Assembly (NCBI GenBank): GCA_005773635.1
Contig: SXHN01000079.1
Location: 5,304-69,303, forward strand
DNA from: Actinomycetota bacterium
GTDB lineage: Bacteria > Actinomycetota > Acidimicrobiia > IMCC26256 > PALSA-610
Length of the DNA stretch: 64,000 bases
Direction of reading: 5' to 3'
The position numbers and the translations under genes are program-made. The notes beneath the pieces were generated by a model. That model worked only from the letters and a program-made list of their open reading frames with translations. It did no database searches and had not been told where the DNA came from. Below are positions 1-64,000 of the stretch, in pieces; the stretch's first letter is position 1, and each line of letters starts with the position of its first letter.

Positions 1-2
1 GC

Positions 3-293
3 GATGTCGAGCGGCGAGTGGCGGGCCTATTGCATGCGGCGTTTGGTGGCGTCGAGTCCGAAACGATGTTGGTGGCCTTGGACGTGGCTGGCGTATGTGC
101 GGCATCGGGAAGTGCTTGTAGCTCCGGCGCTATTGATCCGTCGCACGTGCTTATCGCGATGGGTATGTCGAGATCGGTGGCTTTGTCGTCGGTTCGTTTT
201 AGTTTGGGTTGGGCATCAACCGATGCTGATATCGACGCAGCAATCCCAATCATCGTGAATACGGTGAATGGGTTGCGATCGAGGGCGGCGTAA
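3..293 (+). CDS. iscS: cysteine desulfurase (class V aminotransferase, IscS/NifS type), C-terminal fragment; 5' end lies outside the window
   Basis: Frame is open to the window start. The tail contains ...VALDVAGVCAASGSACSSG...VRFSLG..., i.e. the active-site Cys loop region of cysteine desulfurases. Stop at 291-293 lies 5 nt before mnmA, the usual pairing. Confidence 0.8.
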   Translation, partial: DVERRVAGLLHAAFGGVESETMLVALDVAGVCAASGSACSSGAIDPSHVLIAMGMSRSVALSSVRFSLGWASTDADIDAAIPIIVNTVNGLRSRAA

Positions 294-297
294 CCCA

Positions 298-1323
298 ATG
301 GCCAAGGTTCTCGTAGCGATGAGTGGTGGTGTGGATTCTTCGGTTGCTGCCGCGCTGATGATTGAAGCCGGCCACGATGTAACTGGCGTGACGTTGAAGC
401 TATGGGGTGGTGAGCAAGATTCTGGATGTTGTTCGGTTTCCGACGTTGAGGACGCGCGACGCGTCGCCGCGCAGCTCGACGTGCCGCATTACGTTTTCAA
501 TTTCCGTGAGGCGTTCGACGAAGAAATTGTTGATCCGTACGTCGCGGCCTATGCCGCCGGTACGACGCCGAACCCATGTATCGAATGCAATCGAACGATG
601 AAATGGGGCCGACTGTTGGAGCGCAGCGATCAACTGGGCTTCGAGTACCTCGTTACTGGACATCATGCTTGCATCGTCGACACGCCTCATGGCCTGCGGC
701 TCGGGCGAGGTGACGATGCTTCGAAAGATCAGTCGTACGTGCTGTACATGCTCAGCGAATCGCAGCTCGCGCGCACGCTGTTGCCAGTTGGTCACATGAC
801 GAAGCCACAGGTGCGAGCGATTGCTACGCGGTTGGGCTTACGCACCGCGTCGAAGGCCGAAAGCATGGACGTATGTTTCATCACCAAAGGCGGACGAGAT
901 GCATTTCTCGCGGCGCGGGTGCCCCGGGCACCGGGCGACATCGTTTCGGTCGATGGCTCCCATCTGGGACAACACCCTGGCGTTGATCGGTTTACAATCG
1001 GGCAACGACGAGGGCTTGGTGTCGCCGTTGGAGATCGTCGCTACGTTGTGGATATCAACGCAGCGGAGCAGGTTGTGACCATCGGCGAACGTCGCGATTT
1101 GCTGCGCGAGTCGGTTGCGCTGCGTGACATGGATTTTGCAACGGGTCGCCCTAATTCCGAGCAGGTGTTGGTGGCACAAACGCGCGCGCACGGACAAGCG
1201 ATGCCGTGTCGACTCGTCGGCGATGAAGTGCTATGGCAAACTCCGCAGCCTCGGGTCGCGCCCGGTCAAGTTGTTGTGTTGTACGACGGTGACGTAGTTG
1301 TCGGTGGTGGGATCACTCGCTAA
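298..1323 (+). CDS. mnmA: tRNA-specific 2-thiouridylase MnmA
   Basis: N-terminal PP-loop VLVAMSGGVDSS, then CCS..D..DA and NPCIECN motifs. ATG at 298 is preceded by GAGGG at 281-285. The track's upstream start at 268 would overlap iscS. Confidence 0.9.
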   Translation: MAKVLVAMSGGVDSSVAAALMIEAGHDVTGVTLKLWGGEQDSGCCSVSDVEDARRVAAQLDVPHYVFNFREAFDEEIVDPYVAAYAAGTTPNPCIECNRTMKWGRLLERSDQLGFEYLVTGHHACIVDTPHGLRLGRGDDASKDQSYVLYMLSESQLARTLLPVGHMTKPQVRAIATRLGLRTASKAESMDVCFITKGGRDAFLAARVPRAPGDIVSVDGSHLGQHPGVDRFTIGQRRGLGVAVGDRRYVVDINAAEQVVTIGERRDLLRESVALRDMDFATGRPNSEQVLVAQTRAHGQAMPCRLVGDEVLWQTPQPRVAPGQVVVLYDGDVVVGGGITR

Positions 1324-1341
1324 CGGGCGGCACCGCTCTCG

Positions 1342-2115
1342 TCACAGAGCGAAACAATTGAGCCAAATGGTTCGTTTTGCTAATGCATCCCGAATTCCGC
1401 TGTACACGGTCCCGTCGAGTGGGAGTGAAACGTGGTCGACGTACTTCAGCCAACATTGTGTCTGGATGGTGACGTTTTTATTGTTGCCGTCGTTGGCCAG
1501 GAAGCCGTTTGTAAACGGAACGATGACGGTGTCGAGCGACGTCACGAAGTTGGTGTACTGCACATTGCCGATCGTGTCGTCGCCAGCGTTGAGGTTGTTG
1601 AGGAATGTCGATCCGATCGACATTTGCTGACATGCGATAACGCCGATGCAATTCCCAAGACCGAGTAGCGAGGCAGCGTTAGCAGCGAGGGTGCCGTAAT
1701 GGACCGCTCCGAGGCTGATCATCGAATCGACTTCGCTCGCACCGCCGAGGTATTTGATGTAATAGCGCGACACCATTCCGCCTTGGGAATGCCCGATGAG
1801 ATCGACTTTCGCGGCACCCGTTTGCGCACGGACCCCGTCAACAAACGCGTTGAGATCGGCGGCTGCTGCGGCCGCGTCGCCGAGGCCTGAGCCAGGTAAC
1901 CCAAAGATGAACGCTTGTCGGCCGTCGGCTTGGAGCCTGGCTGCGAGCGGTGCATAGAAGATGTTGGCCAGCGGTTGTCCGGCAAACGTGCCGGCAACGA
2001 TCACGACCGGATCGCCTGCGTACGCGTCAGCTCGATCTGCGTGTGAACCGATGGCAACGCTGCCCATCAGCGCGGTCGCGACCGTCGCAATGCACAATTT
2101 CCGACTGAACCTCAT
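1342..2115 (-). CDS. secreted alpha/beta-hydrolase, lipase class 2-like
   Basis: Signal-peptide-like N-terminus (MRFSRKLCIATVATALMGSVAIGSHA) if started at 2115. Nucleophile elbow GHSQGG in the context DLIGHSQGGMVSRYYIKYLGG. The longest ORF starts at 2157. Confidence 0.7.
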   Translation of the reverse strand: MRFSRKLCIATVATALMGSVAIGSHADRADAYAGDPVVIVAGTFAGQPLANIFYAPLAARLQADGRQAFIFGLPGSGLGDAAAAAADLNAFVDGVRAQTGAAKVDLIGHSQGGMVSRYYIKYLGGASEVDSMISLGAVHYGTLAANAASLLGLGNCIGVIACQQMSIGSTFLNNLNAGDDTIGNVQYTNFVTSLDTVIVPFTNGFLANDGNNKNVTIQTQCWLKYVDHVSLPLDGTVYSGIRDALAKRTIWLNCFAL

Positions 2116-2191
2116 ACGGCCCCTTACCTCGAAAATGTCAGGAAATGAACGTACCACTTCAGGTCGCGAACTTGTTGCGATGGTGTGGCAA

Positions 2192-3052
2192 TTAGTGCTT
2201 GGCGGCTGGCGGCGCGGCCATCGCGAGGAAGTCTCGTGGGCGAAGTGGCGTGAACATCACCACAATGGCCTCGCGCATACTCAACGATTTTCGGCCGTCG
2301 CGCACTGCGAATACTCCGGGTTCGGTGAGGTGGATCGCGATGCATCCGACGAGTGCTCCGCCGCGGGTATCGAGAGTGGTGTGCGGATCGGGTTGCGCGT
2401 CACCATCGAACGGAGCAAAACCATGGATGTGGTGGCTGTCGAGCAACACCGGATCGGGGAGCAGCATCGACTCAGAAATAACCAGCCCTGCAGGCACAAA
2501 TACGTAGAAGCGTCGCGACAGGGAATGTACGGATCGCATCAACAGTGCTGCGATCGGGAGTCCCATTACGACGGCAAACGCTCCCGCAATTTCGTGTTCG
2601 CTTGCTATGAGTAAAGGACCGAGGGTAAGGCCTCCGACGATCAATGCGGCGGAAACGGCGGTCATCGCGCAGAGCAACGGAGGTGTTCGCAATGGGCGAC
2701 GAATTTCACTTCCGTACGCTTCGGCCTGAGCGCTCGCGTCGGCCACCGGCGCGCTGAGCGTGAACACTGTGGTGAACGTCGCGTGTATTGCTGCGATAGC
2801 GATCGCGATCGAGGATGTGGCAAATGCACTGACAACAACGGCGACAATCGGCAACGCTCCGACGATTCGCAATGCGGTAAATGCCTTCGCGCTCGGTAGT
2901 AACAACGCGACGAGACCAATCAGCCATGCGGCATAGGCCATGACGGCGAATGTGATCGAAGGCGCGCGATCCCAATGTTTTGTGGCGTCATCGAGCGCCC
3001 ATCCGACGGAGGCGGGTAGGCAAAACCACAGTGCTCGTGTAATCCAGAGCAA
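2192..3052 (-). CDS. hypothetical polytopic membrane protein with a soluble C-terminal domain
   Basis: About 5-6 hydrophobic segments in the first ~190 aa, followed by a ~95 aa non-hydrophobic tail. No family recognised. Confidence 0.5.
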   Translation of the reverse strand: MLWITRALWFCLPASVGWALDDATKHWDRAPSITFAVMAYAAWLIGLVALLLPSAKAFTALRIVGALPIVAVVVSAFATSSIAIAIAAIHATFTTVFTLSAPVADASAQAEAYGSEIRRPLRTPPLLCAMTAVSAALIVGGLTLGPLLIASEHEIAGAFAVVMGLPIAALLMRSVHSLSRRFYVFVPAGLVISESMLLPDPVLLDSHHIHGFAPFDGDAQPDPHTTLDTRGGALVGCIAIHLTEPGVFAVRDGRKSLSMREAIVVMFTPLRPRDFLAMAAPPAAKH

Positions 3053-3106
3053 TGAACCACCGTTGTTCGAAGGATTGGTGCGGGCGTTCGTATACTACGA
3101 AGTCTC

Positions 3107-4111
3107 ATGACTCGGGCTCTGCTGCACGGGGGAATAGCAACTGCCATTGGCAGTCTTCCTCATCCTGACGCGCCGGATGCCGCGGCGTTGATGTTTCGCA
3201 CAATGCCAGACCTTCCTGCTGCACCATCGTTGCCATGCCGGAGCCCGCACGAGGGGATGTTGGCGCAGTGGCTGCGAGCGTTGCCGGAGGTTGCAGTCGG
3301 GCCTGACGGAGCACTGTCTCTTGTGCCCGGCGTGTTTGATGCAAGCGCGGTAAGTGTCGCGTTTGATTCTGCCGCGCACGGCGGATTGTTAGAATTCCTC
3401 GACCTTGCAGTTGCACTGCCAGTGCCGCCGAAAGCGATCAAATTGCAGTTGAGTGGCCCGCTTACGTTGGCGCTAGCGCTGATTGATCTTGGCGTGCAAC
3501 CCGAAGTTGCGTTTGCTCGTGCGAGTCGCTGCGCAAGCGCCTGGGCCCAGGCACTCGTCGATCTCGTCAAGGCACGGCTTCCAGAATCTGAAGTCGTGAT
3601 GTTTTTTGATGAACCAGGCTTGGTGCATTGGACCGCCGATAGCCCAGTGATGGACGTTGAAAGTGCGAGTGACTATTTGTCGAATGCGCTGGCCGCTCCT
3701 GAATGCGTTGTCGGCGTACATGTGTGTGGAGCCGGTGCACTTGATATCGCGCTGGCGGCCGGCCCCGATGTAATCGGAATTGACGTGCATGCACGTTGGC
3801 TTGACCACGCAGTCGGCCTTGCACGTTTCCTCGATGGCGGCGGCTTCATTGCCTGGGGAGCAGTGCCAACTGATCGACCGATCGGTGAGCTTGCCGCGCC
3901 GTTGTGGAACGATCTCGTCGCGCTGTGGTGCGACCTCACGCAACGCGGCTGCGACCCGGTCCTGTTGCGCCGTCAGGCGATGGTGACGCCCGCGTGCGGT
4001 TTGGCATTGCATGGCCCGTCGCAAGCCGAACGTGCCCTGCGCTTGACGCGTGAACTCGCAGATCGCGTGTTTGACCAGGCGCTGGGAACTCGTCTGAGCA
4101 TCGGCGCTTGA
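3107..4111 (+). CDS. MetE/UROD-like (cobalamin-independent methionine synthase-like) family protein, function unknown
   Basis: 334 aa with N-terminal ...ATAIGSLPHPD..., an internal VHVCG motif and C-terminal ...TPACGL.... This recalls the MetE-like TIM-barrel proteins found next to ligA in mycobacteria. Family assignment is from memory only. Confidence 0.5.
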   Translation: MTRALLHGGIATAIGSLPHPDAPDAAALMFRTMPDLPAAPSLPCRSPHEGMLAQWLRALPEVAVGPDGALSLVPGVFDASAVSVAFDSAAHGGLLEFLDLAVALPVPPKAIKLQLSGPLTLALALIDLGVQPEVAFARASRCASAWAQALVDLVKARLPESEVVMFFDEPGLVHWTADSPVMDVESASDYLSNALAAPECVVGVHVCGAGALDIALAAGPDVIGIDVHARWLDHAVGLARFLDGGGFIAWGAVPTDRPIGELAAPLWNDLVALWCDLTQRGCDPVLLRRQAMVTPACGLALHGPSQAERALRLTRELADRVFDQALGTRLSIGA

Positions 4112-4134
4112 TGGCGAATTTCTGTTCGGCGTGA

Positions 4135-6192
<2,058 letters not shown>

Positions 6193-6213
6193 CACGGTGG
6201 AGCGCTCATTGGA

Positions 6214-6651
6214 TTAGGCGCTTTTGAATGTCCATGTAAATGTTCGTTCGTTGTCTCCACCCGAACCTTCTTGTTTCGGCCAGTATCGCAATGTGATTCT
6301 GTGTGGACCGGGTTCGAGTTCTGCGAAGGTCTTGTTGATTCCTGGCTTCCAAAAAATGCGACCGATGTCGAGTCCTTGCACTTCGTATTCGTCGAGTGGC
6401 AGCGGTATGTCGTCGAGCACGAGTTCGCCGGTCATCTCCGGATCCAATTTCACGCCAATTTGTTCCTGCGCGCGAATGACAAGGTCGCGGGGGGGGAAAA
6501 GTTCGAGGATGCCGGGAGGAAGGTCGGCTGTGGCTGTGTCGTTCTTGGTGCTTAACACCGCGAATATGCCAACGAGCAGTGCGGTGCACACACCGACCAC
6601 AATGATGAAGGTCCGTTTCGGGTCGTAAGGCACCGGGATGTGATCGGTCAT
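6214..6651 (-). CDS. hypothetical single-pass membrane-anchored protein
   Basis: Trimmed to the internal Met (MTDHIPVPYDPKRTFIIVVGVCTALLVGIFAVL...), which gives an N-terminal TM anchor plus a ~110 aa beta-rich ectodomain. The longer track ORF (to 6846) would overlap the divergent kinase start. No family recognised. Confidence 0.45.
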   Translation of the reverse strand: MTDHIPVPYDPKRTFIIVVGVCTALLVGIFAVLSTKNDTATADLPPGILELFPPRDLVIRAQEQIGVKLDPEMTGELVLDDIPLPLDEYEVQGLDIGRIFWKPGINKTFAELEPGPHRITLRYWPKQEGSGGDNERTFTWTFKSA

Positions 6652-6733
6652 TGATGCAAACCGTACTGCGGCCACATTCAAGGCCTGCAATGAAGCCAAA
6701 CCTGAAAAGAATGAACGATATCCTTGCTGTCCG

Positions 6734-8818
6734 ATGGTCACCTCTGGAAACGCCGATCTCATCGGTCGGGTGTTATACGGGCGATACCGCCTCCTCGAAC
6801 TCGTCGGACGTGGGGCGAGTGGGCAGGTGTTCGCGGCGCAAGACACGCAACTTCAGCGCCAAGTTGCCGTCAAGATTCTGCATCAGGCGTTGGCGAACGA
6901 CGCGGGGTTCCTGAGACGATTTCAAATCGAAGCCCAAGTCGCCGCGAGCCTCAGCCATCCGAACATCATGGTTGTGCATGATTCGGGCACCGACGACGGG
7001 TTGCCGTTCATGGTGATGGAGCTGCTGGGTGGGGGCAGCCTGCGGGCGATGATCGACGAGGGCCATCTGCTCACGGCATCGCAGGCGGCGTATCTCGGAC
7101 GAGACATTGCTCAGGCGCTTGCCTACGCGCATAAGCGCGGGATCATTCATCGCGACATTAAGCCGGCGAACCTGTTGTTTGACCACAATGGAGTGGTCAA
7201 AATCGCGGACTTCGGTGTTGCTCGAGCGCTCGCCGAAGCTAGCTGGACTGAGCCGATGGGCGCAATGATCGGCACCGCGCGATACGCGTCGCCGGAACAA
7301 GCCCTAGGTGTGCAACTCGATGGGCGCAGCGATCTGTATTCGCTCGCGTTGGTGTTGGTTGAAGCTACGTCTGGCGAGTTGCCGTTCGATGCCGAGACAC
7401 CATTGAGCATGTTGAATGTGCGCACGCAAGAACCGATCGTCGCGGACCCGAGTCTTGGCCCGCTGCGGGCTGTACTCGAACGATGTGGGCAGGTCCAGCG
7501 CGACGATCGATATCCCGATGCTCGCACGGTGGTGAGTGCGCTCGACGATGTTGTGTTTTCATTGGCTCCCCCGACCCCGTTGGCGCTCGTCGGTCATAAT
7601 GGTGATGGGGCAATCGACCCGACCACTGCGTTCGAAATCGCGACTGCCGAAGTCGTTTCTGGGCCGCGAGTAATTGCAGCTGATACTGATGCAGCGCCGA
7701 TTGCAGTTACAGGATCGTCGCGCCGCGACAGCGACGCTGCCGTCGAGCGGGCACCGGACGCGTTCGACCGCGCGACGCCGCTATCAGCGATGCCGTTTGA
7801 TCAGGATGCATCGGCTGAATCCGCTGCCGTGCCATTACTTGGTGCAGCCCACGGCGCGCTCAACCCGGGCGCAACGTCCCAGCCGATATCCCAGTCCAAC
7901 GGTTCGCAACGCGTCGCGCGATCGTTGTCGCAGCGTCTGGTTCCGATTGCGGTCGTGTTTGCAGTGGTAGCGGCACTCGCAGGTTCCGTCGCCGCGGTGG
8001 CGGGCCTGGGAGGTAAACCGGCCAAATTTGTGCCGACAGTGATAGGGCTCGATAGCGACGCCGCGAAATCCCGGCTTGAAAGCGCGGATTTTGGCGTACG
8101 AATTGTTGAGCGCACGGCCGAAGAGCCCCGAGGAAGCGTGCTGCAACAACGGCCTGCACCGGGCACAGCGTTGCGCGCCGATGCCGATGTCGAGATTGTC
8201 GTTTCGACGGGTTTGGAAATGGTCAAAGTCCCGAAGCTCATCGGCATGTCCAAGAGTCAGGCGATCAAAGCGCTCACTGATCGAGGGCTTATCGCTCGTT
8301 CGACCACAGACTACGACGATGCGCATCCGGAAACCCTCGACACCGTGTTTCGCTCCGAGCCCGCAGCAAGCAAGCTCGTGGAGGTGGATTCGACGGTGGA
8401 ATTCGTCGTCAGTCTTGGCCACAGCAAGGTTGCTGTACCCCGAGTCGTCGGGTTACCTGTTGGTGAGGCGACTGATGCGTTGACGAAACTGGGCTTCAAA
8501 GTGAAGCGATCATCGAACGACATCTTCAGCGAGACGATCGAAGTGGGCGAGGTGGTTGAAGTATCGGTACCGGAAGGTTCGAAACAAGCGTGGAAGAGCA
8601 CCGTGACGCTGACTGTGTCCAAGGGCCCTGAGCGAGTTGAAATGCCAAATGTCGTCGGCTTGGATGCTGCCGATGCATGCACCTTGATTCGAAATCGTGG
8701 TCTGGAATGTGCGAGCCCCTTGTTGGGGCCACAGATCACTGGCGTCGTGAACGCTGCGGATTTCCCTGCTGGAGAGCTTTTGAAGGTGGGTACCGAAATC
8801 CAGCTTACCGTCGACTGA
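6734..8818 (+). CDS. pknB: Ser/Thr protein kinase with four C-terminal PASTA domains (PknB-type)
   Basis: Hanks kinase motifs GRGASGQV, VAVK, HRDIKPANLL, DFG and SPEQ. A single TM (LVPIAVVFAVVAALAGSVAAVAGL) is followed by four ~65 aa repeats with the PASTA pattern (V/MP.v.G........L...gf). Confidence 0.9.
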   Translation: MVTSGNADLIGRVLYGRYRLLELVGRGASGQVFAAQDTQLQRQVAVKILHQALANDAGFLRRFQIEAQVAASLSHPNIMVVHDSGTDDGLPFMVMELLGGGSLRAMIDEGHLLTASQAAYLGRDIAQALAYAHKRGIIHRDIKPANLLFDHNGVVKIADFGVARALAEASWTEPMGAMIGTARYASPEQALGVQLDGRSDLYSLALVLVEATSGELPFDAETPLSMLNVRTQEPIVADPSLGPLRAVLERCGQVQRDDRYPDARTVVSALDDVVFSLAPPTPLALVGHNGDGAIDPTTAFEIATAEVVSGPRVIAADTDAAPIAVTGSSRRDSDAAVERAPDAFDRATPLSAMPFDQDASAESAAVPLLGAAHGALNPGATSQPISQSNGSQRVARSLSQRLVPIAVVFAVVAALAGSVAAVAGLGGKPAKFVPTVIGLDSDAAKSRLESADFGVRIVERTAEEPRGSVLQQRPAPGTALRADADVEIVVSTGLEMVKVPKLIGMSKSQAIKALTDRGLIARSTTDYDDAHPETLDTVFRSEPAASKLVEVDSTVEFVVSLGHSKVAVPRVVGLPVGEATDALTKLGFKVKRSSNDIFSETIEVGEVVEVSVPEGSKQAWKSTVTLTVSKGPERVEMPNVVGLDAADACTLIRNRGLECASPLLGPQITGVVNAADFPAGELLKVGTEIQLTVD

Positions 8819-8884
8819 TCGTTGTCAACCTGCGCGCCGTAGCATCACGGCGAATCTGAATTTGCTTGAGTATGGAGGTCAGCT

Positions 8885-9781
8885 ATGGGTGCACTCGAAG
8901 GAAAAGTTGCGATTATCACCGGTGCAGGTGGAGGGTTGGGCCGCGAACACGCGTTGCTATTTGCGGCAGAAGGTGCGCGCATCGTTGTGAATGACCTTGG
9001 GGGCGACAGCCACGGCACTGGTGGTGGCAGCACGACGCCCGCACAAGAAACCGTTGCCATGATTCACGAAATGGGCGGTGAAGCCGTTGTCAATGGTGCG
9101 AACGTCGCCGATTGGGATGGCGCCGCAGCAATGATCCAACAGGCAGTCGACACGTATGGCGACCTTCACGTGTTGGTCAACAACGCTGGCATTTTGCGTG
9201 ACGGTGTCATTTTTAAGATGACCGAAGCTGAGTGGGACGCGGTCATCGCGGTGCATTTGAAGGGTCATTTTGCGCCGACTCGACACGCGGCTGTGTATTG
9301 GCGGGATCAGTCGAAGAAATCTGAAGAAGCCGGTGTCGCAACGGCCGCTCGGTCCATCATTCATACCTCATCGACTTCGGGTGTGTTTTCAAATCCGGGG
9401 CAAGCAAACTACGGCGCCGCGAAGTCTGGCATCGCGACGCTGAGCCAAATCTGCGCCAAAGAACTCAAGCGCTACAACGTGCGTTCTAACGCGATTTGTC
9501 CAGGCGCCCGCACGCGCTTGACGTTAGAGACTCCGGGCCTGGGCAACATGGTTGCGGCTCCTGAAGAAGGTTTCGATAAGTGGGATCCCGCGAATGTTTC
9601 GCCGTTTGTTGCGTACCTTGCGAGCGACCTTTGCGAACTCACAGGTGAGACGTTCTTTGTGCAGGGTGGCACGGTGAGTCGGATTCAGTCATGGAAATCA
9701 GCTGAGACGCTCGACCAAGATGATCGCTGGACCGTTGCCGAACTCGCGGCTAACGCGGCAAAGTTCTCGCGAAGCGCGTGA
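8885..9781 (+). CDS. SDR family oxidoreductase
   Basis: TGAGGGLG cofactor motif, NNAG, and catalytic S...YgAAK (NYGAAKSG). Strong RBS GGAGG 6 nt upstream of the ATG. Confidence 0.85.
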   Translation: MGALEGKVAIITGAGGGLGREHALLFAAEGARIVVNDLGGDSHGTGGGSTTPAQETVAMIHEMGGEAVVNGANVADWDGAAAMIQQAVDTYGDLHVLVNNAGILRDGVIFKMTEAEWDAVIAVHLKGHFAPTRHAAVYWRDQSKKSEEAGVATAARSIIHTSSTSGVFSNPGQANYGAAKSGIATLSQICAKELKRYNVRSNAICPGARTRLTLETPGLGNMVAAPEEGFDKWDPANVSPFVAYLASDLCELTGETFFVQGGTVSRIQSWKSAETLDQDDRWTVAELAANAAKFSRSA

Positions 9782-10119
9782 CCGGCGCGCCGGTCGGCGC
9801 GGTAAATATACGTTTTGTCGGAATTGGTGCGGCGGAATGAGACCCACGACCTATTGCCACGCAGCGTGGTTGCGCCGACGATCTCGGGCATGCGCCGCAT
9901 GCCTCACGGAGGAACCTCGCACCCGCAGATCTCACGACCCGGCAACGGATATGGTCGGGCCTTGCGGCCCGGGCCAAGCCGGCGCCTTTCACCCTTACGG
10001 CTGGACGTCGCGTCGGTCGAACGAGTCGTTGCGCTGTGGGCCGCCGATGTGGATCTCTCGGCAGCGGAACGGTCCTGCGAGCCGTCGTAAACCCTTGATG
10101 TCTGTACCGTCTGCTCACG

Positions 10120-11616
10120 ATGAGTGACAAGACGGAACGGTCCTCGGACCTCAGTGGCAAAGACGCCTGGCCGGGGGAGTATTCCGGAACTGAAGAAGTG
10201 CCGATGGTCGACTGGCCGAGGCTGTTTCGAGACCGGATCGCACGTCGAGCGCAACAATCCGATCGGTACCGCTGGATCGCGCTGAGCACGGTGCTGGTGG
10301 GGCTGTTCTCAAGCGGCATCACGATCACAATCCTGGGAAATTCGCTGCCGGTGATTGCCAAAGACATCGGTACGACGCCGTCGATTGCCACTTGGATCTT
10401 GACCGGACAACTGCTGACATTTGCAGTGCTCATGCCATTGATGGGCAAACTCGGCGATACGCATGGCCACCGCAAGGTGTACTTGATCGGATTCGCGGTC
10501 TTTGTTGCGATGTCCATACCCACAGCGCTGGCTCCGAATATTGGTTGGCTGATGGTGTTTCGTGTTTTGGGGGCCGCAGGCGGGGCGGCGACAAGCCCAA
10601 CATCGATGGCGATTGTGATGCACGCGTTCCCCGAAGAAGATCGGGTGAAGGCGCTCGGATGGTGGCAGCTAGTTGGTGCCGGTGCTCCGGTAATCGGACT
10701 GGCGGCGGGAGGACCGATTGTCGAATCAATCGGGTGGCGCTGGATATTTGTAGGCCAAGGCGCAATCAGCATTTTGGCGTTGCTCGGCGCAGCGGCGATA
10801 TTGCGCGAAACTCCGGCTCGATCATCTGGTCGTTTCGACGTGGCGGGTTCGGCGACACTCGCCACTGGTGTTGTGAGTTTGTTGCTTGGCATGCAACTTC
10901 TGCAACAGTTCGGAATCACTGCGTTGAGCCTCGCGTTGCTCGTGCTGGCGCCAATCGTGCTCTACGGCTTTGTGCAGATCGAAGCGCGCGCGGTTGCACC
11001 GTTATTACCGCTGCGTTTCTTTCGAGCTCGCAACTTTACGGCGTCGCTGATCGCGCAGTTTGGCGCGAACTTCGCGTATATGGGCAGCTTCATCATTACG
11101 CCGCTGCTCGTACAGCAACGGTTCGGATATTCACAGAGCGCGAGCGCGGCGGCGATGGCGCTGAGACCGCTGACGTTCAGCCTCGTTGCGCCATTCGCCG
11201 GCTATATCGCGGTGAAGCGTGGGGATCGATTGATGAGTACTTTCGGCACCACCTGTATTGCGCTCGGAATGCTGGCGTTTGCCGTGGCCGCGCAACAGGA
11301 CTTGATTGCGTTTGTGTTTGTCGGCCTGATTGGTGCAGGCATCGGAATGGGCATCGCGTCACCGAGCATGATTTCGGCGGTCGGTAACACGGTGGAAGCA
11401 AACGAACTTGGAGTCGCCAACGCGGCGCAGTCGATGATGGGGCAACTTGGTGTTGTCGTGGGGATGGGTGTTCTATCGACGGTCCAGTCGACGGGCACCG
11501 GTGGTGGACCATTCGCGGTGGCCTATTGCTGCGGGTTGGCGTTGGCGCTGGTTGCAATCGTGGCGTCATCTGTCATTCGCAACACCTTGGTGTCAACTCG
11601 AGTTGACACGCAATAA
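10120..11616 (+). CDS. MFS transporter, DHA2 (14-TMS, EmrB/QacA-like) type
   Basis: 498 aa with ~14 hydrophobic segments and the MFS motif-A-like sequence GKLGDTHGHRKV after TM2. The ~50 aa hydrophilic N-terminus leaves the start uncertain (alternative Met at 10204). Confidence 0.8.
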   Translation: MSDKTERSSDLSGKDAWPGEYSGTEEVPMVDWPRLFRDRIARRAQQSDRYRWIALSTVLVGLFSSGITITILGNSLPVIAKDIGTTPSIATWILTGQLLTFAVLMPLMGKLGDTHGHRKVYLIGFAVFVAMSIPTALAPNIGWLMVFRVLGAAGGAATSPTSMAIVMHAFPEEDRVKALGWWQLVGAGAPVIGLAAGGPIVESIGWRWIFVGQGAISILALLGAAAILRETPARSSGRFDVAGSATLATGVVSLLLGMQLLQQFGITALSLALLVLAPIVLYGFVQIEARAVAPLLPLRFFRARNFTASLIAQFGANFAYMGSFIITPLLVQQRFGYSQSASAAAMALRPLTFSLVAPFAGYIAVKRGDRLMSTFGTTCIALGMLAFAVAAQQDLIAFVFVGLIGAGIGMGIASPSMISAVGNTVEANELGVANAAQSMMGQLGVVVGMGVLSTVQSTGTGGGPFAVAYCCGLALALVAIVASSVIRNTLVSTRVDTQ

Positions 11617-11652
11617 CAGTGGCGCGGAACAGAGCCCGCGCCACTGTTATTG
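11590..11652. terminator. two consecutive perfect hairpins at the convergent MFS/SCP2 junction (putative bidirectional terminator)
   Basis: A 20-nt perfect palindrome lies at 11590-11609 (GTGTCAACTC|GAGTTGACAC). A 17-bp perfect stem pairs 11611-11627 with 11636-11652 around an 8-nt loop and overlaps the MFS TAA stop. No clear U-tract. Confidence 0.5.
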
Positions 11653-11693
11653 CTCAGATTGTGGGACCGCCGCAGCGTCGTGTTGCGGCTGCC

Positions 11694-12101
11694 CTATTCG
11701 GTAATGCCCTGGATAGCCGCTTGGAGGTCGGGGCTTGCGCCACCGCCGCCTTGCTGTTGCATCATCAGCTTGGTCATGTCGCCTTGCACTTTGACCTTGC
11801 CCGACATGAACGCTTGCATTCCCGCCTGTTGGTCGCCGGAGATGAAGACGGCCTTCGCGGTTGCGTAGTCGGTGGTTAATGTGACGTCGCCGGGTTCTTT
11901 GTGCCCGCCACCCATCAGTGCAACACCGTCGATGCTGCCCATGTGAAACTGTTTGTCAGCACCGAATGGCGTGTCGGTGACATTGAGGTTGACAACGAGA
12001 TCTGCAGTCGTCGCCGCGGCTGCATCGGCGGCAGTTCCCGCCACGATGGCTTCAACGGCAACGATCCACTCGTCGGTGAGGAACGCGAATTTTTCAGACA
12101 T
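11694..12101 (-). CDS. SCP2 sterol-binding domain protein
   Basis: 135 aa with the C-terminal SCP2 pattern ...A.aVF.G...a..AFMsGKvKv.GDm.kl. RBS AGGAGG upstream of the ATG. Confidence 0.8.
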   Translation of the reverse strand: MSEKFAFLTDEWIVAVEAIVAGTAADAAAATTADLVVNLNVTDTPFGADKQFHMGSIDGVALMGGGHKEPGDVTLTTDYATAKAVFISGDQQAGMQAFMSGKVKVQGDMTKLMMQQQGGGGASPDLQAAIQGITE

Positions 12102-12167
12102 GGGTAGCCTCCTGAGGCAGTAGTCGAAGGGTCGGATTGCTGCGGGCCGGGAGCCTACAGGGAATGA

Positions 12168-12962
12168 TCAGACGGATTCTTTCGGCTTGTAGCCATCGAA
12201 CAACATCGGGTGATCGTGGGCAAATATCGGCCCGGCTGAGATGTACTCGTCGCCGATCCACAGATGCATCATGGTGAGATTGGAGATCGGGAACATTTGA
12301 CCGCCCTGGTCTTCACAGCTTGCTGCGCTGAGATTGATCGGCGAACCATCAGCTTCGCCTTCGGAGATCACGAGGAACTCGCTGAGCAAGAAGCACACCG
12401 AATCATGACGATGCCAGGAATCGTGAGGCCCGGTAAATCCTTCAGGATCGGTTGGCATGCCGAGAATCCAGCTGACTCCAGCGAGCTTGGCGTCATCACC
12501 TTCACCGTCAAAGAGCAATATGTTCGGTTCTTTGATATTGAAGACACCATCCGCGGTGGCGAAACCAGTGACACCACCTTTGAGCCAATGTGCGCCGATG
12601 CCGTACAAGCTTTTCGTGGCCTTGACCCAACCGTCTTTTTTGGCGTCGGCACCCGTTTTGTATTTCGCCGCCCAGGCCTTCACGACGTCGACTTCGGCTT
12701 TGGTCGTGGGCTGCAGCTGGTCGTAGGTGATCTGTGAGTCGTTGTGTTGATGACCCTTTGCTCCATCACCGTGATCGTTGCCCTCGTGGCCGTGGTCGTC
12801 ACCATCTTTCATTGTGTCCATGTCGTGGGCGGTGGTGGTGACCGCTGGTTTGGTTGAACTGGTTGCTTTTGCCGTGACGTCTGTCGTTGACGAACCACAA
12901 GCCGCGGCGCTGATAGCTAACGCGGAGAATGCGGCGGCCAAACTCGGCGATATGTGTTTCAT
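12168..12962 (-). CDS. secreted (lipoprotein-like) histidine-rich protein with an uncharacterised conserved C-terminal domain (paralog A)
   Basis: Signal peptide ending ...ALAISAAAC (lipobox-like). His/Asp-rich linker DDHGHEGNDHGDGAKGHQHND. The ~170 aa C-terminal domain aligns to the C-terminus of the upstream gene: GAHWLKGG, PNILLF, PEGFTGPHDSWHRHDSVC, MMHLWI. Confidence 0.7.
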   Translation of the reverse strand: MKHISPSLAAAFSALAISAAACGSSTTDVTAKATSSTKPAVTTTAHDMDTMKDGDDHGHEGNDHGDGAKGHQHNDSQITYDQLQPTTKAEVDVVKAWAAKYKTGADAKKDGWVKATKSLYGIGAHWLKGGVTGFATADGVFNIKEPNILLFDGEGDDAKLAGVSWILGMPTDPEGFTGPHDSWHRHDSVCFLLSEFLVISEGEADGSPINLSAASCEDQGGQMFPISNLTMMHLWIGDEYISAGPIFAHDHPMLFDGYKPKESV

Positions 12963-12988
12963 GTTGGTATGAACTCCCGGATCCGGTG

Positions 12989-14089
12989 TTACTGAACGAG
13001 TGTGTTTTCGTGGCTAAACACGCCTTCGGGTGACGTGTAGCCGGGAACAGTCCATACGTGCAGGAGGTAGAAGCCAGCAAAGCTGAAGCTGACGCCCCCA
13101 ATTGCTGCGCACTCCGCCTGGCTGAGGTCTTCGCCACCGATGATCAAACCGGTCGTCAGGCTGCGGCACAACGCGGGGTGTTCGTGCCAGCTGTCGTAGT
13201 CGCCAGCGAAGCCTTCGGGTGGTGTCGCTCCGTTGTAGACGATGTAGTTGTGTCCGACGATTTCGCCGTTGCGTCCGTACAGGAGCACTTCTGGTTTTGC
13301 CGGGTCGAAGTGACTGTCGAGCCAGCCGCCTTGGAGGTAGTGCGCCGCGATCCCGGGGAAGAACACGGTCGATTGGCGCCATCCAGCGGCCGATGCGCTA
13401 GCCGTTGTGGGATATTGCAGCGCGACCTGCGTGCCCAGATCGACCTGAGCTTGCAGGTCTGCAGGGAGGTCATCGAATTGAACAACTGGCCCGCCGTGAC
13501 CGCCGTGCGTGGTGGTGGTCCCGCCAACTCCGGTGGTTGTAGGCCCATGGTTGTGCGTAGTGCTGGTGCCATGGTGGTTGTGTGTGGTGGTGGTCCCGCC
13601 ACTGCCGTTGACCGTCGTTGTTGGACCGTGGTTATGGCCGCCATGGGTCGTGGTCGAGCCGTTGCCGCTGACGGTCGTGTCTGTATGGCCGCCGTGGTCG
13701 CCGTGGGTTGTGCCGGTGCTGTCGTTGTGGCCGTCGCCGTGGTCGCCGTGGGTTGTGCCAGTGCTGTCGTTGTGGCCGTCGCCGTGGGTTGTGCCAGTGC
13801 TGTCGTTGTGGTCGTTGTGGTCGTTGTGGCCGTCGCCGTGAGTCGTGCCGGTGCTGTCGTTGTGGCCGTCGCCGTGGGTTGTGCCGGTGCTGTCGCTGTG
13901 GCCGCCGTGCGAATCCATGTCGTGTTCGGCCGCGGTCGATGTTGAGTTGGCTGGTCGGGTAGTAGTCGCCTTGGCTGCGCTGCTCTTGGCGTCGCCGCCG
14001 CTTGCGGAAACGATGCCGACAGTCCCTAGAACTGCTAATGCGGCCGCCGCGCAGACCGCGGTCGTTCGTTTGGTGAGGTGTATTGCCAT
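12989..14089 (-). CDS. secreted histidine-rich tandem-repeat protein with the same uncharacterised C-terminal domain (paralog B)
   Basis: Signal peptide (…AVLGTVGIVSA|SGG). A ~140 aa His/Gly/Asp/Thr low-complexity region includes five copies of HGDGHNDSTGTT. C-terminal domain motifs: AAHYLQGG, PEVLLY, PEGFAGDYDSWHEHPALC, LLHVWTV. It ends 26 nt upstream of paralog A, so the two probably form an operon. Confidence 0.7.
   Translation of the reverse strand: MAIHLTKRTTAVCAAAALAVLGTVGIVSASGGDAKSSAAKATTTRPANSTSTAAEHDMDSHGGHSDSTGTTHGDGHNDSTGTTHGDGHNDHNDHNDSTGTTHGDGHNDSTGTTHGDHGDGHNDSTGTTHGDHGGHTDTTVSGNGSTTTHGGHNHGPTTTVNGSGGTTTTHNHHGTSTTHNHGPTTTGVGGTTTTHGGHGGPVVQFDDLPADLQAQVDLGTQVALQYPTTASASAAGWRQSTVFFPGIAAHYLQGGWLDSHFDPAKPEVLLYGRNGEIVGHNYIVYNGATPPEGFAGDYDSWHEHPALCRSLTTGLIIGGEDLSQAECAAIGGVSFSFAGFYLLHVWTVPGYTSPEGVFSHENTLVQ
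13700..13906 (-). repeat. in-frame 36-nt tandem repeat array (5 units) with a nested 9-nt triplet repeat, inside paralog B
   Basis: The plus-strand unit GCCGTGGGTTGTGCC(G/A)GTGCTGTCGTTGTGGCCGTC starts at 13700, 13745, 13781, 13835 and 13871. Unit 3 carries GTCGTTGTG x3 (HNDHNDHND). Units 1 and 2 are separated by a 9-nt partial copy (GCCGTGGTC, encoding an extra DHG). Confidence 0.9.
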
Positions 14090-14189
14090 GTGAGCCCCCC
14101 GGCTTCGAATTGTCCTGTCGCAAGGTTAGACCGCGGATCCTCGTGTTGTCTTGTTTGTGCCGAATATGTGACCACTACGATCTAGGGCG

Positions 14190-14492
14190 ATGAGTGGTTC
14201 ACGACCGGAGCGAATACAAGACCGTGCCCGCAACCCGAAGTGGCGCAATCCCGCATTGCGGATCGAAATGAGTGAGTGCATCAACTGCGATGCGTGTTTG
14301 CGGCACTGCCCGCCCCAATTCGGGGCGATCTTCAATCACGGCGCCGATGTGGTCATTATCTCGGAATTGTGCTCGGGCTGCGACAAATGCCTGCCGGCGT
14401 GCCCCGTGAACTGCATCTACCCAGACCCGACGCCAGCGCCCACCCCGAATGATTGGTGGGGTCTGCCGAACACTCATCTCGACCCCTATTGA
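14190..14492 (+). CDS. 2[4Fe-4S] ferredoxin
   Basis: Two CxxCxxCxxxCP motifs (CINCDACLRHCP and CSGCDKCLPACP). The start is ambiguous: the longest ORF begins at 14190, and an internal ATG at 14268 (MSECINCDAC...) gives a more typical 74 aa ferredoxin. Confidence 0.7.
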   Translation: MSGSRPERIQDRARNPKWRNPALRIEMSECINCDACLRHCPPQFGAIFNHGADVVIISELCSGCDKCLPACPVNCIYPDPTPAPTPNDWWGLPNTHLDPY

Positions 14493-14557
14493 GGTACCGG
14501 CCGTTGCCAATGGATTGAGCAAGAACCTTTCGGTGGGCGCTTCGTAGACTCCGAGCC

Positions 14558-14869
14558 ATGACTAGTTCCCCGGCGCGGTTGACGCGCTCTGATGTCGAAC
14601 ACGTTGCGAAATTGGCTCGGCTTGCACTCAGCGACGCCGAAATTACTGAGTTCACCGAACAATTGGCGGTAATTCTTGAGCACGCTGCGCTGGTTTCGGC
14701 CCTCGACACCTCGGATATTCCGCCCACTTCGCATCCTTTGCCATTGGTGAATGTCTTGCGAGCCGATGTTGTGAAGCCGAGCGTGGGGAGAGATGAGCTC
14801 TTGACGAGCGCGCCCGACGCGGAATCCGGACGTTTTCGCGTGCCCCGCATTCTTGGCGAGGCTCCGTGA
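14558..14869 (+). CDS. gatC: Asp-tRNA(Asn)/Glu-tRNA(Gln) amidotransferase subunit C
   Basis: 103 aa; V.hvA.LArL.L.d.E...f..qL..IL pattern. Its stop overlaps the gatA start (GTGA). Confidence 0.9.
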
Positions 14870-16299
14870 ATTCGAGCGCCTTCGATATCGCTGCTGATGT
14901 GCGCGCCGGGCGAGTCTCCGCTCGGGATGTCGTCGAGCAGCACCTCGCGACCATCGCAGATCGCGAAGCAGATGTCCACGCATTCAACTTGGTGATGGCT
15001 GATGTTGCCAGACGCCAAGCCGATGCAGTCGACGGCGACGTTGCCGCTGGTCACGACCCTGGGCCCCTAGCCGGCGTGCCGCTAGCACTCAAAGACAATC
15101 TGTGTACTCGAGGCGTTGACACGACCTGTTCTTCGCGGATTCTGCAAGGGTGGAAACCTCCCTACGATGCGACGGTGGTGACCCGATTGCGTGACGCCGG
15201 GGCCGTCGCGATTGGGAAAACGAATCTTGACGAGTTTGCGATGGGCTCATCGACCGAGAATTCGGCGTTTGGCGCGACTCGAAACCCGCGCGATTTGTCT
15301 CGAGTCCCCGGCGGTTCTTCCGGTGGGTCGGCCGCCGCGGTCGCGGCAGGGTTCGCGCCCCTCGCGCTCGGTTCAGATACGGGCGGTTCAATTCGCCAGC
15401 CCGCAGCCTTGTGTGGCGTAGTTGGAATGAAGCCCACCTACGGGACAGTGTCTCGGTATGGGTTGATCGCGTTTGCTTCGTCACTCGATCAAATCGGACC
15501 CTTTGCCACCAACGTGCGCGATGCCGCGTTGTTGCTGGAGACGATGTGGGGTCACGATCCACTCGATTCCACATCGATTGCGTCACCGCTTCCAACGTTG
15601 GTGCAAGGCCTGGATGACGGCGTCAGGGGCCTGCGCGTTGGCATTGTTGAGGAGCTCACCGATGTTGAAGGTATCGATCCAGAAGTGCGCGCTGCTGTGT
15701 CGAGTGCGGCCAGAGCTTTGGAAGATGCGGGTGCCAGTGTTGACAGAGTGTCAGTTCCCTCCACGATGTACGGGCTCGACGCGTACTACTTGATCGCTCC
15801 GGCCGAGGCGTCGTCGAACCTTGCCCGTTACGACGGCGTTCGTTACGGTTTGCGCGAAGAAGGTACTGACATCGGCACTATGAACGCGAACACCCGCGAT
15901 CGCGGGTTTGGCGCGGAAGTCAAGCGGCGCATCATGCTCGGTACCTATGCGTTGTCAGCGGGCTATTACGACGCCTATTACGGCCAGGCGCAGCGGGTGC
16001 GTACGTTGATTGTGCGCGACTTCGCAGCAGCGTACGAACGATTCGATGTGTTGCTGTCGCCGACATCGCCGACGATTGCGTTTGAGGCTGGATCGAAAAC
16101 CGCCGACCCATTGGCCATGTACCTTTCCGATGTCTGCACGATCCCCACCAACCTTGCCGGGCATTGCGCAATCAGTGTGCCATTTGGGTCCGACTCGGTG
16201 CACAACATGCCGATTGGTGTGCAGATATTGGGACGAGAACTCGCAGACGCGTTGATTTTTAGAGTGGCTCGAGCGTTGGAAGTCAACCGCGGTGCGTAA
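14866..16299 (+). CDS. gatA: Asp-tRNA(Asn)/Glu-tRNA(Gln) amidotransferase subunit A
   Basis: Amidase signature [12 protein letters not shown]...[12 protein letters not shown]; 477 aa. Confidence 0.95.
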
Positions 16300-16401
16300 T
16301 GACGAGGTCGAACACACCCCAGCTGGCGCGCAGCTTGTCCGCGCAGTGCGTCACAAATTCTTGAGAGTCGGGCGTTTCCACCGTTCGAGAAGGGTAGCGA
16401 A

Positions 16402-17880
16402 ATGAGCGTCATCACGAGTGCCAGCGGAACTGAGTGGGAGATTGTTTCCGGTCTGGAGGTGCACTGCGAACTCGCGACCGCCACGAAGATCTTTTGTTCG
16501 TGCGCCAATCAGTTTGGTGAAGAACCCAACACCAACGTGTGCCCGGTGTGCCTCGGGCTGCCGGGTTCGTTGCCAGTGTTGAACGAAAAGGCAGTCGAGT
16601 ACGCGTTGCGAGTCGGCGAAGCGTTTCACTTCACTGTGCCCGCGCAATCAGTTTTTCATCGCAAGAATTACTTCTACCCTGATATGCCGAAGAATTTTCA
16701 GACCACGCAGTACGACGAACCGATTTGCGAGCACGGCTGGCTCGAGGTTGATGGTGTGCGACTCGGGATCACTCGGGCCCACCTCGAGGAAGACACCGGA
16801 AAATCAATGCATATGGGCGGCGCTGGCGGGCGCATCCACGGAGCCTCACATTCATTGATCGATTACAACCGGGCCGGTGTGCCTTTGCTTGAAATAGTGA
16901 GCGAACCCGATATCCGTTCGTCTGAACAAGCCGCGGCGTACGTTGATGAATTGCGTTCGACGTTGAAAGCCATCGGCGTTAGCGACGTAAAAATGGAGGA
17001 AGGCTCGTTGCGCGTTGATGCGAATGTGTCGGTACGCCGGATCGGCGACACAGGTTTCGGCACCCGTTGCGAAATCAAGAATCTCAATTCGTTGAAGTCG
17101 TTGCGTGATGCCATGGACCACGAAGCGGCGCGCCAGATCGAGATTCTGGAAGACGGCGGCGAGATTCGACAAGAAACGCGTCTGTGGAATGAAAATGAGG
17201 GTCACACGGCTTCGATGCGATCGAAAGAAGAAGCGTACGACTACCGATACTTTCCGGAACCCGATCTTGTGCCAGTGCAACCTACCGATGAACTGAGGGC
17301 CCACGTGCGGGCTACGATGCCCGAGCTTCCTGCGGCCCGTCGCACTCGTTTGATGGCCGAACTGTCGATTAGCGAACAAGACGCGCGCACGCTGTTGTCT
17401 ACCGATGGGTTGGCCGATTTCGCCGAGGCTGCGGTCGTGCTCGGCGCGCCGCCACGTGACGCGGCGCTCTGGACCACACAAGACGTGTCGGCCCACCTCA
17501 ATGTGCTCGGTGGCGGCGCAACTGTCGAGGGCCTCGATCCTGGGTTACTTGTCGAGACGTTGCAATTGGTATCCGACGGCTTGGTGTCTCGTAATCAAGG
17601 TAAAGAGGTGTTCGCTGCCGCGTTGGCCGGCGAAGGACGTCCTGCGCAAATAGTTGCCGACCGAGGATTGGCACAGGTCAGTGACAGCGGCGCGTTGGGT
17701 GCCGTGGTTGATGAAGTATTTGCCGCGAACAGTGCAGCGGTGCAGGAATGGCGTGACGGCGATGACAAGGTCCGCAAGAAAAAACGGGGCTTTTTAATGG
17801 GTGAAGCCATGAAGGCACTCAAAGGCCAAGGTAACCCACAACTGCTCAATCAATTAATCGACGAACGACTCGCGGACTAG
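16402..17880 (+). CDS. gatB: Asp-tRNA(Asn)/Glu-tRNA(Gln) amidotransferase subunit B
   Basis: N-terminal GLEVH.eL.T..KiFC.C, then NRAG.PL.EIV.EPD and a C-terminal YqeY-like tail; 492 aa. Confidence 0.95.
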   Translation: MSVITSASGTEWEIVSGLEVHCELATATKIFCSCANQFGEEPNTNVCPVCLGLPGSLPVLNEKAVEYALRVGEAFHFTVPAQSVFHRKNYFYPDMPKNFQTTQYDEPICEHGWLEVDGVRLGITRAHLEEDTGKSMHMGGAGGRIHGASHSLIDYNRAGVPLLEIVSEPDIRSSEQAAAYVDELRSTLKAIGVSDVKMEEGSLRVDANVSVRRIGDTGFGTRCEIKNLNSLKSLRDAMDHEAARQIEILEDGGEIRQETRLWNENEGHTASMRSKEEAYDYRYFPEPDLVPVQPTDELRAHVRATMPELPAARRTRLMAELSISEQDARTLLSTDGLADFAEAAVVLGAPPRDAALWTTQDVSAHLNVLGGGATVEGLDPGLLVETLQLVSDGLVSRNQGKEVFAAALAGEGRPAQIVADRGLAQVSDSGALGAVVDEVFAANSAAVQEWRDGDDKVRKKKRGFLMGEAMKALKGQGNPQLLNQLIDERLAD

Positions 17881-17907
17881 CTGCGACTGCGCGTTCGAAC
17901 GTGCGGG

Positions 17908-18918
17908 TTAGCGGGTGAATTTCGACAGGGCTTCGGTCCAAGTTTCGTGAGCTACTCCTGCTGGGGGATTGACTGATACGCGGTCAACGATTCCTGCGTA
18001 ACGAGTCTGGAGGGCGTTGGCAATGGTGTGGGGTGTGCCACACGTAACGAATGCATCGAGCATCTCATCGGTAATAAGGCTGTTCATCTCCCCCCAGCCA
18101 CCGGTTTTGGAGAGACGGTTGAGTTCGGTTTGTACTTCACCCCAACCGTGGGGTTCAAGCACCACTCGGTAGGCAGGTGTGCTGCCGTAGAAAGCCAGGC
18201 GCATGCGGAACGCCTCGCGTGCCTGTTCGATTTCCCCGTCGCTATTGCCGACTGCCACCATTGCTGGCAGTGAAATCTCGAAGTCGGCAAGGGTGCGTCC
18301 GCGAGTGGCCAGTCCGGCTGCGAGAGCGGGCAGTGTTGTTTCCCGCATGAATTTTTCCGTTGAAAACGGGTGGATCATGAAACCGTCGGCTACCTCACCG
18401 GCAACGGCGGTCATCTTGGGCCCAACCCCTGCCAGCACAATTGGCGGCGGCCCCCATTCGCATGGTCCAGGATTGAACATTGGCGTCATCAAGGTGTGTC
18501 GGTAGAATTCGCCCCGGAAGTCCAAGGGAACCTCGTCGTTCCAGCTCGCGAAGATCGCCTGGATCGCTTGCACCATTTCTCGCATGCGGGCGGCGGGCCG
18601 GGACCATTCCATCGAGAATCGCTTTTCGATGTGGGGCTTGATTTGGCTGCCGAGCCCCAGTGTCATGCGACCCTGTGACGCCAATTGAAGGTCGTACGCG
18701 ATGTTGGCGAGCGTCATTGGGTTTCGGGCGAACGCGATTGCGACCGCGGTAGTGAGTTGCAATGACGTGGTGTGTTCTGCGGCCAGGAGCAGCGGCATGA
18801 ACGGCTCATGCGGACCCTCAAAGGTGTACACGCCGTCGTAGCCAAGCGACTCTAAATCGCGGGCGATCTCGGGCACCTTCATGAGATGAGTGGTTTCTAA
18901 CGCTGCATCGACTCGCAT
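17908..18918 (-). CDS. LLM-class (luciferase-like) F420-dependent oxidoreductase
   Basis: The luciferase-like TIM-barrel pattern (…LGYDGVYTFEGPHEPFMPL…RMTLGLGSQ…) recalls the F420-dependent LLM family, but cofactor specificity is not provable from sequence by eye. ATG at 18918 is preferred because GGAGAA lies 5 nt upstream; the track start is 18939. Confidence 0.75.
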   Translation of the reverse strand: MRVDAALETTHLMKVPEIARDLESLGYDGVYTFEGPHEPFMPLLLAAEHTTSLQLTTAVAIAFARNPMTLANIAYDLQLASQGRMTLGLGSQIKPHIEKRFSMEWSRPAARMREMVQAIQAIFASWNDEVPLDFRGEFYRHTLMTPMFNPGPCEWGPPPIVLAGVGPKMTAVAGEVADGFMIHPFSTEKFMRETTLPALAAGLATRGRTLADFEISLPAMVAVGNSDGEIEQAREAFRMRLAFYGSTPAYRVVLEPHGWGEVQTELNRLSKTGGWGEMNSLITDEMLDAFVTCGTPHTIANALQTRYAGIVDRVSVNPPAGVAHETWTEALSKFTR

Positions 18919-18999
18919 CTTGTTCTCCATCCACAGCACAAAATCCAGCTGGGTCTTGAGGTGATGCTAGATGCCCTTCGTGACACGGTTTGGAATTGG

Positions 19000-21828
19000 T
19001 TAGGCAGCTCGAGTTTTGACCGAGGAAAAATAGGGCCCTTGCGCGTAGTCGCAATCGAGTTGGATGAGAGCTCGTACATCATCGACGGTGGCGACGCCAT
19101 CAGCGATGATTGCAAAGCCAACTGAGTGGGCCAGCGCGATTACGGCTGCGACGATGGCTTGACCGGGTGCATCAATAGCTACCTCGGCGTAAAAAGAGTG
19201 CGCGAGCTTGACGAAGTCGACATCGATTTTACGCAAGATTGCGACTGAGGTTGAGCTCTTCCCGAAGTCCGCAAGCGCGAGTTGGACGCCGATTTCGCGC
19301 AATCGTTGCAGTGTTGCAAGCGCGTGCTGCGGATCGCGCAGAACCCAGGACTCGGCCACTTCGATGCAGACTTGCCGGGGAGGTAACGAAGTACCGATGA
19401 GTGCCGACTGCACACCTTTGATCAATGACGTGTCGTCGAGATGCCGCGGCGACAATCCGACATGAAGCAGCGGAGCGTTGGTGTCACTGTCCCCGCGCCA
19501 ACGGGCTGCCTGAATGCAACCAGAGGACAACATGAGCCTGTCGAGTATTGCAGCGAGGCCCATTTCCGAGGCAGTCTCCGCCAGCGAGGTGTGTTCCAAA
19601 CAAGAACCATCGGGGCGATCCCACGCACAATGTGATTGGTACCCACGCACTTCGCGGTTGATAAGCCCAACGATCGGTAAGTACGAAATGGCAAGGGTGT
19701 GGTGCTCGATGGCCTGACGCAGCCCTATCTCCAGCGCGCGCCGATGCGAGTGTGCAGCGCGGAGCGCGGCGTCGAATATTTCTATCCGGCTGCGACCTTC
19801 GTGTTTCGCCCGGTACACCGCTGCATCCGCATTGCGCATCAACGCGTCGGCACTTTGCGCACCATCGCTGATCGCGATGCCGATGCTCGCACCTACTGTC
19901 GCAGTGCGACTACCGACAGCGATTGGCGACTCGACAAGCAATGCAATTCTTTCTGCTATTTCGATCGCCTCAGCCGGGTCGTTGAGATCTTCGCAGAGTA
20001 CGACGAATTCATCGCCGCCCAACCGGGCGACGGTGTCTGCCTCGCGGGACGCTCGTCGGAGTCGTTGAGAGATTTCGATGAGGACGGCGTCGCCAGCTTG
20101 ATGCCCAAGGGTGTCATTAACCGCTTTGAACCTATCGAGATCAAGGAACAGCAGCGCCGTTGACCCGACATCAGTACGTCGGGAAAGCGCATGATCCAAA
20201 CGGTCGGCAAATGCAGATCGATTCAACAATGAGGTGAGCGCATCGTGGGTCGCGCCGTAGGAAAGCAACTCTTCGGATCGTTTCCTTTGAGTGACATCGG
20301 CGAGCATGAGAATGATTTGGGAGGGCGCACCCGACGCGTCGGTGATCAACGCAGCATCGGTGAGTGCCCACAGGACATTGTCTTGTCGGTTTACTAGCCG
20401 ATGCTCGATTTGGCGGGCCTTGTCCCCATTAAGAATCTCTCGTAGTCCGTCGGTAAATAGCCGCCGATCGTCCGCGAGGACGAAGTGGTCAATCGGCCTC
20501 GATACGAGTTCATCAAGTGAGTATCCAAGCATCGCGCAACCAGAAGGATTGAGGTCGCGAATACTTCCGTCGATATCGAGCAGAGCAAGGCATAGCGGAG
20601 CGTGTTCGAATGCCGCGCGAAACCGTTCTTGTGCTTCTCGTAGCGCTGCTTCGGTGCGTTTTCGTTGGGTAATGTTTCGCGCCGTTATGACGACGCCACC
20701 GATCGCGCCAAGATCGCCAAGGTTCTGACCAACGCATTCGAAGTCCCAGTAGGTGCCGTCGGCACTGCGCAATCGTAATTCGATGGGAGCGTCCGGGCCG
20801 CGCGTTCCGTCGAGTACCGCACTCAATCCGCTCGCCGCGATTTCGAGGTCTTCGGGGTGGACGAGTGAAAACACCCCGCCCTCTGGGTCGAAACCTTTCG
20901 GGTAACCGAGATGGCGGGTCCCCGCGTCGCTTGCCTCCCAATCGCCATCGGGATAGAGCACCGCAATGATGTCGGCGGAGTGATTGACCAACGCACTGAA
21001 TTTCGCTTCGCTGGTTGATAGCGCATTCGCGGCGCTGATCTCCGCACTGACATCTTCGATGCCGAGAATGAAACCCGGTGCATTGGTTGACACGCTGGCG
21101 GATGCCTTGAGTCGGTGGCCGTGCACTCGGGCGATGAAGGTACTGCCGTCGATGCGCCGAGCGGTGATATCTACATGAGGAGTGTGGTGTGGGTCCGCGA
21201 TGTGTGACCGGATCGCGGCAAGCGCCTCATTCGCAGAATCCGATTTGAACAGCGTGGTGAGCGAGGTAGTGGCTAGGTTCGACATTGTCGTTTTGAAGAG
21301 CTCGGCGAATGTTCGATTCGCGTGTACTTGTGCGTAGTCATCGGTGACGAGTGCGATCGCAAAGGGGGCGAACTCATGGAGTATCCGATAGCGATTTGCG
21401 ATTTCGTCTCGGTCGGTGAGCGATCGGCAGTGGAACACCAAACCTGCAACCTCAGGGTCGGCGAGCAAGTTGGTGGCAATTGTCTCGAAGCGGACCCAGG
21501 TGCCATCGGCGTGAGCGACTCGAACTTCAAACGGTTCTTTGACCCCGTGCGAGGAACTGGTCGAATTCAGTGCTGCAGCGGCTTCAGCCAGGTCGTCAGG
21601 ATGCAGGAGTGTCAACACATTGCTGCCGAGTAGGTCGGCTGGCTCATACCCCAGCAAGTCGCGGCCTGCGCCACTGCTGTAGAGGAGGTTCGCGTCCATA
21701 TCGGTCACGATTACCAGTTCAGAACCGTGCTCCAGGATCGCCGCAAGGCGCGTTGGGTCGATCGAGGCGCGCCGCGCCGCGCCGCTTTTCGAAGCGGGAT
21801 AGTGCCCGCTTGTTCCCGTACCGTCCAT
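19000..21828 (-). CDS. multi-PAS / GGDEF / degenerate-EAL c-di-GMP signalling protein
   Basis: Several PAS-like modules, then GGDEF (RLGGDEFVVL) preceded by RxxD (READ) five residues upstream. The C-terminal EAL-fold domain has most catalytic residues replaced (see finding). The start is uncertain: GTG at 21897 would overlap the divergent esterase start, so ATG at 21828 is used. Confidence 0.8.
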   Translation of the reverse strand: MDGTGTSGHYPASKSGAARRASIDPTRLAAILEHGSELVIVTDMDANLLYSSGAGRDLLGYEPADLLGSNVLTLLHPDDLAEAAAALNSTSSSHGVKEPFEVRVAHADGTWVRFETIATNLLADPEVAGLVFHCRSLTDRDEIANRYRILHEFAPFAIALVTDDYAQVHANRTFAELFKTTMSNLATTSLTTLFKSDSANEALAAIRSHIADPHHTPHVDITARRIDGSTFIARVHGHRLKASASVSTNAPGFILGIEDVSAEISAANALSTSEAKFSALVNHSADIIAVLYPDGDWEASDAGTRHLGYPKGFDPEGGVFSLVHPEDLEIAASGLSAVLDGTRGPDAPIELRLRSADGTYWDFECVGQNLGDLGAIGGVVITARNITQRKRTEAALREAQERFRAAFEHAPLCLALLDIDGSIRDLNPSGCAMLGYSLDELVSRPIDHFVLADDRRLFTDGLREILNGDKARQIEHRLVNRQDNVLWALTDAALITDASGAPSQIILMLADVTQRKRSEELLSYGATHDALTSLLNRSAFADRLDHALSRRTDVGSTALLFLDLDRFKAVNDTLGHQAGDAVLIEISQRLRRASREADTVARLGGDEFVVLCEDLNDPAEAIEIAERIALLVESPIAVGSRTATVGASIGIAISDGAQSADALMRNADAAVYRAKHEGRSRIEIFDAALRAAHSHRRALEIGLRQAIEHHTLAISYLPIVGLINREVRGYQSHCAWDRPDGSCLEHTSLAETASEMGLAAILDRLMLSSGCIQAARWRGDSDTNAPLLHVGLSPRHLDDTSLIKGVQSALIGTSLPPRQVCIEVAESWVLRDPQHALATLQRLREIGVQLALADFGKSSTSVAILRKIDVDFVKLAHSFYAEVAIDAPGQAIVAAVIALAHSVGFAIIADGVATVDDVRALIQLDCDYAQGPYFSSVKTRAA

Positions 21829-21890
21829 TTCGTAGCTGGTATCGGGTATTCGAGATGCCTGCTGTAGACCGAGTCTGACATGCTTGGCGC

Positions 21891-23393
21891 ATGACACGTG
21901 TAGTGCGAGTTGTCTCGTCGGGCGTCGTGGCCGGTACTCAATTTGAACGAGGAGTGCAACGGTTCTGTGGGATTCGGTACGCGGTTGCTGAGCGGTTTGC
22001 TCGGCCGACTGCGTTGCCCCTATTGGGTGAGATAGACGCTACCGATTTTGGCGATGCTTGCCCGCAGATGCCGGTGTTCTCGCCGTTGGTGCCGGGCGGG
22101 GCGTTGGGCGTGGCGGAATCGGAAGACTGTTTGCATCTCAACGTATGGATTCCCGAAGGTGCAGGGCCGTTTCCAGTATTGGTCTGGATTCACGGTGGCT
22201 CGTTCATTACCGGCGCGGCATCGCAAGCGATGTACGACGGCTCGCCCCTCGCGGGTCTCGGCGTTGTGGTGGTGTCGGTTAACTATCGAGTGGGCCCGCT
22301 CGGATTTCTCGACCTTCGCTCAATAGATGGCGCCGACCCGACTTGGACCGCAAATGCAGGGTTACACGATCAGGTGGCTGCCTTCAACTGGGTGCGCAAC
22401 CACATCGCCGAATTCGCGGGTGATGCAGCAAACGTGACGGTGATGGGTGAGAGCGCTGGGGGTGGGTCGATCTTGCACTTGCTCGGGGCTTCGCAACGAT
22501 CGACGTGGTTCGACCGCGCAATTGTGTTCAGTGGATCTGCGGGATTCACATTCGAACCGAGCGACGCGGCGACTATCGCATCGCGGTTCGTGGCTGGGTC
22601 CGGGACGCCAATTTCGCAACTCTCGTCGGTCGATGTTTCGACTTTGATTGCGGCGATCGGCGGCACGATGAGCGATCCCGATGTGTATGCACTCGCGGGG
22701 ATGATGCCGTTTCATCCGTCGATCGATGGCGACTTGGTGCTCGACACTCCGATGGCCGGTTTGCAACGAGGCGCCGCGACGGGTTGCGACGTGTGGCTCT
22801 CAACGACCCGCGATGAGATGGCTTTGTTTGTTGATGCGTCACCGATGGAGCCTTCGAAATTGGCGAAGCGGGCCGCTCGATACGCAGGCCTTGACATTGC
22901 AACGGCTGAACAACTGGTTGAGAGCTACCGCAAGCAACTTATGGGTGAAGGCCTTGAAACCGAAGCAGTCAACGTCTGGGCCGCGATCTTGAGTGATCGA
23001 GAAATGACGTTGCCGATCCGAGGGTTGCTTGATGCGGCAGTAGCAGGAGCCGGCAATGTGTTCGGGTCGTTATTCACCTGGGACTCACCACCGCGCGCCG
23101 ATGGCCGGCCGGTAGGTGCTGCCCACGCAACCGATTTGCCGTTCATCTTCGACAGCTTCGATGTGGACGGATGGGCGGAGTTCGTCGGCGCTACCGGTCC
23201 TGATCGTGAATCGATCGCCAAGGTCGCGTCGCGGGCATTGCAATCATCGATCGTGAAGTTTTGCAGCGACGGTGACCCAGGGTGGCCTCAGTGGTCAGAC
23301 GACCGAGCGATGTGCACGTTTGGCGAACTACTTAAGGTCCAGCATGATCCGTTGCGGGCACCCGCTGAGTTGTGGGAAGCCATCGCTTCATGA
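21891..23393 (+). CDS. carboxylesterase type B (para-nitrobenzyl esterase-like)
   Basis: N-terminal F.GIRYA, oxyanion WIHGGSF, and nucleophile elbow GESAGG; 500 aa. Confidence 0.85.
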   Translation: MTRVVRVVSSGVVAGTQFERGVQRFCGIRYAVAERFARPTALPLLGEIDATDFGDACPQMPVFSPLVPGGALGVAESEDCLHLNVWIPEGAGPFPVLVWIHGGSFITGAASQAMYDGSPLAGLGVVVVSVNYRVGPLGFLDLRSIDGADPTWTANAGLHDQVAAFNWVRNHIAEFAGDAANVTVMGESAGGGSILHLLGASQRSTWFDRAIVFSGSAGFTFEPSDAATIASRFVAGSGTPISQLSSVDVSTLIAAIGGTMSDPDVYALAGMMPFHPSIDGDLVLDTPMAGLQRGAATGCDVWLSTTRDEMALFVDASPMEPSKLAKRAARYAGLDIATAEQLVESYRKQLMGEGLETEAVNVWAAILSDREMTLPIRGLLDAAVAGAGNVFGSLFTWDSPPRADGRPVGAAHATDLPFIFDSFDVDGWAEFVGATGPDRESIAKVASRALQSSIVKFCSDGDPGWPQWSDDRAMCTFGELLKVQHDPLRAPAELWEAIAS

Positions 23394-24044
23394 CAGCGGG
23401 GCGCGCGGTTTTGGCGCCGGGAACGCGTTTCTTGCAATGCCAAGTTCGAGGGCTGTGTGGGTGCGGGCATGCTCCAACATGGTTGCGGAATCCATCGTGG
23501 AGTGCATCACGACTTGGAGGCCGAGGCCGTCAAGCATCGAAGCGATTCGCCAGGCCGCGTCGCTCGGGCTCGCGCACACAAAGGTGCCGTTAGCAACGCC
23601 GTCGGCGATGACTCGTTCCATCACGTCGACCCAGGTTGAGTCGAGCTCCTGCGAGATTGCCTTCAGCTTCGGGTTGCGTAGAGCTTCCCCCCATGCGTCA
23701 ATCCACAGTTTCCAGCTCACATCGGATGGCCCCGGTAGATACTCGCGAAGTGTGCGGTCGATGCGTTCGATCGGATCGCGTCCCAGCGCGACAGTGTGTT
23801 CTAGCCTCAATAGGTCGAGATCTGCTGCGTACCGGAGGGTCTCGCTCAGTAGTTCGTCTTTCGACGAAAAGTGATAGTGGATGAGCCCGGTTGACACCCC
23901 CAGTGAGGACGCGACGTCGGTGATTCGAGTACCGGCGAATCCGAATTGCAGCACCAGCGTGTGGGTCGCGCGCAGGATCTCCTCTCGGCGCTGATCCGGC
24001 AAGAATCGATTGCGGGTGCGTCGGTTCTTCGCGCCTTGCGTCAC
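23388..24044 (-). CDS. TetR family transcriptional regulator
   Basis: N-terminal HTH ...REEILRATHTLVLQFGFAGTRITDVASSLGVSTGLIHYHFSSKDELL. Its 3' end overlaps the esterase stop by 6 nt, and it is divergent from the ABC ATPase gene. Confidence 0.85.
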   Translation of the reverse strand: MTQGAKNRRTRNRFLPDQRREEILRATHTLVLQFGFAGTRITDVASSLGVSTGLIHYHFSSKDELLSETLRYAADLDLLRLEHTVALGRDPIERIDRTLREYLPGPSDVSWKLWIDAWGEALRNPKLKAISQELDSTWVDVMERVIADGVANGTFVCASPSDAAWRIASMLDGLGLQVVMHSTMDSATMLEHARTHTALELGIARNAFPAPKPRAPLS

Positions 24045-24158
24045 GTGGTCACTGTACTGATTTATGGGCTTGCACTCGGATTGTCAGCATTGGTCACAAC
24101 GCTCTAGGTGTGCGAAGCGATTGGTTGCACGGATCGTCGCTTTCGAAGATAATGCGCT

Positions 24159-25310
24159 GTGCCTACTTCACGATCTGGCGGAGAAATCGAACTTCGAGGC
24201 CTTTCGAAGCGTTTCGGTGATTTCGTGGCGCTTGACGCCATTGACCTCGATGTTCACGGCGGCGAGTTCTTCAGCCTGCTCGGCCCGTCGGGGTGCGGTA
24301 AAAGCACCACCTTGCGCCTGATTGGGGGCTTCGAGGCGCCCACAGCTGGAGTGGTGCGAGTTGATGGCATCGATTTGGCCTCCACTGCGGCCCATAACCG
24401 TCCGGTGAATACGGTGTTTCAGAGTTATGCGCTGTTCCCGCATATGTCGGTTGAAAAGAACGTCGCCTATGGACTTCGATGGCGCGATGGAGTCACCAAG
24501 GCCGAACGGATTCGGCGTGTCGGTGAAGCCATTGCGATGGTCGAACTCCAAGGCCTTGAGCAGCGACGCCCAGCGCAGTTATCAGGTGGGCAACAACAGC
24601 GAGTGGCGTTGGCGCGCGCGTTGGTCTTGAAACCGTCGGTCTTGTTGCTCGACGAGCCGCTGGGCGCGCTTGATGCGAAGTTGCGCAAAACCCTCCAACA
24701 CGAACTCTCAACGCTCCAGCGTGACGTTGGAATCACCTTCGTCTATGTCACCCACGATCAGGAAGAAGCACTCACGATGAGTGATCGGCTTGCAGTGATG
24801 GATCGCGGCCGTATCGTGCAGATCGGTACACCTAAAGAGGTCTATGAGTCGCCAGCTACCACCTACGTCGCGGATTTCCTTGGAGTGGCGAATTTGCTGG
24901 ATGCCGTGGCAGTGGATGACACGACAGTATTGGTGAGCGGCGTCGCGCTGCGAGCTGAAGTTGGCGTTGTACGCGGACCGGTGAAAACGGTCGTTCGTCC
25001 TGAACGAGTTCGCTTGTCGGCCTACGGTTCCGACGAAACGGGTGCGCTCGAATCCAACGCGCTGACCGGCCTCGTAGAACGTGTGGTGTACCTGGGCGCT
25101 ACGAGCCATGTCGTCGTGCGCCTTGCAGACGGAGCGACGGTGCAAGCGATGGTGCCCAACAGCGAGGGTGCCGTGGATGTATCAGCGGGTACTCCAGTTC
25201 GTGTGCAAATTCCCGTTGATGCCATTCGGGTCCTAGTGGCAGACGAGATCGATCTTGTTTCGAGTGAAGCGGGCGAACGCAGTGAACTTGAGGTTCAAGC
25301 TTCGCGTTAG
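24159..25310 (+). CDS. ABC transporter ATP-binding protein, PotA/POPT-family type with a C-terminal TOBE-like domain
   Basis: Walker [11 protein letters not shown]-loop, signature [15 protein letters not shown], Walker B LLLDEP and H-loop. GTG start. Substrate not assignable. Confidence 0.85.
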
Positions 25311-25324
25311 TCATACTTCTACCC

Positions 25325-26416
25325 ATGACGAACGAACCGTTGCGGCTTGGAGTGATCGGCTGCGGGATGATCGCTCAAGCCCATGCTGCAGCGATTCGAT
25401 TGAATGCCGACGATGGTCTCGTTCGTTGCGTTGCGGCCGCCGATCCGAACCCAGATGGCGTTGATCGATTCGCAGCCATTGTCGGTGGTGTTCAGCACCG
25501 TTTCAACGATGGCATGTCGTTGATCGACCATCCCGAAGTTGACGCGGTCGTATTGATTACTCCAACGCGGTTCCACCGCGACTATGTGCTTGCGGTGTGT
25601 GCATCGGGAAAACCACTGTTCAGTGAAAAGCCGCTGGCTCCTACGTTCGATGTGGTGCGCGAACTGTGTGGAGCGGTGCGTACTAGTGGTATTTCTGCGC
25701 AAGTTGGGTTTCAATCCAGGTTTCATCCGATCGTTCGTCGGCTCAGGGAGATTGTCAACACAGGTGAGCTCGGTGCTCCAATGGGGTACTCGTTGCGCGA
25801 CGATCAGTATTGGCCGACCGGCGACGTTGTTCCGGGTCACACAAGTTGGCGCTCGGATCTGTTCGAATCGGGGGGCGGTGCGCTGCTCGAACATTCGATC
25901 CACTCGTGCGATGTGTTGGCGTGGCTCTTTGGCCCGGCAATTCGCGTGTTCGCGACGAAACGTCATGTATTCGGCTATTCGGTTGAAGACACCGCAGCGA
26001 TGACAATCGAGCATGTTGGCGGTGTCATTGGGAACCTCGTGACGATCTTCAATGGGGTTCGAGGCCGAGAAGAACGTCGCCTTGAGGTGTTTTTCGAACG
26101 CGGCACAATCGAGCTGACCACCGATTTCTTGGTAGGGGCGCCCGAAGATTCTCTTTTGATTCAGCGACCAGATCAACCTCCGGAGCGCATCGACGTCGCG
26201 GCACTGCGGGGCGACTGGTTTAAGAGGGACGGTTGCGACCCTGAACGGCAATACTTCGTGTATCAATACTTTGCCCATCGAGCCTTTGCGCAGGCGCTGC
26301 GCGACAACACGCCGATGAGCCCGGGCTTCGAAGACGCACTCCTTGCGCATTCGATCGTGGAGGCGGGATACCGATCCTGCGACTCAGGGATGCCGGTGTT
26401 GGTCAGCGATCTCTGA
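25325..26416 (+). CDS. Gfo/Idh/MocA family oxidoreductase
   Basis: N-terminal Rossmann LRLGVIGCGMIAQAHA, then the EKPLA motif (SEKPLAP); 363 aa. Starts 15 nt after the ATPase stop. Confidence 0.85.
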   Translation: MTNEPLRLGVIGCGMIAQAHAAAIRLNADDGLVRCVAAADPNPDGVDRFAAIVGGVQHRFNDGMSLIDHPEVDAVVLITPTRFHRDYVLAVCASGKPLFSEKPLAPTFDVVRELCGAVRTSGISAQVGFQSRFHPIVRRLREIVNTGELGAPMGYSLRDDQYWPTGDVVPGHTSWRSDLFESGGGALLEHSIHSCDVLAWLFGPAIRVFATKRHVFGYSVEDTAAMTIEHVGGVIGNLVTIFNGVRGREERRLEVFFERGTIELTTDFLVGAPEDSLLIQRPDQPPERIDVAALRGDWFKRDGCDPERQYFVYQYFAHRAFAQALRDNTPMSPGFEDALLAHSIVEAGYRSCDSGMPVLVSDL

Positions 26417-26421
26417 GCAGA

Positions 26422-27312
26422 TCAGACGTCGAGCCCAGCAAAATCCTCTACTACGCTGCCCGTCGTGCCGTTGTGACGGCGCCAGAGCTTGAGGCCAGCC
26501 ATTGCGAACAAGATCGCGAGCAGCGTCACCGCCAACATGATTGTCGCAAGCGCGTTGACCGCCGGGGTTTGCGTGCCGCGAAATGAGTTGTAGATCTTCA
26601 TCGGCACAGTCTCGCTACTCGCATCTGCCGACAGAAACTGACTCACCACAAAGTCGTCGATGCTCGTCGCGAATACCACCATCAACGAGGCGAAAATGGC
26701 CGGGCTGAGCAATGGCATGATGATTGTGCGCAGAGCCTGCATCGGCGTTGCACCGAGATCCTGCGCGGCATCCTCAAAGTCGCGGCCCAAGGTGAGTAGT
26801 CGCCCTCTGACCACAATGACGACCGTTGAAAGGCTCAACGTGACATGCCCAAGCAGTTGGGCAGTAGAGCCGAGTTGAATCGCGGTAAACATCGTGGTGA
26901 AGCACAGGTACAGCGCGCTTGCGAACACGATCTCGGGAGTCACGAGCGGAACAAGCATCAACATGTTGGCGGGTTTTTGGCCGTAGCCGCGCCAACGGGT
27001 GAGCCCGATGGCCATTGCCACGCCGAGCGGCGCACAGATGGCCATGGTAAGCAGCGCCAGCTTGATTGAATTGCCAAGCGCATTGTGCAGCGTTGCGTCG
27101 TGCCACACCGAGCGGTTCGGGTCTCCCCAATACCAACGAGTCGAGAAACCTTGCCAGGTACTGCGCGAACGCCCCTTGTTGAACGAGAATTGAATTGCAA
27201 CGATTACCGGCACGATGGCCCACGCAAGGTAGAGCCATGTCACGGCGGCGAGCACCCGTGGTTTACGCCAGGGGTTCGACCACCACCGGCCGATGGGGCC
27301 AAGGATGTTCAT
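26422..27312 (-). CDS. ABC transporter permease (PotC-like)
   Basis: Six TM segments and the EAA loop FEDAAQDLGATPMQALRTIIMPL. Its start overlaps the stop of the upstream permease. Confidence 0.85.
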   Translation of the reverse strand: MNILGPIGRWWSNPWRKPRVLAAVTWLYLAWAIVPVIVAIQFSFNKGRSRSTWQGFSTRWYWGDPNRSVWHDATLHNALGNSIKLALLTMAICAPLGVAMAIGLTRWRGYGQKPANMLMLVPLVTPEIVFASALYLCFTTMFTAIQLGSTAQLLGHVTLSLSTVVIVVRGRLLTLGRDFEDAAQDLGATPMQALRTIIMPLLSPAIFASLMVVFATSIDDFVVSQFLSADASSETVPMKIYNSFRGTQTPAVNALATIMLAVTLLAILFAMAGLKLWRRHNGTTGSVVEDFAGLDV

Positions 27313-28229
27313 CGCACATCCTTGGTGGCAGCGTTGCTTGCGTAAAGGTAGTAGCCCATGAGAATCGTCAAAAACAGTGTCAGTGAAAGCACAAGTGCCG
27401 CGCCGACGCCGCGAGATGTTGGCGACTGCACCGCGGATTGAATCTGATTGCCGATCATGTTGGTGCGAGGTGACGACGACAACAGTTGATTGGTGTAGTA
27501 GTCACCGAACATCGGCAATGCTGTGATGGCAGTTGCAGCGAGGATGCCTTGGCGCGCACTTGGCAACGTGACGTGAATAAACGTTCTGATGGTGCCCACT
27601 CCAAGATCTTTCGATGCTTCGAGGAGCCGGGTATCAATGCGGTCAAGGGATGCGAACAACGGGAGAATGAAAAACGGCACGTAGCCGTAGACCAGCCCGA
27701 GCACGATTGTGTACCACCGAGCGTCGAGCCAGTTGATCGGTCCCGACGTGATGTGCAGCGCTGCGAGAATGTCGTTGACGTAGCCGTCCTGTTGCAGCAG
27801 ATTCACCCAGGCCAACATACGCATGAGATACGAAATCCAAAACGGTGCAAGTAACAATGCGAGCATGAGGCCTCGGCGTTTCCCTGCGAAGCGCGCAACG
27901 TAGTAGGCGACCGGGAATCCGATGATGAAACAGAGCGCCATAGCTAACACGACGTATGTGCAAGTGCGCACGAACGGTTGTCCGAACACGCCGCTTTCGA
28001 GTCCGCGCCATACTTCGCGAAACGAATCTGCATTCCAATGTAGAGGGTTCCATTCGGGCTCACGCGCGCCGAAGAGCGGATCGTCGTATCCACTTGCTAT
28101 TGAAACGACGCCGTAGAAAGGGATAGCGAACAGCAGCACCAGCCAAGCGGTTCCCGGGAGCGCAAGTGTGGGCCAGAGCCATCGCGGCCGGCGATGTTCC
28201 ACTGGAGTTGACCGAAAATACTTGTGCAA
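27309..28229 (-). CDS. ABC transporter permease (PotB-like)
   Basis: Six TM segments and the EAA loop LLEASKDLGVGTIRTFIHVTLP. Confidence 0.85.
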   Translation of the reverse strand: MHKYFRSTPVEHRRPRWLWPTLALPGTAWLVLLFAIPFYGVVSIASGYDDPLFGAREPEWNPLHWNADSFREVWRGLESGVFGQPFVRTCTYVVLAMALCFIIGFPVAYYVARFAGKRRGLMLALLLAPFWISYLMRMLAWVNLLQQDGYVNDILAALHITSGPINWLDARWYTIVLGLVYGYVPFFILPLFASLDRIDTRLLEASKDLGVGTIRTFIHVTLPSARQGILAATAITALPMFGDYYTNQLLSSSPRTNMIGNQIQSAVQSPTSRGVGAALVLSLTLFLTILMGYYLYASNAATKDVR

Positions 28230-28250
28230 CGCGATTACTTTGCCCGTGGG

Positions 28251-29546
28251 CTAACTGCCCGCACCGCTGGTGAACTTCGCCCACTCATCTTCCCAAATTT
28301 TCTTACCCTTGGGCGAAAGTTGAAGCTCTTCATAGCCGTTCACGAAGTCTTGTTCTCGCACGACTGCAGTCAGCAGATTTTCGGGGATCACGCCGTCTTC
28401 GATGAGCGTCTCAGGAGTGATCGCCGTGAGCGGTTGCTGGTAGCCCGTGAACCCAATGTTCGTTCTTGCGTTGGTTTCATCGAGAATAAAATTGAGGAAT
28501 CGGTGTGCCAACACGGGTTTCGCGGCCTTGCGCCCAATGGTCCAACTGTCGCTTTGGATCAACCCTTTTCCATCGGGTTGGAACCAGTAGCCGAGTACCT
28601 CCGGGCCAAGATCCTCCGGAAGGTTGTACACGGCGTTGATCATGTCGCCGCTCCAGGTTTGGTGCACCCAGGCTTGGCCCTCGGGTAGTTTCGTGTAGCC
28701 CTGGCCGCTGATCTTTATGTTGACTGCACCGACCATTCGCTGCAACTCGGTGCCTGCTTTTGCGATGATTGCGGGGTCTTCAGTGTTGACATCAGTGAAG
28801 CCGAGGCGAAGCAACGCCATGGACAGCGCCTCACGGTCATCGTCAAGTACGAACGCGTAACCTTTGTGTTTCCGGTTGAACAGCATGTCAGTTGCGTCGG
28901 CAACCGTGGGCGGCGCGTCCGAAGGGTCTACTTTGTCAGTGCGATAGCCAATGCCCGTCGTGTAGATCGTGTACGGGATCGTGTACTGCGAGCCTTTGTC
29001 GTAGAACGGGTCTTGCAGCGAAGCCCAGACGTTGCTGAGATTTGCGATGTACGTTTTGTTCAGAGGTTGAATTAATCCGGCCGCCGCCAAAGTACCGAGC
29101 CGGTCGGGAGACATGTTGATGAGATCGAAATTCGCGGCGCCGCTTTGTAGTTTGTCGACTGCTTCGTTGATGTTCGCGAACGTCGTGAGCTCGACTTTGA
29201 CTTTGTATTCTTTTTCGAATGTCTTGACGGTTTCGGGGTCGAGATAGTCGGCATAGTTGAAGATCTTGAGCGTGCCGGATTCTGGATCAAGCCCATCTTT
29301 GATGGGATCGGCGCACAGTGGCAAAGTTGCGGGATTGTTTGGTCGCGACAGTTTCGGCGGCTCTCCGCACTTCGCATTGCCGCTCGGACCGCCTTGAGAC
29401 GTCGACACGGGGTCTTTGGAGTCGCTCCCGCACGCACTTAATAGTGTTGCGCCGCCGCCGAGCAGCAACGCGGTTGTCGCTGAATGGCGAAGGAACTCGC
29501 GACGGTCGTAGCTGCGTCTGCCGGTTGTTTCGCGACGATCGGCCAT
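28251..29546 (-). CDS. ABC transporter substrate-binding lipoprotein (polyamine/opine/phosphonate family-like), Tat-type signal
   Basis: The twin-arginine-like N-terminus (DRREFLRHSATTALLLGGGATLLSAC) ends in a lipobox Cys. The 431 aa type-2 SBP is encoded directly upstream of the PotB/PotC-like permeases. Confidence 0.8.
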   Translation of the reverse strand: MADRRETTGRRSYDRREFLRHSATTALLLGGGATLLSACGSDSKDPVSTSQGGPSGNAKCGEPPKLSRPNNPATLPLCADPIKDGLDPESGTLKIFNYADYLDPETVKTFEKEYKVKVELTTFANINEAVDKLQSGAANFDLINMSPDRLGTLAAAGLIQPLNKTYIANLSNVWASLQDPFYDKGSQYTIPYTIYTTGIGYRTDKVDPSDAPPTVADATDMLFNRKHKGYAFVLDDDREALSMALLRLGFTDVNTEDPAIIAKAGTELQRMVGAVNIKISGQGYTKLPEGQAWVHQTWSGDMINAVYNLPEDLGPEVLGYWFQPDGKGLIQSDSWTIGRKAAKPVLAHRFLNFILDETNARTNIGFTGYQQPLTAITPETLIEDGVIPENLLTAVVREQDFVNGYEELQLSPKGKKIWEDEWAKFTSGAGS

Positions 29547-29621
29547 GTGTGCCTCTCCAACCCAAGGAGTTAACTGAACGGTCAGTCAGACCGTAGCTCA
29601 AATGGTCCGTCCGATCCACCC

Positions 29622-30959
29622 CTAGCTGGCCACGCGGTGGTCGCTCGCGTCGAGCGCGCAATCCCCCTGGGTCGCGTCGCAGATCGCGGCGCCGAGGATC
29701 TGCACGGATATCGCGATTTGCTCCCGACTTACAATGAGCGGTGGTGCCAGTCGGATCGACCGTTCTCCGCAGGTGAGCACGAGTAATCCTCTGCGAAACG
29801 CAGCTTGTTCGGCGGCAGCCGCGATCTCGTGAGTTTCGAAGTCGATGCCAACCATCAGCCCTCGTCCCCGAATATCCGTGATGGCAGGGCATACGGTCGC
29901 GAGTTGTTGGAGCTGAAATTGCAGATGAGCGCCCATCGATTGTGCGTTGGCAATTGCTGACCCCTCGAGCACGTCGAGCGTTGCGATTGCCGCGGCGCAC
30001 GCAACGGGATTTCCGCCAAATGTCGAACCGTGTTTACCGGGCCCCCATGTCATGAAACGGTCACGAGCTAGTAGTGCCGCGAGCGGGAGACCACTCGCGA
30101 TTCCCTTGCCAGCGAGGAGCATGTCGGGTGCAACGTTGTCGTGTTCGATGGCCCACATCCGGCCGGTGCGTCCCGCGCCCGATTGCACTTCATCCGCGAT
30201 CAACACAATTCCGTGGGTGTCGCATATGCGTCGTAATTCAGCCATCCAGCCTTGCGACGGTACGACGTATCCGCCTTCGCCCTGGATTGGTTCGACAATG
30301 ATTGCGGCGACGTCGGTGGGTTCGCTGAGATGGCGAAATATCACCGACTCGATGTAGCCCGGGTCGCCGTACGGAGCGTGGTACACGCCGGGCATCATGG
30401 CGCCGAAGCCACCGCGGTATTTCGCTTTGCTTGCTGTCAGCGAGAGTGCTCCCAGCGAGCGGCCGTGGAACGCGCCATGAAAGGCAATGATATTGGGGCG
30501 CTTTGTGGTGTACCTAGCGAGTTTGATTGCAGCTTCCACTACCTCGGTTCCGCTGTTGCCGAGAAACACCTTCGACGGTCCCATGCCGTGTGGCGCCGAC
30601 GCAACCAATCGCTCACACAACTCGATATACGCAGGCACGTACCAATCGCTAGAGCAATAGTGGAGGAGTTCATTGCTTTGTTTCGCGATTGCGGCGACCA
30701 CAGCTGGATGGCAGTGGCCTGTGCTGTTGACGGCAATGCCCGCGTTGAAGTCGAGGAATCGATTGCCATCGACGTCTTCGATCACCAAGCCGGACGCGCG
30801 CTTCGGAACGAGGGGGTAGACGCGACCGAGACAGGAGCTGACACTGAGCGCGTCGCGTTCGATGAACGCTCGTGCTATTGGGCCTGGGAGTTCAGTGCGC
30901 AGTGCGGGTGCGTTGCATGCTGCGAGTGCTTGGGCCGTCGTCGTTGTCATTGTCGTCAT
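29622..30959 (-). CDS. class III (omega-) aminotransferase, GabT/putrescine aminotransferase-like
   Basis: Motifs …FHGRS…, DEVQSGAGRTG and STFGGNPVACAA. ATG at 30959 has AAGAGGAAC upstream and avoids a 59-nt overlap with the upstream gene; the track start is 31037. Confidence 0.85.
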   Translation of the reverse strand: MTTMTTTTAQALAACNAPALRTELPGPIARAFIERDALSVSSCLGRVYPLVPKRASGLVIEDVDGNRFLDFNAGIAVNSTGHCHPAVVAAIAKQSNELLHYCSSDWYVPAYIELCERLVASAPHGMGPSKVFLGNSGTEVVEAAIKLARYTTKRPNIIAFHGAFHGRSLGALSLTASKAKYRGGFGAMMPGVYHAPYGDPGYIESVIFRHLSEPTDVAAIIVEPIQGEGGYVVPSQGWMAELRRICDTHGIVLIADEVQSGAGRTGRMWAIEHDNVAPDMLLAGKGIASGLPLAALLARDRFMTWGPGKHGSTFGGNPVACAAAIATLDVLEGSAIANAQSMGAHLQFQLQQLATVCPAITDIRGRGLMVGIDFETHEIAAAAEQAAFRRGLLVLTCGERSIRLAPPLIVSREQIAISVQILGAAICDATQGDCALDASDHRVAS

Positions 30960-30978
30960 GGTGGGTTCCTCTTTTGGT

Positions 30979-32544
30979 CTATTTCGTGGGCCAACGGGGG
31001 CTGGTGGTGCGCGGCGGGTAGAGGGCCGCTTTGACATGCAGGAGTGAGGGTGCGTTTCGGGAAGCCGCCTGTGTGAGAGCGTGCTGGTAGTCCGATCCGA
31101 CCCCGCTGATGAGAGTCGCGTCGATTCCGAATCCCTCTGCCACCTTCACGAAATCCACGGGCTGCAGCTCGCAGCCGTCGAGCTCCTCATGTGGAAACCG
31201 AAGCATTCCGTAGCCACCATCATCGATGACAATGATGGTGATCGGTAGCTGTTCCTGAGCCACGGTCGCGAGTTCGCCGATGGCAAAGAGCATTCCGCCG
31301 TCGCCAACGAATGCCGCTGCCGGTCGACCGCTTGTTGCGGCTCCGATTGCCGCTGGGAACGCCCAGCCGAGTGTGCCCCAACCCATCGGGTAGTGCAAAC
31401 CTCGTGGTTCGGCAACGGCGTAGTGGCCAGCCATCCAATACCCGGCGATGCACATATCAGCGAATACAACTGACTTCGCTGGGAGTGCCGACTCCGTGTG
31501 TTCCAAAAACTCAATAGATTCAGCACTATTCGAATCTTGGCGGAGTTCTTCGCGAATTTCTCGTCCGAGTAGCGCGAGGTGGCCAAACCATGGTTTGTTG
31601 CTTGGCAACTGGGCGACGATTTCATTTACTGCTTGGGTATCGGCCGCGATGACCTGATCGAACGTGTAGTTCTTGGCAGCATCGGTCGCGTCGATGTTGA
31701 TCGCCACCCGGCGAGCGGGCAGCGGCAGCCGCCAAGCCATTGTGTTCATTGCATCGAGGTCGGATCCGATAACGATTGCGCCCGTTGCGCGTGCGATGAG
31801 CGACGTCACTTGTGGTTCGTGTGCCGGTGCAGGTACTAGGTGGGGATGTCCGGCTGGGAGCACGCCCCGCGCGGAAAAGGTCGTGACGACGGGTGCTCCG
31901 AGATGTCGTGCCGCGAACTCTATTTGTCGTCCTGCATCTTTTGCCCCACCACCGACAATCAATATTGGTCGGTCGCCGAGCGCAATGTCGATGCGCTCGG
32001 GGTTGTCGACCACGGGTTCCCTTCGCGGTGCGTCAGGAGTGGCCCAGGGTGCCCGCAACAAATCGGTTGGAATTTCGAAGTATGTAGGTCCGTGAGGTGG
32101 TGTGAGTGCAGCGTGAATCGCTGCGTTGATCTCTCGCGTTTGTGCCTTGGTAACTGCCGTAAACATTGATGCTTGGTCGGTGCACTCGTGCAGCACCCCT
32201 CGATATACATCGGGTGTGCGCTGAGTGCTTGGAATGTCGGTGGCGATGACGAGTATGGGGCTTTTGCTCGCCCACGCCTCGCCGACTGCTCCCAAAGTAT
32301 TTGCTGCCCCCGGCCCCGTGGTCACGAGTGCTACTCCGAGTCGACCAGTACTGCGCGCGTACCCATCTGCGGCGTATGCACATCCTTGTTCATGCCGAGA
32401 TCCCACGATGCGAATACCAGCGGCTTTGAAGGCTGGCCACAGAGCCATGTTGTGCACGCCCGGCAGTCCGAACGCGACATCGACATCGACAGCGCGCAAT
32501 GCGGCCGCGATCACTTGCGCGCCGGTTGCGCTCGTATCCATCAC
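30979..32544 (-). CDS. thiamine diphosphate-dependent enzyme, acetolactate synthase-like (possible 2-oxoacid decarboxylase)
   Basis: N-terminal Pyr domain (…GLPGVHNMALW…HEQGCAYAADGYAR…TTGPGAANT) and C-terminal ThDP motif GDGGMLF...(N). At 521 aa it is distinct from the genuine ilvB at 43075. Confidence 0.8.
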   Translation of the reverse strand: MMDTSATGAQVIAAALRAVDVDVAFGLPGVHNMALWPAFKAAGIRIVGSRHEQGCAYAADGYARSTGRLGVALVTTGPGAANTLGAVGEAWASKSPILVIATDIPSTQRTPDVYRGVLHECTDQASMFTAVTKAQTREINAAIHAALTPPHGPTYFEIPTDLLRAPWATPDAPRREPVVDNPERIDIALGDRPILIVGGGAKDAGRQIEFAARHLGAPVVTTFSARGVLPAGHPHLVPAPAHEPQVTSLIARATGAIVIGSDLDAMNTMAWRLPLPARRVAINIDATDAAKNYTFDQVIAADTQAVNEIVAQLPSNKPWFGHLALLGREIREELRQDSNSAESIEFLEHTESALPAKSVVFADMCIAGYWMAGHYAVAEPRGLHYPMGWGTLGWAFPAAIGAATSGRPAAAFVGDGGMLFAIGELATVAQEQLPITIIVIDDGGYGMLRFPHEELDGCELQPVDFVKVAEGFGIDATLISGVGSDYQHALTQAASRNAPSLLHVKAALYPPRTTSPRWPTK

Positions 32545-33989
32545 GCGATCGAATCGCGATTGTCGATTTGAGCTTTTTGTAGGCGACCGGAGTAGTCGAT
32601 GTACACAGACTTCGTCTCGCTGAACTGTTCGAGCCCACGTGATCCTGCTTCGCGATATCCATTGCCAGTGAATTTGTTGCCGCCAAACGGGAGATGGATT
32701 TCGGCACCGATTGTTGGAGCATTGATGTATACGATGCCGGTGTCGAGATCGTGAAGGGCCCGCATTGCATGGTTTACGTCGCGTGTGTAGATCGATGATG
32801 AAAGTCCGTATTCGCAGTCATTAGCAGTTTCAATCGCTTCGTCGAATGAGTCCACTTCAAGAACTGCGAGCACCGGACCGAATACTTCGTTGCGAGTGAT
32901 GAACGAGTTGCGGTGCGCGCCACTCAAGATCGTTGGCGCGTAAAACGATCCGCCGTCGCAGCCTGTTGCAGCAATTGGAGAGCCGCCAAGGAGGAGTTCG
33001 TTGCCTTCGCTCACCGCGGTTTGCACCATGTCGTGAATACGTGCAACTGAGGCTGATGTGATCACGGGACCAACGTCGGTAGTCGCTACTAGTGGATCGC
33101 CGACCATCAACTGAGCGGCACGGCTGGTGACTCGCTGTATGAGCTCATCGATGATCGCTCGGTGTGCAACGAGACGCGATGTCGAAGTGCACCGTTGGCC
33201 CGATGTACCAAAGGCTCCGAAGATCACGCCATCGACCACGAGATCAAGATCCGCGTCGTCCATTACGATCATCGCGTTTTTCCCACCGAGCTCCAACGAC
33301 ACGAGTTTCGGGCCGACTTCCATTGCGGCTGACGCAACTCGCCTGCCGGTTGCGACTGAGCCGGTAAAGGAGATCGCGCGCACACCAGGATGCACAGTGA
33401 GCGCGGCGCCTACGTCACCGAAGCCGTGCACCACGTTGATGAGCCCTTCAGGGGCGCCAGCTTCGATGCACGCGGCGACGAATTGTTCGCAGCACATGGG
33501 TGCGAACTCTGAAGGTTTGATGACGACGCCGTTTCCAGCGAGCAGCGCGGGGAAGATTTTCCATGATGGAATCGCGACTGGGAAGTTCCAAGGCGTGATC
33601 ATTCCCACGACGCCAACCGGGTGCCGCGTTGTGAACCCAAACTTCTCCGGCATCTCGCATGGGTGCACCGTGCCCCAGGCGTTGCGAGCTTGGCCTGCGA
33701 CGAAATGCGCCATATCGATCGCTTCTTGCACGTCGCCGCCGGCCTCCACCAGGATTTTGCCAGCCTCTCGTGATACGAGGTTCGCCAATTCAGCCTTGCG
33801 GCGCGTGAGTACTTCGCCGATCGTGGCGATCACTTCGCCTCGCGCTGGCACGGGAAGCTTGGCCCATGACCGTTGGGCTGCCGTTGCGAACCGTACGGCT
33901 GTCTCCACATCAGTCGCGGTATGGATTGGCATTGATGCCACGATTTCAGCCGGTCGGGCCGGGTTGGTGCTGTCGAACGTCATTGCCAT
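32541..33989 (-). CDS. NAD(P)-dependent aldehyde dehydrogenase
   Basis: ALDH motifs FTGS..tG, catalytic-Glu motif LELGGKN, catalytic Cys in GQRCTS, and EVFGPV. 482 aa; 4-nt overlap with the downstream ThDP gene. Confidence 0.9.
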   Translation of the reverse strand: MAMTFDSTNPARPAEIVASMPIHTATDVETAVRFATAAQRSWAKLPVPARGEVIATIGEVLTRRKAELANLVSREAGKILVEAGGDVQEAIDMAHFVAGQARNAWGTVHPCEMPEKFGFTTRHPVGVVGMITPWNFPVAIPSWKIFPALLAGNGVVIKPSEFAPMCCEQFVAACIEAGAPEGLINVVHGFGDVGAALTVHPGVRAISFTGSVATGRRVASAAMEVGPKLVSLELGGKNAMIVMDDADLDLVVDGVIFGAFGTSGQRCTSTSRLVAHRAIIDELIQRVTSRAAQLMVGDPLVATTDVGPVITSASVARIHDMVQTAVSEGNELLLGGSPIAATGCDGGSFYAPTILSGAHRNSFITRNEVFGPVLAVLEVDSFDEAIETANDCEYGLSSSIYTRDVNHAMRALHDLDTGIVYINAPTIGAEIHLPFGGNKFTGNGYREAGSRGLEQFSETKSVYIDYSGRLQKAQIDNRDSIA

Positions 33990-34073
33990 TAGGGCCTTTG
34001 CAGTCGATTGTTTGCGGGATGTCAGGTGCGGGAATTGTTATTCCGAAGTCTGCAACAGTGTAACGTATGTTCC

Positions 34074-34931
34074 ATGACATCGACACGATCCGTCATGGAA
34101 TTGATTGCGGATGCGGCGTCGTTGCTGACCGTGTCCGAACGCAAAGTGGCCGAGGCGATCCTTGAAGACCCCAAGATTGTGGCATTCGGGACGGTGGCGC
34201 AGCTGGCGAGCCGGGCGGGGAGCAGCGGGCCGACGGTACTTCGCCTAGCAGCGAAGCTTGGTTTCGTAGGCTTCGTCGATCTTCAAGCTGCGGTGCAGGA
34301 AAATATCGCTGACCAGCTCCGACCCGCGACGCAACGAATTCGCGAGCGCCGCTCGGGGGATCTCATTGCAAATGCTCTGCATGCCGATCTCGACAACGTG
34401 CGGCGCACCCTTGAGCAGATTGACCCGAACGACTTTGCTGAGACCGTCGAGCTAGTTGCTGATCGGCGTCACAAGGTATTCGTGATGGCGAGTGAATTGT
34501 CTGGTTCGGCCGGACGCTTGTTGGCGCAACAACTCGATTTGTTGCGAGATGGCATCGTGCTGATTGATGGGCCAGGACCGAGCGTGAGTCGCAAACTCGT
34601 CGACGTCGAAGCTGGCGATGTTGTGCTGGTATTCGATCTGCGCCGCTACGAGCAGTGGGTGCTCGCCGCGACCGAGCGTGTTGACGAGCATGGAGCACTG
34701 GTTGTGGCGATTACCGATTCGCGTTTGTCGTCGCTCGCGCAGCACGCGCGATATGTCTTTACGATTGCTGCGCGCGGAGCCGGGCCCTTTGATAGCGCGA
34801 CCGGTGGCATGGCGTTTGTGCACGCTTTTGGTGCCGCAACCGCCGCACGTCTGCGGCGCAGCGCGACGGTGCGGCTTGATCAAATTGAAGCGAGCTGGGC
34901 GGCCGGCGGCGACCTCATCGGCGACCGGTAG
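34074..34931 (+). CDS. MurR/RpiR family transcriptional regulator (HTH + SIS domain)
   Basis: N-terminal …LTVSERKVAEAILEDP…VAQLASRAGSSGPTVLRLAAKLGF.GF..L, followed by a SIS-like domain. Divergent from the ALDH operon; trimmed to the ATG at 34074. Confidence 0.8.
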   Translation: MTSTRSVMELIADAASLLTVSERKVAEAILEDPKIVAFGTVAQLASRAGSSGPTVLRLAAKLGFVGFVDLQAAVQENIADQLRPATQRIRERRSGDLIANALHADLDNVRRTLEQIDPNDFAETVELVADRRHKVFVMASELSGSAGRLLAQQLDLLRDGIVLIDGPGPSVSRKLVDVEAGDVVLVFDLRRYEQWVLAATERVDEHGALVVAITDSRLSSLAQHARYVFTIAARGAGPFDSATGGMAFVHAFGAATAARLRRSATVRLDQIEASWAAGGDLIGDR

Positions 34932-34958
34932 CGCACGTAACGACACTCCCAGCGCGAC

Positions 34959-36638
34959 TCAGCAATTGGTGATCGCGCCGGTTTCCGCCCCTTGCGCGAG
35001 CTTCGCGTACTTCGCGAGGAAGCCTGAGGTATATAGCGGTTCGGGGATCTTCCAGTGCTTGCGGCGCTCAACGAGTGTGGCTTCATCCACCATGAGATCG
35101 ATCGTGTAGTTCTCGGCGTCGATCAGGATGCGGTCGCCGTCTTCGACGAACGCGATCGGGCCACCATCGACTGCTTCCGGGGCAACGTGACCCACGCAAT
35201 ACCCGTGCGTGCCTCCCGAGAAGCGACCGTCGGTAATGAGTGCTGCGTCTGCGCCGCGGCCAGCGCCTTTCATTGCGCCAGTTACCGCCAGCATCTCGCG
35301 CATGCCGGGCCCTCCCTTCGGGCCCTCGTAGCGAATCACCACGATGTCTCCGGCATTGATCTTGCCCGCGAGAATTGCTTCCATTGCGAGTGGTTCGCCG
35401 TTGAACACCCGTGCCGTGCCGTCGAAGTGCAGGTTGTCAATACCTGCCACCTTGACGACGGCGCCTTTGGGGGCCATCGTGCCGTGGAGAATCGCGATAC
35501 CGCCCTGCGCGTGGATTGGCGCGTTCAGTGGATGCACCACATCGCCATCGGCGCCAGGAGGCGCGAGTGCTTCGAGGTTCTCCGCCATCGTTTTGCCGGT
35601 CACGGTCATGCAGTCGCCGTGCAGCAATCCCTCATCGAGCAGTATTTTCATGATGACGGGGATCCCGCCAATTCGGTCGACGTCGGTCATGTGATATTTG
35701 CCGTGCGGTTTGGTGTCGGCGATATGGGGGACACGCTTGCCAATCTTGTTGAAATCAGCAAGCTCGAGTTCGACGCGGGCTTCGTGCGCGATCGCCAACA
35801 GGTGCAGCACTGCGTTGGTGGAACCTCCGAGTGCCATCACCACTGCAATTGCGTTCTCGAACGCTTCCTTCGTCATGATCTGGCGAGCGCGTAAATCTCG
35901 TTCGATGAGGTTCATCACGGCACGACCCGATTCGTACGCGTAGTCGTCGCGACGACGGTCGACTGCGGGCGCGGATGCTGACCCTGGCAAACTCATACCG
36001 AGTGCTTCGCCTACCGCCGCCATCGTGTTGGCCGTGAACATTCCCGCACAGCTTCCCTCAGTGGGGCATGCACGTTTTTCGATCTCACCGAGTTCGTTGA
36101 GGCTGAGAGTTCCGGCGGCGCACGCGCCGACTGCTTCGAACACGCTCACGATATCGAGTGCTTGATCTTTGTAGTGCCCTGGCAGAATCGAGCCGCCGTA
36201 CATGAAGATGCTCGGTAGATTGAGGCGCGCCGCGGCCATCAACATTCCGGGCAGGCTTTTGTCGCATCCTGCGAACGTCACCAATGCATCGAGCCGTTCT
36301 GAATGCATGACGCATTCGACCGAGTCGGCAATGATCTCTCGACTTGCAAGGGAGCCCCGCATGCCCTCATGCCCCATCGAAATACCGTCGCTTACTGCGA
36401 TTGTGACGAATTCGAGTGGGAAACCACCAGCGTCTTTGACGCCGCGTTTCGAAGCTTTCGCAAGTCGGTCGAGCGGAAGATTGCAGGGCGTCACCTCGTT
36501 CCAACTCGAAGCCACTCCAACCTGGGCCTTACCCCAGTCGTCGTCGCCCATTCCTACCGCTCGAAGCATGGCGCGGGCCGGGGCGCGTTCCATCCCGTCG
36601 GTGACTTCGTGGCTCATGGGTTTCATCGGGTTCGACAT
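34959..36638 (-). CDS. ilvD: dihydroxy-acid dehydratase
   Basis: Motifs …[12 protein letters not shown]..[12 protein letters not shown].TPCN…, CDKSLPG and GGSTN. Trimmed to the Met at 36638 (559 aa); the upstream 75 codons of the track ORF are non-homologous and run into the neighbouring gene's stop. Confidence 0.9.
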
Positions 36639-36672
36639 GGCCGTCAAGGGTAGTAGCGGCGCTCGCTGATCT

Positions 36673-38637
36673 CTACATGAGATTGCGTGCGAAGAAATCG
36701 AGGATGATTTCTGCACGCTGTACTCGGTGTTTTGGAGCGCCGCTGCGCGACAGTTCGTGACCCTCCCCAGGGAATCGCCAGAACTCGGGGGTCTTGCCGA
36801 GCAGACGCAGTGCGACAAACAGTTCTTCGGCTTGGTCGATGGGGCAGCGAAGATCGTTCTCACTGTGGAGTATTAACATCGGAGTGTTGATATTGCGTAC
36901 GTAGGTCATCGGGGAGCAACGCACGTACGCCTCGCGGGCATCGAGATGCGAAGCTCCGACTTGTTCGATGAATGATGTTGCGACGTCGGAGTTGTGCTCT
37001 TCGGTTATGAGGTTGTTCACCGAGCGTTCGCTACAAGCGGCGCGGAATCGGTCGGTGTGGCCCACGATCCACGTTGTGAGGTAGCCGCCGTAGCTTCCGC
37101 CTTGAATTCCGAGCCGGGTGCCATCGATCCAGTCGAACCGCGCGACCGCGGTGTCGACGCATGCCATCACATCATCGAAGTCGATGCCGCCCCAACCGGT
37201 GCCAGGATCCACTTCGCATTCGGGCCACCGAACCGCTCGACCCCACGCCTCTGAATATCCAGCAGATCCCCGAGGGTTGCAATACAGCACTGCGAATCCC
37301 GTGGCGACTTGTGTTTGAAATTCGTCGAAGAGTTTGTGGGTGTATTGCGTGAACGGCCCGCCGTGGATATTGAGAATGGTGGGAAACGGACCGGTGCCGT
37401 CGGGTCGGATCGCCCAACAATCGACGACCTCGCCGTCGGTGCTGGTTGCGGTGTATGCGATTGGTATTGCTGCTTCGCTTTGGGTAGCTGTTTGAAATTG
37501 TTGCGTGATCGTCGAGCACTGCGTGTGGTTGACGAAGAGTTCAGGCAATGACGATGCATCTCCGACGATCGTGGCGAGCACGCCTGCGCGTGAGTCGAAA
37601 TCGATGACGCAACGGTCGCCGCTCACGACGTCGACTATTTCAGTTGAGCGGATATTCGCCTGAGCAAGCGCATTCGAACCGCGATTCTCGTATGCAAATA
37701 GGAGATGGTCTGGGTCTTGCCACAACAACAACCGATTGTTGCCTGGGGGCGTGCAATTGCGGTCGAGTGCGGACGTGATGGTTCGTTGTGTTTGGTCACC
37801 CAGATCGATGACGACGACGTGGTTGTGGCACGGCCCCGCGAGTGGCGTCGCGTAACGAAAAGCCGCGATGCGTTCGCTGTCGGGCGACCAAATAGGTGAT
37901 GCGTACATCGAGTCGGTTGGCGTGATGACTCCGACTGCTTCAGTCGCTAGGTCAAGGACCCATAGATCGCGCAGAAGGTCGAGATCCCAAGTTGTATGAC
38001 GAGCCGAAGCAAACGCGATCTTGCAGCCGTCAGGAGACCACGAGATTTCGTTCACATCGAACGGACCAAGGGTGCGCGCTATCAGAGTGGCTCCTGGTCG
38101 TGCCGCAACGGTGAACGCGCGGGATGGGCGATCGAAGAGCCATCCTTCGCCATCGAGGCGCGAGTAGAACCGTTCGATCTTGCGGGCGGGAGTGTCCTTG
38201 GGCTCGCGCGATTCACCGGGCGCGGCGTAGTAGGCGAGGTCTGGATCTCGGGCGACGAACGCGAGCGTTGACCCATCAGGAGACCAAGCGAGCTCGGTTG
38301 GACCTTCTGGCGGCGTGCAAATTTCGGTGACTTCAAGTGTTGCTATGTCGATGAGCGCCAGCTTGGTAACAGCATCATCGTCGCCGAGCGCTCGTAAGGT
38401 GCAAGCGACGACCGTGCCGTTGGGCGACCATCGTCCGAGGCTGCAGGCGAATCCGGACGGGGAGATTGTGGTCAGTTCGCCGGTGGCTGTCGCGCACCGA
38501 CGCAACGCAGATTCGTAACGATTTTCTGCGCTGTTCATTGTGGTTTCGGCGAAGATCACCGAAGTTCCGTCGGGGCTCACTTGTACATCGGTGAGCGAAA
38601 TGAGATCGGTGATGTGCTGCGCTGTGAATCCCGCCAC
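36673..38637 (-). CDS. S9 family serine peptidase (prolyl oligopeptidase/acylaminoacyl-peptidase type)
   Basis: An N-terminal beta-propeller-like region with repeated W/SPDG motifs is followed by a C-terminal alpha/beta hydrolase domain with GGSYGGY and a downstream D...GEGH. Confidence 0.85.
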
Positions 38638-38695
38638 GGCGGCCGACCTTACCGGTCATTTGGGTCGGTGAGGAGGCTTTCGAGTCGAAGTGCTC

Positions 38696-40390
38696 TCAGC
38701 CGAGCGTGACGGGGATTCGCAGCAATCCAGCCTTCGGATGGCGGACGGTGACGAGAATTTCCGCGTCGGCGTCGCCCTCTACGACCCACTCTGCGACTCC
38801 GACGTCGGGTGTTTCGTCCGACGCTGCTCCTCCGAAGTCGGAAATCATGGTGGTAACCCGCGAATGCCCTTGGAGTTGACCAAGATCGATGCGCGTAGTG
38901 CCTGATACAGCGCTGATGCCGGTGGGTGTCGAGATCGTCGCTTCCACGCCGATCGCGATTTTCTTGTCGATCGCTCGTTGCGTCACGTTGGTTGGGAGCC
39001 AGCCACAGTTTTCGATAGCGACGCGGACACGCCACGTCGTTTCGCTCAGTCGATCAACCTTCGTTTCGCGATGGCGCAACTGTGGCGCCGAGAGCGCGCA
39101 GTAGATCTGCCAGTCAGCGTGAGGTTTGACTACGGCTTCAAGAAGGTGGTCGGGTGGATTGCACCAGAAGCGAAGCGTGTCCCAGCCGCCGATTTCGATG
39201 GCACCCAACTGAGGATGATCAAACGGGTACCAATCGACGAAACCAGTGCCGCCAAGTTCGTTGTCGCTGTACGCGAGAAGTTGGATGTCCTGTTCGATGG
39301 GGTGATCTGCGAACCAATCGACCAGGTGGTAGTCGGTGATGCCTGCGTGGGGTAGCGGGCTCCAAAATTCCGTCGTCCATCCAAACACGCCGAGGTGGTC
39401 GTAGACCCAAGTGTCGGCACCACCGGTGATGACGTCTTTGGGGTCGTAGCGAAAGTCGTTGTACACGCCGACGTGGCGATATCCCGTGATTTCTGCACCG
39501 CGGGCGCCGAGCGCGTTGTACATCTTGAGGTCGACCGTCGGGAATTCTGTATCTGGTCGGTCATCGAACGGGCGCAGCAGCACTGCGCTGAAGGTGTGGT
39601 ACGCGAAATAGCAACACACGTTGGTCCGGGCAATGAGGGCTTCGGCCAGCGTCCGAGTTTCGGGTTCGCTCAAGGGAAACGGTCCTGCACCAAACTGCTC
39701 GCCGTGCACGCGCCAGCCCGCCGGGAATTGACGGTTCAAATCAAGGCTTCGGCGCTCAGGAGCTGTCGCGAATTTCATGCCGTCGTAATCGCGAATGATG
39801 CCTTCGTACAAGAGGCGGTAAAACGGTCCATCGCCAATATCGTTAGGTGTTCTTGCGACCAGGAGCCTGGGATCGCGATCACTGACTTTCCATGGTCCGT
39901 TCGAATCGGGCACACGCATCGTGAGGAGGCGTCCATCGCCGTCAATATCGTGTTCGACCAACCCCGGTTGATCGTCGGTGCGTGGCCACTTGCGCACGGA
40001 ACTGCGCAGGAACTGGGGTGAATCTGCAAGGACGAGTTCAGCACCATCTGGATTGACGCGGGGCATGACGTAGAACGTGCGACTGTCGAGCGCTTTGGTG
40101 ATGAGTGGATCGGTGCCGTAGCCATGCACGAGTTTGTCGATCAGGTAGAGCGCGGCGAGCGAGCCAGTGTGCTCGATCGAGTGGATATTTGCGTCAGCCC
40201 AAATCGCGGGCTTCTCACTGTGACATCCAGTATTGGTGTTCGTTACGGTTGCGAGCCAAATGTCGCGCCCTTCGTACGACTTCCCCACACTCTCTACGGT
40301 GAGCGGAGTTGGGAACTGCGCGGCGAGGGAATGCAACGCCGTTGTGAGTTCGTCGTAGCGGTACAGATGATCAAACGAAATCACGGCCAT
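38696..40390 (-). CDS. M14 family metallocarboxypeptidase
   Basis: N-terminal pattern Y..y.el...l..la...p.......G.SyEGRdIw...v, then zinc-ligand context ...ANIHSIEHTG...; 564 aa. Confidence 0.8.
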   Translation of the reverse strand: MAVISFDHLYRYDELTTALHSLAAQFPTPLTVESVGKSYEGRDIWLATVTNTNTGCHSEKPAIWADANIHSIEHTGSLAALYLIDKLVHGYGTDPLITKALDSRTFYVMPRVNPDGAELVLADSPQFLRSSVRKWPRTDDQPGLVEHDIDGDGRLLTMRVPDSNGPWKVSDRDPRLLVARTPNDIGDGPFYRLLYEGIIRDYDGMKFATAPERRSLDLNRQFPAGWRVHGEQFGAGPFPLSEPETRTLAEALIARTNVCCYFAYHTFSAVLLRPFDDRPDTEFPTVDLKMYNALGARGAEITGYRHVGVYNDFRYDPKDVITGGADTWVYDHLGVFGWTTEFWSPLPHAGITDYHLVDWFADHPIEQDIQLLAYSDNELGGTGFVDWYPFDHPQLGAIEIGGWDTLRFWCNPPDHLLEAVVKPHADWQIYCALSAPQLRHRETKVDRLSETTWRVRVAIENCGWLPTNVTQRAIDKKIAIGVEATISTPTGISAVSGTTRIDLGQLQGHSRVTTMISDFGGAASDETPDVGVAEWVVEGDADAEILVTVRHPKAGLLRIPVTLG

Positions 40391-40694
40391 GGTTGGAACC
40401 TACTTTCCGAACCTGGTGAGCGGAGGGTGGCCTGGGTGTTTTTGGATCTGCGCTCATCGACATTCCGTCTGAATGCGAGACGATGAGATGGACTGTGCGG
40501 ATATACGCGTATTGTTCGGATGTGTTGCTGCCAATATCGATGACTATCGCCTGGAATCAGCGATGCGCCGCAATGGCGTGCACGCTGAGACACAAGCCGT
40601 GAGCGTCGGTTGTCGCGCTGGAGCACAGTTGGGCGAGTTTGATATTGAGTTCGAACGGATTGCATCGGTGGTTCCATCGTGAGTTGCCTTCGTT

Positions 40695-41477
40695 ATGCCT
40701 GAGTGCTTGGAAGCCGAAGCGACGCGCGTCGTGATCTCCGAGCACGCAGTGGGTCGCACAGTCAAGAAGGTGGAAGCACCCGACGAGTGGTTCTTGAAAC
40801 GTGGTCTCACGCCCGCGCTTGTTCGTGCGGCTTTGAAGGGTGAGACATTTGTCGGGGCACGACGCGTCGGTAAACAACTCCTTGTTGATACGGAGCAACA
40901 CGTACTCGGGTTGCATCTTGGAATGAGTGGGCGCGTGATCGTCGACGACGTTGCCGCCGGCGACCCCTTGCTCTACGCCAGCAATCGCAACGCGCCCGAG
41001 TGGCGTCGTTTCGGTGTGCGCTTCGACGACGGAGGCTCGCTGTGGCTGCGCGACCCTCGCCGTCTCGGTGGAGTGGAACTCGACCCCGACGAATCGCGAT
41101 GGGGCCCGGATGTGTTCACTATTACTCATAAACAGGTGCTCGCCGCGCTCGGCCGATCAACTGCACCGCTCAAAGCCGTGTTGATGGATCAAGCGCGTAT
41201 CGCGGGGCTCGGCAATCTGCTGACTGACGAAGCCCTGTGGAGAGCGAAGCTCGACCCCGCACGCCGCACGAACTCCTTGACCGCAGACGACACAGTCGTG
41301 TTGCACAAAGCGATTCGCTCGACGATTCGGATCTGCCTTAAACGCGGTGGCTCACACACCGGCGATCTGCACGCACATCGCGAACGGGGTGGTCGATGTC
41401 CGCTTGACGGTGTTGAACTAGAACGCCGCACCGTTGGGGGACGCACCACCTATTCGTGCCCGCTACACCAGAGGTAG
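40695..41477 (+). CDS. Fpg/Nei family DNA glycosylase / AP lyase with non-canonical finger residues
   Basis: N-terminal MPE…, H2TH motif LMDQARIAGLGNLLTDEALWRAKL, and a C-terminal R…CPLDG…GGRTTYSCPLHQ in place of CxxC…CxxC. Confidence 0.8.
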   Translation: MPECLEAEATRVVISEHAVGRTVKKVEAPDEWFLKRGLTPALVRAALKGETFVGARRVGKQLLVDTEQHVLGLHLGMSGRVIVDDVAAGDPLLYASNRNAPEWRRFGVRFDDGGSLWLRDPRRLGGVELDPDESRWGPDVFTITHKQVLAALGRSTAPLKAVLMDQARIAGLGNLLTDEALWRAKLDPARRTNSLTADDTVVLHKAIRSTIRICLKRGGSHTGDLHAHRERGGRCPLDGVELERRTVGGRTTYSCPLHQR

Positions 41478-41489
41478 TCGGATCGATCG

Positions 41490-42794
41490 CTAGTGCTCGG
41501 TTGCGTCGATTGCTGCTAGCTCGCCGGTGACGAGATCGATGACTGAGGTTGCAATGTGCACTCGGTTGCGTCCTTGACGTTTTGCTGTGAGTAACGCCGA
41601 GTCGGCTGCGGCTAGCACAGTTGCAAGGGAACACCCACTAGCGCAGTCAGCGATGCCGAATGACGCTCCGATTTCCGGTAGCCGCGCAGCAGCCAATGTG
41701 CGGGTGAAATGTTTGCGGACGCGCTCAACTGCTCGCTCGGCTTGTGCAGCGGTGCAATCGCTGATCACCATCACGAATTCATCACCGCCGAAACGAGCGA
41801 CGAGATCTTCGGGATGCAACGCGCTGCGCATGGCCTCTGCGAACGCGCGCAACGTTTGATCGCCTACCTCATGCCCGTGGGTGTCGTTGATGGCTTTGAA
41901 GTCGTCGAGATCGGTGATCGCTACCGCAAATGGAGTGTTGGCATCGACAAGGTCGCGAACATGGGTATCGAGGCTGCGGCGGTTGTAGGCGCCGGTGAGT
42001 GGGTCGGTTGCGGCACGTTCGTTGGCGTGTTCGACGGCGCGTAGCAGCGATATCCGGCCCGCGGCTTGTGACGCGAGTTCCTCGAATCGAACAATGTCTT
42101 CGGACGTTGCGGCATCGTCGGGAGTCGACGTGATGTGCAGCACTCCGACGTTGCGGCCCGCGACAGTGAGCGGAACGCAGACCGATGAAATTTCTCCGCA
42201 GCTTCGCCCGCGAAGATACGCGCAGGCGTCGATGGCCTCGCTGGAGTCGAACGTCTCGGTGTGCCCATGCTGTACGGCTCGACAGCCGCGAAGTGTCGTG
42301 ACGTTGCATCCTGCGCCGTCTGCAACAGTGGGTGTGCTCGCAGCACACGCGAGCTGATCGGTTCCCGTTTCGTCGACGAGTAGCAACTGGCCAGGTTTTG
42401 TCGGAACGATTTCCTGTATTGCTCTGGCGACGACATCTACAACTCCAGACTCTGACGTCGTTGCTTCGATTGCCCGCCAAAGCCGAGCATCGAACGTACG
42501 CCGCGCGAGGCTGTGTTCGAGGCGGGCGATCCGAGCGTCGCGTTGGGCGACCTTGCTGGTGTATTGCGCGTGGACCGGCCGTTGAATCAGCCAGGTGTTG
42601 AGCGCGATGATGGTCGCGATTCCAGCCACAATCGTGAGCGCCAGGGGAATGGCTCCACTCGATGGTGCCACGCCACCGATGAGCATGCCGACGGCGAACG
42701 ACGCGATGGAACCCGTCGTGATGCCGAGGAACAAGTTGGTGTTGGTGTTGGTGCTCTGAGGTTGCATCGTGAGCGATCCTGATGAAGCGTCCAA
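41490..42794 (-). CDS. membrane-anchored sensor diguanylate cyclase (2 TM + Cys-rich GAF-like domain + GGDEF)
   Basis: Two N-terminal hydrophobic segments and a ~150 aa sensor region. GGDEF domain motifs: DPLTGAYNRR, DLDDFKAINDTHGH, RFGGDEFVMV. HPED occupies the I-site position, so there is no RxxD. Confidence 0.8.
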   Translation of the reverse strand: MDASSGSLTMQPQSTNTNTNLFLGITTGSIASFAVGMLIGGVAPSSGAIPLALTIVAGIATIIALNTWLIQRPVHAQYTSKVAQRDARIARLEHSLARRTFDARLWRAIEATTSESGVVDVVARAIQEIVPTKPGQLLLVDETGTDQLACAASTPTVADGAGCNVTTLRGCRAVQHGHTETFDSSEAIDACAYLRGRSCGEISSVCVPLTVAGRNVGVLHITSTPDDAATSEDIVRFEELASQAAGRISLLRAVEHANERAATDPLTGAYNRRSLDTHVRDLVDANTPFAVAITDLDDFKAINDTHGHEVGDQTLRAFAEAMRSALHPEDLVARFGGDEFVMVISDCTAAQAERAVERVRKHFTRTLAAARLPEIGASFGIADCASGCSLATVLAAADSALLTAKRQGRNRVHIATSVIDLVTGELAAIDATEH

Positions 42795-42942
42795 AGTGGG
42801 CGGCGGATGAAATTGCGCTTCTACTGATCGGTCACGTGACCGTGGTTCTGACCTATGGTGTCACGTAGTGCACTATTCGAGGTATTTGTGCCATTGCGTA
42901 TTGGAGTAGACGAATCTCGAGCTGTGGTCTATACTCCGGCCG

Positions 42943-42981
42943 ATGTTGTTTTCCACGACCCTCGTAGTAGTAGTTACTTAG
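42943..42981 (+). CDS. ilvB leader peptide MLFSTTLVVVVT
   Basis: Reads ATG TTG TTT TCC ACG ACC CTC GTA GTA GTA GTT ACT TAG: four consecutive Val codons plus two Leu codons, immediately upstream of a terminator and ilvB. Confidence 0.6.
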   Translation: MLFSTTLVVVVT

Positions 42982-43014
42982 CGCACGGGCCGTCTCGCGT
43001 CCGTGCGCTGCCAA

Positions 43015-43041
43015 CCCCTCCAGTCGGAGGGGTTTTTGTTT
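43015..43041 (+). terminator. rho-independent terminator of the ilv attenuator
   Basis: CCCCTCC (43015-21), loop AGTC, GGAGGGG (43026-32), followed by TTTTTGTTT. Confidence 0.75.
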
Positions 43042-43074
43042 GCCAAAAATGTTCACCCCAACCGGGAGCATCAC

Positions 43075-44808
43075 ATGAAACCAACTGGAAAAATCACAGG
43101 CGCCCAAGCCCTCATCCGGAGCTTGGAAATGGAAGGCGTCGAAGTCATGTTCGGCCTTCCGGGCGGGGCGATTCTCCCTGTATACGACCCGCTGATCGAC
43201 TCATCGATTCGCCACATTCTCGTGCGTCATGAACAAGGCGCGGGGCACATGGCAAGCGGATACGCGCATGCGACCGGCCGCCCAGGCGTGGCGATGGTCA
43301 CGAGTGGCCCGGCGGCGACCAACATTGTGACGCCGTTGGCGGATGCCTACCTCGACTCAGTGCCGATGGTGGTTATTACGGGACAGGTGCCATACGCCGC
43401 GATCGGGACCGACGCGTTTCAAGAGTGCGACACGGTCGGCATCACGATGCCCGTCACGAAGCACAACTGGTTGGTCACCGATGCCCGCGACATTCCCACC
43501 ATCATCCGCGAAGCCTTTCACGTCGCTACGACGGGTCGCCCGGGCCCTGTGTTGGTCGACTTCCCGAAGGATGTCGCGACGCAAATGATGGATTGGTATT
43601 GGCCAGATGGCGTGGATATGCCTGGTTACAAGCCAACTACCAAGGGACATCCGAAGCAGGTGAAAGATGCGGCGCGACTGATTGTTGCCGCGCAACGTCC
43701 TGTTATCTACGCCGGTGGCGGAATCTTGAAGGCGCGCGCTGCCGATGCGTTGAAGACATTTGCTGAGCTCACCGGGATTCCGGTCGTGACCACGCTGATG
43801 GCGCGCGGCGCGTTCCCAGACAAGCATGAACTGTGTCTCGGTATGCCCGGGATGCACGGCAATTACACGGCGATCACTGCGCTGCAGCAAAGCGATTTGC
43901 TCATCACCTTGGGCGCTCGCTTTGACGACCGGGTTACCGGCAAGGTTGGCGCGTTTGCGCCCGACGCGAAAATCATTCACGTCGATATTGATCCTGCGGA
44001 GCAAGGCAAGGTGCGTCGCCCTGATGTGCCGATCGTCGGAGACTGTAAGCAGGTCATCGAAGAACTCATCAAAGCGACGAAGGCCGAGATCAGCAAACAC
44101 GCCGCAGCCAATATCAGTGAGTGGAAAGCGACGATTCAGCAATGGCAGCTGGACTTTCCGCTGTATTACGAACAAGAAGAAGGTGGCACGCTGAAGCCGC
44201 AGTTTGTGATCGAAAAACTCCGTGAAAACACGCCTGATGATTGCATCCTCGCCTCTGGCGTGGGGCAGCATCAGATGTGGGCGAGCCAGCACTGGCAGTT
44301 CAATTACCCCTACACCTGGATCAACTCGGGTGGCCTCGGCACGATGGGATACTCAGTGCCAGCAGCGATTGGTGCGAAGGTTGGTCGTCCCGACCGCATG
44401 GTGTGGGCCGTCGATGGTGATGGTTGCTTCCAGATGACCGCGCAGGAACTGGTCACCGCGGCTGCGGAACGCATTCCGGTGAAGATCGCGATTCTCAACA
44501 ACGCGTATCTCGGCATGGTGCGCCAATGGCAGGAACTCTTCTACGAGGAGCGATACAGCGAGGTGTACCTGTCGCCTGACCTCCCCGACTACGTGAAATG
44601 GGCTGAGGCCATGGGCTGCGTCGGTATGCGCTGTGACAACGCCGACGACGTGGTTGCCACTATTGAAAAGGCCAACGCCATCAACGATCGTCCAGTCGTG
44701 ATCGACTTCCGCACGGACTATCGCGAAAAGGTCTACCCGATGGTCGCCGCGGGGACATCTAACGACGACGTCATCCTCCATCCTGCCCTCAACGAGAAAT
44801 CTCGATAG
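43075..44808 (+). CDS. ilvB: acetolactate synthase (AHAS) large subunit
   Basis: [38 protein letters not shown]…[12 protein letters not shown] and ThDP motif GDGCFQM…NN. RBS GGGAG upstream of the ATG at 43075. Followed by ilvN and ilvC. Confidence 0.95.
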
Positions 44809-44810
44809 CC

Positions 44811-45344
44811 ATGGCCTATAACGCTCGTCATCACATTTTGTCAGTCCTCGTCGAGAATAAAGCAGGCGTACTCACTCGCGTCGCGGCGTTGTTTTCTCGA
44901 CGAGCGTTCAACATTGTGTCGCTCGCAGTCAGTCCAACTGAAGACGAACGGTTTTCGCGCATGACCATCGTGGTCGACGCAGATGCATCGCCGTTGGAAC
45001 AAATCGTGAAACAACTCAACAAACTGATCCCCGTGATCAAGATCAGTGAGATCGCGCACAGTGAGGGGGTCGAGCGTGAGATGATGTTGCTTACGTTGAA
45101 AGCCGGTTCGGAAACTCGTTCGCAGGTGACGGAGCTTTCATCAATCTTTGATGCCAAGATCATCGACGTTGGCTACGAAGCGATGACGATGATGGTGGTT
45201 GGAGAGCCTGACAAACTCGACGCGTTTAGTGACTTGGTGCGGCCGTTTGGCATTCTCGAAATGCAACGAACTGGCCGCATCGCGATGCCAAAACTGGCCC
45301 GTCAACCGGTGAAACTTCGCGCCGTCAGGGCGGCCCGAGGCTGA
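44811..45344 (+). CDS. ilvN: acetolactate synthase small (regulatory) subunit
   Basis: ACT domain start [37 protein letters not shown]; 177 aa. Confidence 0.9.
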
Positions 45345-45403
45345 CATCGTGGGCTGGCGCCCGTAGCCTTGCATCTGTTCATTTTCCTCAAGGAGACCAT
45401 TCA

Positions 45404-46432
45404 ATGGCCGCAACTGTGTACTACGACAAAGACGCCGATTCGGCGCTGCTCGCCACCAAGAAGGTAGCGATTCTGGGATACGGCTCTCAAGGCCACGCCC
45501 ACGCGTTGAATTTGAAAGAATCTGGTGTCGACGTCATCGTCGGGTTGCGGGAAGGGTCGCCTTCCAAGGCCAAGGCCGAAGCTGCAGGGCTCAAGGTGCT
45601 ACCAACCGGCGAAGCGGTGGCGGCCTCGGACATTGTGATGGTGTTGCTCCCCGACACTGAGCAGCGCCATGTGTTCACCTCCGACATTGCTCCCAACTTG
45701 AAGTCGGGCGCATCATTGGCGTTCGCTCACGGTCTCAACATCCACTTCGACCTCATCAAGCCTGCCGCCGACGTCGACGTTTGGATGATCGCGCCGAAAG
45801 GGCCTGGCCATCTCGTACGCCGCACCTATGAAGAAGGCGGCGGCGTGCCGTGTTTGGTTGCGGTCGCCCAAGACTCAACGGGCAAAGCCAAAGAAATTGC
45901 GTTGGCCTACGCGCAAGCGATCGGTGGCGGTCGCGCTGGAATTCTGAACACCACGTTCCAAGAAGAAACCGAAACCGATCTTTTCGGTGAACAGGTCGTG
46001 TTGTGTGGCGGTTTGGTCGAACTCATCAAGAATGGTTTTGAGACTTTGGTGGAAGCGGGCTATCAGCCAGAGTCGGCCTACTTCGAAACGTTGCACGAAG
46101 TGAAGCTCATCGTTGATCTCATCTATGAAGGTGGTATTGGTGCGATGCATTACAGCATCAGTGACACCGCGGAGTACGGCGACTCCACCCGCGGTCCGCG
46201 TATCGTCACCAAAGCCACCAAAGCGGAGATGAAGAAGATCCTGAGCGAGATCCAAACTGGCGAGTTCGCTCGTGAGTGGATTAGCGAAAACGACAACGGT
46301 CGCCCAAATTTCAATCGGTATCGCACCGAGACCGACGCGCACCCGATCGAGAAGGTCGGTGCGGAACTTCGTGCAATGATGCCGTGGATTTCTGCGGGTA
46401 AGACCCGTCCTCAGGACGCGTCTGGCGGTTGA
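45404..46432 (+). CDS. ilvC: ketol-acid reductoisomerase (class I)
   Basis: Motifs [21 protein letters not shown] and …LFGEQ.VLCGG…; RBS GGAG upstream; 342 aa. Confidence 0.95.
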
Positions 46433-46459
46433 TTCGCCGGGCAGCCGCCATGTAGTTTC

Positions 46460-46497
46460 TGTGCATCGCCCGGCGCCTGTTGGTTCCGGGCGATGCA
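46460..46497 (+). terminator. stem-loop downstream of ilvC (putative terminator)
   Basis: A 13-bp perfect stem pairs GTGCATCGCCCGG (46460-72) with CCGGGCGATGCAC (46485-97) around a 12-nt loop, 28 nt after the ilvC stop. There is no strong U-tract. Confidence 0.5.
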
Positions 46498-46528
46498 CGT
46501 AATAGCCCTGCAGCAATAGGAGACGCGT

Positions 46529-47266
46529 ATGCAACTCGGGACCGTGACTGAGCTTTGGCAGTATCCGATGAAGTCGTTGCAAGGTATTGTGCGCGATTCA
46601 GTCGAAGTTGTGGCGTCGGGGATTGTCGACGACCGTCGGTGGGCGTTGATCGACGGAAAAGGTCGGCTCTGCTCGGCGAAACGTCATTCAAAGTTGTTTG
46701 AAGCGACCGGCCGTCCAGATGGCGCGGTGCAACTTCCGGACGGCTCGATCACTCGCGACGACAATGTCATCAGCGCGTGGCTAGGCAGCGATGTTCGGTT
46801 GATGGAACGCAATGACGATACGCAAGTCGAATTCGAAATGACGTTCGAACCGCCCAACGATGACGCCGAATTCATTCAGTGGCCTGCGCCAGCTGGGACG
46901 TTCTTTGACCTCGCGGCCTTGCACATCATTACGACGGCCACGTTGGAACACTGCCGGTCGCTTCGGCCCGAACTCGACTGGAACATTCGTCGGTATCGGC
47001 CCAACATTGTCATTGACGTCGACGTGGAACCGTTTGGCGAAGATGCGTGGGCTGGCACCGATATCCAGATCGGCAATGCGGTGATTCGTGTGGATTCGCC
47101 AACGATCCGTTGTGCAATGCCACTGCGCGCGCAACCCGGAGGCATCGAACGCCAACCCGAGCTGTTTCACGCCCTCGATGCAATCCACAGCAATTTTCTA
47201 GGCGTGTACTGCAGCGTAACCACACCGGGCTCCATCACCCTCGGCGACGCAATCACCCGCAGCTGA
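46529..47266 (+). CDS. MOSC domain-containing protein
   Basis: N-terminal beta-barrel pattern (L..YP.KS..G) and a C-terminal MOSC region with conserved Cys (…PTIRCAMP…); RBS AGGAG. Confidence 0.8.
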   Translation: MQLGTVTELWQYPMKSLQGIVRDSVEVVASGIVDDRRWALIDGKGRLCSAKRHSKLFEATGRPDGAVQLPDGSITRDDNVISAWLGSDVRLMERNDDTQVEFEMTFEPPNDDAEFIQWPAPAGTFFDLAALHIITTATLEHCRSLRPELDWNIRRYRPNIVIDVDVEPFGEDAWAGTDIQIGNAVIRVDSPTIRCAMPLRAQPGGIERQPELFHALDAIHSNFLGVYCSVTTPGSITLGDAITRS

Positions 47267-47316
47267 CTTCGCGACGTGCGGTTGGCGCGTTTGTATACCG
47301 CGGGCGGTGCACTTTC

Positions 47317-47372
47317 GCGCCGTCGCGCCGTCGCGCCGTCGCTCCGTCGCGGCGTCGCTCCGTCGCGGCATG
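47317..47372. repeat. octanucleotide tandem repeat (GCNCCGTC)x7 in a convergent intergenic spacer
   Basis: Units read GCGCCGTC x3, GCTCCGTC, GCGGCGTC, GCTCCGTC and a degenerate GCGGCATG. The array sits between the MOSC stop (47266) and the flavoprotein stop (47402). Confidence 0.85.
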
Positions 47373-47401
47373 GGGCCGGGCGAGTTGGCGTGTTTGAAGC
47401 G

Positions 47402-48634
47402 TTATGCCTCGCTTGCTGCGGTCTTTGCGACGATGCTGCGCGCCGCCATGACCGCGGTGCTGAGGGTTGCCTGCAGGAGATATCCGCCAGTCGGTGCTTC
47501 CCAGTCGAGCATCTCACCGACGGCATAGACGCTTGGCCGTTTGCTCAGCATGAAGTCGGCATCTACTTCCTGTTGGGCGATGCCGCCGGCGGTCGATATG
47601 GCGCGGTCGATCGGCTGAACACCATCGACTTCGATGGAGAGGTTCTTGATGAGATGCGTGAGCTGTGCAACGTCATGAGGTACGGAATTCCCCGTCTGTT
47701 CTCGCAGGAGTGCCACTGCGGCTCGCGACAACCTCAACGTTCGCCGAAGCCAGTTGGATGTTGATTCCTTCGGGCGTCGAGATGAGAGTTTTTGGCTCAC
47801 TGCCTCGGCGGTGCGATCGGGTTGGAGGTCTAACAGGATTGTGGACTCGTGACCGCCTTCGATTCCGGTGCGTAACGGACGGGCCAAGGCGTAGATCGCG
47901 CCGCCCTCGATTCCATTGGCGGTGATCATTGCCTCCCCGCGAACGGTTGCGTTTTGGTATCGCAATGCGATGTTCTTGAGAGGTATACCCGCGAAACGCG
48001 ACGCGAAGTGGTCTGACCACGTAGTCAAAAAGCCACAGTTAGCAGGGCGTAACGGCACAATCTCGATCCCCGCTGTATTCAGCACCTCGGTCCACGCACC
48101 CGTTGCGCCCGTGCCTGGCCATGATGCACCCCCTAGAGAAAGAAGTGTCGCGTGCGGCGAGAATTCGGTTTCTCCGAGTGATGGGTGCACGAAGCGCAAC
48201 GCGTGGTTGTGATTCCAGCCCGTCCATCGGTGTTGGGTGCGGAATTCCACCCCTTGAGTCCGCAACCTTTGCAGCAGTTTTCTGAGCAATGGGGTAGCGC
48301 GAAACGATGCAGGGAACACCCGGCCGCTCGTGCCTATGAATGTCGTTTCGCCGAGTTCGTTGCACCAATTGCGCAGAGCTTCGGGGTCGAATGCCCGAAT
48401 CGCTGGTTCCAGAAATGACCGATCCGGACCGTATCTATTGAGGAATTCTTCGATTGGCTCACTGTGGGTGATGTTGAGACCGCCGCGACCGGCGAGGAGA
48501 AACTTTCGGCCGGGAGATCGCATCTGATCGAACACCGTGACCGCTAGGCCTGCGCCAGAGAGCAAGTCTGCAGCAATAAGTCCGGCCGGGCCCCCACCGA
48601 TGATGGCGACGTGTTGGGTGGGAATTGAGGTCAA
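47402..48634 (-). CDS. NAD(P)/FAD-dependent oxidoreductase, HI0933/BaiN-like flavoprotein
   Basis: N-terminal dinucleotide fold VAIIGGGPAGLIAA, then …GRKFLLAGRGGLNITH…. TTG start overlaps the upstream stop (TTGA). Confidence 0.75.
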   Translation of the reverse strand: MTSIPTQHVAIIGGGPAGLIAADLLSGAGLAVTVFDQMRSPGRKFLLAGRGGLNITHSEPIEEFLNRYGPDRSFLEPAIRAFDPEALRNWCNELGETTFIGTSGRVFPASFRATPLLRKLLQRLRTQGVEFRTQHRWTGWNHNHALRFVHPSLGETEFSPHATLLSLGGASWPGTGATGAWTEVLNTAGIEIVPLRPANCGFLTTWSDHFASRFAGIPLKNIALRYQNATVRGEAMITANGIEGGAIYALARPLRTGIEGGHESTILLDLQPDRTAEAVSQKLSSRRPKESTSNWLRRTLRLSRAAVALLREQTGNSVPHDVAQLTHLIKNLSIEVDGVQPIDRAISTAGGIAQQEVDADFMLSKRPSVYAVGEMLDWEAPTGGYLLQATLSTAVMAARSIVAKTAASEA

Positions 48635-49182
48635 TCGATCAGCCCGAGGTAAGCACGTACGGCTTCGAGATTCTCTGCGATTGGCTTGGCCGCGTCGATG
48701 AGGAGCTTCGGCTCTGGAAGTGGTTCATACGCACTTCGCGACGCCGCGACGAAGCGCCAGTCGAGCTCGTCCCATCCGGGGATATTGCGCTGTCTACCGG
48801 TGATGCGGGTTTTGTGCACCGCTGCGTCTTCGAGGAAACATTCAATGACAAAGACGGGCGCCGCGTGTGCAGCGGCCAGATCTGACCACTGCGCGAGTGC
48901 TCGTGTTCGAGCGACACAGTCGGTGACTGACGACTGGCCTAGTCGCAGGCGAGACTCAATCATCCGTGACATCAACTCGTATCCGATGTCGCGTCTCGTG
49001 TCGACGTCGGGCGCGGCCGCCCAAACCTCTGGGAACACTCGCAACGCTGACATGATCCAGTCCCAGTTCAGTAGTGCGGCGTTGGTTTCTTTGGTGATTG
49101 CTTCGGCGAGCGTGGACTTGCCGGTGCCAGGTACTCCCGAAAAGACACAGACGAATGGGTTGTTCACGCCGTGAAGAGCCAT
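48631..49182 (-). CDS. P-loop NTPase / AAA_33-like kinase-fold protein
   Basis: Walker A GVPGTGKSTLAE near the N-terminus; 183 aa. Overlaps the upstream gene by 19 nt. Confidence 0.6.
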   Translation of the reverse strand: MALHGVNNPFVCVFSGVPGTGKSTLAEAITKETNAALLNWDWIMSALRVFPEVWAAAPDVDTRRDIGYELMSRMIESRLRLGQSSVTDCVARTRALAQWSDLAAAHAAPVFVIECFLEDAAVHKTRITGRQRNIPGWDELDWRFVAASRSAYEPLPEPKLLIDAAKPIAENLEAVRAYLGLID

Positions 49183-49670
49183 CGAGTGGCAGTGAGAGGG
49201 AAATCTGGGTCTCGATCAATGAAGCCAAACGCTTTGTTCGGTACGACGCGAAAGTGCGGTCCGGGGTGCATTTCGGCAGCGTCCATGTCGTACTTTGCCG
49301 CGTACTGCTCCCAGTACGGCACAATGAGATCGGTGGGAATTGCTTCGATGACACCTTCGAGGATGACAGGTTCCACCGTGTCGTCAACCGCGATTGAAAC
49401 GTGACGATTCGTCTCGAAATTTCGGGCCTTTTTCGATAGAACGTCGGTTCCGAAGCAGAACCAACGCTCGTCGACAAGGACGCCCCAAATTGGCATCAAC
49501 TGCGGTCGTTGGTCGGTAGCGACCGAACAGATCCAATATCCACGGGATGCATTGATGCGGTCGACGGCCCACGACCACGGCAAGAGTTCGCCTTCAGTTT
49601 CGGGTTTGATGCCATATGTAGATGCGGTCACTGGACGAGACGCGGCTACGAAATCGTGTTGCCGATTCAT
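49164..49670 (-). CDS. pyridoxamine 5'-phosphate oxidase (PPOX) fold family protein
   Basis: 168 aa from the ATG at 49670 with a split-barrel pattern (…YWICSVATDQRPQLMPIWGVLVDERWFCFGTD..SKKARN...N..VSIAVDD…). Its ATG overlaps the upstream TGA (ATGA). Confidence 0.6.
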   Translation of the reverse strand: MNRQHDFVAASRPVTASTYGIKPETEGELLPWSWAVDRINASRGYWICSVATDQRPQLMPIWGVLVDERWFCFGTDVLSKKARNFETNRHVSIAVDDTVEPVILEGVIEAIPTDLIVPYWEQYAAKYDMDAAEMHPGPHFRVVPNKAFGFIDRDPDFPLTATRWLFTA

Positions 49671-51043
49671 ATCGAGCCGGCATTCGTCAGACCGACTTGC
49701 GATTGTCGACGCCTCATGACGAAGGCGTCGATAGCGAAGGCAGTAGCTGTCCATACGAAGATGCGCGCTTGCACCGCGGCGCCCAATGAATGGCGCGCAA
49801 GCTCGAGGGCATCACCGTGAAACGCGGCCAGGGCGTGAGGAATCACGATACAGCCAATGGCAAGAATTGTGCATCCAAGACCGCGACGCGCTCGGTCTCC
49901 AAACCACAATGCCATTGCCAATCCAACCGATGCCAACGCCGCCCAGGCTGCCGTTATACGAAATGGTGGTAGTCCGAGACCGCCGATGGCACGGGTGATC
50001 GGACCAGGTCGCATGCCTTGGGCAATTGCAATCGGTTCAAGGTTGGGGGTGAATTGATCGGACATCATTGCCAGTGGTTTGGTTGCGACGAACCAAGGAT
50101 GGGTCAACAGATACTTCATATAGACCGCTTGCCCGTGATCGTCGAGCCACCGTCGAAGCGGTTGGTAGTACGGGTCGTCACTTTGGAACGCCGGATATGT
50201 CAGGAAGTAATTGGCTTGCAACGTTTGTATCGCGCCGTCGTTCGGCAGCCCTTCATCGAGCAGCCATTCGTACGCGACTGGGTCATCTGCGATTCGCAGA
50301 ACGATTGTTTCAGCAATTGGCCAGTACGAGCGATTCGCCGTTGACGACCATGTCATCGCAGTTGCGCCAACGATCACAAGCACCGTCGCGCTCGCGAAGA
50401 GGCGGGCACCGTGGGTTGCGCGACAACGTGGCACCATCCACGCCGAGAACGCGACCAGACCTAAACAACCAGCAATAATGGCGTTGATGTCGCGAACAAA
50501 CGAAGCGAAGATCAGTGCTGCAACGAATGCGATGGTCGTGCGGGTGTCAGCCCGCATCGCTAGTTGAATCGCAAGTGCGATTACCACGCAAGTGCTGCTG
50601 ATAGCCAAGCTTTCTGTGGCAATTGCGACGTCGTACATCACAAACGCGGGCGTAAGTCCGGTTGCCAATATCCCGATGAATGCGAGCCATTGCGCGGTAG
50701 CGGAACGCATTGCGTGACGAACGCTGAGCGCGACACCCAACCAAGAGGCGATGGAAATAGCGGTTTGCGCGATCACGATGAGGCGGAGGTTGCGGCCGAG
50801 CACTTTGAGCATCAATGGGAAAATAAAAGGTCCCGGCGCTGTATAGAAATCCAACGAAAACAACGAGGTCTGTGATGCCGTCGTATACGTGGGAGTGTCG
50901 GACCCAACGATGACGTGAATCCCACCTGTGTCGGTCGGTAACATCGCTCGAATCGCGTACCCAATTTTGAGCGCAACAAAGATCGCTCCGATTGCAATGA
51001 TTGCGGGATGGGGCTTCAGCGTTCGGGAGTTCGTCATGATCAT
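49667..51043 (-). CDS. hypothetical polytopic membrane protein (possible glycosyltransferase-C-like partner)
   Basis: 458 aa from MIMTNSRTLKPHPAIIAIGAIFVAL… with ~10 hydrophobic segments and one large hydrophilic loop. Its ATG overlaps the upstream gene's TGA (ATGA at 51043-51040). The track's 720 aa ORF adds an Arg-rich false extension. Confidence 0.55.
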   Translation of the reverse strand: MIMTNSRTLKPHPAIIAIGAIFVALKIGYAIRAMLPTDTGGIHVIVGSDTPTYTTASQTSLFSLDFYTAPGPFIFPLMLKVLGRNLRLIVIAQTAISIASWLGVALSVRHAMRSATAQWLAFIGILATGLTPAFVMYDVAIATESLAISSTCVVIALAIQLAMRADTRTTIAFVAALIFASFVRDINAIIAGCLGLVAFSAWMVPRCRATHGARLFASATVLVIVGATAMTWSSTANRSYWPIAETIVLRIADDPVAYEWLLDEGLPNDGAIQTLQANYFLTYPAFQSDDPYYQPLRRWLDDHGQAVYMKYLLTHPWFVATKPLAMMSDQFTPNLEPIAIAQGMRPGPITRAIGGLGLPPFRITAAWAALASVGLAMALWFGDRARRGLGCTILAIGCIVIPHALAAFHGDALELARHSLGAAVQARIFVWTATAFAIDAFVMRRRQSQVGLTNAGSI

Positions 51044-52509
51044 TGGGGGATTGTTTGAAGGATTTTGACAAAGTAGGAGGGGTATACGCCGAACGTAACA
51101 GCGTAGACAAGCACGGCCATGAGCCCCGTGTGCGCCACCACGATGAAGGCTCTCGGAATGCGAAGCCGTGGCACTGTAGGAATTGCGATCATCAGTAGCG
51201 GCAGCAGCGGAGCGAGGTAGCGGCCTTGCATGCCTGTGATTTCGAGTGAATCTTGAACTGTCACCGTGTCGTACACGAACAAACTGAGCAACATGAACCC
51301 GGCGAGCAGCGCGAGCATCGCGGACATGAGGAATCGCTCGGTGCGGCTGAAATGAGCACGGTCTTGTTCCGGGGTTGAGAACCGGACGGCGAGTAACAGC
51401 AAGAAGCCTGCGAGCGAGAGCCACCACGGAGGCACCCACAGGCCGTAGTCGAATAGCGCGGTGGCTCCGATACGTTCGCCTTGGCGTGTGGCTGTATGCC
51501 AAGTCGCGGCAACGAAACGGCTCGGGTCGTCGCGTAATCGTTCCCACTGCAGTGTCGGGTCGAGCGTGCCAGGGTGTGGCAAGCCTCCGAGCATCTTCTC
51601 GATTGGTGATGCGTTTTCCGACCCGACGTAGGCGCCCAACACGAATCGATCGCTGAAGGCTGTAATCCAAATACCACCGATGACCATGGTTGTCGCGACG
51701 ACCGCAGCTACGAGCATCCGATGCGCACCTCGCGCTCGGAGCCAGGGAAGCGCGAAGACGCCAATAACAAAGAAATACGGTGCTTTGGCATTGCCGAGTG
51801 CGAAGGCCGTCGCAAAAACTGCAAACCACTCGGTTCTGCTGATGGGCGCATCTCGCAGCTTGCGATCACGAATGAGTAACGCCAAGCCAATGGCCGCGAT
51901 TACCATCGCTACCGCGAAGGCATCAGGCGAGGCGTTCGCCGCAACGAACAGCGCGCTCGGGAATACGCCGATCCAGGCCAGTGGCCACTTCAGCACGGGC
52001 ACGACTCTCAAGATTGCCGCGACAATCGCGACATAGAACAGTAGGTTGGCGATCCGCGCGAGTATCAACAGGACGAGTGGCGACGCACCGAAAATACGAC
52101 CAACGCCGATACCCACGGCACTCGGGATATGACCAGCGGGCGACAACGTGGCCATCGGGTACGACACGAATTCATCCGGGCCGTCGGCGACAGCGTCATT
52201 CCATCGTTCCCAAGTGGCTGAGCGACGCTCGGTCCCACCAACCACTCGTAGTTTGGTCATCTCTTGTGTCAATCCGCTTGGAAGATCTGAGCCCACTCCG
52301 AATCCGCGCACTTCCAATATGAGGTCGCCTCGCGTGATGGCATAGGAACGTGCGAAGTGAGTTTGCTCGTCGTCTCCTGCGAAAGGGCGGGTTAAGACTG
52401 CGACCGCGAACCCAATAACGAGCGCGGTCACACAAAAGAAGCGGACGGGTGTGGCGAGTGATCTAACGCCCCGCGCGAGCTGGTGCGTCAAGGGCGTCAC
52501 GGGGCGCAT
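51040..52509 (-). CDS. polytopic membrane protein, DUF2142/GT-C-like
   Basis: 489 aa from MRPVTPLTHQLARG…. TM1 is followed at once by the acidic loop motif PFAGDDEQTHFARSYAITRGDL, then ~10 more TM segments. Trimmed from the 595 aa track ORF. DUF2142 assignment is from memory. Confidence 0.6.
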   Translation of the reverse strand: MRPVTPLTHQLARGVRSLATPVRFFCVTALVIGFAVAVLTRPFAGDDEQTHFARSYAITRGDLILEVRGFGVGSDLPSGLTQEMTKLRVVGGTERRSATWERWNDAVADGPDEFVSYPMATLSPAGHIPSAVGIGVGRIFGASPLVLLILARIANLLFYVAIVAAILRVVPVLKWPLAWIGVFPSALFVAANASPDAFAVAMVIAAIGLALLIRDRKLRDAPISRTEWFAVFATAFALGNAKAPYFFVIGVFALPWLRARGAHRMLVAAVVATTMVIGGIWITAFSDRFVLGAYVGSENASPIEKMLGGLPHPGTLDPTLQWERLRDDPSRFVAATWHTATRQGERIGATALFDYGLWVPPWWLSLAGFLLLLAVRFSTPEQDRAHFSRTERFLMSAMLALLAGFMLLSLFVYDTVTVQDSLEITGMQGRYLAPLLPLLMIAIPTVPRLRIPRAFIVVAHTGLMAVLVYAVTFGVYPSYFVKILQTIPQ

Positions 52510-52554
52510 CGTACTGTTATTCCCGGTCCTAAGCCTCGTATAGGGTTGGCGCTT

Positions 52555-53544
52555 ATGGCATCTCTCGACTCGGTGTTCGGCGGGCGCCGTGTGGTCGTGA
52601 CGGGTGGCCTTGGGTTTATTGGCTCCAATCTTGCGATTCGCCTCAGTGCAGCCGACGCGAAGGTGACAATCGTCGACGCGTTGATTCCGCGCCACGGTGG
52701 TAATAAACGCAATGTCGATGGGTTCCCCGTCGACGTTGTCATTTCGGATATTGCCGATGCCACCATGCTTGCGCCGATTCTTGCCAATGCGGAATTCGTG
52801 TTCAATCTCGCAGGGCAGGTGAGCCACATCGACTCGATGGAAGATCCACTCACGGATTTTGACCTCAACGCGCGGAGCCAGCTCGCGTTCCTCGAACTTC
52901 TGCGCCGCGTTACTCCCGAAGCTCGCGTCGTGTACGCATCAACCCGACAGATCTATGGGCGGCCCCGGTACCTCCCCGTTGATGAGCAACATCCGGTTGC
53001 GCCCGGCGATGTCAACGGCGTGTCGAAGTATGCAGCAGAACAGCTCCACATGTTGTATTCGTCGATTCATTCGATGCGCACAACTGCGCTTCGCCTGACC
53101 AACACCTTTGGACCTCGCCAGCGTCTGCGAGGTGAACATATGGGCTTTATGCCGGTGTTCGTGGCTCGGGCACTTGAAAACCGCTCGATCACCGTGTTTG
53201 GCGACGGCTCCCAAGAACGGGACTGTCTGCACGTTGACGATGTCGTCGACTCGTTTCTGCTCGCGGCCCAGTCGGATGCCGCGATTGGGCAGGCGCTCAA
53301 TATTGGTGGTGACGAACGATTTACGCTCGCTGATATCGCTAACTTGATCGTCGAAATCGCCGACGCGGGAACGGTTGAATTTCGATCGTGGCCTCGCGAG
53401 CACGAACGTATCGATATTGGCTCTTACCAAGCCGACTCAGGTTTAGCGAAACAAATGCTTGGTTGGAACCCCAAGCTGCAACTCCGCGACGGGCTGCGAT
53501 CCACGATCGACTATTACCGTGAACATCTGGGTTGGTATTTGTGA
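52555..53544 (+). CDS. NAD-dependent epimerase/dehydratase (extended SDR) acting on a nucleotide sugar
   Basis: VVVTGGLGFIGSNL Rossmann motif and catalytic region YASTRQIYG…DVNGVSKYAAEQ, where Asn sits at the usual Tyr position. Trimmed to the ATG at 52555. Confidence 0.8.
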   Translation: MASLDSVFGGRRVVVTGGLGFIGSNLAIRLSAADAKVTIVDALIPRHGGNKRNVDGFPVDVVISDIADATMLAPILANAEFVFNLAGQVSHIDSMEDPLTDFDLNARSQLAFLELLRRVTPEARVVYASTRQIYGRPRYLPVDEQHPVAPGDVNGVSKYAAEQLHMLYSSIHSMRTTALRLTNTFGPRQRLRGEHMGFMPVFVARALENRSITVFGDGSQERDCLHVDDVVDSFLLAAQSDAAIGQALNIGGDERFTLADIANLIVEIADAGTVEFRSWPREHERIDIGSYQADSGLAKQMLGWNPKLQLRDGLRSTIDYYREHLGWYL

Positions 53545-54602
53545 GCGAGGCGCTCATACCGGTCACGAGTATTGCGCGACGGCTGGCACGACTCGAGCCG
53601 TCGATCGTTGCGGCCGCTACGCGTGTGGCTCGTTCGGGAACTGTTTTGTTAGGCCCCGAAACCGAAGCGTTTGAAGCCGAGTTCGCGCAGTACGTAGGTA
53701 AACAGCGATGCGTCGCAGTTGCATCAGGGACAGAAGCGCTCCGCCTTTCGCTGGTAGCCCTCGGTATAGGTCACGGCGACGAAGTGATCGTTCCTGCTTT
53801 CACCGCGGTGCCGACCGCAGCCTCGGTGTGTGCGACGGGCGCGACTCCGGTGTTTGTGGACGTTGACGAGTTCACGGGTGCGATCGATCATGAATCTTGC
53901 GCCGCCGCGATGAACAGCAAGACTCGAGCGGTCATAGTCGTGCATTTGTATGGGCGGCCTGCCCCGTTTCCTGAACTTGGCATTCCGATAATTAGTGATG
54001 CCGCGCATGCCCATGGTGCGCTGACGGGAGCGAACGGGCTCGATGCGGGGGCAACGCTGACTGCATATTCCTTTTACCCAACCAAGAATCTGGGCGGCAT
54101 GGGCGACGGTGGGGCCGTCGTGACCGACGACGAGGAACTCGCAGCCAAGGTCAGACTCCTGCGTACTCACGGCATGACGGAGGGCTACGTCCATCGCGAA
54201 GTATCAACGAACGCTCGGATGTCGGAATTCGAAGCGGCGGTGTTGCGGTCGGCGCTCAGGGTGCTTGACGACGACAATCGCGCGCGCCGTCGGGTAGCCG
54301 AGCGCCTTCGCTTGGCGGCTCCTATGTTGCGGTGGCAAGAATCACACCCCGATCACGTATTTCATTTGCTGGTGGCGCGCGTAGCGGATCGTGAGCGCTG
54401 GCGTGCTTCGCTAGGTTTCGCGACCGGTACGCATTACCCAGTTGCGCTCACTCGCCAGCCCGCGTACCAACGGTTTGTGCGTGCTGAGTGCCCTCGTGCT
54501 GAGGCCTGGGCTGAAGAATGCGTTTCGTTTCCGTGTTTTGCTGAACTGACATCGAGCGAGATCGCGGTCGTGGCCGAGTCGTTGGAGCGATGCCAATCAT
54601 GA
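53532..54602 (+). CDS. DegT/DnrJ/EryC1/StrS family sugar aminotransferase
   Basis: Motifs …GPETEAFEAEFAQYVG…AVASGTEAL… and PLP-Lys context YSFYPTKNLGGMGDGGAVVTDD. An alternative GTG start at 53541 overlaps the epimerase stop (GTGA). Confidence 0.85.
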   Translation: MVFVSEALIPVTSIARRLARLEPSIVAAATRVARSGTVLLGPETEAFEAEFAQYVGKQRCVAVASGTEALRLSLVALGIGHGDEVIVPAFTAVPTAASVCATGATPVFVDVDEFTGAIDHESCAAAMNSKTRAVIVVHLYGRPAPFPELGIPIISDAAHAHGALTGANGLDAGATLTAYSFYPTKNLGGMGDGGAVVTDDEELAAKVRLLRTHGMTEGYVHREVSTNARMSEFEAAVLRSALRVLDDDNRARRRVAERLRLAAPMLRWQESHPDHVFHLLVARVADRERWRASLGFATGTHYPVALTRQPAYQRFVRAECPRAEAWAEECVSFPCFAELTSSEIAVVAESLERCQS

Positions 54603-55342
54603 ACATGCCATCCAATCCAGCGGTGCAAAGTGTTTCAGCGTTCTTTCCTTGCTATAACGACGAACTTTCAATCACGCAGATGGTCACGGGCGTTCACGAG
54701 ACTCTCGAAAGGCTCGGCATTGATCACGATGTAACGGTGGTTGATGACGCTTCGGTCGATGGATCACTCGGAGTATTGCGCGCCCTTGCAAGTGAAGTTG
54801 GCGAACTGCGGATCGTTGAACATTCGGCAAATCGTGGCTACGGTGGCGCGTTGCTTTCCGGATTCGCGGCAGCGCAGAAGCAGTGGGTTTTTTATACCGA
54901 CGGCGATGCTCAGTACGATCCTCGTGAAATTGCACAGCTCATAGCGTTGGCAACCGACGATATTGATGTAGTGCAGGGCTACAAGATCCGGCGGTCTGAT
55001 TCGCTAAAGCGGATTGTGATCGGCCGGGTGTATCACCACACGGTCGCAGTGATGTTCGGATTGCGTTTACGTGACGTTGATTGTGATTTCCGCCTTATGC
55101 GGCGCGAGGTTCTGGACACCATTCAGCTCAAAAATGCCAGCGGCGTGATTTGTGTTGAACTAATGCGCAAACTGCAAGACGTCGACGCACGGATCGTGCA
55201 AACGCCCGTGTCGCACCTTGCACGCCCTCATGGTAGGTCGCAGTTTTTCCAACCCCGGCGAGTAGCCCGAAGTCTCTACGACCTCGTTCGGCTTTGGTTG
55301 TTGTTGGTTGTTGTCCCGAAGATGCGTTGGATCCGCACGTAG
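54590..55342 (+). CDS. GT2 family glycosyltransferase, polyprenyl-phosphate sugar synthase-like (ArnC/DPM1-like)
   Basis: VSAFFPCYNDE…VVDDASVDGS…ANRGYGGAL…YTDGDAQYDP (DxD); 250 aa. An alternative ATG at 54599 overlaps the DegT stop (ATGA). Confidence 0.8.
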   Translation: MPIMNMPSNPAVQSVSAFFPCYNDELSITQMVTGVHETLERLGIDHDVTVVDDASVDGSLGVLRALASEVGELRIVEHSANRGYGGALLSGFAAAQKQWVFYTDGDAQYDPREIAQLIALATDDIDVVQGYKIRRSDSLKRIVIGRVYHHTVAVMFGLRLRDVDCDFRLMRREVLDTIQLKNASGVICVELMRKLQDVDARIVQTPVSHLARPHGRSQFFQPRRVARSLYDLVRLWLLLVVVPKMRWIRT

Positions 55343-55348
55343 CCGAAG

Positions 55349-56116
55349 CTAGGGCTGCAGCAGACCGGTAGAGGCTCGTTGTGCAACAACAACCGCTGAG
55401 GTGCCAAACGGCAAATTGATTCGTCGCAGTATGTGGTGCTCCAATTCGGCGAGCTTTCGCATGATTGGTGTCGCGATGCGGTCGGCTCTGCGGGCTTCTA
55501 GGTCGGAGCGTGGCGGTTGAGACGCACGTTTGCGTTTCACGATGCGCTGCGAACCGGCGATAACGGCAGCCGGTGGGAAGAGAAAGGACTTCGCGTACGT
55601 AGAACGTGTGACCTGTAAGCCTGCGTTGACTGCGAGTCGTTCTAAGTCACCGGTTCGATAACGCCGGATTCCGTGCGTTAATACGTCGTGTTCGCGATGC
55701 AGTACGTTGAACGCGGGTTCAATGAACAACACTCGACCACCTGGACGCAATACGCGCGCGAATTCATTCACCGCAGTGCAGTCGTCATCGACGTGGTACA
55801 ACACTGTTAGGGCCAGGACGAGGTCGACCGAGTGGTCAGCAATCGGTAGCGCAACGGCCGACGCCTGCAACGGAACCAACTCGGGGCGTCGAGTACGCAC
55901 ATATTCGAGCGCGATCGGTTCGTAGTCGAGCGCGATAACCGGCCCGTATTGTGCGAGCCACGCACCGTTGCCTCCGGGACCGGCTCCCACGTCGAGGCTG
56001 ACGATGCCGGGCTGCAGCGTCTCGACGAGAAGTTCGCGCAAGAGGCGACGCGTCGAGACGTACCACCAATGGTGGTCTTCAGCCTGGGCAATGCGGTGGT
56101 ATTCAGAGGAATCCAA
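55349..56116 (-). CDS. class I SAM-dependent methyltransferase
   Basis: SAM motif I VSLDVGAGPGGNG, post-I acidic residue (IALDYE), and motif LRPGGRVLF. TTG start. Confidence 0.8.
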   Translation of the reverse strand: MDSSEYHRIAQAEDHHWWYVSTRRLLRELLVETLQPGIVSLDVGAGPGGNGAWLAQYGPVIALDYEPIALEYVRTRRPELVPLQASAVALPIADHSVDLVLALTVLYHVDDDCTAVNEFARVLRPGGRVLFIEPAFNVLHREHDVLTHGIRRYRTGDLERLAVNAGLQVTRSTYAKSFLFPPAAVIAGSQRIVKRKRASQPPRSDLEARRADRIATPIMRKLAELEHHILRRINLPFGTSAVVVAQRASTGLLQP

Positions 56117-56126
56117 GGGTTTCTTA

Positions 56127-56294
56127 CTAGTCGAAAATTAATGCAACGGGTTGATTGGCGCTCACCTTTGAGAGACAGAACCGTTCGCCCGTTATGACTC
56201 CGGCTCCGGTTGAAAAGTCGTAGCGCGGCAAATCGAAATCATAACGATGCCCGCCTTGTGTCACCGGGTTGGAACAGTTGGTGGAGTTGGTCAT
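56127..56294 (-). CDS. possible 55-codon ORF (redoxin-like N-terminal fragment or micro-protein)
   Basis: Its ATG overlaps the ABC-2 permease TGA (ATGA at 56294-56291), and its TAG lies 10 nt before the methyltransferase TTG. Peptide: MTNSTNCSNPVTQGGHRYDFDLPRYDFSTGAGVITGERFCLSKVSANQPVALIFD. Confidence 0.3.
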   Translation of the reverse strand: MTNSTNCSNPVTQGGHRYDFDLPRYDFSTGAGVITGERFCLSKVSANQPVALIFD

Positions 56295-57076
56295 TTCAGT
56301 TCGGTGCGCAGGACACGGTACGTGCCCGCGGCAAGCGGGATCCAGACCCACCAGAAACTGGTCACGAGGATTTGACCCCATGCTTCCCACGTCACTTCAG
56401 AACCGTCGAAGTCGAACAACGGCCCTTGGGCGGTTCCCGCGTCGATCCAAGGTGCCGCACCGCTGAGCCCTGGAACGATGTTCACGACGACGCCCATCAG
56501 AGTCGGAGCGATGAACGACAGGACAATTGCTGGTGCGCTATTGAGCAGGATTGTCCCGAATGCGAGGCCGCCGAGCAATCCGAGGATTTGTAACACGAAA
56601 ACGTTGCGAATGACCGCTGCGTTTCCTGCCCAACTCCCGGCTTCATCAGTCAGCGTGCCACCAATCACGTTGGCCAACGCTGCCAGCGTCAGCATGAACA
56701 AGATGGCACCGAATCCGAGCAAGAGAACCGCCACGATCTTCGAGGTCAGCACTCGCTGACGACTCGGCTCGAGCGTGAAGGTCGTGAGACCGGTGCGCTG
56801 GGACCACTCACTTGTAATGGCCAAAATGCCAAGCACCGGAAGGAGAAATCCTTGCGGTGTCCCTGCGACGAGTACGAGAGTCCTGAACTTGAGGTCTTCG
56901 GCTTTTGCAAACGCGACGAACAATGCGATTGCAATAAACGTGATTGCACCAATCGCGATCAGCAGCCATCGACCAGCACGAGTGTCGGTCGTTTTCCGAA
57001 GCTCTACTTTGACGAGCCGCGAGAACGGGATGGGCGTTCCTACGCGTGCGTTCGTCGATATCGTCGTCGCACTCAT
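56291..57076 (-). CDS. ABC-2 type transporter permease
   Basis: 261 aa with six hydrophobic segments. Its start overlaps the upstream ATPase stop by 4 nt. Confidence 0.75.
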   Translation of the reverse strand: MSATTISTNARVGTPIPFSRLVKVELRKTTDTRAGRWLLIAIGAITFIAIALFVAFAKAEDLKFRTLVLVAGTPQGFLLPVLGILAITSEWSQRTGLTTFTLEPSRQRVLTSKIVAVLLLGFGAILFMLTLAALANVIGGTLTDEAGSWAGNAAVIRNVFVLQILGLLGGLAFGTILLNSAPAIVLSFIAPTLMGVVVNIVPGLSGAAPWIDAGTAQGPLFDFDGSEVTWEAWGQILVTSFWWVWIPLAAGTYRVLRTELK

Positions 57077-57972
57077 GGTGTCACCGCCTCCCGGCTGTCT
57101 TCGGCGGTCAATTGCATAAATACTTCTTCGAGCCCCTCGCTGTCGGCAGGTCGGAGTTCAACAAGTACAACGCCAGCCATCGCAGCGGCACGACCAACTT
57201 GTTCCGCAGTCCCGTCGACGATGAACGTGTTTTCGTCTCGCCGCGTGGCCGCCAGACTCGCGGCCATGATTGCAGTACCCAAAGCCTCGGGATCGAGACC
57301 TCGCACCAATGTTCCTGCGTTTGCAAGCATGTCGGTCTTCGAACCCTGCGCCACGATTTTGCCGCGGCCGATGACTACTAGCTCGTCGGCGATGACCTCG
57401 ATCTCGTGCAACAGGTGCGACGACAACAACACCGTCCCGCCTTGTTCCGCGAAGCCACGCAGTAGGCCGCGCATCCAGCGAATGCCCATAGGGTCGAGAC
57501 CGTTCGCAGGTTCGTCGAGCACCAACACTTCAGGCGCCCCCAAGAGTGCGTGTGCGATGCCTAACCGTTGACGCATCCCGAGGGAATAGTTCGCGACGCG
57601 ACGTTTCGCTTCGGTCGGCGTCAAGGCCACAACCTCAAGCATCTCGTCGACTCGCTCCGTGGGTAACCCCATCACCAACGCACCAAGCGTCAGGATTTCT
57701 CGACCGGTGCGCCCTGCGTGTTGGGCCGACGCGTCGAGCAAAATTCCGACTCGAGTGCCAGGGTTGCCGATGCTCGCATACGGGACGCCGAAGATGGTGG
57801 AAGTGCCGCTCGTAGGTGGGGTAAGCCCACACATCATGCGCATCGTCGTAGATTTTCCGGCGCCGTTTGGACCAAGAAATCCAGTCACGGTCCCCGGACG
57901 CGCCGAAAACGACACGCGGTCTACTGCGATGAAATCGCCGTAGCGCTTCGTGAGTTCGCGGACTTCGATCAT
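57073..57972 (-). CDS. ABC transporter ATP-binding protein (DrrA/CcmA-like exporter ATPase)
   Basis: Walker A GPNGAGKST, signature YSLGMRQRLGIA and Walker B LVLDEP. ATG at 57972 (MIEVRELTKRYG) has AAGGA upstream; the track start at 58020 would overlap the acyl-CoA dehydrogenase. Confidence 0.85.
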   Translation of the reverse strand: MIEVRELTKRYGDFIAVDRVSFSARPGTVTGFLGPNGAGKSTTMRMMCGLTPPTSGTSTIFGVPYASIGNPGTRVGILLDASAQHAGRTGREILTLGALVMGLPTERVDEMLEVVALTPTEAKRRVANYSLGMRQRLGIAHALLGAPEVLVLDEPANGLDPMGIRWMRGLLRGFAEQGGTVLLSSHLLHEIEVIADELVVIGRGKIVAQGSKTDMLANAGTLVRGLDPEALGTAIMAASLAATRRDENTFIVDGTAEQVGRAAAMAGVVLVELRPADSEGLEEVFMQLTAEDSREAVTP

Positions 57973-57998
57973 GGCTGTCCTTTGTGCACGTGTAGTTG

Positions 57999-59222
57999 TT
58001 AGCGCGGTACTTGGCTCCACGGCAACGTCTTGTCGACGCGTGGTTCTCCAGGAAGACCGAGGATTCGTTCGCCCAAGATGTTGCGCATGATTTCGCTTGT
58101 ACCGCCCTCGATTGAGTTCGCGCGGGCTCGCAAGAACATGTGGCGGCTTGCTCCGGGCACGCCTTCAAGGCCGACGTCGGTAGGGCGACGGAACGTGAAG
58201 TCGAATCCGTCGAGTGCGCGCGCTCCGAGCAGATTCATGCAGAGTTCGTAGATTTTTTGATGGTTGATCGCAAGTGCGAGCTTGGCGATCGAACCTTCGG
58301 GGCCGGGGTTTCCCGATCGTGCTGCAGCTACTGCTCGCAAGTTGGTGAGCCGCAATACTTCGGCGTCTACCCAACCTTTCATCAGCTGGTCTTTACGCGC
58401 CGGCGACTGTGTGGTTGCCTCGTCGTTCCAGATGCGCACGGCTTCCGCGATGGCCCCAGCACCGCGCTTCGGGCCTCCGCCACCGCCGCCTCCACCACCG
58501 ATGGAGGTACGTTCATTCGCAAGGGTGGTAAGTGAAACTCCCCACCCTTCGCCTACAGCACCGATGCGATAGCTGTCGGGGATGCGAGCGTCGGTGAGGT
58601 ACACCTCGTTGAATTCCGCTTCGCCGGTGATTTGCCGTAGCGGTCGTACCTCTACTCCTGGTTGGTGCATGTCGACCGCGAAGTAGGTCATGCCTTTGTG
58701 CTTTGGCGTTTCGGGGTCGGTACGCGTGACGAGCATTCCAAAATCGGCGAGGTGTGCGAGCGTGTTCCAAACTTTCTGACCGTTCACCACCCATTCCTCA
58801 CCGTCTCGTTCGGCACGAGTGGCGAGCGACGCGAGGTCCGACCCCGCGCCCGGTTCGCTGAAGAGCTGGCACCACACTTCTTCGCCAGTAAACATTGGGC
58901 GTAGAAATCGTTGTTTCGCCCATTCGCTGCCGTGGGTCACGATCGTTGGTGCCACTAAGAACAAACCGAAAAAGAGTTTGCTTTCGCCGCCCGGCGCGCC
59001 AGCGGCGCGTACTCGCCGGTCTACCTCGCGTTGCAAGCCCGGGCGGACGCCGAGCCCGCCGTAGCCGGCTGGGAAGCTGATCCAGGCAAGACCCTTGTCG
59101 AACTGTGCGCCTCGAAATGTGAAACTGTCGACCTTCGCGGGATCACATTCGGCGAGGAGTTCTTCGGTCAGAGCAATCACTCGTTGAGTATCGGCGTCGA
59201 CTTCGCTGGCAGTTGTATGCAT
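57999..59222 (-). CDS. acyl-CoA dehydrogenase family protein
   Basis: 407 aa from ATG 59222 (MHTTASEV…). ACAD pattern: …WCQLFSEPGAGSDLA…, and C-terminal …IEGGTSEIMRNILGERILGLP. Contains an unusual run of ~9 Gly. Confidence 0.8.
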   Translation of the reverse strand: MHTTASEVDADTQRVIALTEELLAECDPAKVDSFTFRGAQFDKGLAWISFPAGYGGLGVRPGLQREVDRRVRAAGAPGGESKLFFGLFLVAPTIVTHGSEWAKQRFLRPMFTGEEVWCQLFSEPGAGSDLASLATRAERDGEEWVVNGQKVWNTLAHLADFGMLVTRTDPETPKHKGMTYFAVDMHQPGVEVRPLRQITGEAEFNEVYLTDARIPDSYRIGAVGEGWGVSLTTLANERTSIGGGGGGGGGPKRGAGAIAEAVRIWNDEATTQSPARKDQLMKGWVDAEVLRLTNLRAVAAARSGNPGPEGSIAKLALAINHQKIYELCMNLLGARALDGFDFTFRRPTDVGLEGVPGASRHMFLRARANSIEGGTSEIMRNILGERILGLPGEPRVDKTLPWSQVPR

Positions 59223-59247
59223 GGCGTTGAGCGTAGGCTCCGAGCGC

Positions 59248-59847
59248 ATGACTGCGCTCAGCGTGGCCGCGGCTGGTGCGGTCGGATATTTCTGCGGAAC
59301 GTTCCCGACGGCCGACCTCGTCACGCGGATCGCCACCAAGGGTGCGATGAACTTGCGGTCACAAGGCAGCGGGAATCCGGGCGCGACCAACGCCGCCAAA
59401 GTGCTCGGCACCAAGTGGGGTCTTGTTGTGTTGACCGTCGACATCGCGAAGGGCGTCGCCGCGGGATTTGCAGGAATGGCGATTGGCGGCGACTCGGGCG
59501 GCTACCTGGCAGCCACATTGTCGATTGCGGGGCATATTTTTCCAGTCTGGAGCCGTTTCCAGGGGGGCAAAGGGGTTGCAACGTCTGCCGGTGCGTGTTT
59601 GGCAGTGTTTCCTTTGTATTTCCCGATTGATTTGGCTGTCGCTGCGATTGGCGCGGTGGCGGCAAAGAAGGCCGAACGAGCGACCCAGATCAGCGGCGTG
59701 GTGTGGACCGGCGCTGCGCTGTTGTGGTGGCGCGCGGACCTTCCGAACGCTTGGGGACCCGACCCGAGTTGGGGGCTGTTGGCATTCGCGGCAATCAGCA
59801 CAACAATGATTCTCGGAAAATTCTTGCACGCCCGACAGACGGCTTGA
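59248..59847 (+). CDS. plsY: glycerol-3-phosphate acyltransferase PlsY
   Basis: …GYFCGTFPTADLV…GSGNPGATNA…, HIFPVW..F.GGKGVAT. The start may alternatively be the ATG at 59221. Confidence 0.85.
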   Translation: MTALSVAAAGAVGYFCGTFPTADLVTRIATKGAMNLRSQGSGNPGATNAAKVLGTKWGLVVLTVDIAKGVAAGFAGMAIGGDSGGYLAATLSIAGHIFPVWSRFQGGKGVATSAGACLAVFPLYFPIDLAVAAIGAVAAKKAERATQISGVVWTGAALLWWRADLPNAWGPDPSWGLLAFAAISTTMILGKFLHARQTA

Positions 59848-59849
59848 AC

Positions 59850-60674
59850 ATGAAGATCGCGCTCGTTACAGACTCCAACGCTCAACTCCCTGCTCAGCTA
59901 CGCGAGCGCTACAACATTCAAGTAGTGCCGCTTGGCATTACCCTCGACGGTTTGCCCTACAAAGAAGGCGTCGATGTCACGTCTGAAGAGTTCTATGCGC
60001 GACTCGCGCAAGGCGCCAATGTATCGACGAGCGCGCCGTCGCCGGGCGACGTTCTGGAACTGTACGAAGCGGCCGCTGCAGATGGTGCGGACGCCGTACT
60101 GTCAATTCACGTCGGATCAAATACCTCGGCGACCTTGAATTCGGTCAAGATCGCGCAAGGCCTATCGCCCATTCCCGTTTCTATCGTTGACACTGGAACT
60201 GCCTCATTCGCAATCGGCTGCTGCGTGTGGGCGGCTGCCGACTCGTTGGCTGCAGGGCACTCGTTGGCCGACGCAGTGCAGCGAGCCCAAGACGTGGCTG
60301 CCACGGTCGGCAATGTGTTCATCGTCGGCGCACTCGATCTTGCCGAGCGCGGTGGCCGGCTCGCCGCGGTCGAGCGTGATTCGACGTTGCCCGTGCTGGC
60401 ATTGGAATCGGGCCAGATGCGTCCCGTTGGGAGCGTTGTAGATCAAGACGCAGCTGTGGATGCGATGTGTGAATACGTTGTTGATCGGTCGGAGCACAGA
60501 TTGCAGTGTGTGGGTGTCGGCAATGCTGGGAGCGAGCCGCTCACACTGCAGCTCATCGAACGGTTAGTTGCCTCGGGGATTGCTTCGGAGATCGTGCGCT
60601 ACGAAATCGGTCCCTCGGTTGGCGCGCATACTGGTCTCGGAACGGTTGGCTGCGTGTTTTTTCCGAAGGATTGA
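59850..60674 (+). CDS. DegV family fatty-acid-binding protein
   Basis: MKIALVTDSNAQLP……TSAPSPG……SIHVGSNTSATLNS; 274 aa. Starts 3 nt after the plsY stop. Confidence 0.85.
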   Translation: MKIALVTDSNAQLPAQLRERYNIQVVPLGITLDGLPYKEGVDVTSEEFYARLAQGANVSTSAPSPGDVLELYEAAAADGADAVLSIHVGSNTSATLNSVKIAQGLSPIPVSIVDTGTASFAIGCCVWAAADSLAAGHSLADAVQRAQDVAATVGNVFIVGALDLAERGGRLAAVERDSTLPVLALESGQMRPVGSVVDQDAAVDAMCEYVVDRSEHRLQCVGVGNAGSEPLTLQLIERLVASGIASEIVRYEIGPSVGAHTGLGTVGCVFFPKD

Positions 60675-60807
60675 AATGCCAACGAATACCGCAGCCTTGG
60701 CAGTTCGACGTGGCGAAATATCCCTTTCGTTCTTCAGGTTTGCGCAGGTAATGCCAGATCACTGGCCTCTTCACAGAATCTTCGGATTTCGTTGCCGATG
60801 AATCACT

Positions 60808-62034
60808 ATGCCTCGCGTGAACCGTCCTAGCGTTGCAGCAGTGACCAGCACTTGGGAACGGCCCGGCTACCGCTTCGACGCGGAGGGCGTGGCGTCCATC
60901 CCCGCATCCGATTTCGGTGACCCAGCCGTATATGAGCGCGAACGGGCGGCGATGTTTCGTCCGGGTACTGGAATGATGTACCTCGGCCACGACCTGCTGC
61001 TGCCAGGGAAAGGTCATCGCCTTGCCGATGGCGACGGTCGTGTGCTGCTGACCCGCGATGAAGACGGCCAAGTTCGTGCCGTCGCCAACATGTGTACGCA
61101 TACGTTGCGACCGCTCACCGACACGTCAGAGTTTGTTGACAAGTCGTGTATCACCTGCCCATTTCATCAGTGGTCGTTTCGGCGTGATGGCTCACTGATC
61201 GGTGGGCGAGAGATCACCTTCGGATCCGGCGACGAGGGGGCGGCTGTGAGAGCAAGCCTTGCCTTACCGAGTTTCGAAGTGCTCTCGTGGCAAGGTTTTC
61301 ATTTCGGCATCGATCCGCAACGGCGAGCCGAGTATGAACTTGATTTTCAACGCATCTCTAACGATTTCGCGGAACGCGGCTTGAGTGATCATCTCAACTT
61401 TGACGGTTGGACCATTTACGCCAGTGAAGACACGCACTACGCAGCAGATTGGAAGGCCTTCCTTGAGGTTTTCGGCGACTGCTATCACGTGCCGCCGTAT
61501 CACCCTGGTCTGGCTTCGTTTTCTGATTGCGACACATTGCAGTGGACGTTCGGCCCCAACTATCACGTGCAGTTTCTCGATCTTCACGAGACGCGTGGCG
61601 GTGGATCCGAGATGTACACGCAATGGGTGCAAGGTCTCGAACGATACGCCGAGGTGCGCGGCGAACCAATGAGTGATTTCGCCGTTGCGTGGCTTGGTAT
61701 CTACCCCAACATCATGATTGAGCTCTACGCGGGATTACGTGTCTTATCGATTGTGATTCCAACGGGCCCAGACACTCATATCAATCGCTCTCACTATCTG
61801 GTGCCCACGGATATGGAGTCGGTAGTTCCCGGACTTCCCAACGTCATGAAGACGGCGTTCGATGAAACCGGCGTAGAGGATTACGTGCTCATTGAGAGTC
61901 GCCATGCGGGCGCGATGACTGCGAAGTCGCTCGGTATCGACATCGAGTCCTACCACGTCAACCTCTCGGGCCCTGCACCTGAAGCGGGTACCGCGCATTT
62001 CTACGAGTGGTACCGCGCCCAACTTGCTCGTTAA
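60808..62034 (+). CDS. Rieske [2Fe-2S] non-haem iron oxygenase, alpha subunit-like (stand-alone)
   Basis: Rieske motif CTH…(x21)…CPFHQW and mononuclear-iron region …EVFGDCYHVPPYHPG…; 408 aa. No adjacent beta subunit or reductase. Confidence 0.85.
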   Translation: MPRVNRPSVAAVTSTWERPGYRFDAEGVASIPASDFGDPAVYERERAAMFRPGTGMMYLGHDLLLPGKGHRLADGDGRVLLTRDEDGQVRAVANMCTHTLRPLTDTSEFVDKSCITCPFHQWSFRRDGSLIGGREITFGSGDEGAAVRASLALPSFEVLSWQGFHFGIDPQRRAEYELDFQRISNDFAERGLSDHLNFDGWTIYASEDTHYAADWKAFLEVFGDCYHVPPYHPGLASFSDCDTLQWTFGPNYHVQFLDLHETRGGGSEMYTQWVQGLERYAEVRGEPMSDFAVAWLGIYPNIMIELYAGLRVLSIVIPTGPDTHINRSHYLVPTDMESVVPGLPNVMKTAFDETGVEDYVLIESRHAGAMTAKSLGIDIESYHVNLSGPAPEAGTAHFYEWYRAQLAR

Positions 62035-62177
62035 CAGCCACCGATTTATGTGATTCATCGAAATCGGAGCCTTTCGGGCATAACTGAATGCCCTGTTGCG
62101 GTTGCCTTGAACTGATTGACTGAAGACATCAGTACTGCGTCGTCTCATGGGAGTCGACGTTCAAGGGAAAGGGAATC

Positions 62178-64000
62178 ATGGGGCCTGCAGTAATTGCGGC
62201 AATAGTTGTTGGGGTCATTGCGTTGTTTGTGGTTGCGCAGTCGTTTACCTCGATAGGGGCGAGCGAGATCGGTTTGGTTACCAAACGGTTTTCGTTCAAG
62301 AAGCTTCAAGACGACAACCCGATTGCGTTCAATGGTGAGGCCGGTTATCAAGCCGACCTCTTGATGGCGGGGCTCCGATTCAAGCTCTGGCCGATTTATG
62401 GGGTGAAAAAGCATTCGTGGGTCCAGGTGCCTGCCGGGGAGATCGCTGTTGTGGTTGCCCAAGTTGGAATGCCGTTGCCGATTGGTAACAAGAGTGCGGT
62501 GTACGACTTGAAATTCGGCAATTTTTCGAATGTGCGAGCCTTCGTCGAAGGTGGCGGACAAAAGGGTGTGCAGCGCCCGGTGTTGCCTCCGGGCACCTTG
62601 GTGCCTATTCACCCGGTCGCGTTTCTCGTGTTGACTGCTCGCCAAGCGTTCGGCGTGCCGGTTGCTCCCGAAATGCAACAGCGTGCCAAAGCCACCGGCG
62701 GGGTTTTACGCAGTGAATCTTTTGGTTTGAGTGCCGATCAACTCCGCGTCGTAGTGATTTCGCCCAATGGGCCACAAGACACCGTCGGCATCGTGACCGC
62801 ACTTGAAGGCGAGCCGTTGCCTTCTGGCGATATCGCGAGCCGCCTTGGAGCGTTTGAAGACGTGCTGGCCGCCGAGGCAGCCGACGCGACCGACGCCGAC
62901 ATCATCGAACTGTTGTTGGGCAATAAGAACAACCTGCACAACAACTATCAAGACTTTCAACGATTCATCGATAACGGCGGAAAAATCGGTTTGCAACACG
63001 ATCCGTTGTTGTATGGCGCGTATTTGCTCAACCCATTTCTAGTGCAGGTTGAGACTGTGCCGATGCTCGTGGTGAATCAAGGTGAAGTAGCCGTAGTTAA
63101 AGGTTATGTTGGTCTGCCCACTTCCGACACTTCGGGTGTTGAGTTCAAGTTTGGTTCGATTGTGCAACCCGGCCATCGTGGCATCTGGCAAGAACCTTTG
63201 CGTACGGGCAAGTACGCAATCAATCCGCGGGTGTATGCGGCAGAGATCGTGCCGACCTCGATCTTGACGCTCAACTGGAGTGATTCAGTGTCAGCCGCGC
63301 ACAGCCTTGACGTGAACCTCCAGCCAATCTCCGGCAAGAGCCGAGAAGGTTTCGTATTCGGCATCGAACTACAAGTACAGATACATGTGCCCGATACGAA
63401 AGCGCCGAAAGTCATTTCTATGGTTGGCACGATGCTCAACCTCGTCAACGAAGTGCTGTCGTCTGCGGTCGGCAATCATTTCCGTAACACGCTGCAAAGT
63501 CTGGAAGCAGTGAAGTTCATCGAGACGCGTATGGACGTGCAACAAGCCGCACTTCTGGCGGTCTCGCAGTATTTGTCTCTCTACGACGTTGAAACCAAGG
63601 GTGTGTACCTTCAAGACGTTGTGTTCCCACCGGAACTGGTGGAAGTGCTCACCAAACGAGAGATCGCTAACCAGGAAAAGGCAACCTTCGCCGAAGAAGA
63701 ACGCGCCCAGGTCGTGCGGGTCGAAATGGAAAAGGCCAAGGGCACTGCAGACATGCAAGCTTCGTTGGCCCAAGCACAAGTGTCGGTAACGATTAAACAA
63801 GCACAGGCCGAAGCACGTAAAGCTGAAGCCGACGGTGAAGCCACCTATGTGGAGCGCACCGGTATTGCTGAGGCCACTCGCCGCAAGGCAGTTGGTGTCG
63901 CAGATGCTGAGGTGCTCGAACGCACGGGTTCTGCCGAAGCCGAAAAGCAGCGCAGCATTGGTCTTGCTCAAGCAGAAATTACCGAAAAGATAGGTGCCGC
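62178..64000 (+). CDS. SPFH/Band-7 (flotillin-like) membrane protein, 3' end outside the window
   Basis: Not in the ORF track because no stop falls within the window. My translation from ATG 62178 (RBS AAGGGAAAGGGA) stays open for 607 codons. It reads MGPAVIAAIVVGVIALFVVAQSF (TM), then an SPFH-like core (…VNQGEVAVVKGYVG…GHRGIWQEPLRTGKYAINP…), then an Ala/Glu/Gln-rich coiled-coil (…EEERAQVVRVEMEKAKG…QAQAEARKAEADGEA…). Confidence 0.75.
   Translation, partial: MGPAVIAAIVVGVIALFVVAQSFTSIGASEIGLVTKRFSFKKLQDDNPIAFNGEAGYQADLLMAGLRFKLWPIYGVKKHSWVQVPAGEIAVVVAQVGMPLPIGNKSAVYDLKFGNFSNVRAFVEGGGQKGVQRPVLPPGTLVPIHPVAFLVLTARQAFGVPVAPEMQQRAKATGGVLRSESFGLSADQLRVVVISPNGPQDTVGIVTALEGEPLPSGDIASRLGAFEDVLAAEAADATDADIIELLLGNKNNLHNNYQDFQRFIDNGGKIGLQHDPLLYGAYLLNPFLVQVETVPMLVVNQGEVAVVKGYVGLPTSDTSGVEFKFGSIVQPGHRGIWQEPLRTGKYAINPRVYAAEIVPTSILTLNWSDSVSAAHSLDVNLQPISGKSREGFVFGIELQVQIHVPDTKAPKVISMVGTMLNLVNEVLSSAVGNHFRNTLQSLEAVKFIETRMDVQQAALLAVSQYLSLYDVETKGVYLQDVVFPPELVEVLTKREIANQEKATFAEEERAQVVRVEMEKAKGTADMQASLAQAQVSVTIKQAQAEARKAEADGEATYVERTGIAEATRRKAVGVADAEVLERTGSAEAEKQRSIGLAQAEITEKIGA

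Follow-up and report, generated by a model that had tools for sequence, protein, structure and literature searches.

A conserved operon around a putative thiamine-dependent decarboxylase, directly beside a polyamine-type uptake system, in an uncultured Acidimicrobiia bacterium

The window, a stretch of 64,000 nucleotides, contains two modules conserved in Acidimicrobiia that abut in this genome. In the first, an RpiR regulator is divergent to genes for an aldehyde dehydrogenase (ALDH), a thiamine-dependent (ThDP) enzyme and a class III aminotransferase (AT). In the second, genes for a substrate-binding protein (SBP) and for PotB and PotC permeases converge on a PotA-Gfo/Idh/MocA pair, which adjoins a BetI-type TetR gene. 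The AT and SBP genes are only 76 bp apart. We tentatively suggest that the first module encodes a route in the style of AruI, in which a 2-oxo acid would be converted to an aldehyde and then an acid, followed by omega-transamination.

The enzyme operon and its promoter region

Profile searches (Pfam for domain assignment, NCBIfam for family models and cut-offs) recovered all ten genes of a first-pass annotation with the domains it had given, and its gene map was right bar a few start codons, for which we compared the public assembly's own gene calls. The core operon begins with an NAD(P)-dependent ALDH of 482 residues (32541-33989, minus strand; Aldedh, 521 bits), whose stop overlaps the start of the ThDP enzyme by 4 bp (30979-32544, minus strand; 520-521 residues with three TPP domains in Pfam). 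The AT, of the GABA-AT/ornithine-AT type, follows (29622-30959, minus strand; Aminotran_3, 395 bits) and has 445 residues by the assembly's gene caller, not 471. The annotation had named the members of the minus-strand operon correctly but in the wrong order, as they are transcribed ALDH, ThDP enzyme, AT, SBP, PotB and PotC. It had also placed a divergent RpiR regulator upstream, and the RpiR/MurR-family protein found there (278-aa call, plus strand, to 34931) does carry HTH_6 and SIS domains (Pfam, NCBIfam); its start is ATG 34074 or 34095, the latter being used in the public assembly, and not 34008. The neighbouring ILVD_EDD gene (34959-36626) is a true ilvD (846 bits, cut-off 644).

The core was found in about 25 Acidimicrobiia genomes, mostly without a transporter. 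In 21 of 25 loci the ThDP gene is immediately preceded by ALDH, and in at least 20 of the 25 it is followed by either the AT or a second ALDH (ALDH2) and then the AT. ALDH2, which is often present in the core of the relatives, resembles P5C dehydrogenases (395 bits on that model, cut-off 648). The RpiR gene is divergent from ALDH in 14 of 24 loci of the genome scan, and also in L104 and L105. The unit conserved in relatives is therefore RpiR opposite ALDH, ThDP enzyme, optional ALDH2 and AT. While the description of the region as a neighbourhood for amine uptake and catabolism holds, a single operon with its cognate transporter was not upheld, since a transporter lies within 10 kb of the core in none of the 24 related loci scanned.

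The spacer between the RpiR and ALDH genes (84-105 bp) contains two elements, neither assigned a strand. Element E1, AGTGTAACGTATGTTCC (reverse complement GGAACATACGTTACACT; 34057-34073), is nearly invariant in 13 distinct loci, even where RpiR identity is as low as 45%. This imperfect palindrome contains two overlapping divergent -10 boxes, of which TACACT would serve the ALDH operon and TAACGT would serve rpiR. An ATG or GTG abuts this putative promoter element in 12 of 13 relatives, and the rpiR transcript is probably leaderless. Element E2 (34031-34044) is the palindrome GGAATTGTTATTCC noted in the first-pass annotation. The palindrome is present, but by itself it is within chance, as 25 of 100 shuffles match it with at most two mismatches; what recurs is the left half-site, GGAAC(A), which all 13 loci have in the same position, the right arm being kept in the closest relatives only. 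E2, a candidate for a second RpiR site, would fall between about +6 and +20 on the ALDH-operon transcript. RpiR is a probable repressor of the divergent operon, and we expect it to act via two GGAAC-type sites, over the back-to-back -10 boxes and the transcript start. Regulators with SIS domains usually sense sugar phosphates, a property that the model proposed below leaves unexplained.

Relationships of the core enzymes

None of the three core enzymes reaches any NCBIfam equivalog cut-off. Our tree puts the ThDP enzyme in a monophyletic clade of uncharacterised actinobacterial proteins with 100% bootstrap support, apart from AruI-annotated proteins and from IolD, Xsc, AHAS, Gcl, AlsS and Pox. 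Phylogenetic placement, proposed as a check in the first-pass annotation, thus found no clade of known function for it, and the view that it is distinct from the biosynthetic AHAS and lacks an assigned function is borne out; the true ilvB is a separate gene at 43003-44808 (947 bits, cut-off 881). Its sister branch consists of an Arthrobacter ThDP protein whose gene adjoins one of the agmatinase family (86% bootstrap). At 45-60% bootstrap, the tree supports neither the AruI-annotated proteins nor IolD as the nearer neighbour of the clade. The enzyme's highest NCBIfam scores, 280-286 bits on PRK07524 (AruI), PRK07064 and PRK08266, fall short of the cut-offs of 495-571, and the IolD model does not appear in the top 25. 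On the AruI model itself the enzyme scores 286 bits (cut-off 500) and is outscored by the window's own IlvB (332 bits), so the model ranking is weak evidence.

Among annotated plasmid genes, PGAP entries named 5-guanidino-2-oxopentanoate decarboxylase rank highest, at 29-35% identity, compared to 24-28% for AHAS, IolD, Gcl, Pox, AlsS and Xsc; identity to AruI-annotated proteins spans 28-35%. The ThDP enzyme and the AruI-annotated clade have in common His30 (GxPGVH) and His118-Glu119 (LHE), both motifs missing from AHAS, Gcl, AlsS and Pox. However, the Glu of the GY-x-E-I motif, conserved in AruI-annotated proteins, is Met446 here. The likeness to AruI put forward earlier therefore stands in that the nearest annotated enzymes are AruI-type decarboxylases, but not as identity with AruI. 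We do not take the enzyme for AruI, IolD, Xsc or AHAS, and regard it as a putative non-oxidative 2-oxo-acid decarboxylase.

The ALDH scores best on alpha-KGSA dehydrogenase models (439-443 bits, cut-offs 750-770), then on BADH and P6C dehydrogenase, and its best PDB matches are generic. The AT reaches 523 bits on PRK05769 (cut-off 552), with Pyrococcus 7vno as its best PDB match, and in an alignment it keeps R141, E211, K268 and R398 of E. coli GabT.

The importer module

The TetR-family regulator with a BetI-type C-terminal domain (23388-24044, minus strand; TetR_N and TetR_C_6 in Pfam) is divergent from the PotA-type ATPase (24159-25310, plus strand, 383 residues; ABC_tran and TOBE_2), which passes the potA subfamily model TIGR01187 (369 bits, cut-off 355.6). 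The Gfo/Idh/MocA oxidoreductase assigned by Pfam (25325-26416, plus strand, 363 residues) starts 14 bp past the ATPase stop, and its own stop is 5 bp from that of the convergent PotC-like permease (26422-27312, minus strand, 296 residues; BPD_transp_1, best NCBIfam model PotC at 176 bits). The PotB-like permease (27309-28229, minus strand; BPD_transp_1, best NCBIfam model PotB at 155 bits, below cut-off) is a 306-residue reading frame from TTG, or 276 residues by the assembly's gene caller. The SBP (28251-29546, minus strand, 431 residues; SBP_bac_8 and SBP_bac_1) is of the PotD/PotF family. This confirms the layout described before, with the ATPase on the opposite strand, converging on the permeases beside TetR.

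The SBP had been read as a Tat lipoprotein. Its N-terminus is DRREFLR...LLSAC, with conservation of 90% or more across 30 homologues for the RR motif as well as for the lipobox Cys, so this assignment holds. The protein matches PotD and PotF structures (E 1e-20 to 1e-25) and keeps 9 of 12 PotD ligand residues. Comparison of the pockets, suggested in the first-pass annotation, paired four acidic residues (PotD/SBP E36/D100, D168/D236, E171/E239 and D257/D333) and four aromatic ones (W34/Y98, Y37/Y101, W229/W298 and Y293/Y369). Most of the mapped pocket residues are invariant in the SBP family; D148, D236, E239, W298 and D333 are so in all 30 homologues. The pocket points to a cationic polyamine as ligand, not a phosphonate or opine. 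All four component families of E. coli PotABCD/PotFGHI are present; the differences are that the SBP is a Tat lipoprotein of 431 residues with about 25% identity, that the ATPase is convergent on the other strand with a Gfo/Idh/MocA gene, and that the regulator is a BetI-type TetR, relatives adding GbcA-like Rieske oxygenases and CrtI-like flavoproteins.

Both modules recur in relatives. The importer module is orthologous in L088, L090 and L103 (55-76% identity) with the same order and strands, which makes the "split importer" a feature of the lineage and not, as thought earlier, a local split; PotA also converges on the permease genes in L102. PotB is 69-71%, PotC 71-76% and TetR 62-64% identical to these orthologues, and a Rieske gene precedes TetR in all three. 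The Gfo gene, taken earlier for an insertion, is at the same position in L088 and L103 (72-80% identical) and missing in L090; in L011 and L014 its orthologues adjoin the core AT without a transporter. We would read the module as a polyamine-type ABC importer whose split convergent layout is ancestral.

A palindromic operator, TTACTGACTCGTCAGTCAGTAT, occurs upstream of the SBP gene in L088, L089, L090 and L103, in the PotA-Rieske spacer of L088, L090 and L103, and upstream of an extra AT gene in L088, L089 and L103; one operator would thus stand at the promoters of both importer halves in these relatives. In the window no copy was found in the spacer between TetR and potA. A weight matrix picked out a degenerate copy, TAACTGAACGGTCAGTCAGACC, in the AT-SBP spacer (29571-29592, no strand), which at 8.1 bits is one of two such positions in the 64 kb and below shuffle maxima.

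In L088 and in L104/L089 core and importer share a contig in the same order, separated by 7.7 and 8.4 kb, respectively, and the roughly 8 kb between them contain extra aminotransferase, flavin-oxidase and Rieske genes. The extra aminotransferases, amine-oxidase-like flavoproteins and Rieske oxygenases that separate the modules elsewhere are absent here, and because of this the importer genes follow the AT so closely that transcription from the promoter under RpiR control may run on into them. Consensus scans of the AT-SBP spacer found neither a terminator nor a promoter, and so speak neither for nor against co-transcription.

A proposed route and its alternatives

For the core we infer the order of reactions and the class of substrate by analogy. 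In Pseudomonas aeruginosa the arginine transaminase pathway runs through AruH, AruI and KauB, then GbuA, GabT and GabD. The core would have in common with it an acetolactate-synthase-like (ALS-like) ThDP decarboxylase for an amino-acid-derived 2-oxo acid, an ALDH and a class III GABA-type AT. The ThDP enzyme would decarboxylate such a 2-oxo acid, most plausibly with an omega-amino or similar tail, to an aldehyde, which the translationally coupled ALDH would convert to an omega-amino acid. The AT would then take off the remaining amine with 2-oxoglutarate as acceptor, and in most relatives ALDH2 would oxidise the semialdehyde to a diacid. Flavoproteins could be the partners that make the 2-oxo acid: a CrtI/amine-oxidase-like protein is encoded within 5 kb in 8 of 25 Acidimicrobiia loci, and at least 16 of 59 Amycolatopsis and Solirubrobacterales loci have a gene for a DAO-family oxidoreductase just before that of the ThDP enzyme. 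No oxidase or alpha-aminotransferase for this step is encoded in the 64-kb window, and we know of no step from an imported polyamine to a 2-oxo acid. The same logic, from oxidase or transaminase through 2-oxo-acid decarboxylase and ALDH to an omega-amino acid, is seen in a lysine to 5-aminovalerate route described as artificial (L-lysine alpha-oxidase, KivD and PadA; PMC7900509), although its KivD-type decarboxylase is unrelated and a natural counterpart here is a proposal only.

Unlikely, though the best of the alternatives, is a succinate-semialdehyde node like the cyanobacterial TCA bypass or GABA shunt. In this reading the ThDP enzyme would act as a 2-oxoglutarate decarboxylase, ALDH as a succinate-semialdehyde dehydrogenase (SSADH) and the AT as a GABA or ornithine AT, with the P5C-dehydrogenase-like ALDH2 helping to funnel carbon from ornithine, GABA and glutamate to succinate without 2-oxoglutarate dehydrogenase. 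Cyanobacterial 2-oxoglutarate decarboxylase genes adjoin the SSADH gene, much as the ThDP and ALDH genes are coupled here, and the AT, which would share the aldehyde intermediate, keeps the Arg and Glu residues with which GabT binds 2-oxoglutarate/glutamate. The Amycolatopsis ThDP gene has a DAO-type oxidase on one side and HyuA/HyuB (oxoprolinase family) on the other, neighbours that fit a path from 5-oxoproline through glutamate to 2-oxoglutarate. ALS-like 2-oxoglutarate decarboxylases have been characterised in cyanobacteria (Sll1981, SynPCC7002_A2770 and MaKGD; PMC10418658). However, compared by fragments, MaKGD peptides from published primers (ISNGFAAMG, NDGGYGLIEW) differ from YPMGWGTLG and DDGGYGMLR of the ThDP family, and the reported 2-oxoglutarate-binding Lys386 and Lys471 appear to lack an equivalent here, judging from a motif alignment with partial sequence. 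Additionally SSADH models give the ALDH fewer bits (285-343) than do those for KGSADH or BADH, and the host is actinobacterial.

Ordinary catabolism of putrescine, cadaverine or GABA, with PotFGHI-type uptake, a PatA/GabT-type AT and a PatD/GabD-type ALDH, is improbable. It would account for the SBP pocket, for AT and ALDH families that are those of E. coli PatA, PatD, GabT and GabD, and for an importer directly after the AT gene, but it makes the ThDP enzyme a passenger of unrelated role. Of the core genes, that of the ThDP enzyme is the most constant; it overlaps ALDH and sits between ALDH and AT in over 20 genomes, of which nearly all lack a nearby importer. A passenger would not be expected to retain this position across 53-74% sequence divergence.

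Very improbable is a true AruH/AruI/KauB pathway for arginine or another guanidino compound. Besides the AruI-type relatives and the agmatinase-family neighbour in Arthrobacter, Roseateles has an AruI-ALDH pair with an agmatinase gene. Against this stand the clade, score and Met446 described above, and neither gene tables nor cluster analysis showed a ureohydrolase, an amidinotransferase or an AruH-type aminotransferase of class I/II. Guanidinobutyrase, noted as absent before, is encoded neither here nor in the approximately 25 related loci. The P. aeruginosa route also differs from the core in that here ALDH comes first and the regulator is RpiR, and the transporter is of the polyamine type, compared to the polar-amino-acid type that accompanies aruHI in Phaeobacter and Sinorhizobium.

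We give next to no credence to inosamine, rhizopine or inositol catabolism of the IolD/IolA/IolG/IolR kind, or to aminophosphonates, taurine or opines. In favour of these are a likeness at family level only (ThDP enzyme, ALDH, Gfo/Idh/MocA, RpiR) and a score of the ATPase on PhnT2 as well (371 bits, cut-off 458). Against them, IolD has 24% identity to the ThDP enzyme and branches outside its clade, the Gfo protein reaches 126 of 355 bits on IolG and is encoded on the other strand in the transporter/TetR block outside the RpiR operon, ALDH reaches 294 of 448 on MMSDH (IolA), IolB, IolC and IolE genes are absent, Xsc scores 135 against 620 with no Pta or PhnW/X/A gene, and phosphonates or sulfonates do not suit the acidic pocket of the SBP; the analysis thus did not support these suggestions of the first-pass annotation.

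The AruI-style route remains the reading we tentatively prefer. What the region presents is a conserved three-enzyme operon, built around an uncharacterised, putative thiamine-dependent decarboxylase and lying, in this uncultured Acidimicrobiia bacterium, directly beside a polyamine-type uptake system.

Layout of the two gene modules

Every gene named by the first-pass annotation was verified by ORF listing, Pfam and NCBIfam searches. The core module consists of an aldehyde dehydrogenase (ALDH; 33989-32541, 482 aa), a thiamine diphosphate (ThDP) enzyme (32544-30979, 520-521 aa) and a class III aminotransferase (30959-29622, 445 aa in the public assembly call), transcribed in that order from the minus strand and divergent from a regulator whose N-terminal HTH_6 and C-terminal SIS domains (54.6 and 48.1 bits in Pfam) are those of the RpiR/MurR proteins. 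The ALDH and ThDP genes are co-oriented and overlap by 4 bp. If read as its longest ORF (471 aa from 31037), the aminotransferase gene would run 59 bp into the ThDP gene, and the start at 30959, which is that of the public gene call and lies 19 bp past the ThDP stop, is the more likely of the two. Fourth to sixth on the same strand come a substrate-binding protein (SBP; 29546-28251, 431 aa), a PotB-like permease (28229-27309) and a PotC-like permease (27312-26422). The SBP was described as a Tat lipoprotein, and its N-terminus (DRREFLR...LLSAC) does combine a Tat signal with a lipobox, both kept in the family. Convergent on the permeases are a plus-strand PotA-type ATPase (24159-25310) and, 14 bp past it, a Gfo/Idh/MocA oxidoreductase (25325-26416), with a BetI-type TetR gene (23388-24044, minus strand) divergent from potA. 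The stops of the convergent Gfo/Idh/MocA and PotC genes are 5 bp apart (26416-26422) with no terminator-like structure found there, and the two transcripts would overlap antisense unless termination occurs inside coding sequence.

The host is an Acidimicrobiia bacterium that has not been cultured. The same locus is found, identical, on three metagenome contigs, the longest of 464 kb, and a plasmid megablast with 24000-35000 gave no match. Rfam detects no riboswitch in the window, and terminator and promoter scans gave counts at or under shuffle expectation. Both ilvD (34959-36626) and ilvB (43003-44808; 947 bits against a cut-off of 881) pass curated cut-offs and are housekeeping genes, the latter being separate from the ThDP enzyme as first proposed. 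Membership of the ILVD_EDD gene in a pentonate or Weimberg-type pathway was considered and rejected, as it is a bona fide ilvD, 80-95% conserved, whose position varies among relatives. The flanks (36673-40390 and 19000-23393) are syntenic in relatives and are not evidently made up of pathway genes; they encode an M14 carboxypeptidase (564 aa), an S9 peptidase (654 aa), a carboxylesterase (500 aa) and a PAS-GGDEF signalling protein (942-965 aa). Relatives also carry a small Gfo/Idh/MocA gene (293-309 aa) after the M14 gene, sometimes directly before ALDH.

The ThDP enzyme, its operon and its regulatory DNA

The best NCBIfam models for the ThDP enzyme, PRK07524 (AruI), PRK07064 and PRK08266, score 280-286 bits, far under their cut-offs. 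For the AruI model (NF005712) the score is 286 bits against a cut-off of 500, with relatives from other groups reaching 355-375 bits. As a sign of kinship to AruI this ranking is weak evidence, because the window's own IlvB outscores the ThDP enzyme on the same model (332 bits). The acetohydroxyacid synthase (AHAS, IlvB) model gives 195 bits against 538. The Xsc models give 122-136 bits against 620-676, in a match split into two stretches, and there is no pta gene, the partner of Xsc; the suggestion of taurine catabolism is thus not borne out. Nor is the echo of inositol catabolism, as identity to Rhizobium IolD is 24% (89-93 bits) and IolD is outside the 25 best NCBIfam models; the absence of iolB, iolC and iolE was confirmed by ORF listing, domain search and gene calls. 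Compared with annotated plasmid genes, the enzyme is 29-35% identical to proteins that PGAP names 5-guanidino-2-oxopentanoate decarboxylase, 26-28% to AHAS, 26% to IolD, 25% to Xsc, Gcl and AlsS, and 24% to pyruvate oxidase (Pox).

In a neighbour-joining tree with 300 bootstraps, the ThDP proteins of Acidimicrobiia, Solirubrobacterales, Amycolatopsis, Blastococcus and Prauserella form one clade (100%), whose sister (86%) is an Arthrobacter plasmid protein with a gene adjoining an agmatinase-family gene. The AruI-annotated proteins form a separate clade, with a bootstrap of only 45-60% for the relation between the two, and AHAS/Gcl, AlsS and Pox are kept out of the ThDP clade at 85-86%. Both the ThDP clade and the AruI-annotated proteins have the motifs GxPGVH (His30) and G-x-LHE (His118, Glu119), which are missing in AHAS, Gcl, AlsS and Pox. 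The pocket segments differ, being FADMC(I/V)(A/P)GYW in the ThDP family versus xGDSxQxxYAGN in AruI-annotated proteins, YPMGWGTLG versus NSATGYGxLG, and DDGGYGMLR versus NNxGYxEI, the last including a Glu-to-Met change. Taken together, the scores, tree and motifs therefore place the enzyme, as judged by sequence, as AruI-like in kind and outside the AruI family. The proposed likeness to the AruH/AruI/KauB route thus holds for the shared motifs and fails on the cut-off, the clade and the pathway partners: neither the window nor any of about 25 related loci has an AruH-type class I/II aminotransferase or a ureohydrolase, and the reported lack of a guanidinobutyrase extends to the same set. AruI-annotated genes of Phaeobacter and Roseateles, unlike the ThDP loci here, have AruH-type aminotransferase or ureohydrolase partners beside them.

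We gathered relatives by ThDP homology search, look-ups of the encoding contigs and a scan of one genome per species, and compared the genes they carry using tblastn and a clustering of six-frame ORFs that had passed a cross-locus conservation filter. Among 25 distinct Acidimicrobiia loci with a ThDP enzyme at least 53% identical, 21 have ALDH as the gene just before the ThDP gene, and at least 20 have the aminotransferase, or a second aldehyde dehydrogenase (ALDH2) and then the aminotransferase, downstream of it. ALDH2, of about 520 aa and nearest to P5C dehydrogenases (395 bits against a cut-off of 648), is missing from the window. RpiR is divergent from ALDH in 14 of the 24 loci from the genome scan, and likewise in two further related loci, L104 and L105; none of the 24 has the ABC importer within 10 kb. 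The single minus-strand operon of the first-pass annotation is thus upheld, as a conserved unit, for ALDH, ThDP enzyme and aminotransferase, with the importer no part of this core. The ThDP gene of Amycolatopsis and Solirubrobacterales has a DAO-family flavoprotein gene (SoxB/ThiO/DadA-like) as its direct upstream neighbour and HyuA/HyuB and an SDR downstream, and that of Acidimicrobiia often has a CrtI/amine-oxidase-like flavoprotein gene near it. In Pseudomonas, DauA and AruI follow the logic of a flavin oxidase and then a ThDP decarboxylase, taking an amino acid to a 2-oxo acid and on to an aldehyde.

Some further features of these neighbourhoods can be recorded. The cluster of DAO-family flavoprotein, ThDP enzyme, HyuA/HyuB (hydantoinase/oxoprolinase/caprolactamase family) and SDR is conserved across L036-L087, related loci from the cultured actinomycetes Amycolatopsis, Prauserella, Blastococcus and Streptomyces sp. 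(for example L066:8450-16144), and adjoins genes identified by eye as pqqC/pqqE-like and WS/DGAT-like. In one relative, a TPP riboswitch (L006:1213-1324; 55.1 bits against a gathering score of 54.3) precedes a thiamine pyrophosphokinase gene, which is followed by a ThiB/ThiP/ThiQ-like ABC transporter; this leads straight into the M14-Gfo-ALDH-ThDP operon in the same orientation. The same thiamine gene order occurs in L015, L020, L023, L030 and L032, and thiamine salvage is therefore encoded beside the ThDP enzyme in several relatives. In L029-L032, the matches to PotA next to the ThDP gene could be these same ThiQ-type ATPases.

The spacer between RpiR and ALDH was aligned from 13 distinct loci. 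One element, E1 (GGAACATACGTTACACT; window 34057-34073, reverse complement), varies hardly at all among the 13 and abuts the conserved rpiR start codon, ATG or GTG, at window 34074. The region 34057-34076 contains divergent -10-like hexamers, TACACT and TAACGT, on opposite strands with a 2-bp overlap, and we propose that two promoters lie back to back here and that the rpiR transcript is leaderless. In line with this, relatives have TAGCNT boxes of the leaderless type 6-9 nt ahead of the start codon of the neighbouring M14 gene. The palindrome noted earlier at 34031-34044 (E2) is present, with its GGAAC(A) half alone conserved in all loci. Both E1 and E2 fit a GGAAC-N4-GTTMC-like site and are candidate binding sites for RpiR. 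A second E1-like site upstream of the M14 peptidase gene (40395-40408) was set aside as chance, as it is not conserved in 18 relatives.

The split importer and its candidate operator

The four importer components have PotD/PotF, PotB, PotC and PotA as their best NCBIfam matches; PotA passes its subfamily cut-off (369 bits against 355.6) and the other three are under their equivalog cut-offs. Relatives of this module, found by SBP homology search and by reading their contigs, include orthologous copies in three related loci (L088, L090 and L103) with 55-76% protein identity and matching order and strands, as well as a remoter version (about 50% identity) in L102. The convergent layout of the transporter is thus as described, and because these modules match, the split is a conserved lineage trait and not a local rearrangement. 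The view of the Gfo/Idh/MocA gene as an insertion does not hold either, as it recurs in two of the three orthologous modules (L088 and L103, not L090); in L011 and L014 such a gene is convergent with and adjoins the core aminotransferase without a transporter. A Rieske gene precedes TetR in L088, L090 and L103.

L088 and L104/L089 each carry both modules on a single contig and in the window's order, the aminotransferase and SBP genes being 7.7 kb apart in the former and 8.4 kb apart in the latter. These gaps hold extra class III aminotransferases, amine-oxidase/CrtI-like flavoproteins and GbcA-like Rieske oxygenases, all missing from the window, where the gap is 76 bp. The relatives have two Rieske oxygenase genes per transporter module (L088:6979-8142 and 15758-16933; L090:475-1647 and 7925-9112; L103:6007-7179 and 15589-16728), with none in the window. 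For the two L088 proteins tested, the only match is to GbcA, at 114-182 bits across the Rieske domain, and one Rieske gene is paired with a flavoprotein of 543-547 aa, CrtI/CrtO-like in the L088 copy tested. These genes may cleave or demethylate the imported amine in the relatives.

A palindrome of 20-22 bp, TTACTGACTCGTCAGTCAGTAT, is repeated in the relatives, at as many as three promoter regions in a locus. It is found just upstream of the SBP gene in L088, L089, L090 and L103, in the PotA-Rieske spacer of L088, L090 and L103, and upstream of the extra aminotransferase gene in L088, L089 and L103 (L088:9885-9910, 15725-15750, 6880-6905; L090:3360-3385, 7893-7915; L103:8960-8985, 15557-15580, 5360-5410; L089:9847-9870). 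It is probably the operator of the importer's TetR, and its presence at both halves explains how the split importer could be co-regulated. The sole related site in the window (29571-29592) lies in the aminotransferase-SBP spacer and is one of two positions in 64 kb with at least 8.1 bits on a weight matrix; its support rests on position more than score, because the score is under shuffle maxima. There is no operator of this type in the window's TetR-potA spacer.

To examine the ligand, we mapped the PotD ligand residues onto the SBP by alignment to 8y5h (about 25% identity) and scored invariance over 30 homologues with 47-64% identity. Nine of 12 are kept or conservatively replaced: E36 (D100 in the SBP), D168 (D236), E171 (E239), D257 (D333), W34 (Y98, aromatic), Y37 (Y101), W229 (W298), Y293 (Y369) and S83 (S146), with D236, E239, D333, Y101 and W298 invariant in the family. 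The changes are Y85 to D148, itself invariant, W255 to Q331 and T35 to A99. By these residues the pocket is cation-binding and polyamine-type, with the exact amine not readable from sequence, and it speaks against a phosphonate, a sulfonate, an opine or a sugar as ligand. The aminophosphonate or opine ligands first considered thus find no backing in a pocket that keeps the acidic and aromatic residues of PotD.

Candidate pathways and their meaning

The aminotransferase is nearest to archaeal ornithine/GABA-type enzymes (PDB ID: 7vno; PRK05769, 523 bits against a cut-off of 552) and retains R141, E211, K268 and R398 of E. coli GabT by alignment, a set compatible with 2-oxoglutarate-dependent action on an omega-amino acid. 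The ALDH is under every equivalog cut-off, its best models being KGSADH, BADH, P6C dehydrogenase and aminobutyraldehyde dehydrogenase. In the best supported reading, which we put forward tentatively, the core would take an amino-acid-derived 2-oxo acid, the ThDP enzyme would decarboxylate it, the coupled ALDH would oxidise the aldehyde product, the aminotransferase would transaminate the resulting omega-amino acid, and in most relatives ALDH2 would oxidise the semialdehyde. The second module would import a cationic amine; in the window genome, loss of intervening genes puts the importer behind the aminotransferase gene. Among candidate substrates, 2-oxo acids or cyclic imino acids of the ornithine, lysine or D-proline type leave no step missing. 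A guanidino substrate is improbable, since in none of the loci does the operon have a ureohydrolase gene alongside it.

Somewhat more doubtful is the wider proposal that the clade is a new family of 2-oxo-acid decarboxylases, serving either a natural oxidase/transaminase-decarboxylase-dehydrogenase route or a 2-oxoglutarate decarboxylase/SSADH bypass outside cyanobacteria. For the former, one possibility is the conversion of basic or cyclic amino acids (ornithine, lysine, D-proline-type 2-oxo/imino acids) to omega-amino acids. In either case the operon would be wired to RpiR and, in some genomes, lie beside a TetR-associated split polyamine importer.

That the core is instead a 2-oxoglutarate decarboxylase/SSADH/GABA-aminotransferase node, as in cyanobacteria (PMC10418658), seems unlikely. 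The 4-bp overlap of the ThDP and ALDH genes, and the adjacent upstream ALDH in most loci, resemble the cyanobacterial pair, but the available motif fragments speak weakly against a decarboxylase of that type. The primer-derived MaKGD fragments, a partial sequence aligned by eye, differ from the ThDP family, and the reported 2-oxoglutarate-binding Lys386 and Lys471 align, again by eye, to Gly or Ala. A 57-aa query built from these fragments returned only short fragments, and the structure given for the cyanobacterial enzyme in PMC10418658 is an AlphaFold model, not a solved one. A role of Sll1981 as a 2-ketoarginine decarboxylase was considered and dropped, as the paper checked gave no confirmation of it. 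Minor rivals, all ranking lower, are simple putrescine/GABA catabolism in which the ThDP gene is a passenger, a true AruI function, and Iol, phosphonate or taurine pathways.

The component families are all known, and the chemistry of the five-step decarboxylative reading is a variation on routes already described. Three things are new: an uncharacterised ThDP clade whose gene keeps its place in a constant three- or four-gene operon throughout an uncultured class, its proposed control by RpiR, and a conserved split importer with a probable shared operator. Our literature search found no paper describing the ThDP operon, or the decarboxylative route as natural; an oxidase-decarboxylase-ALDH route to 5-aminovalerate is reported as artificial (PMC7900509). 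We consider the system real and conserved, a functionally unassigned form of a known type of amine catabolism; only well-known families are involved, and current understanding is not overturned by the operon or importer results. The transporter is a tidy case of a split ABC importer tied together by a shared operator.

Soils, sediments and waters hold abundant Acidimicrobiia, hardly any of which have been brought into culture. The conserved, regulator-linked ThDP operon marks a gap in what is understood of their use of nitrogen-rich compounds, and Amycolatopsis, Blastococcus and Prauserella, which share the ThDP clade, offer cultured entry points. A function, once assigned, would annotate hundreds of genes now called acetolactate synthase-like, and would reveal one of two things, a decarboxylative path for amino or imino acids that exists in nature or another lineage, besides the cyanobacteria, that has the 2-oxoglutarate decarboxylase bypass.
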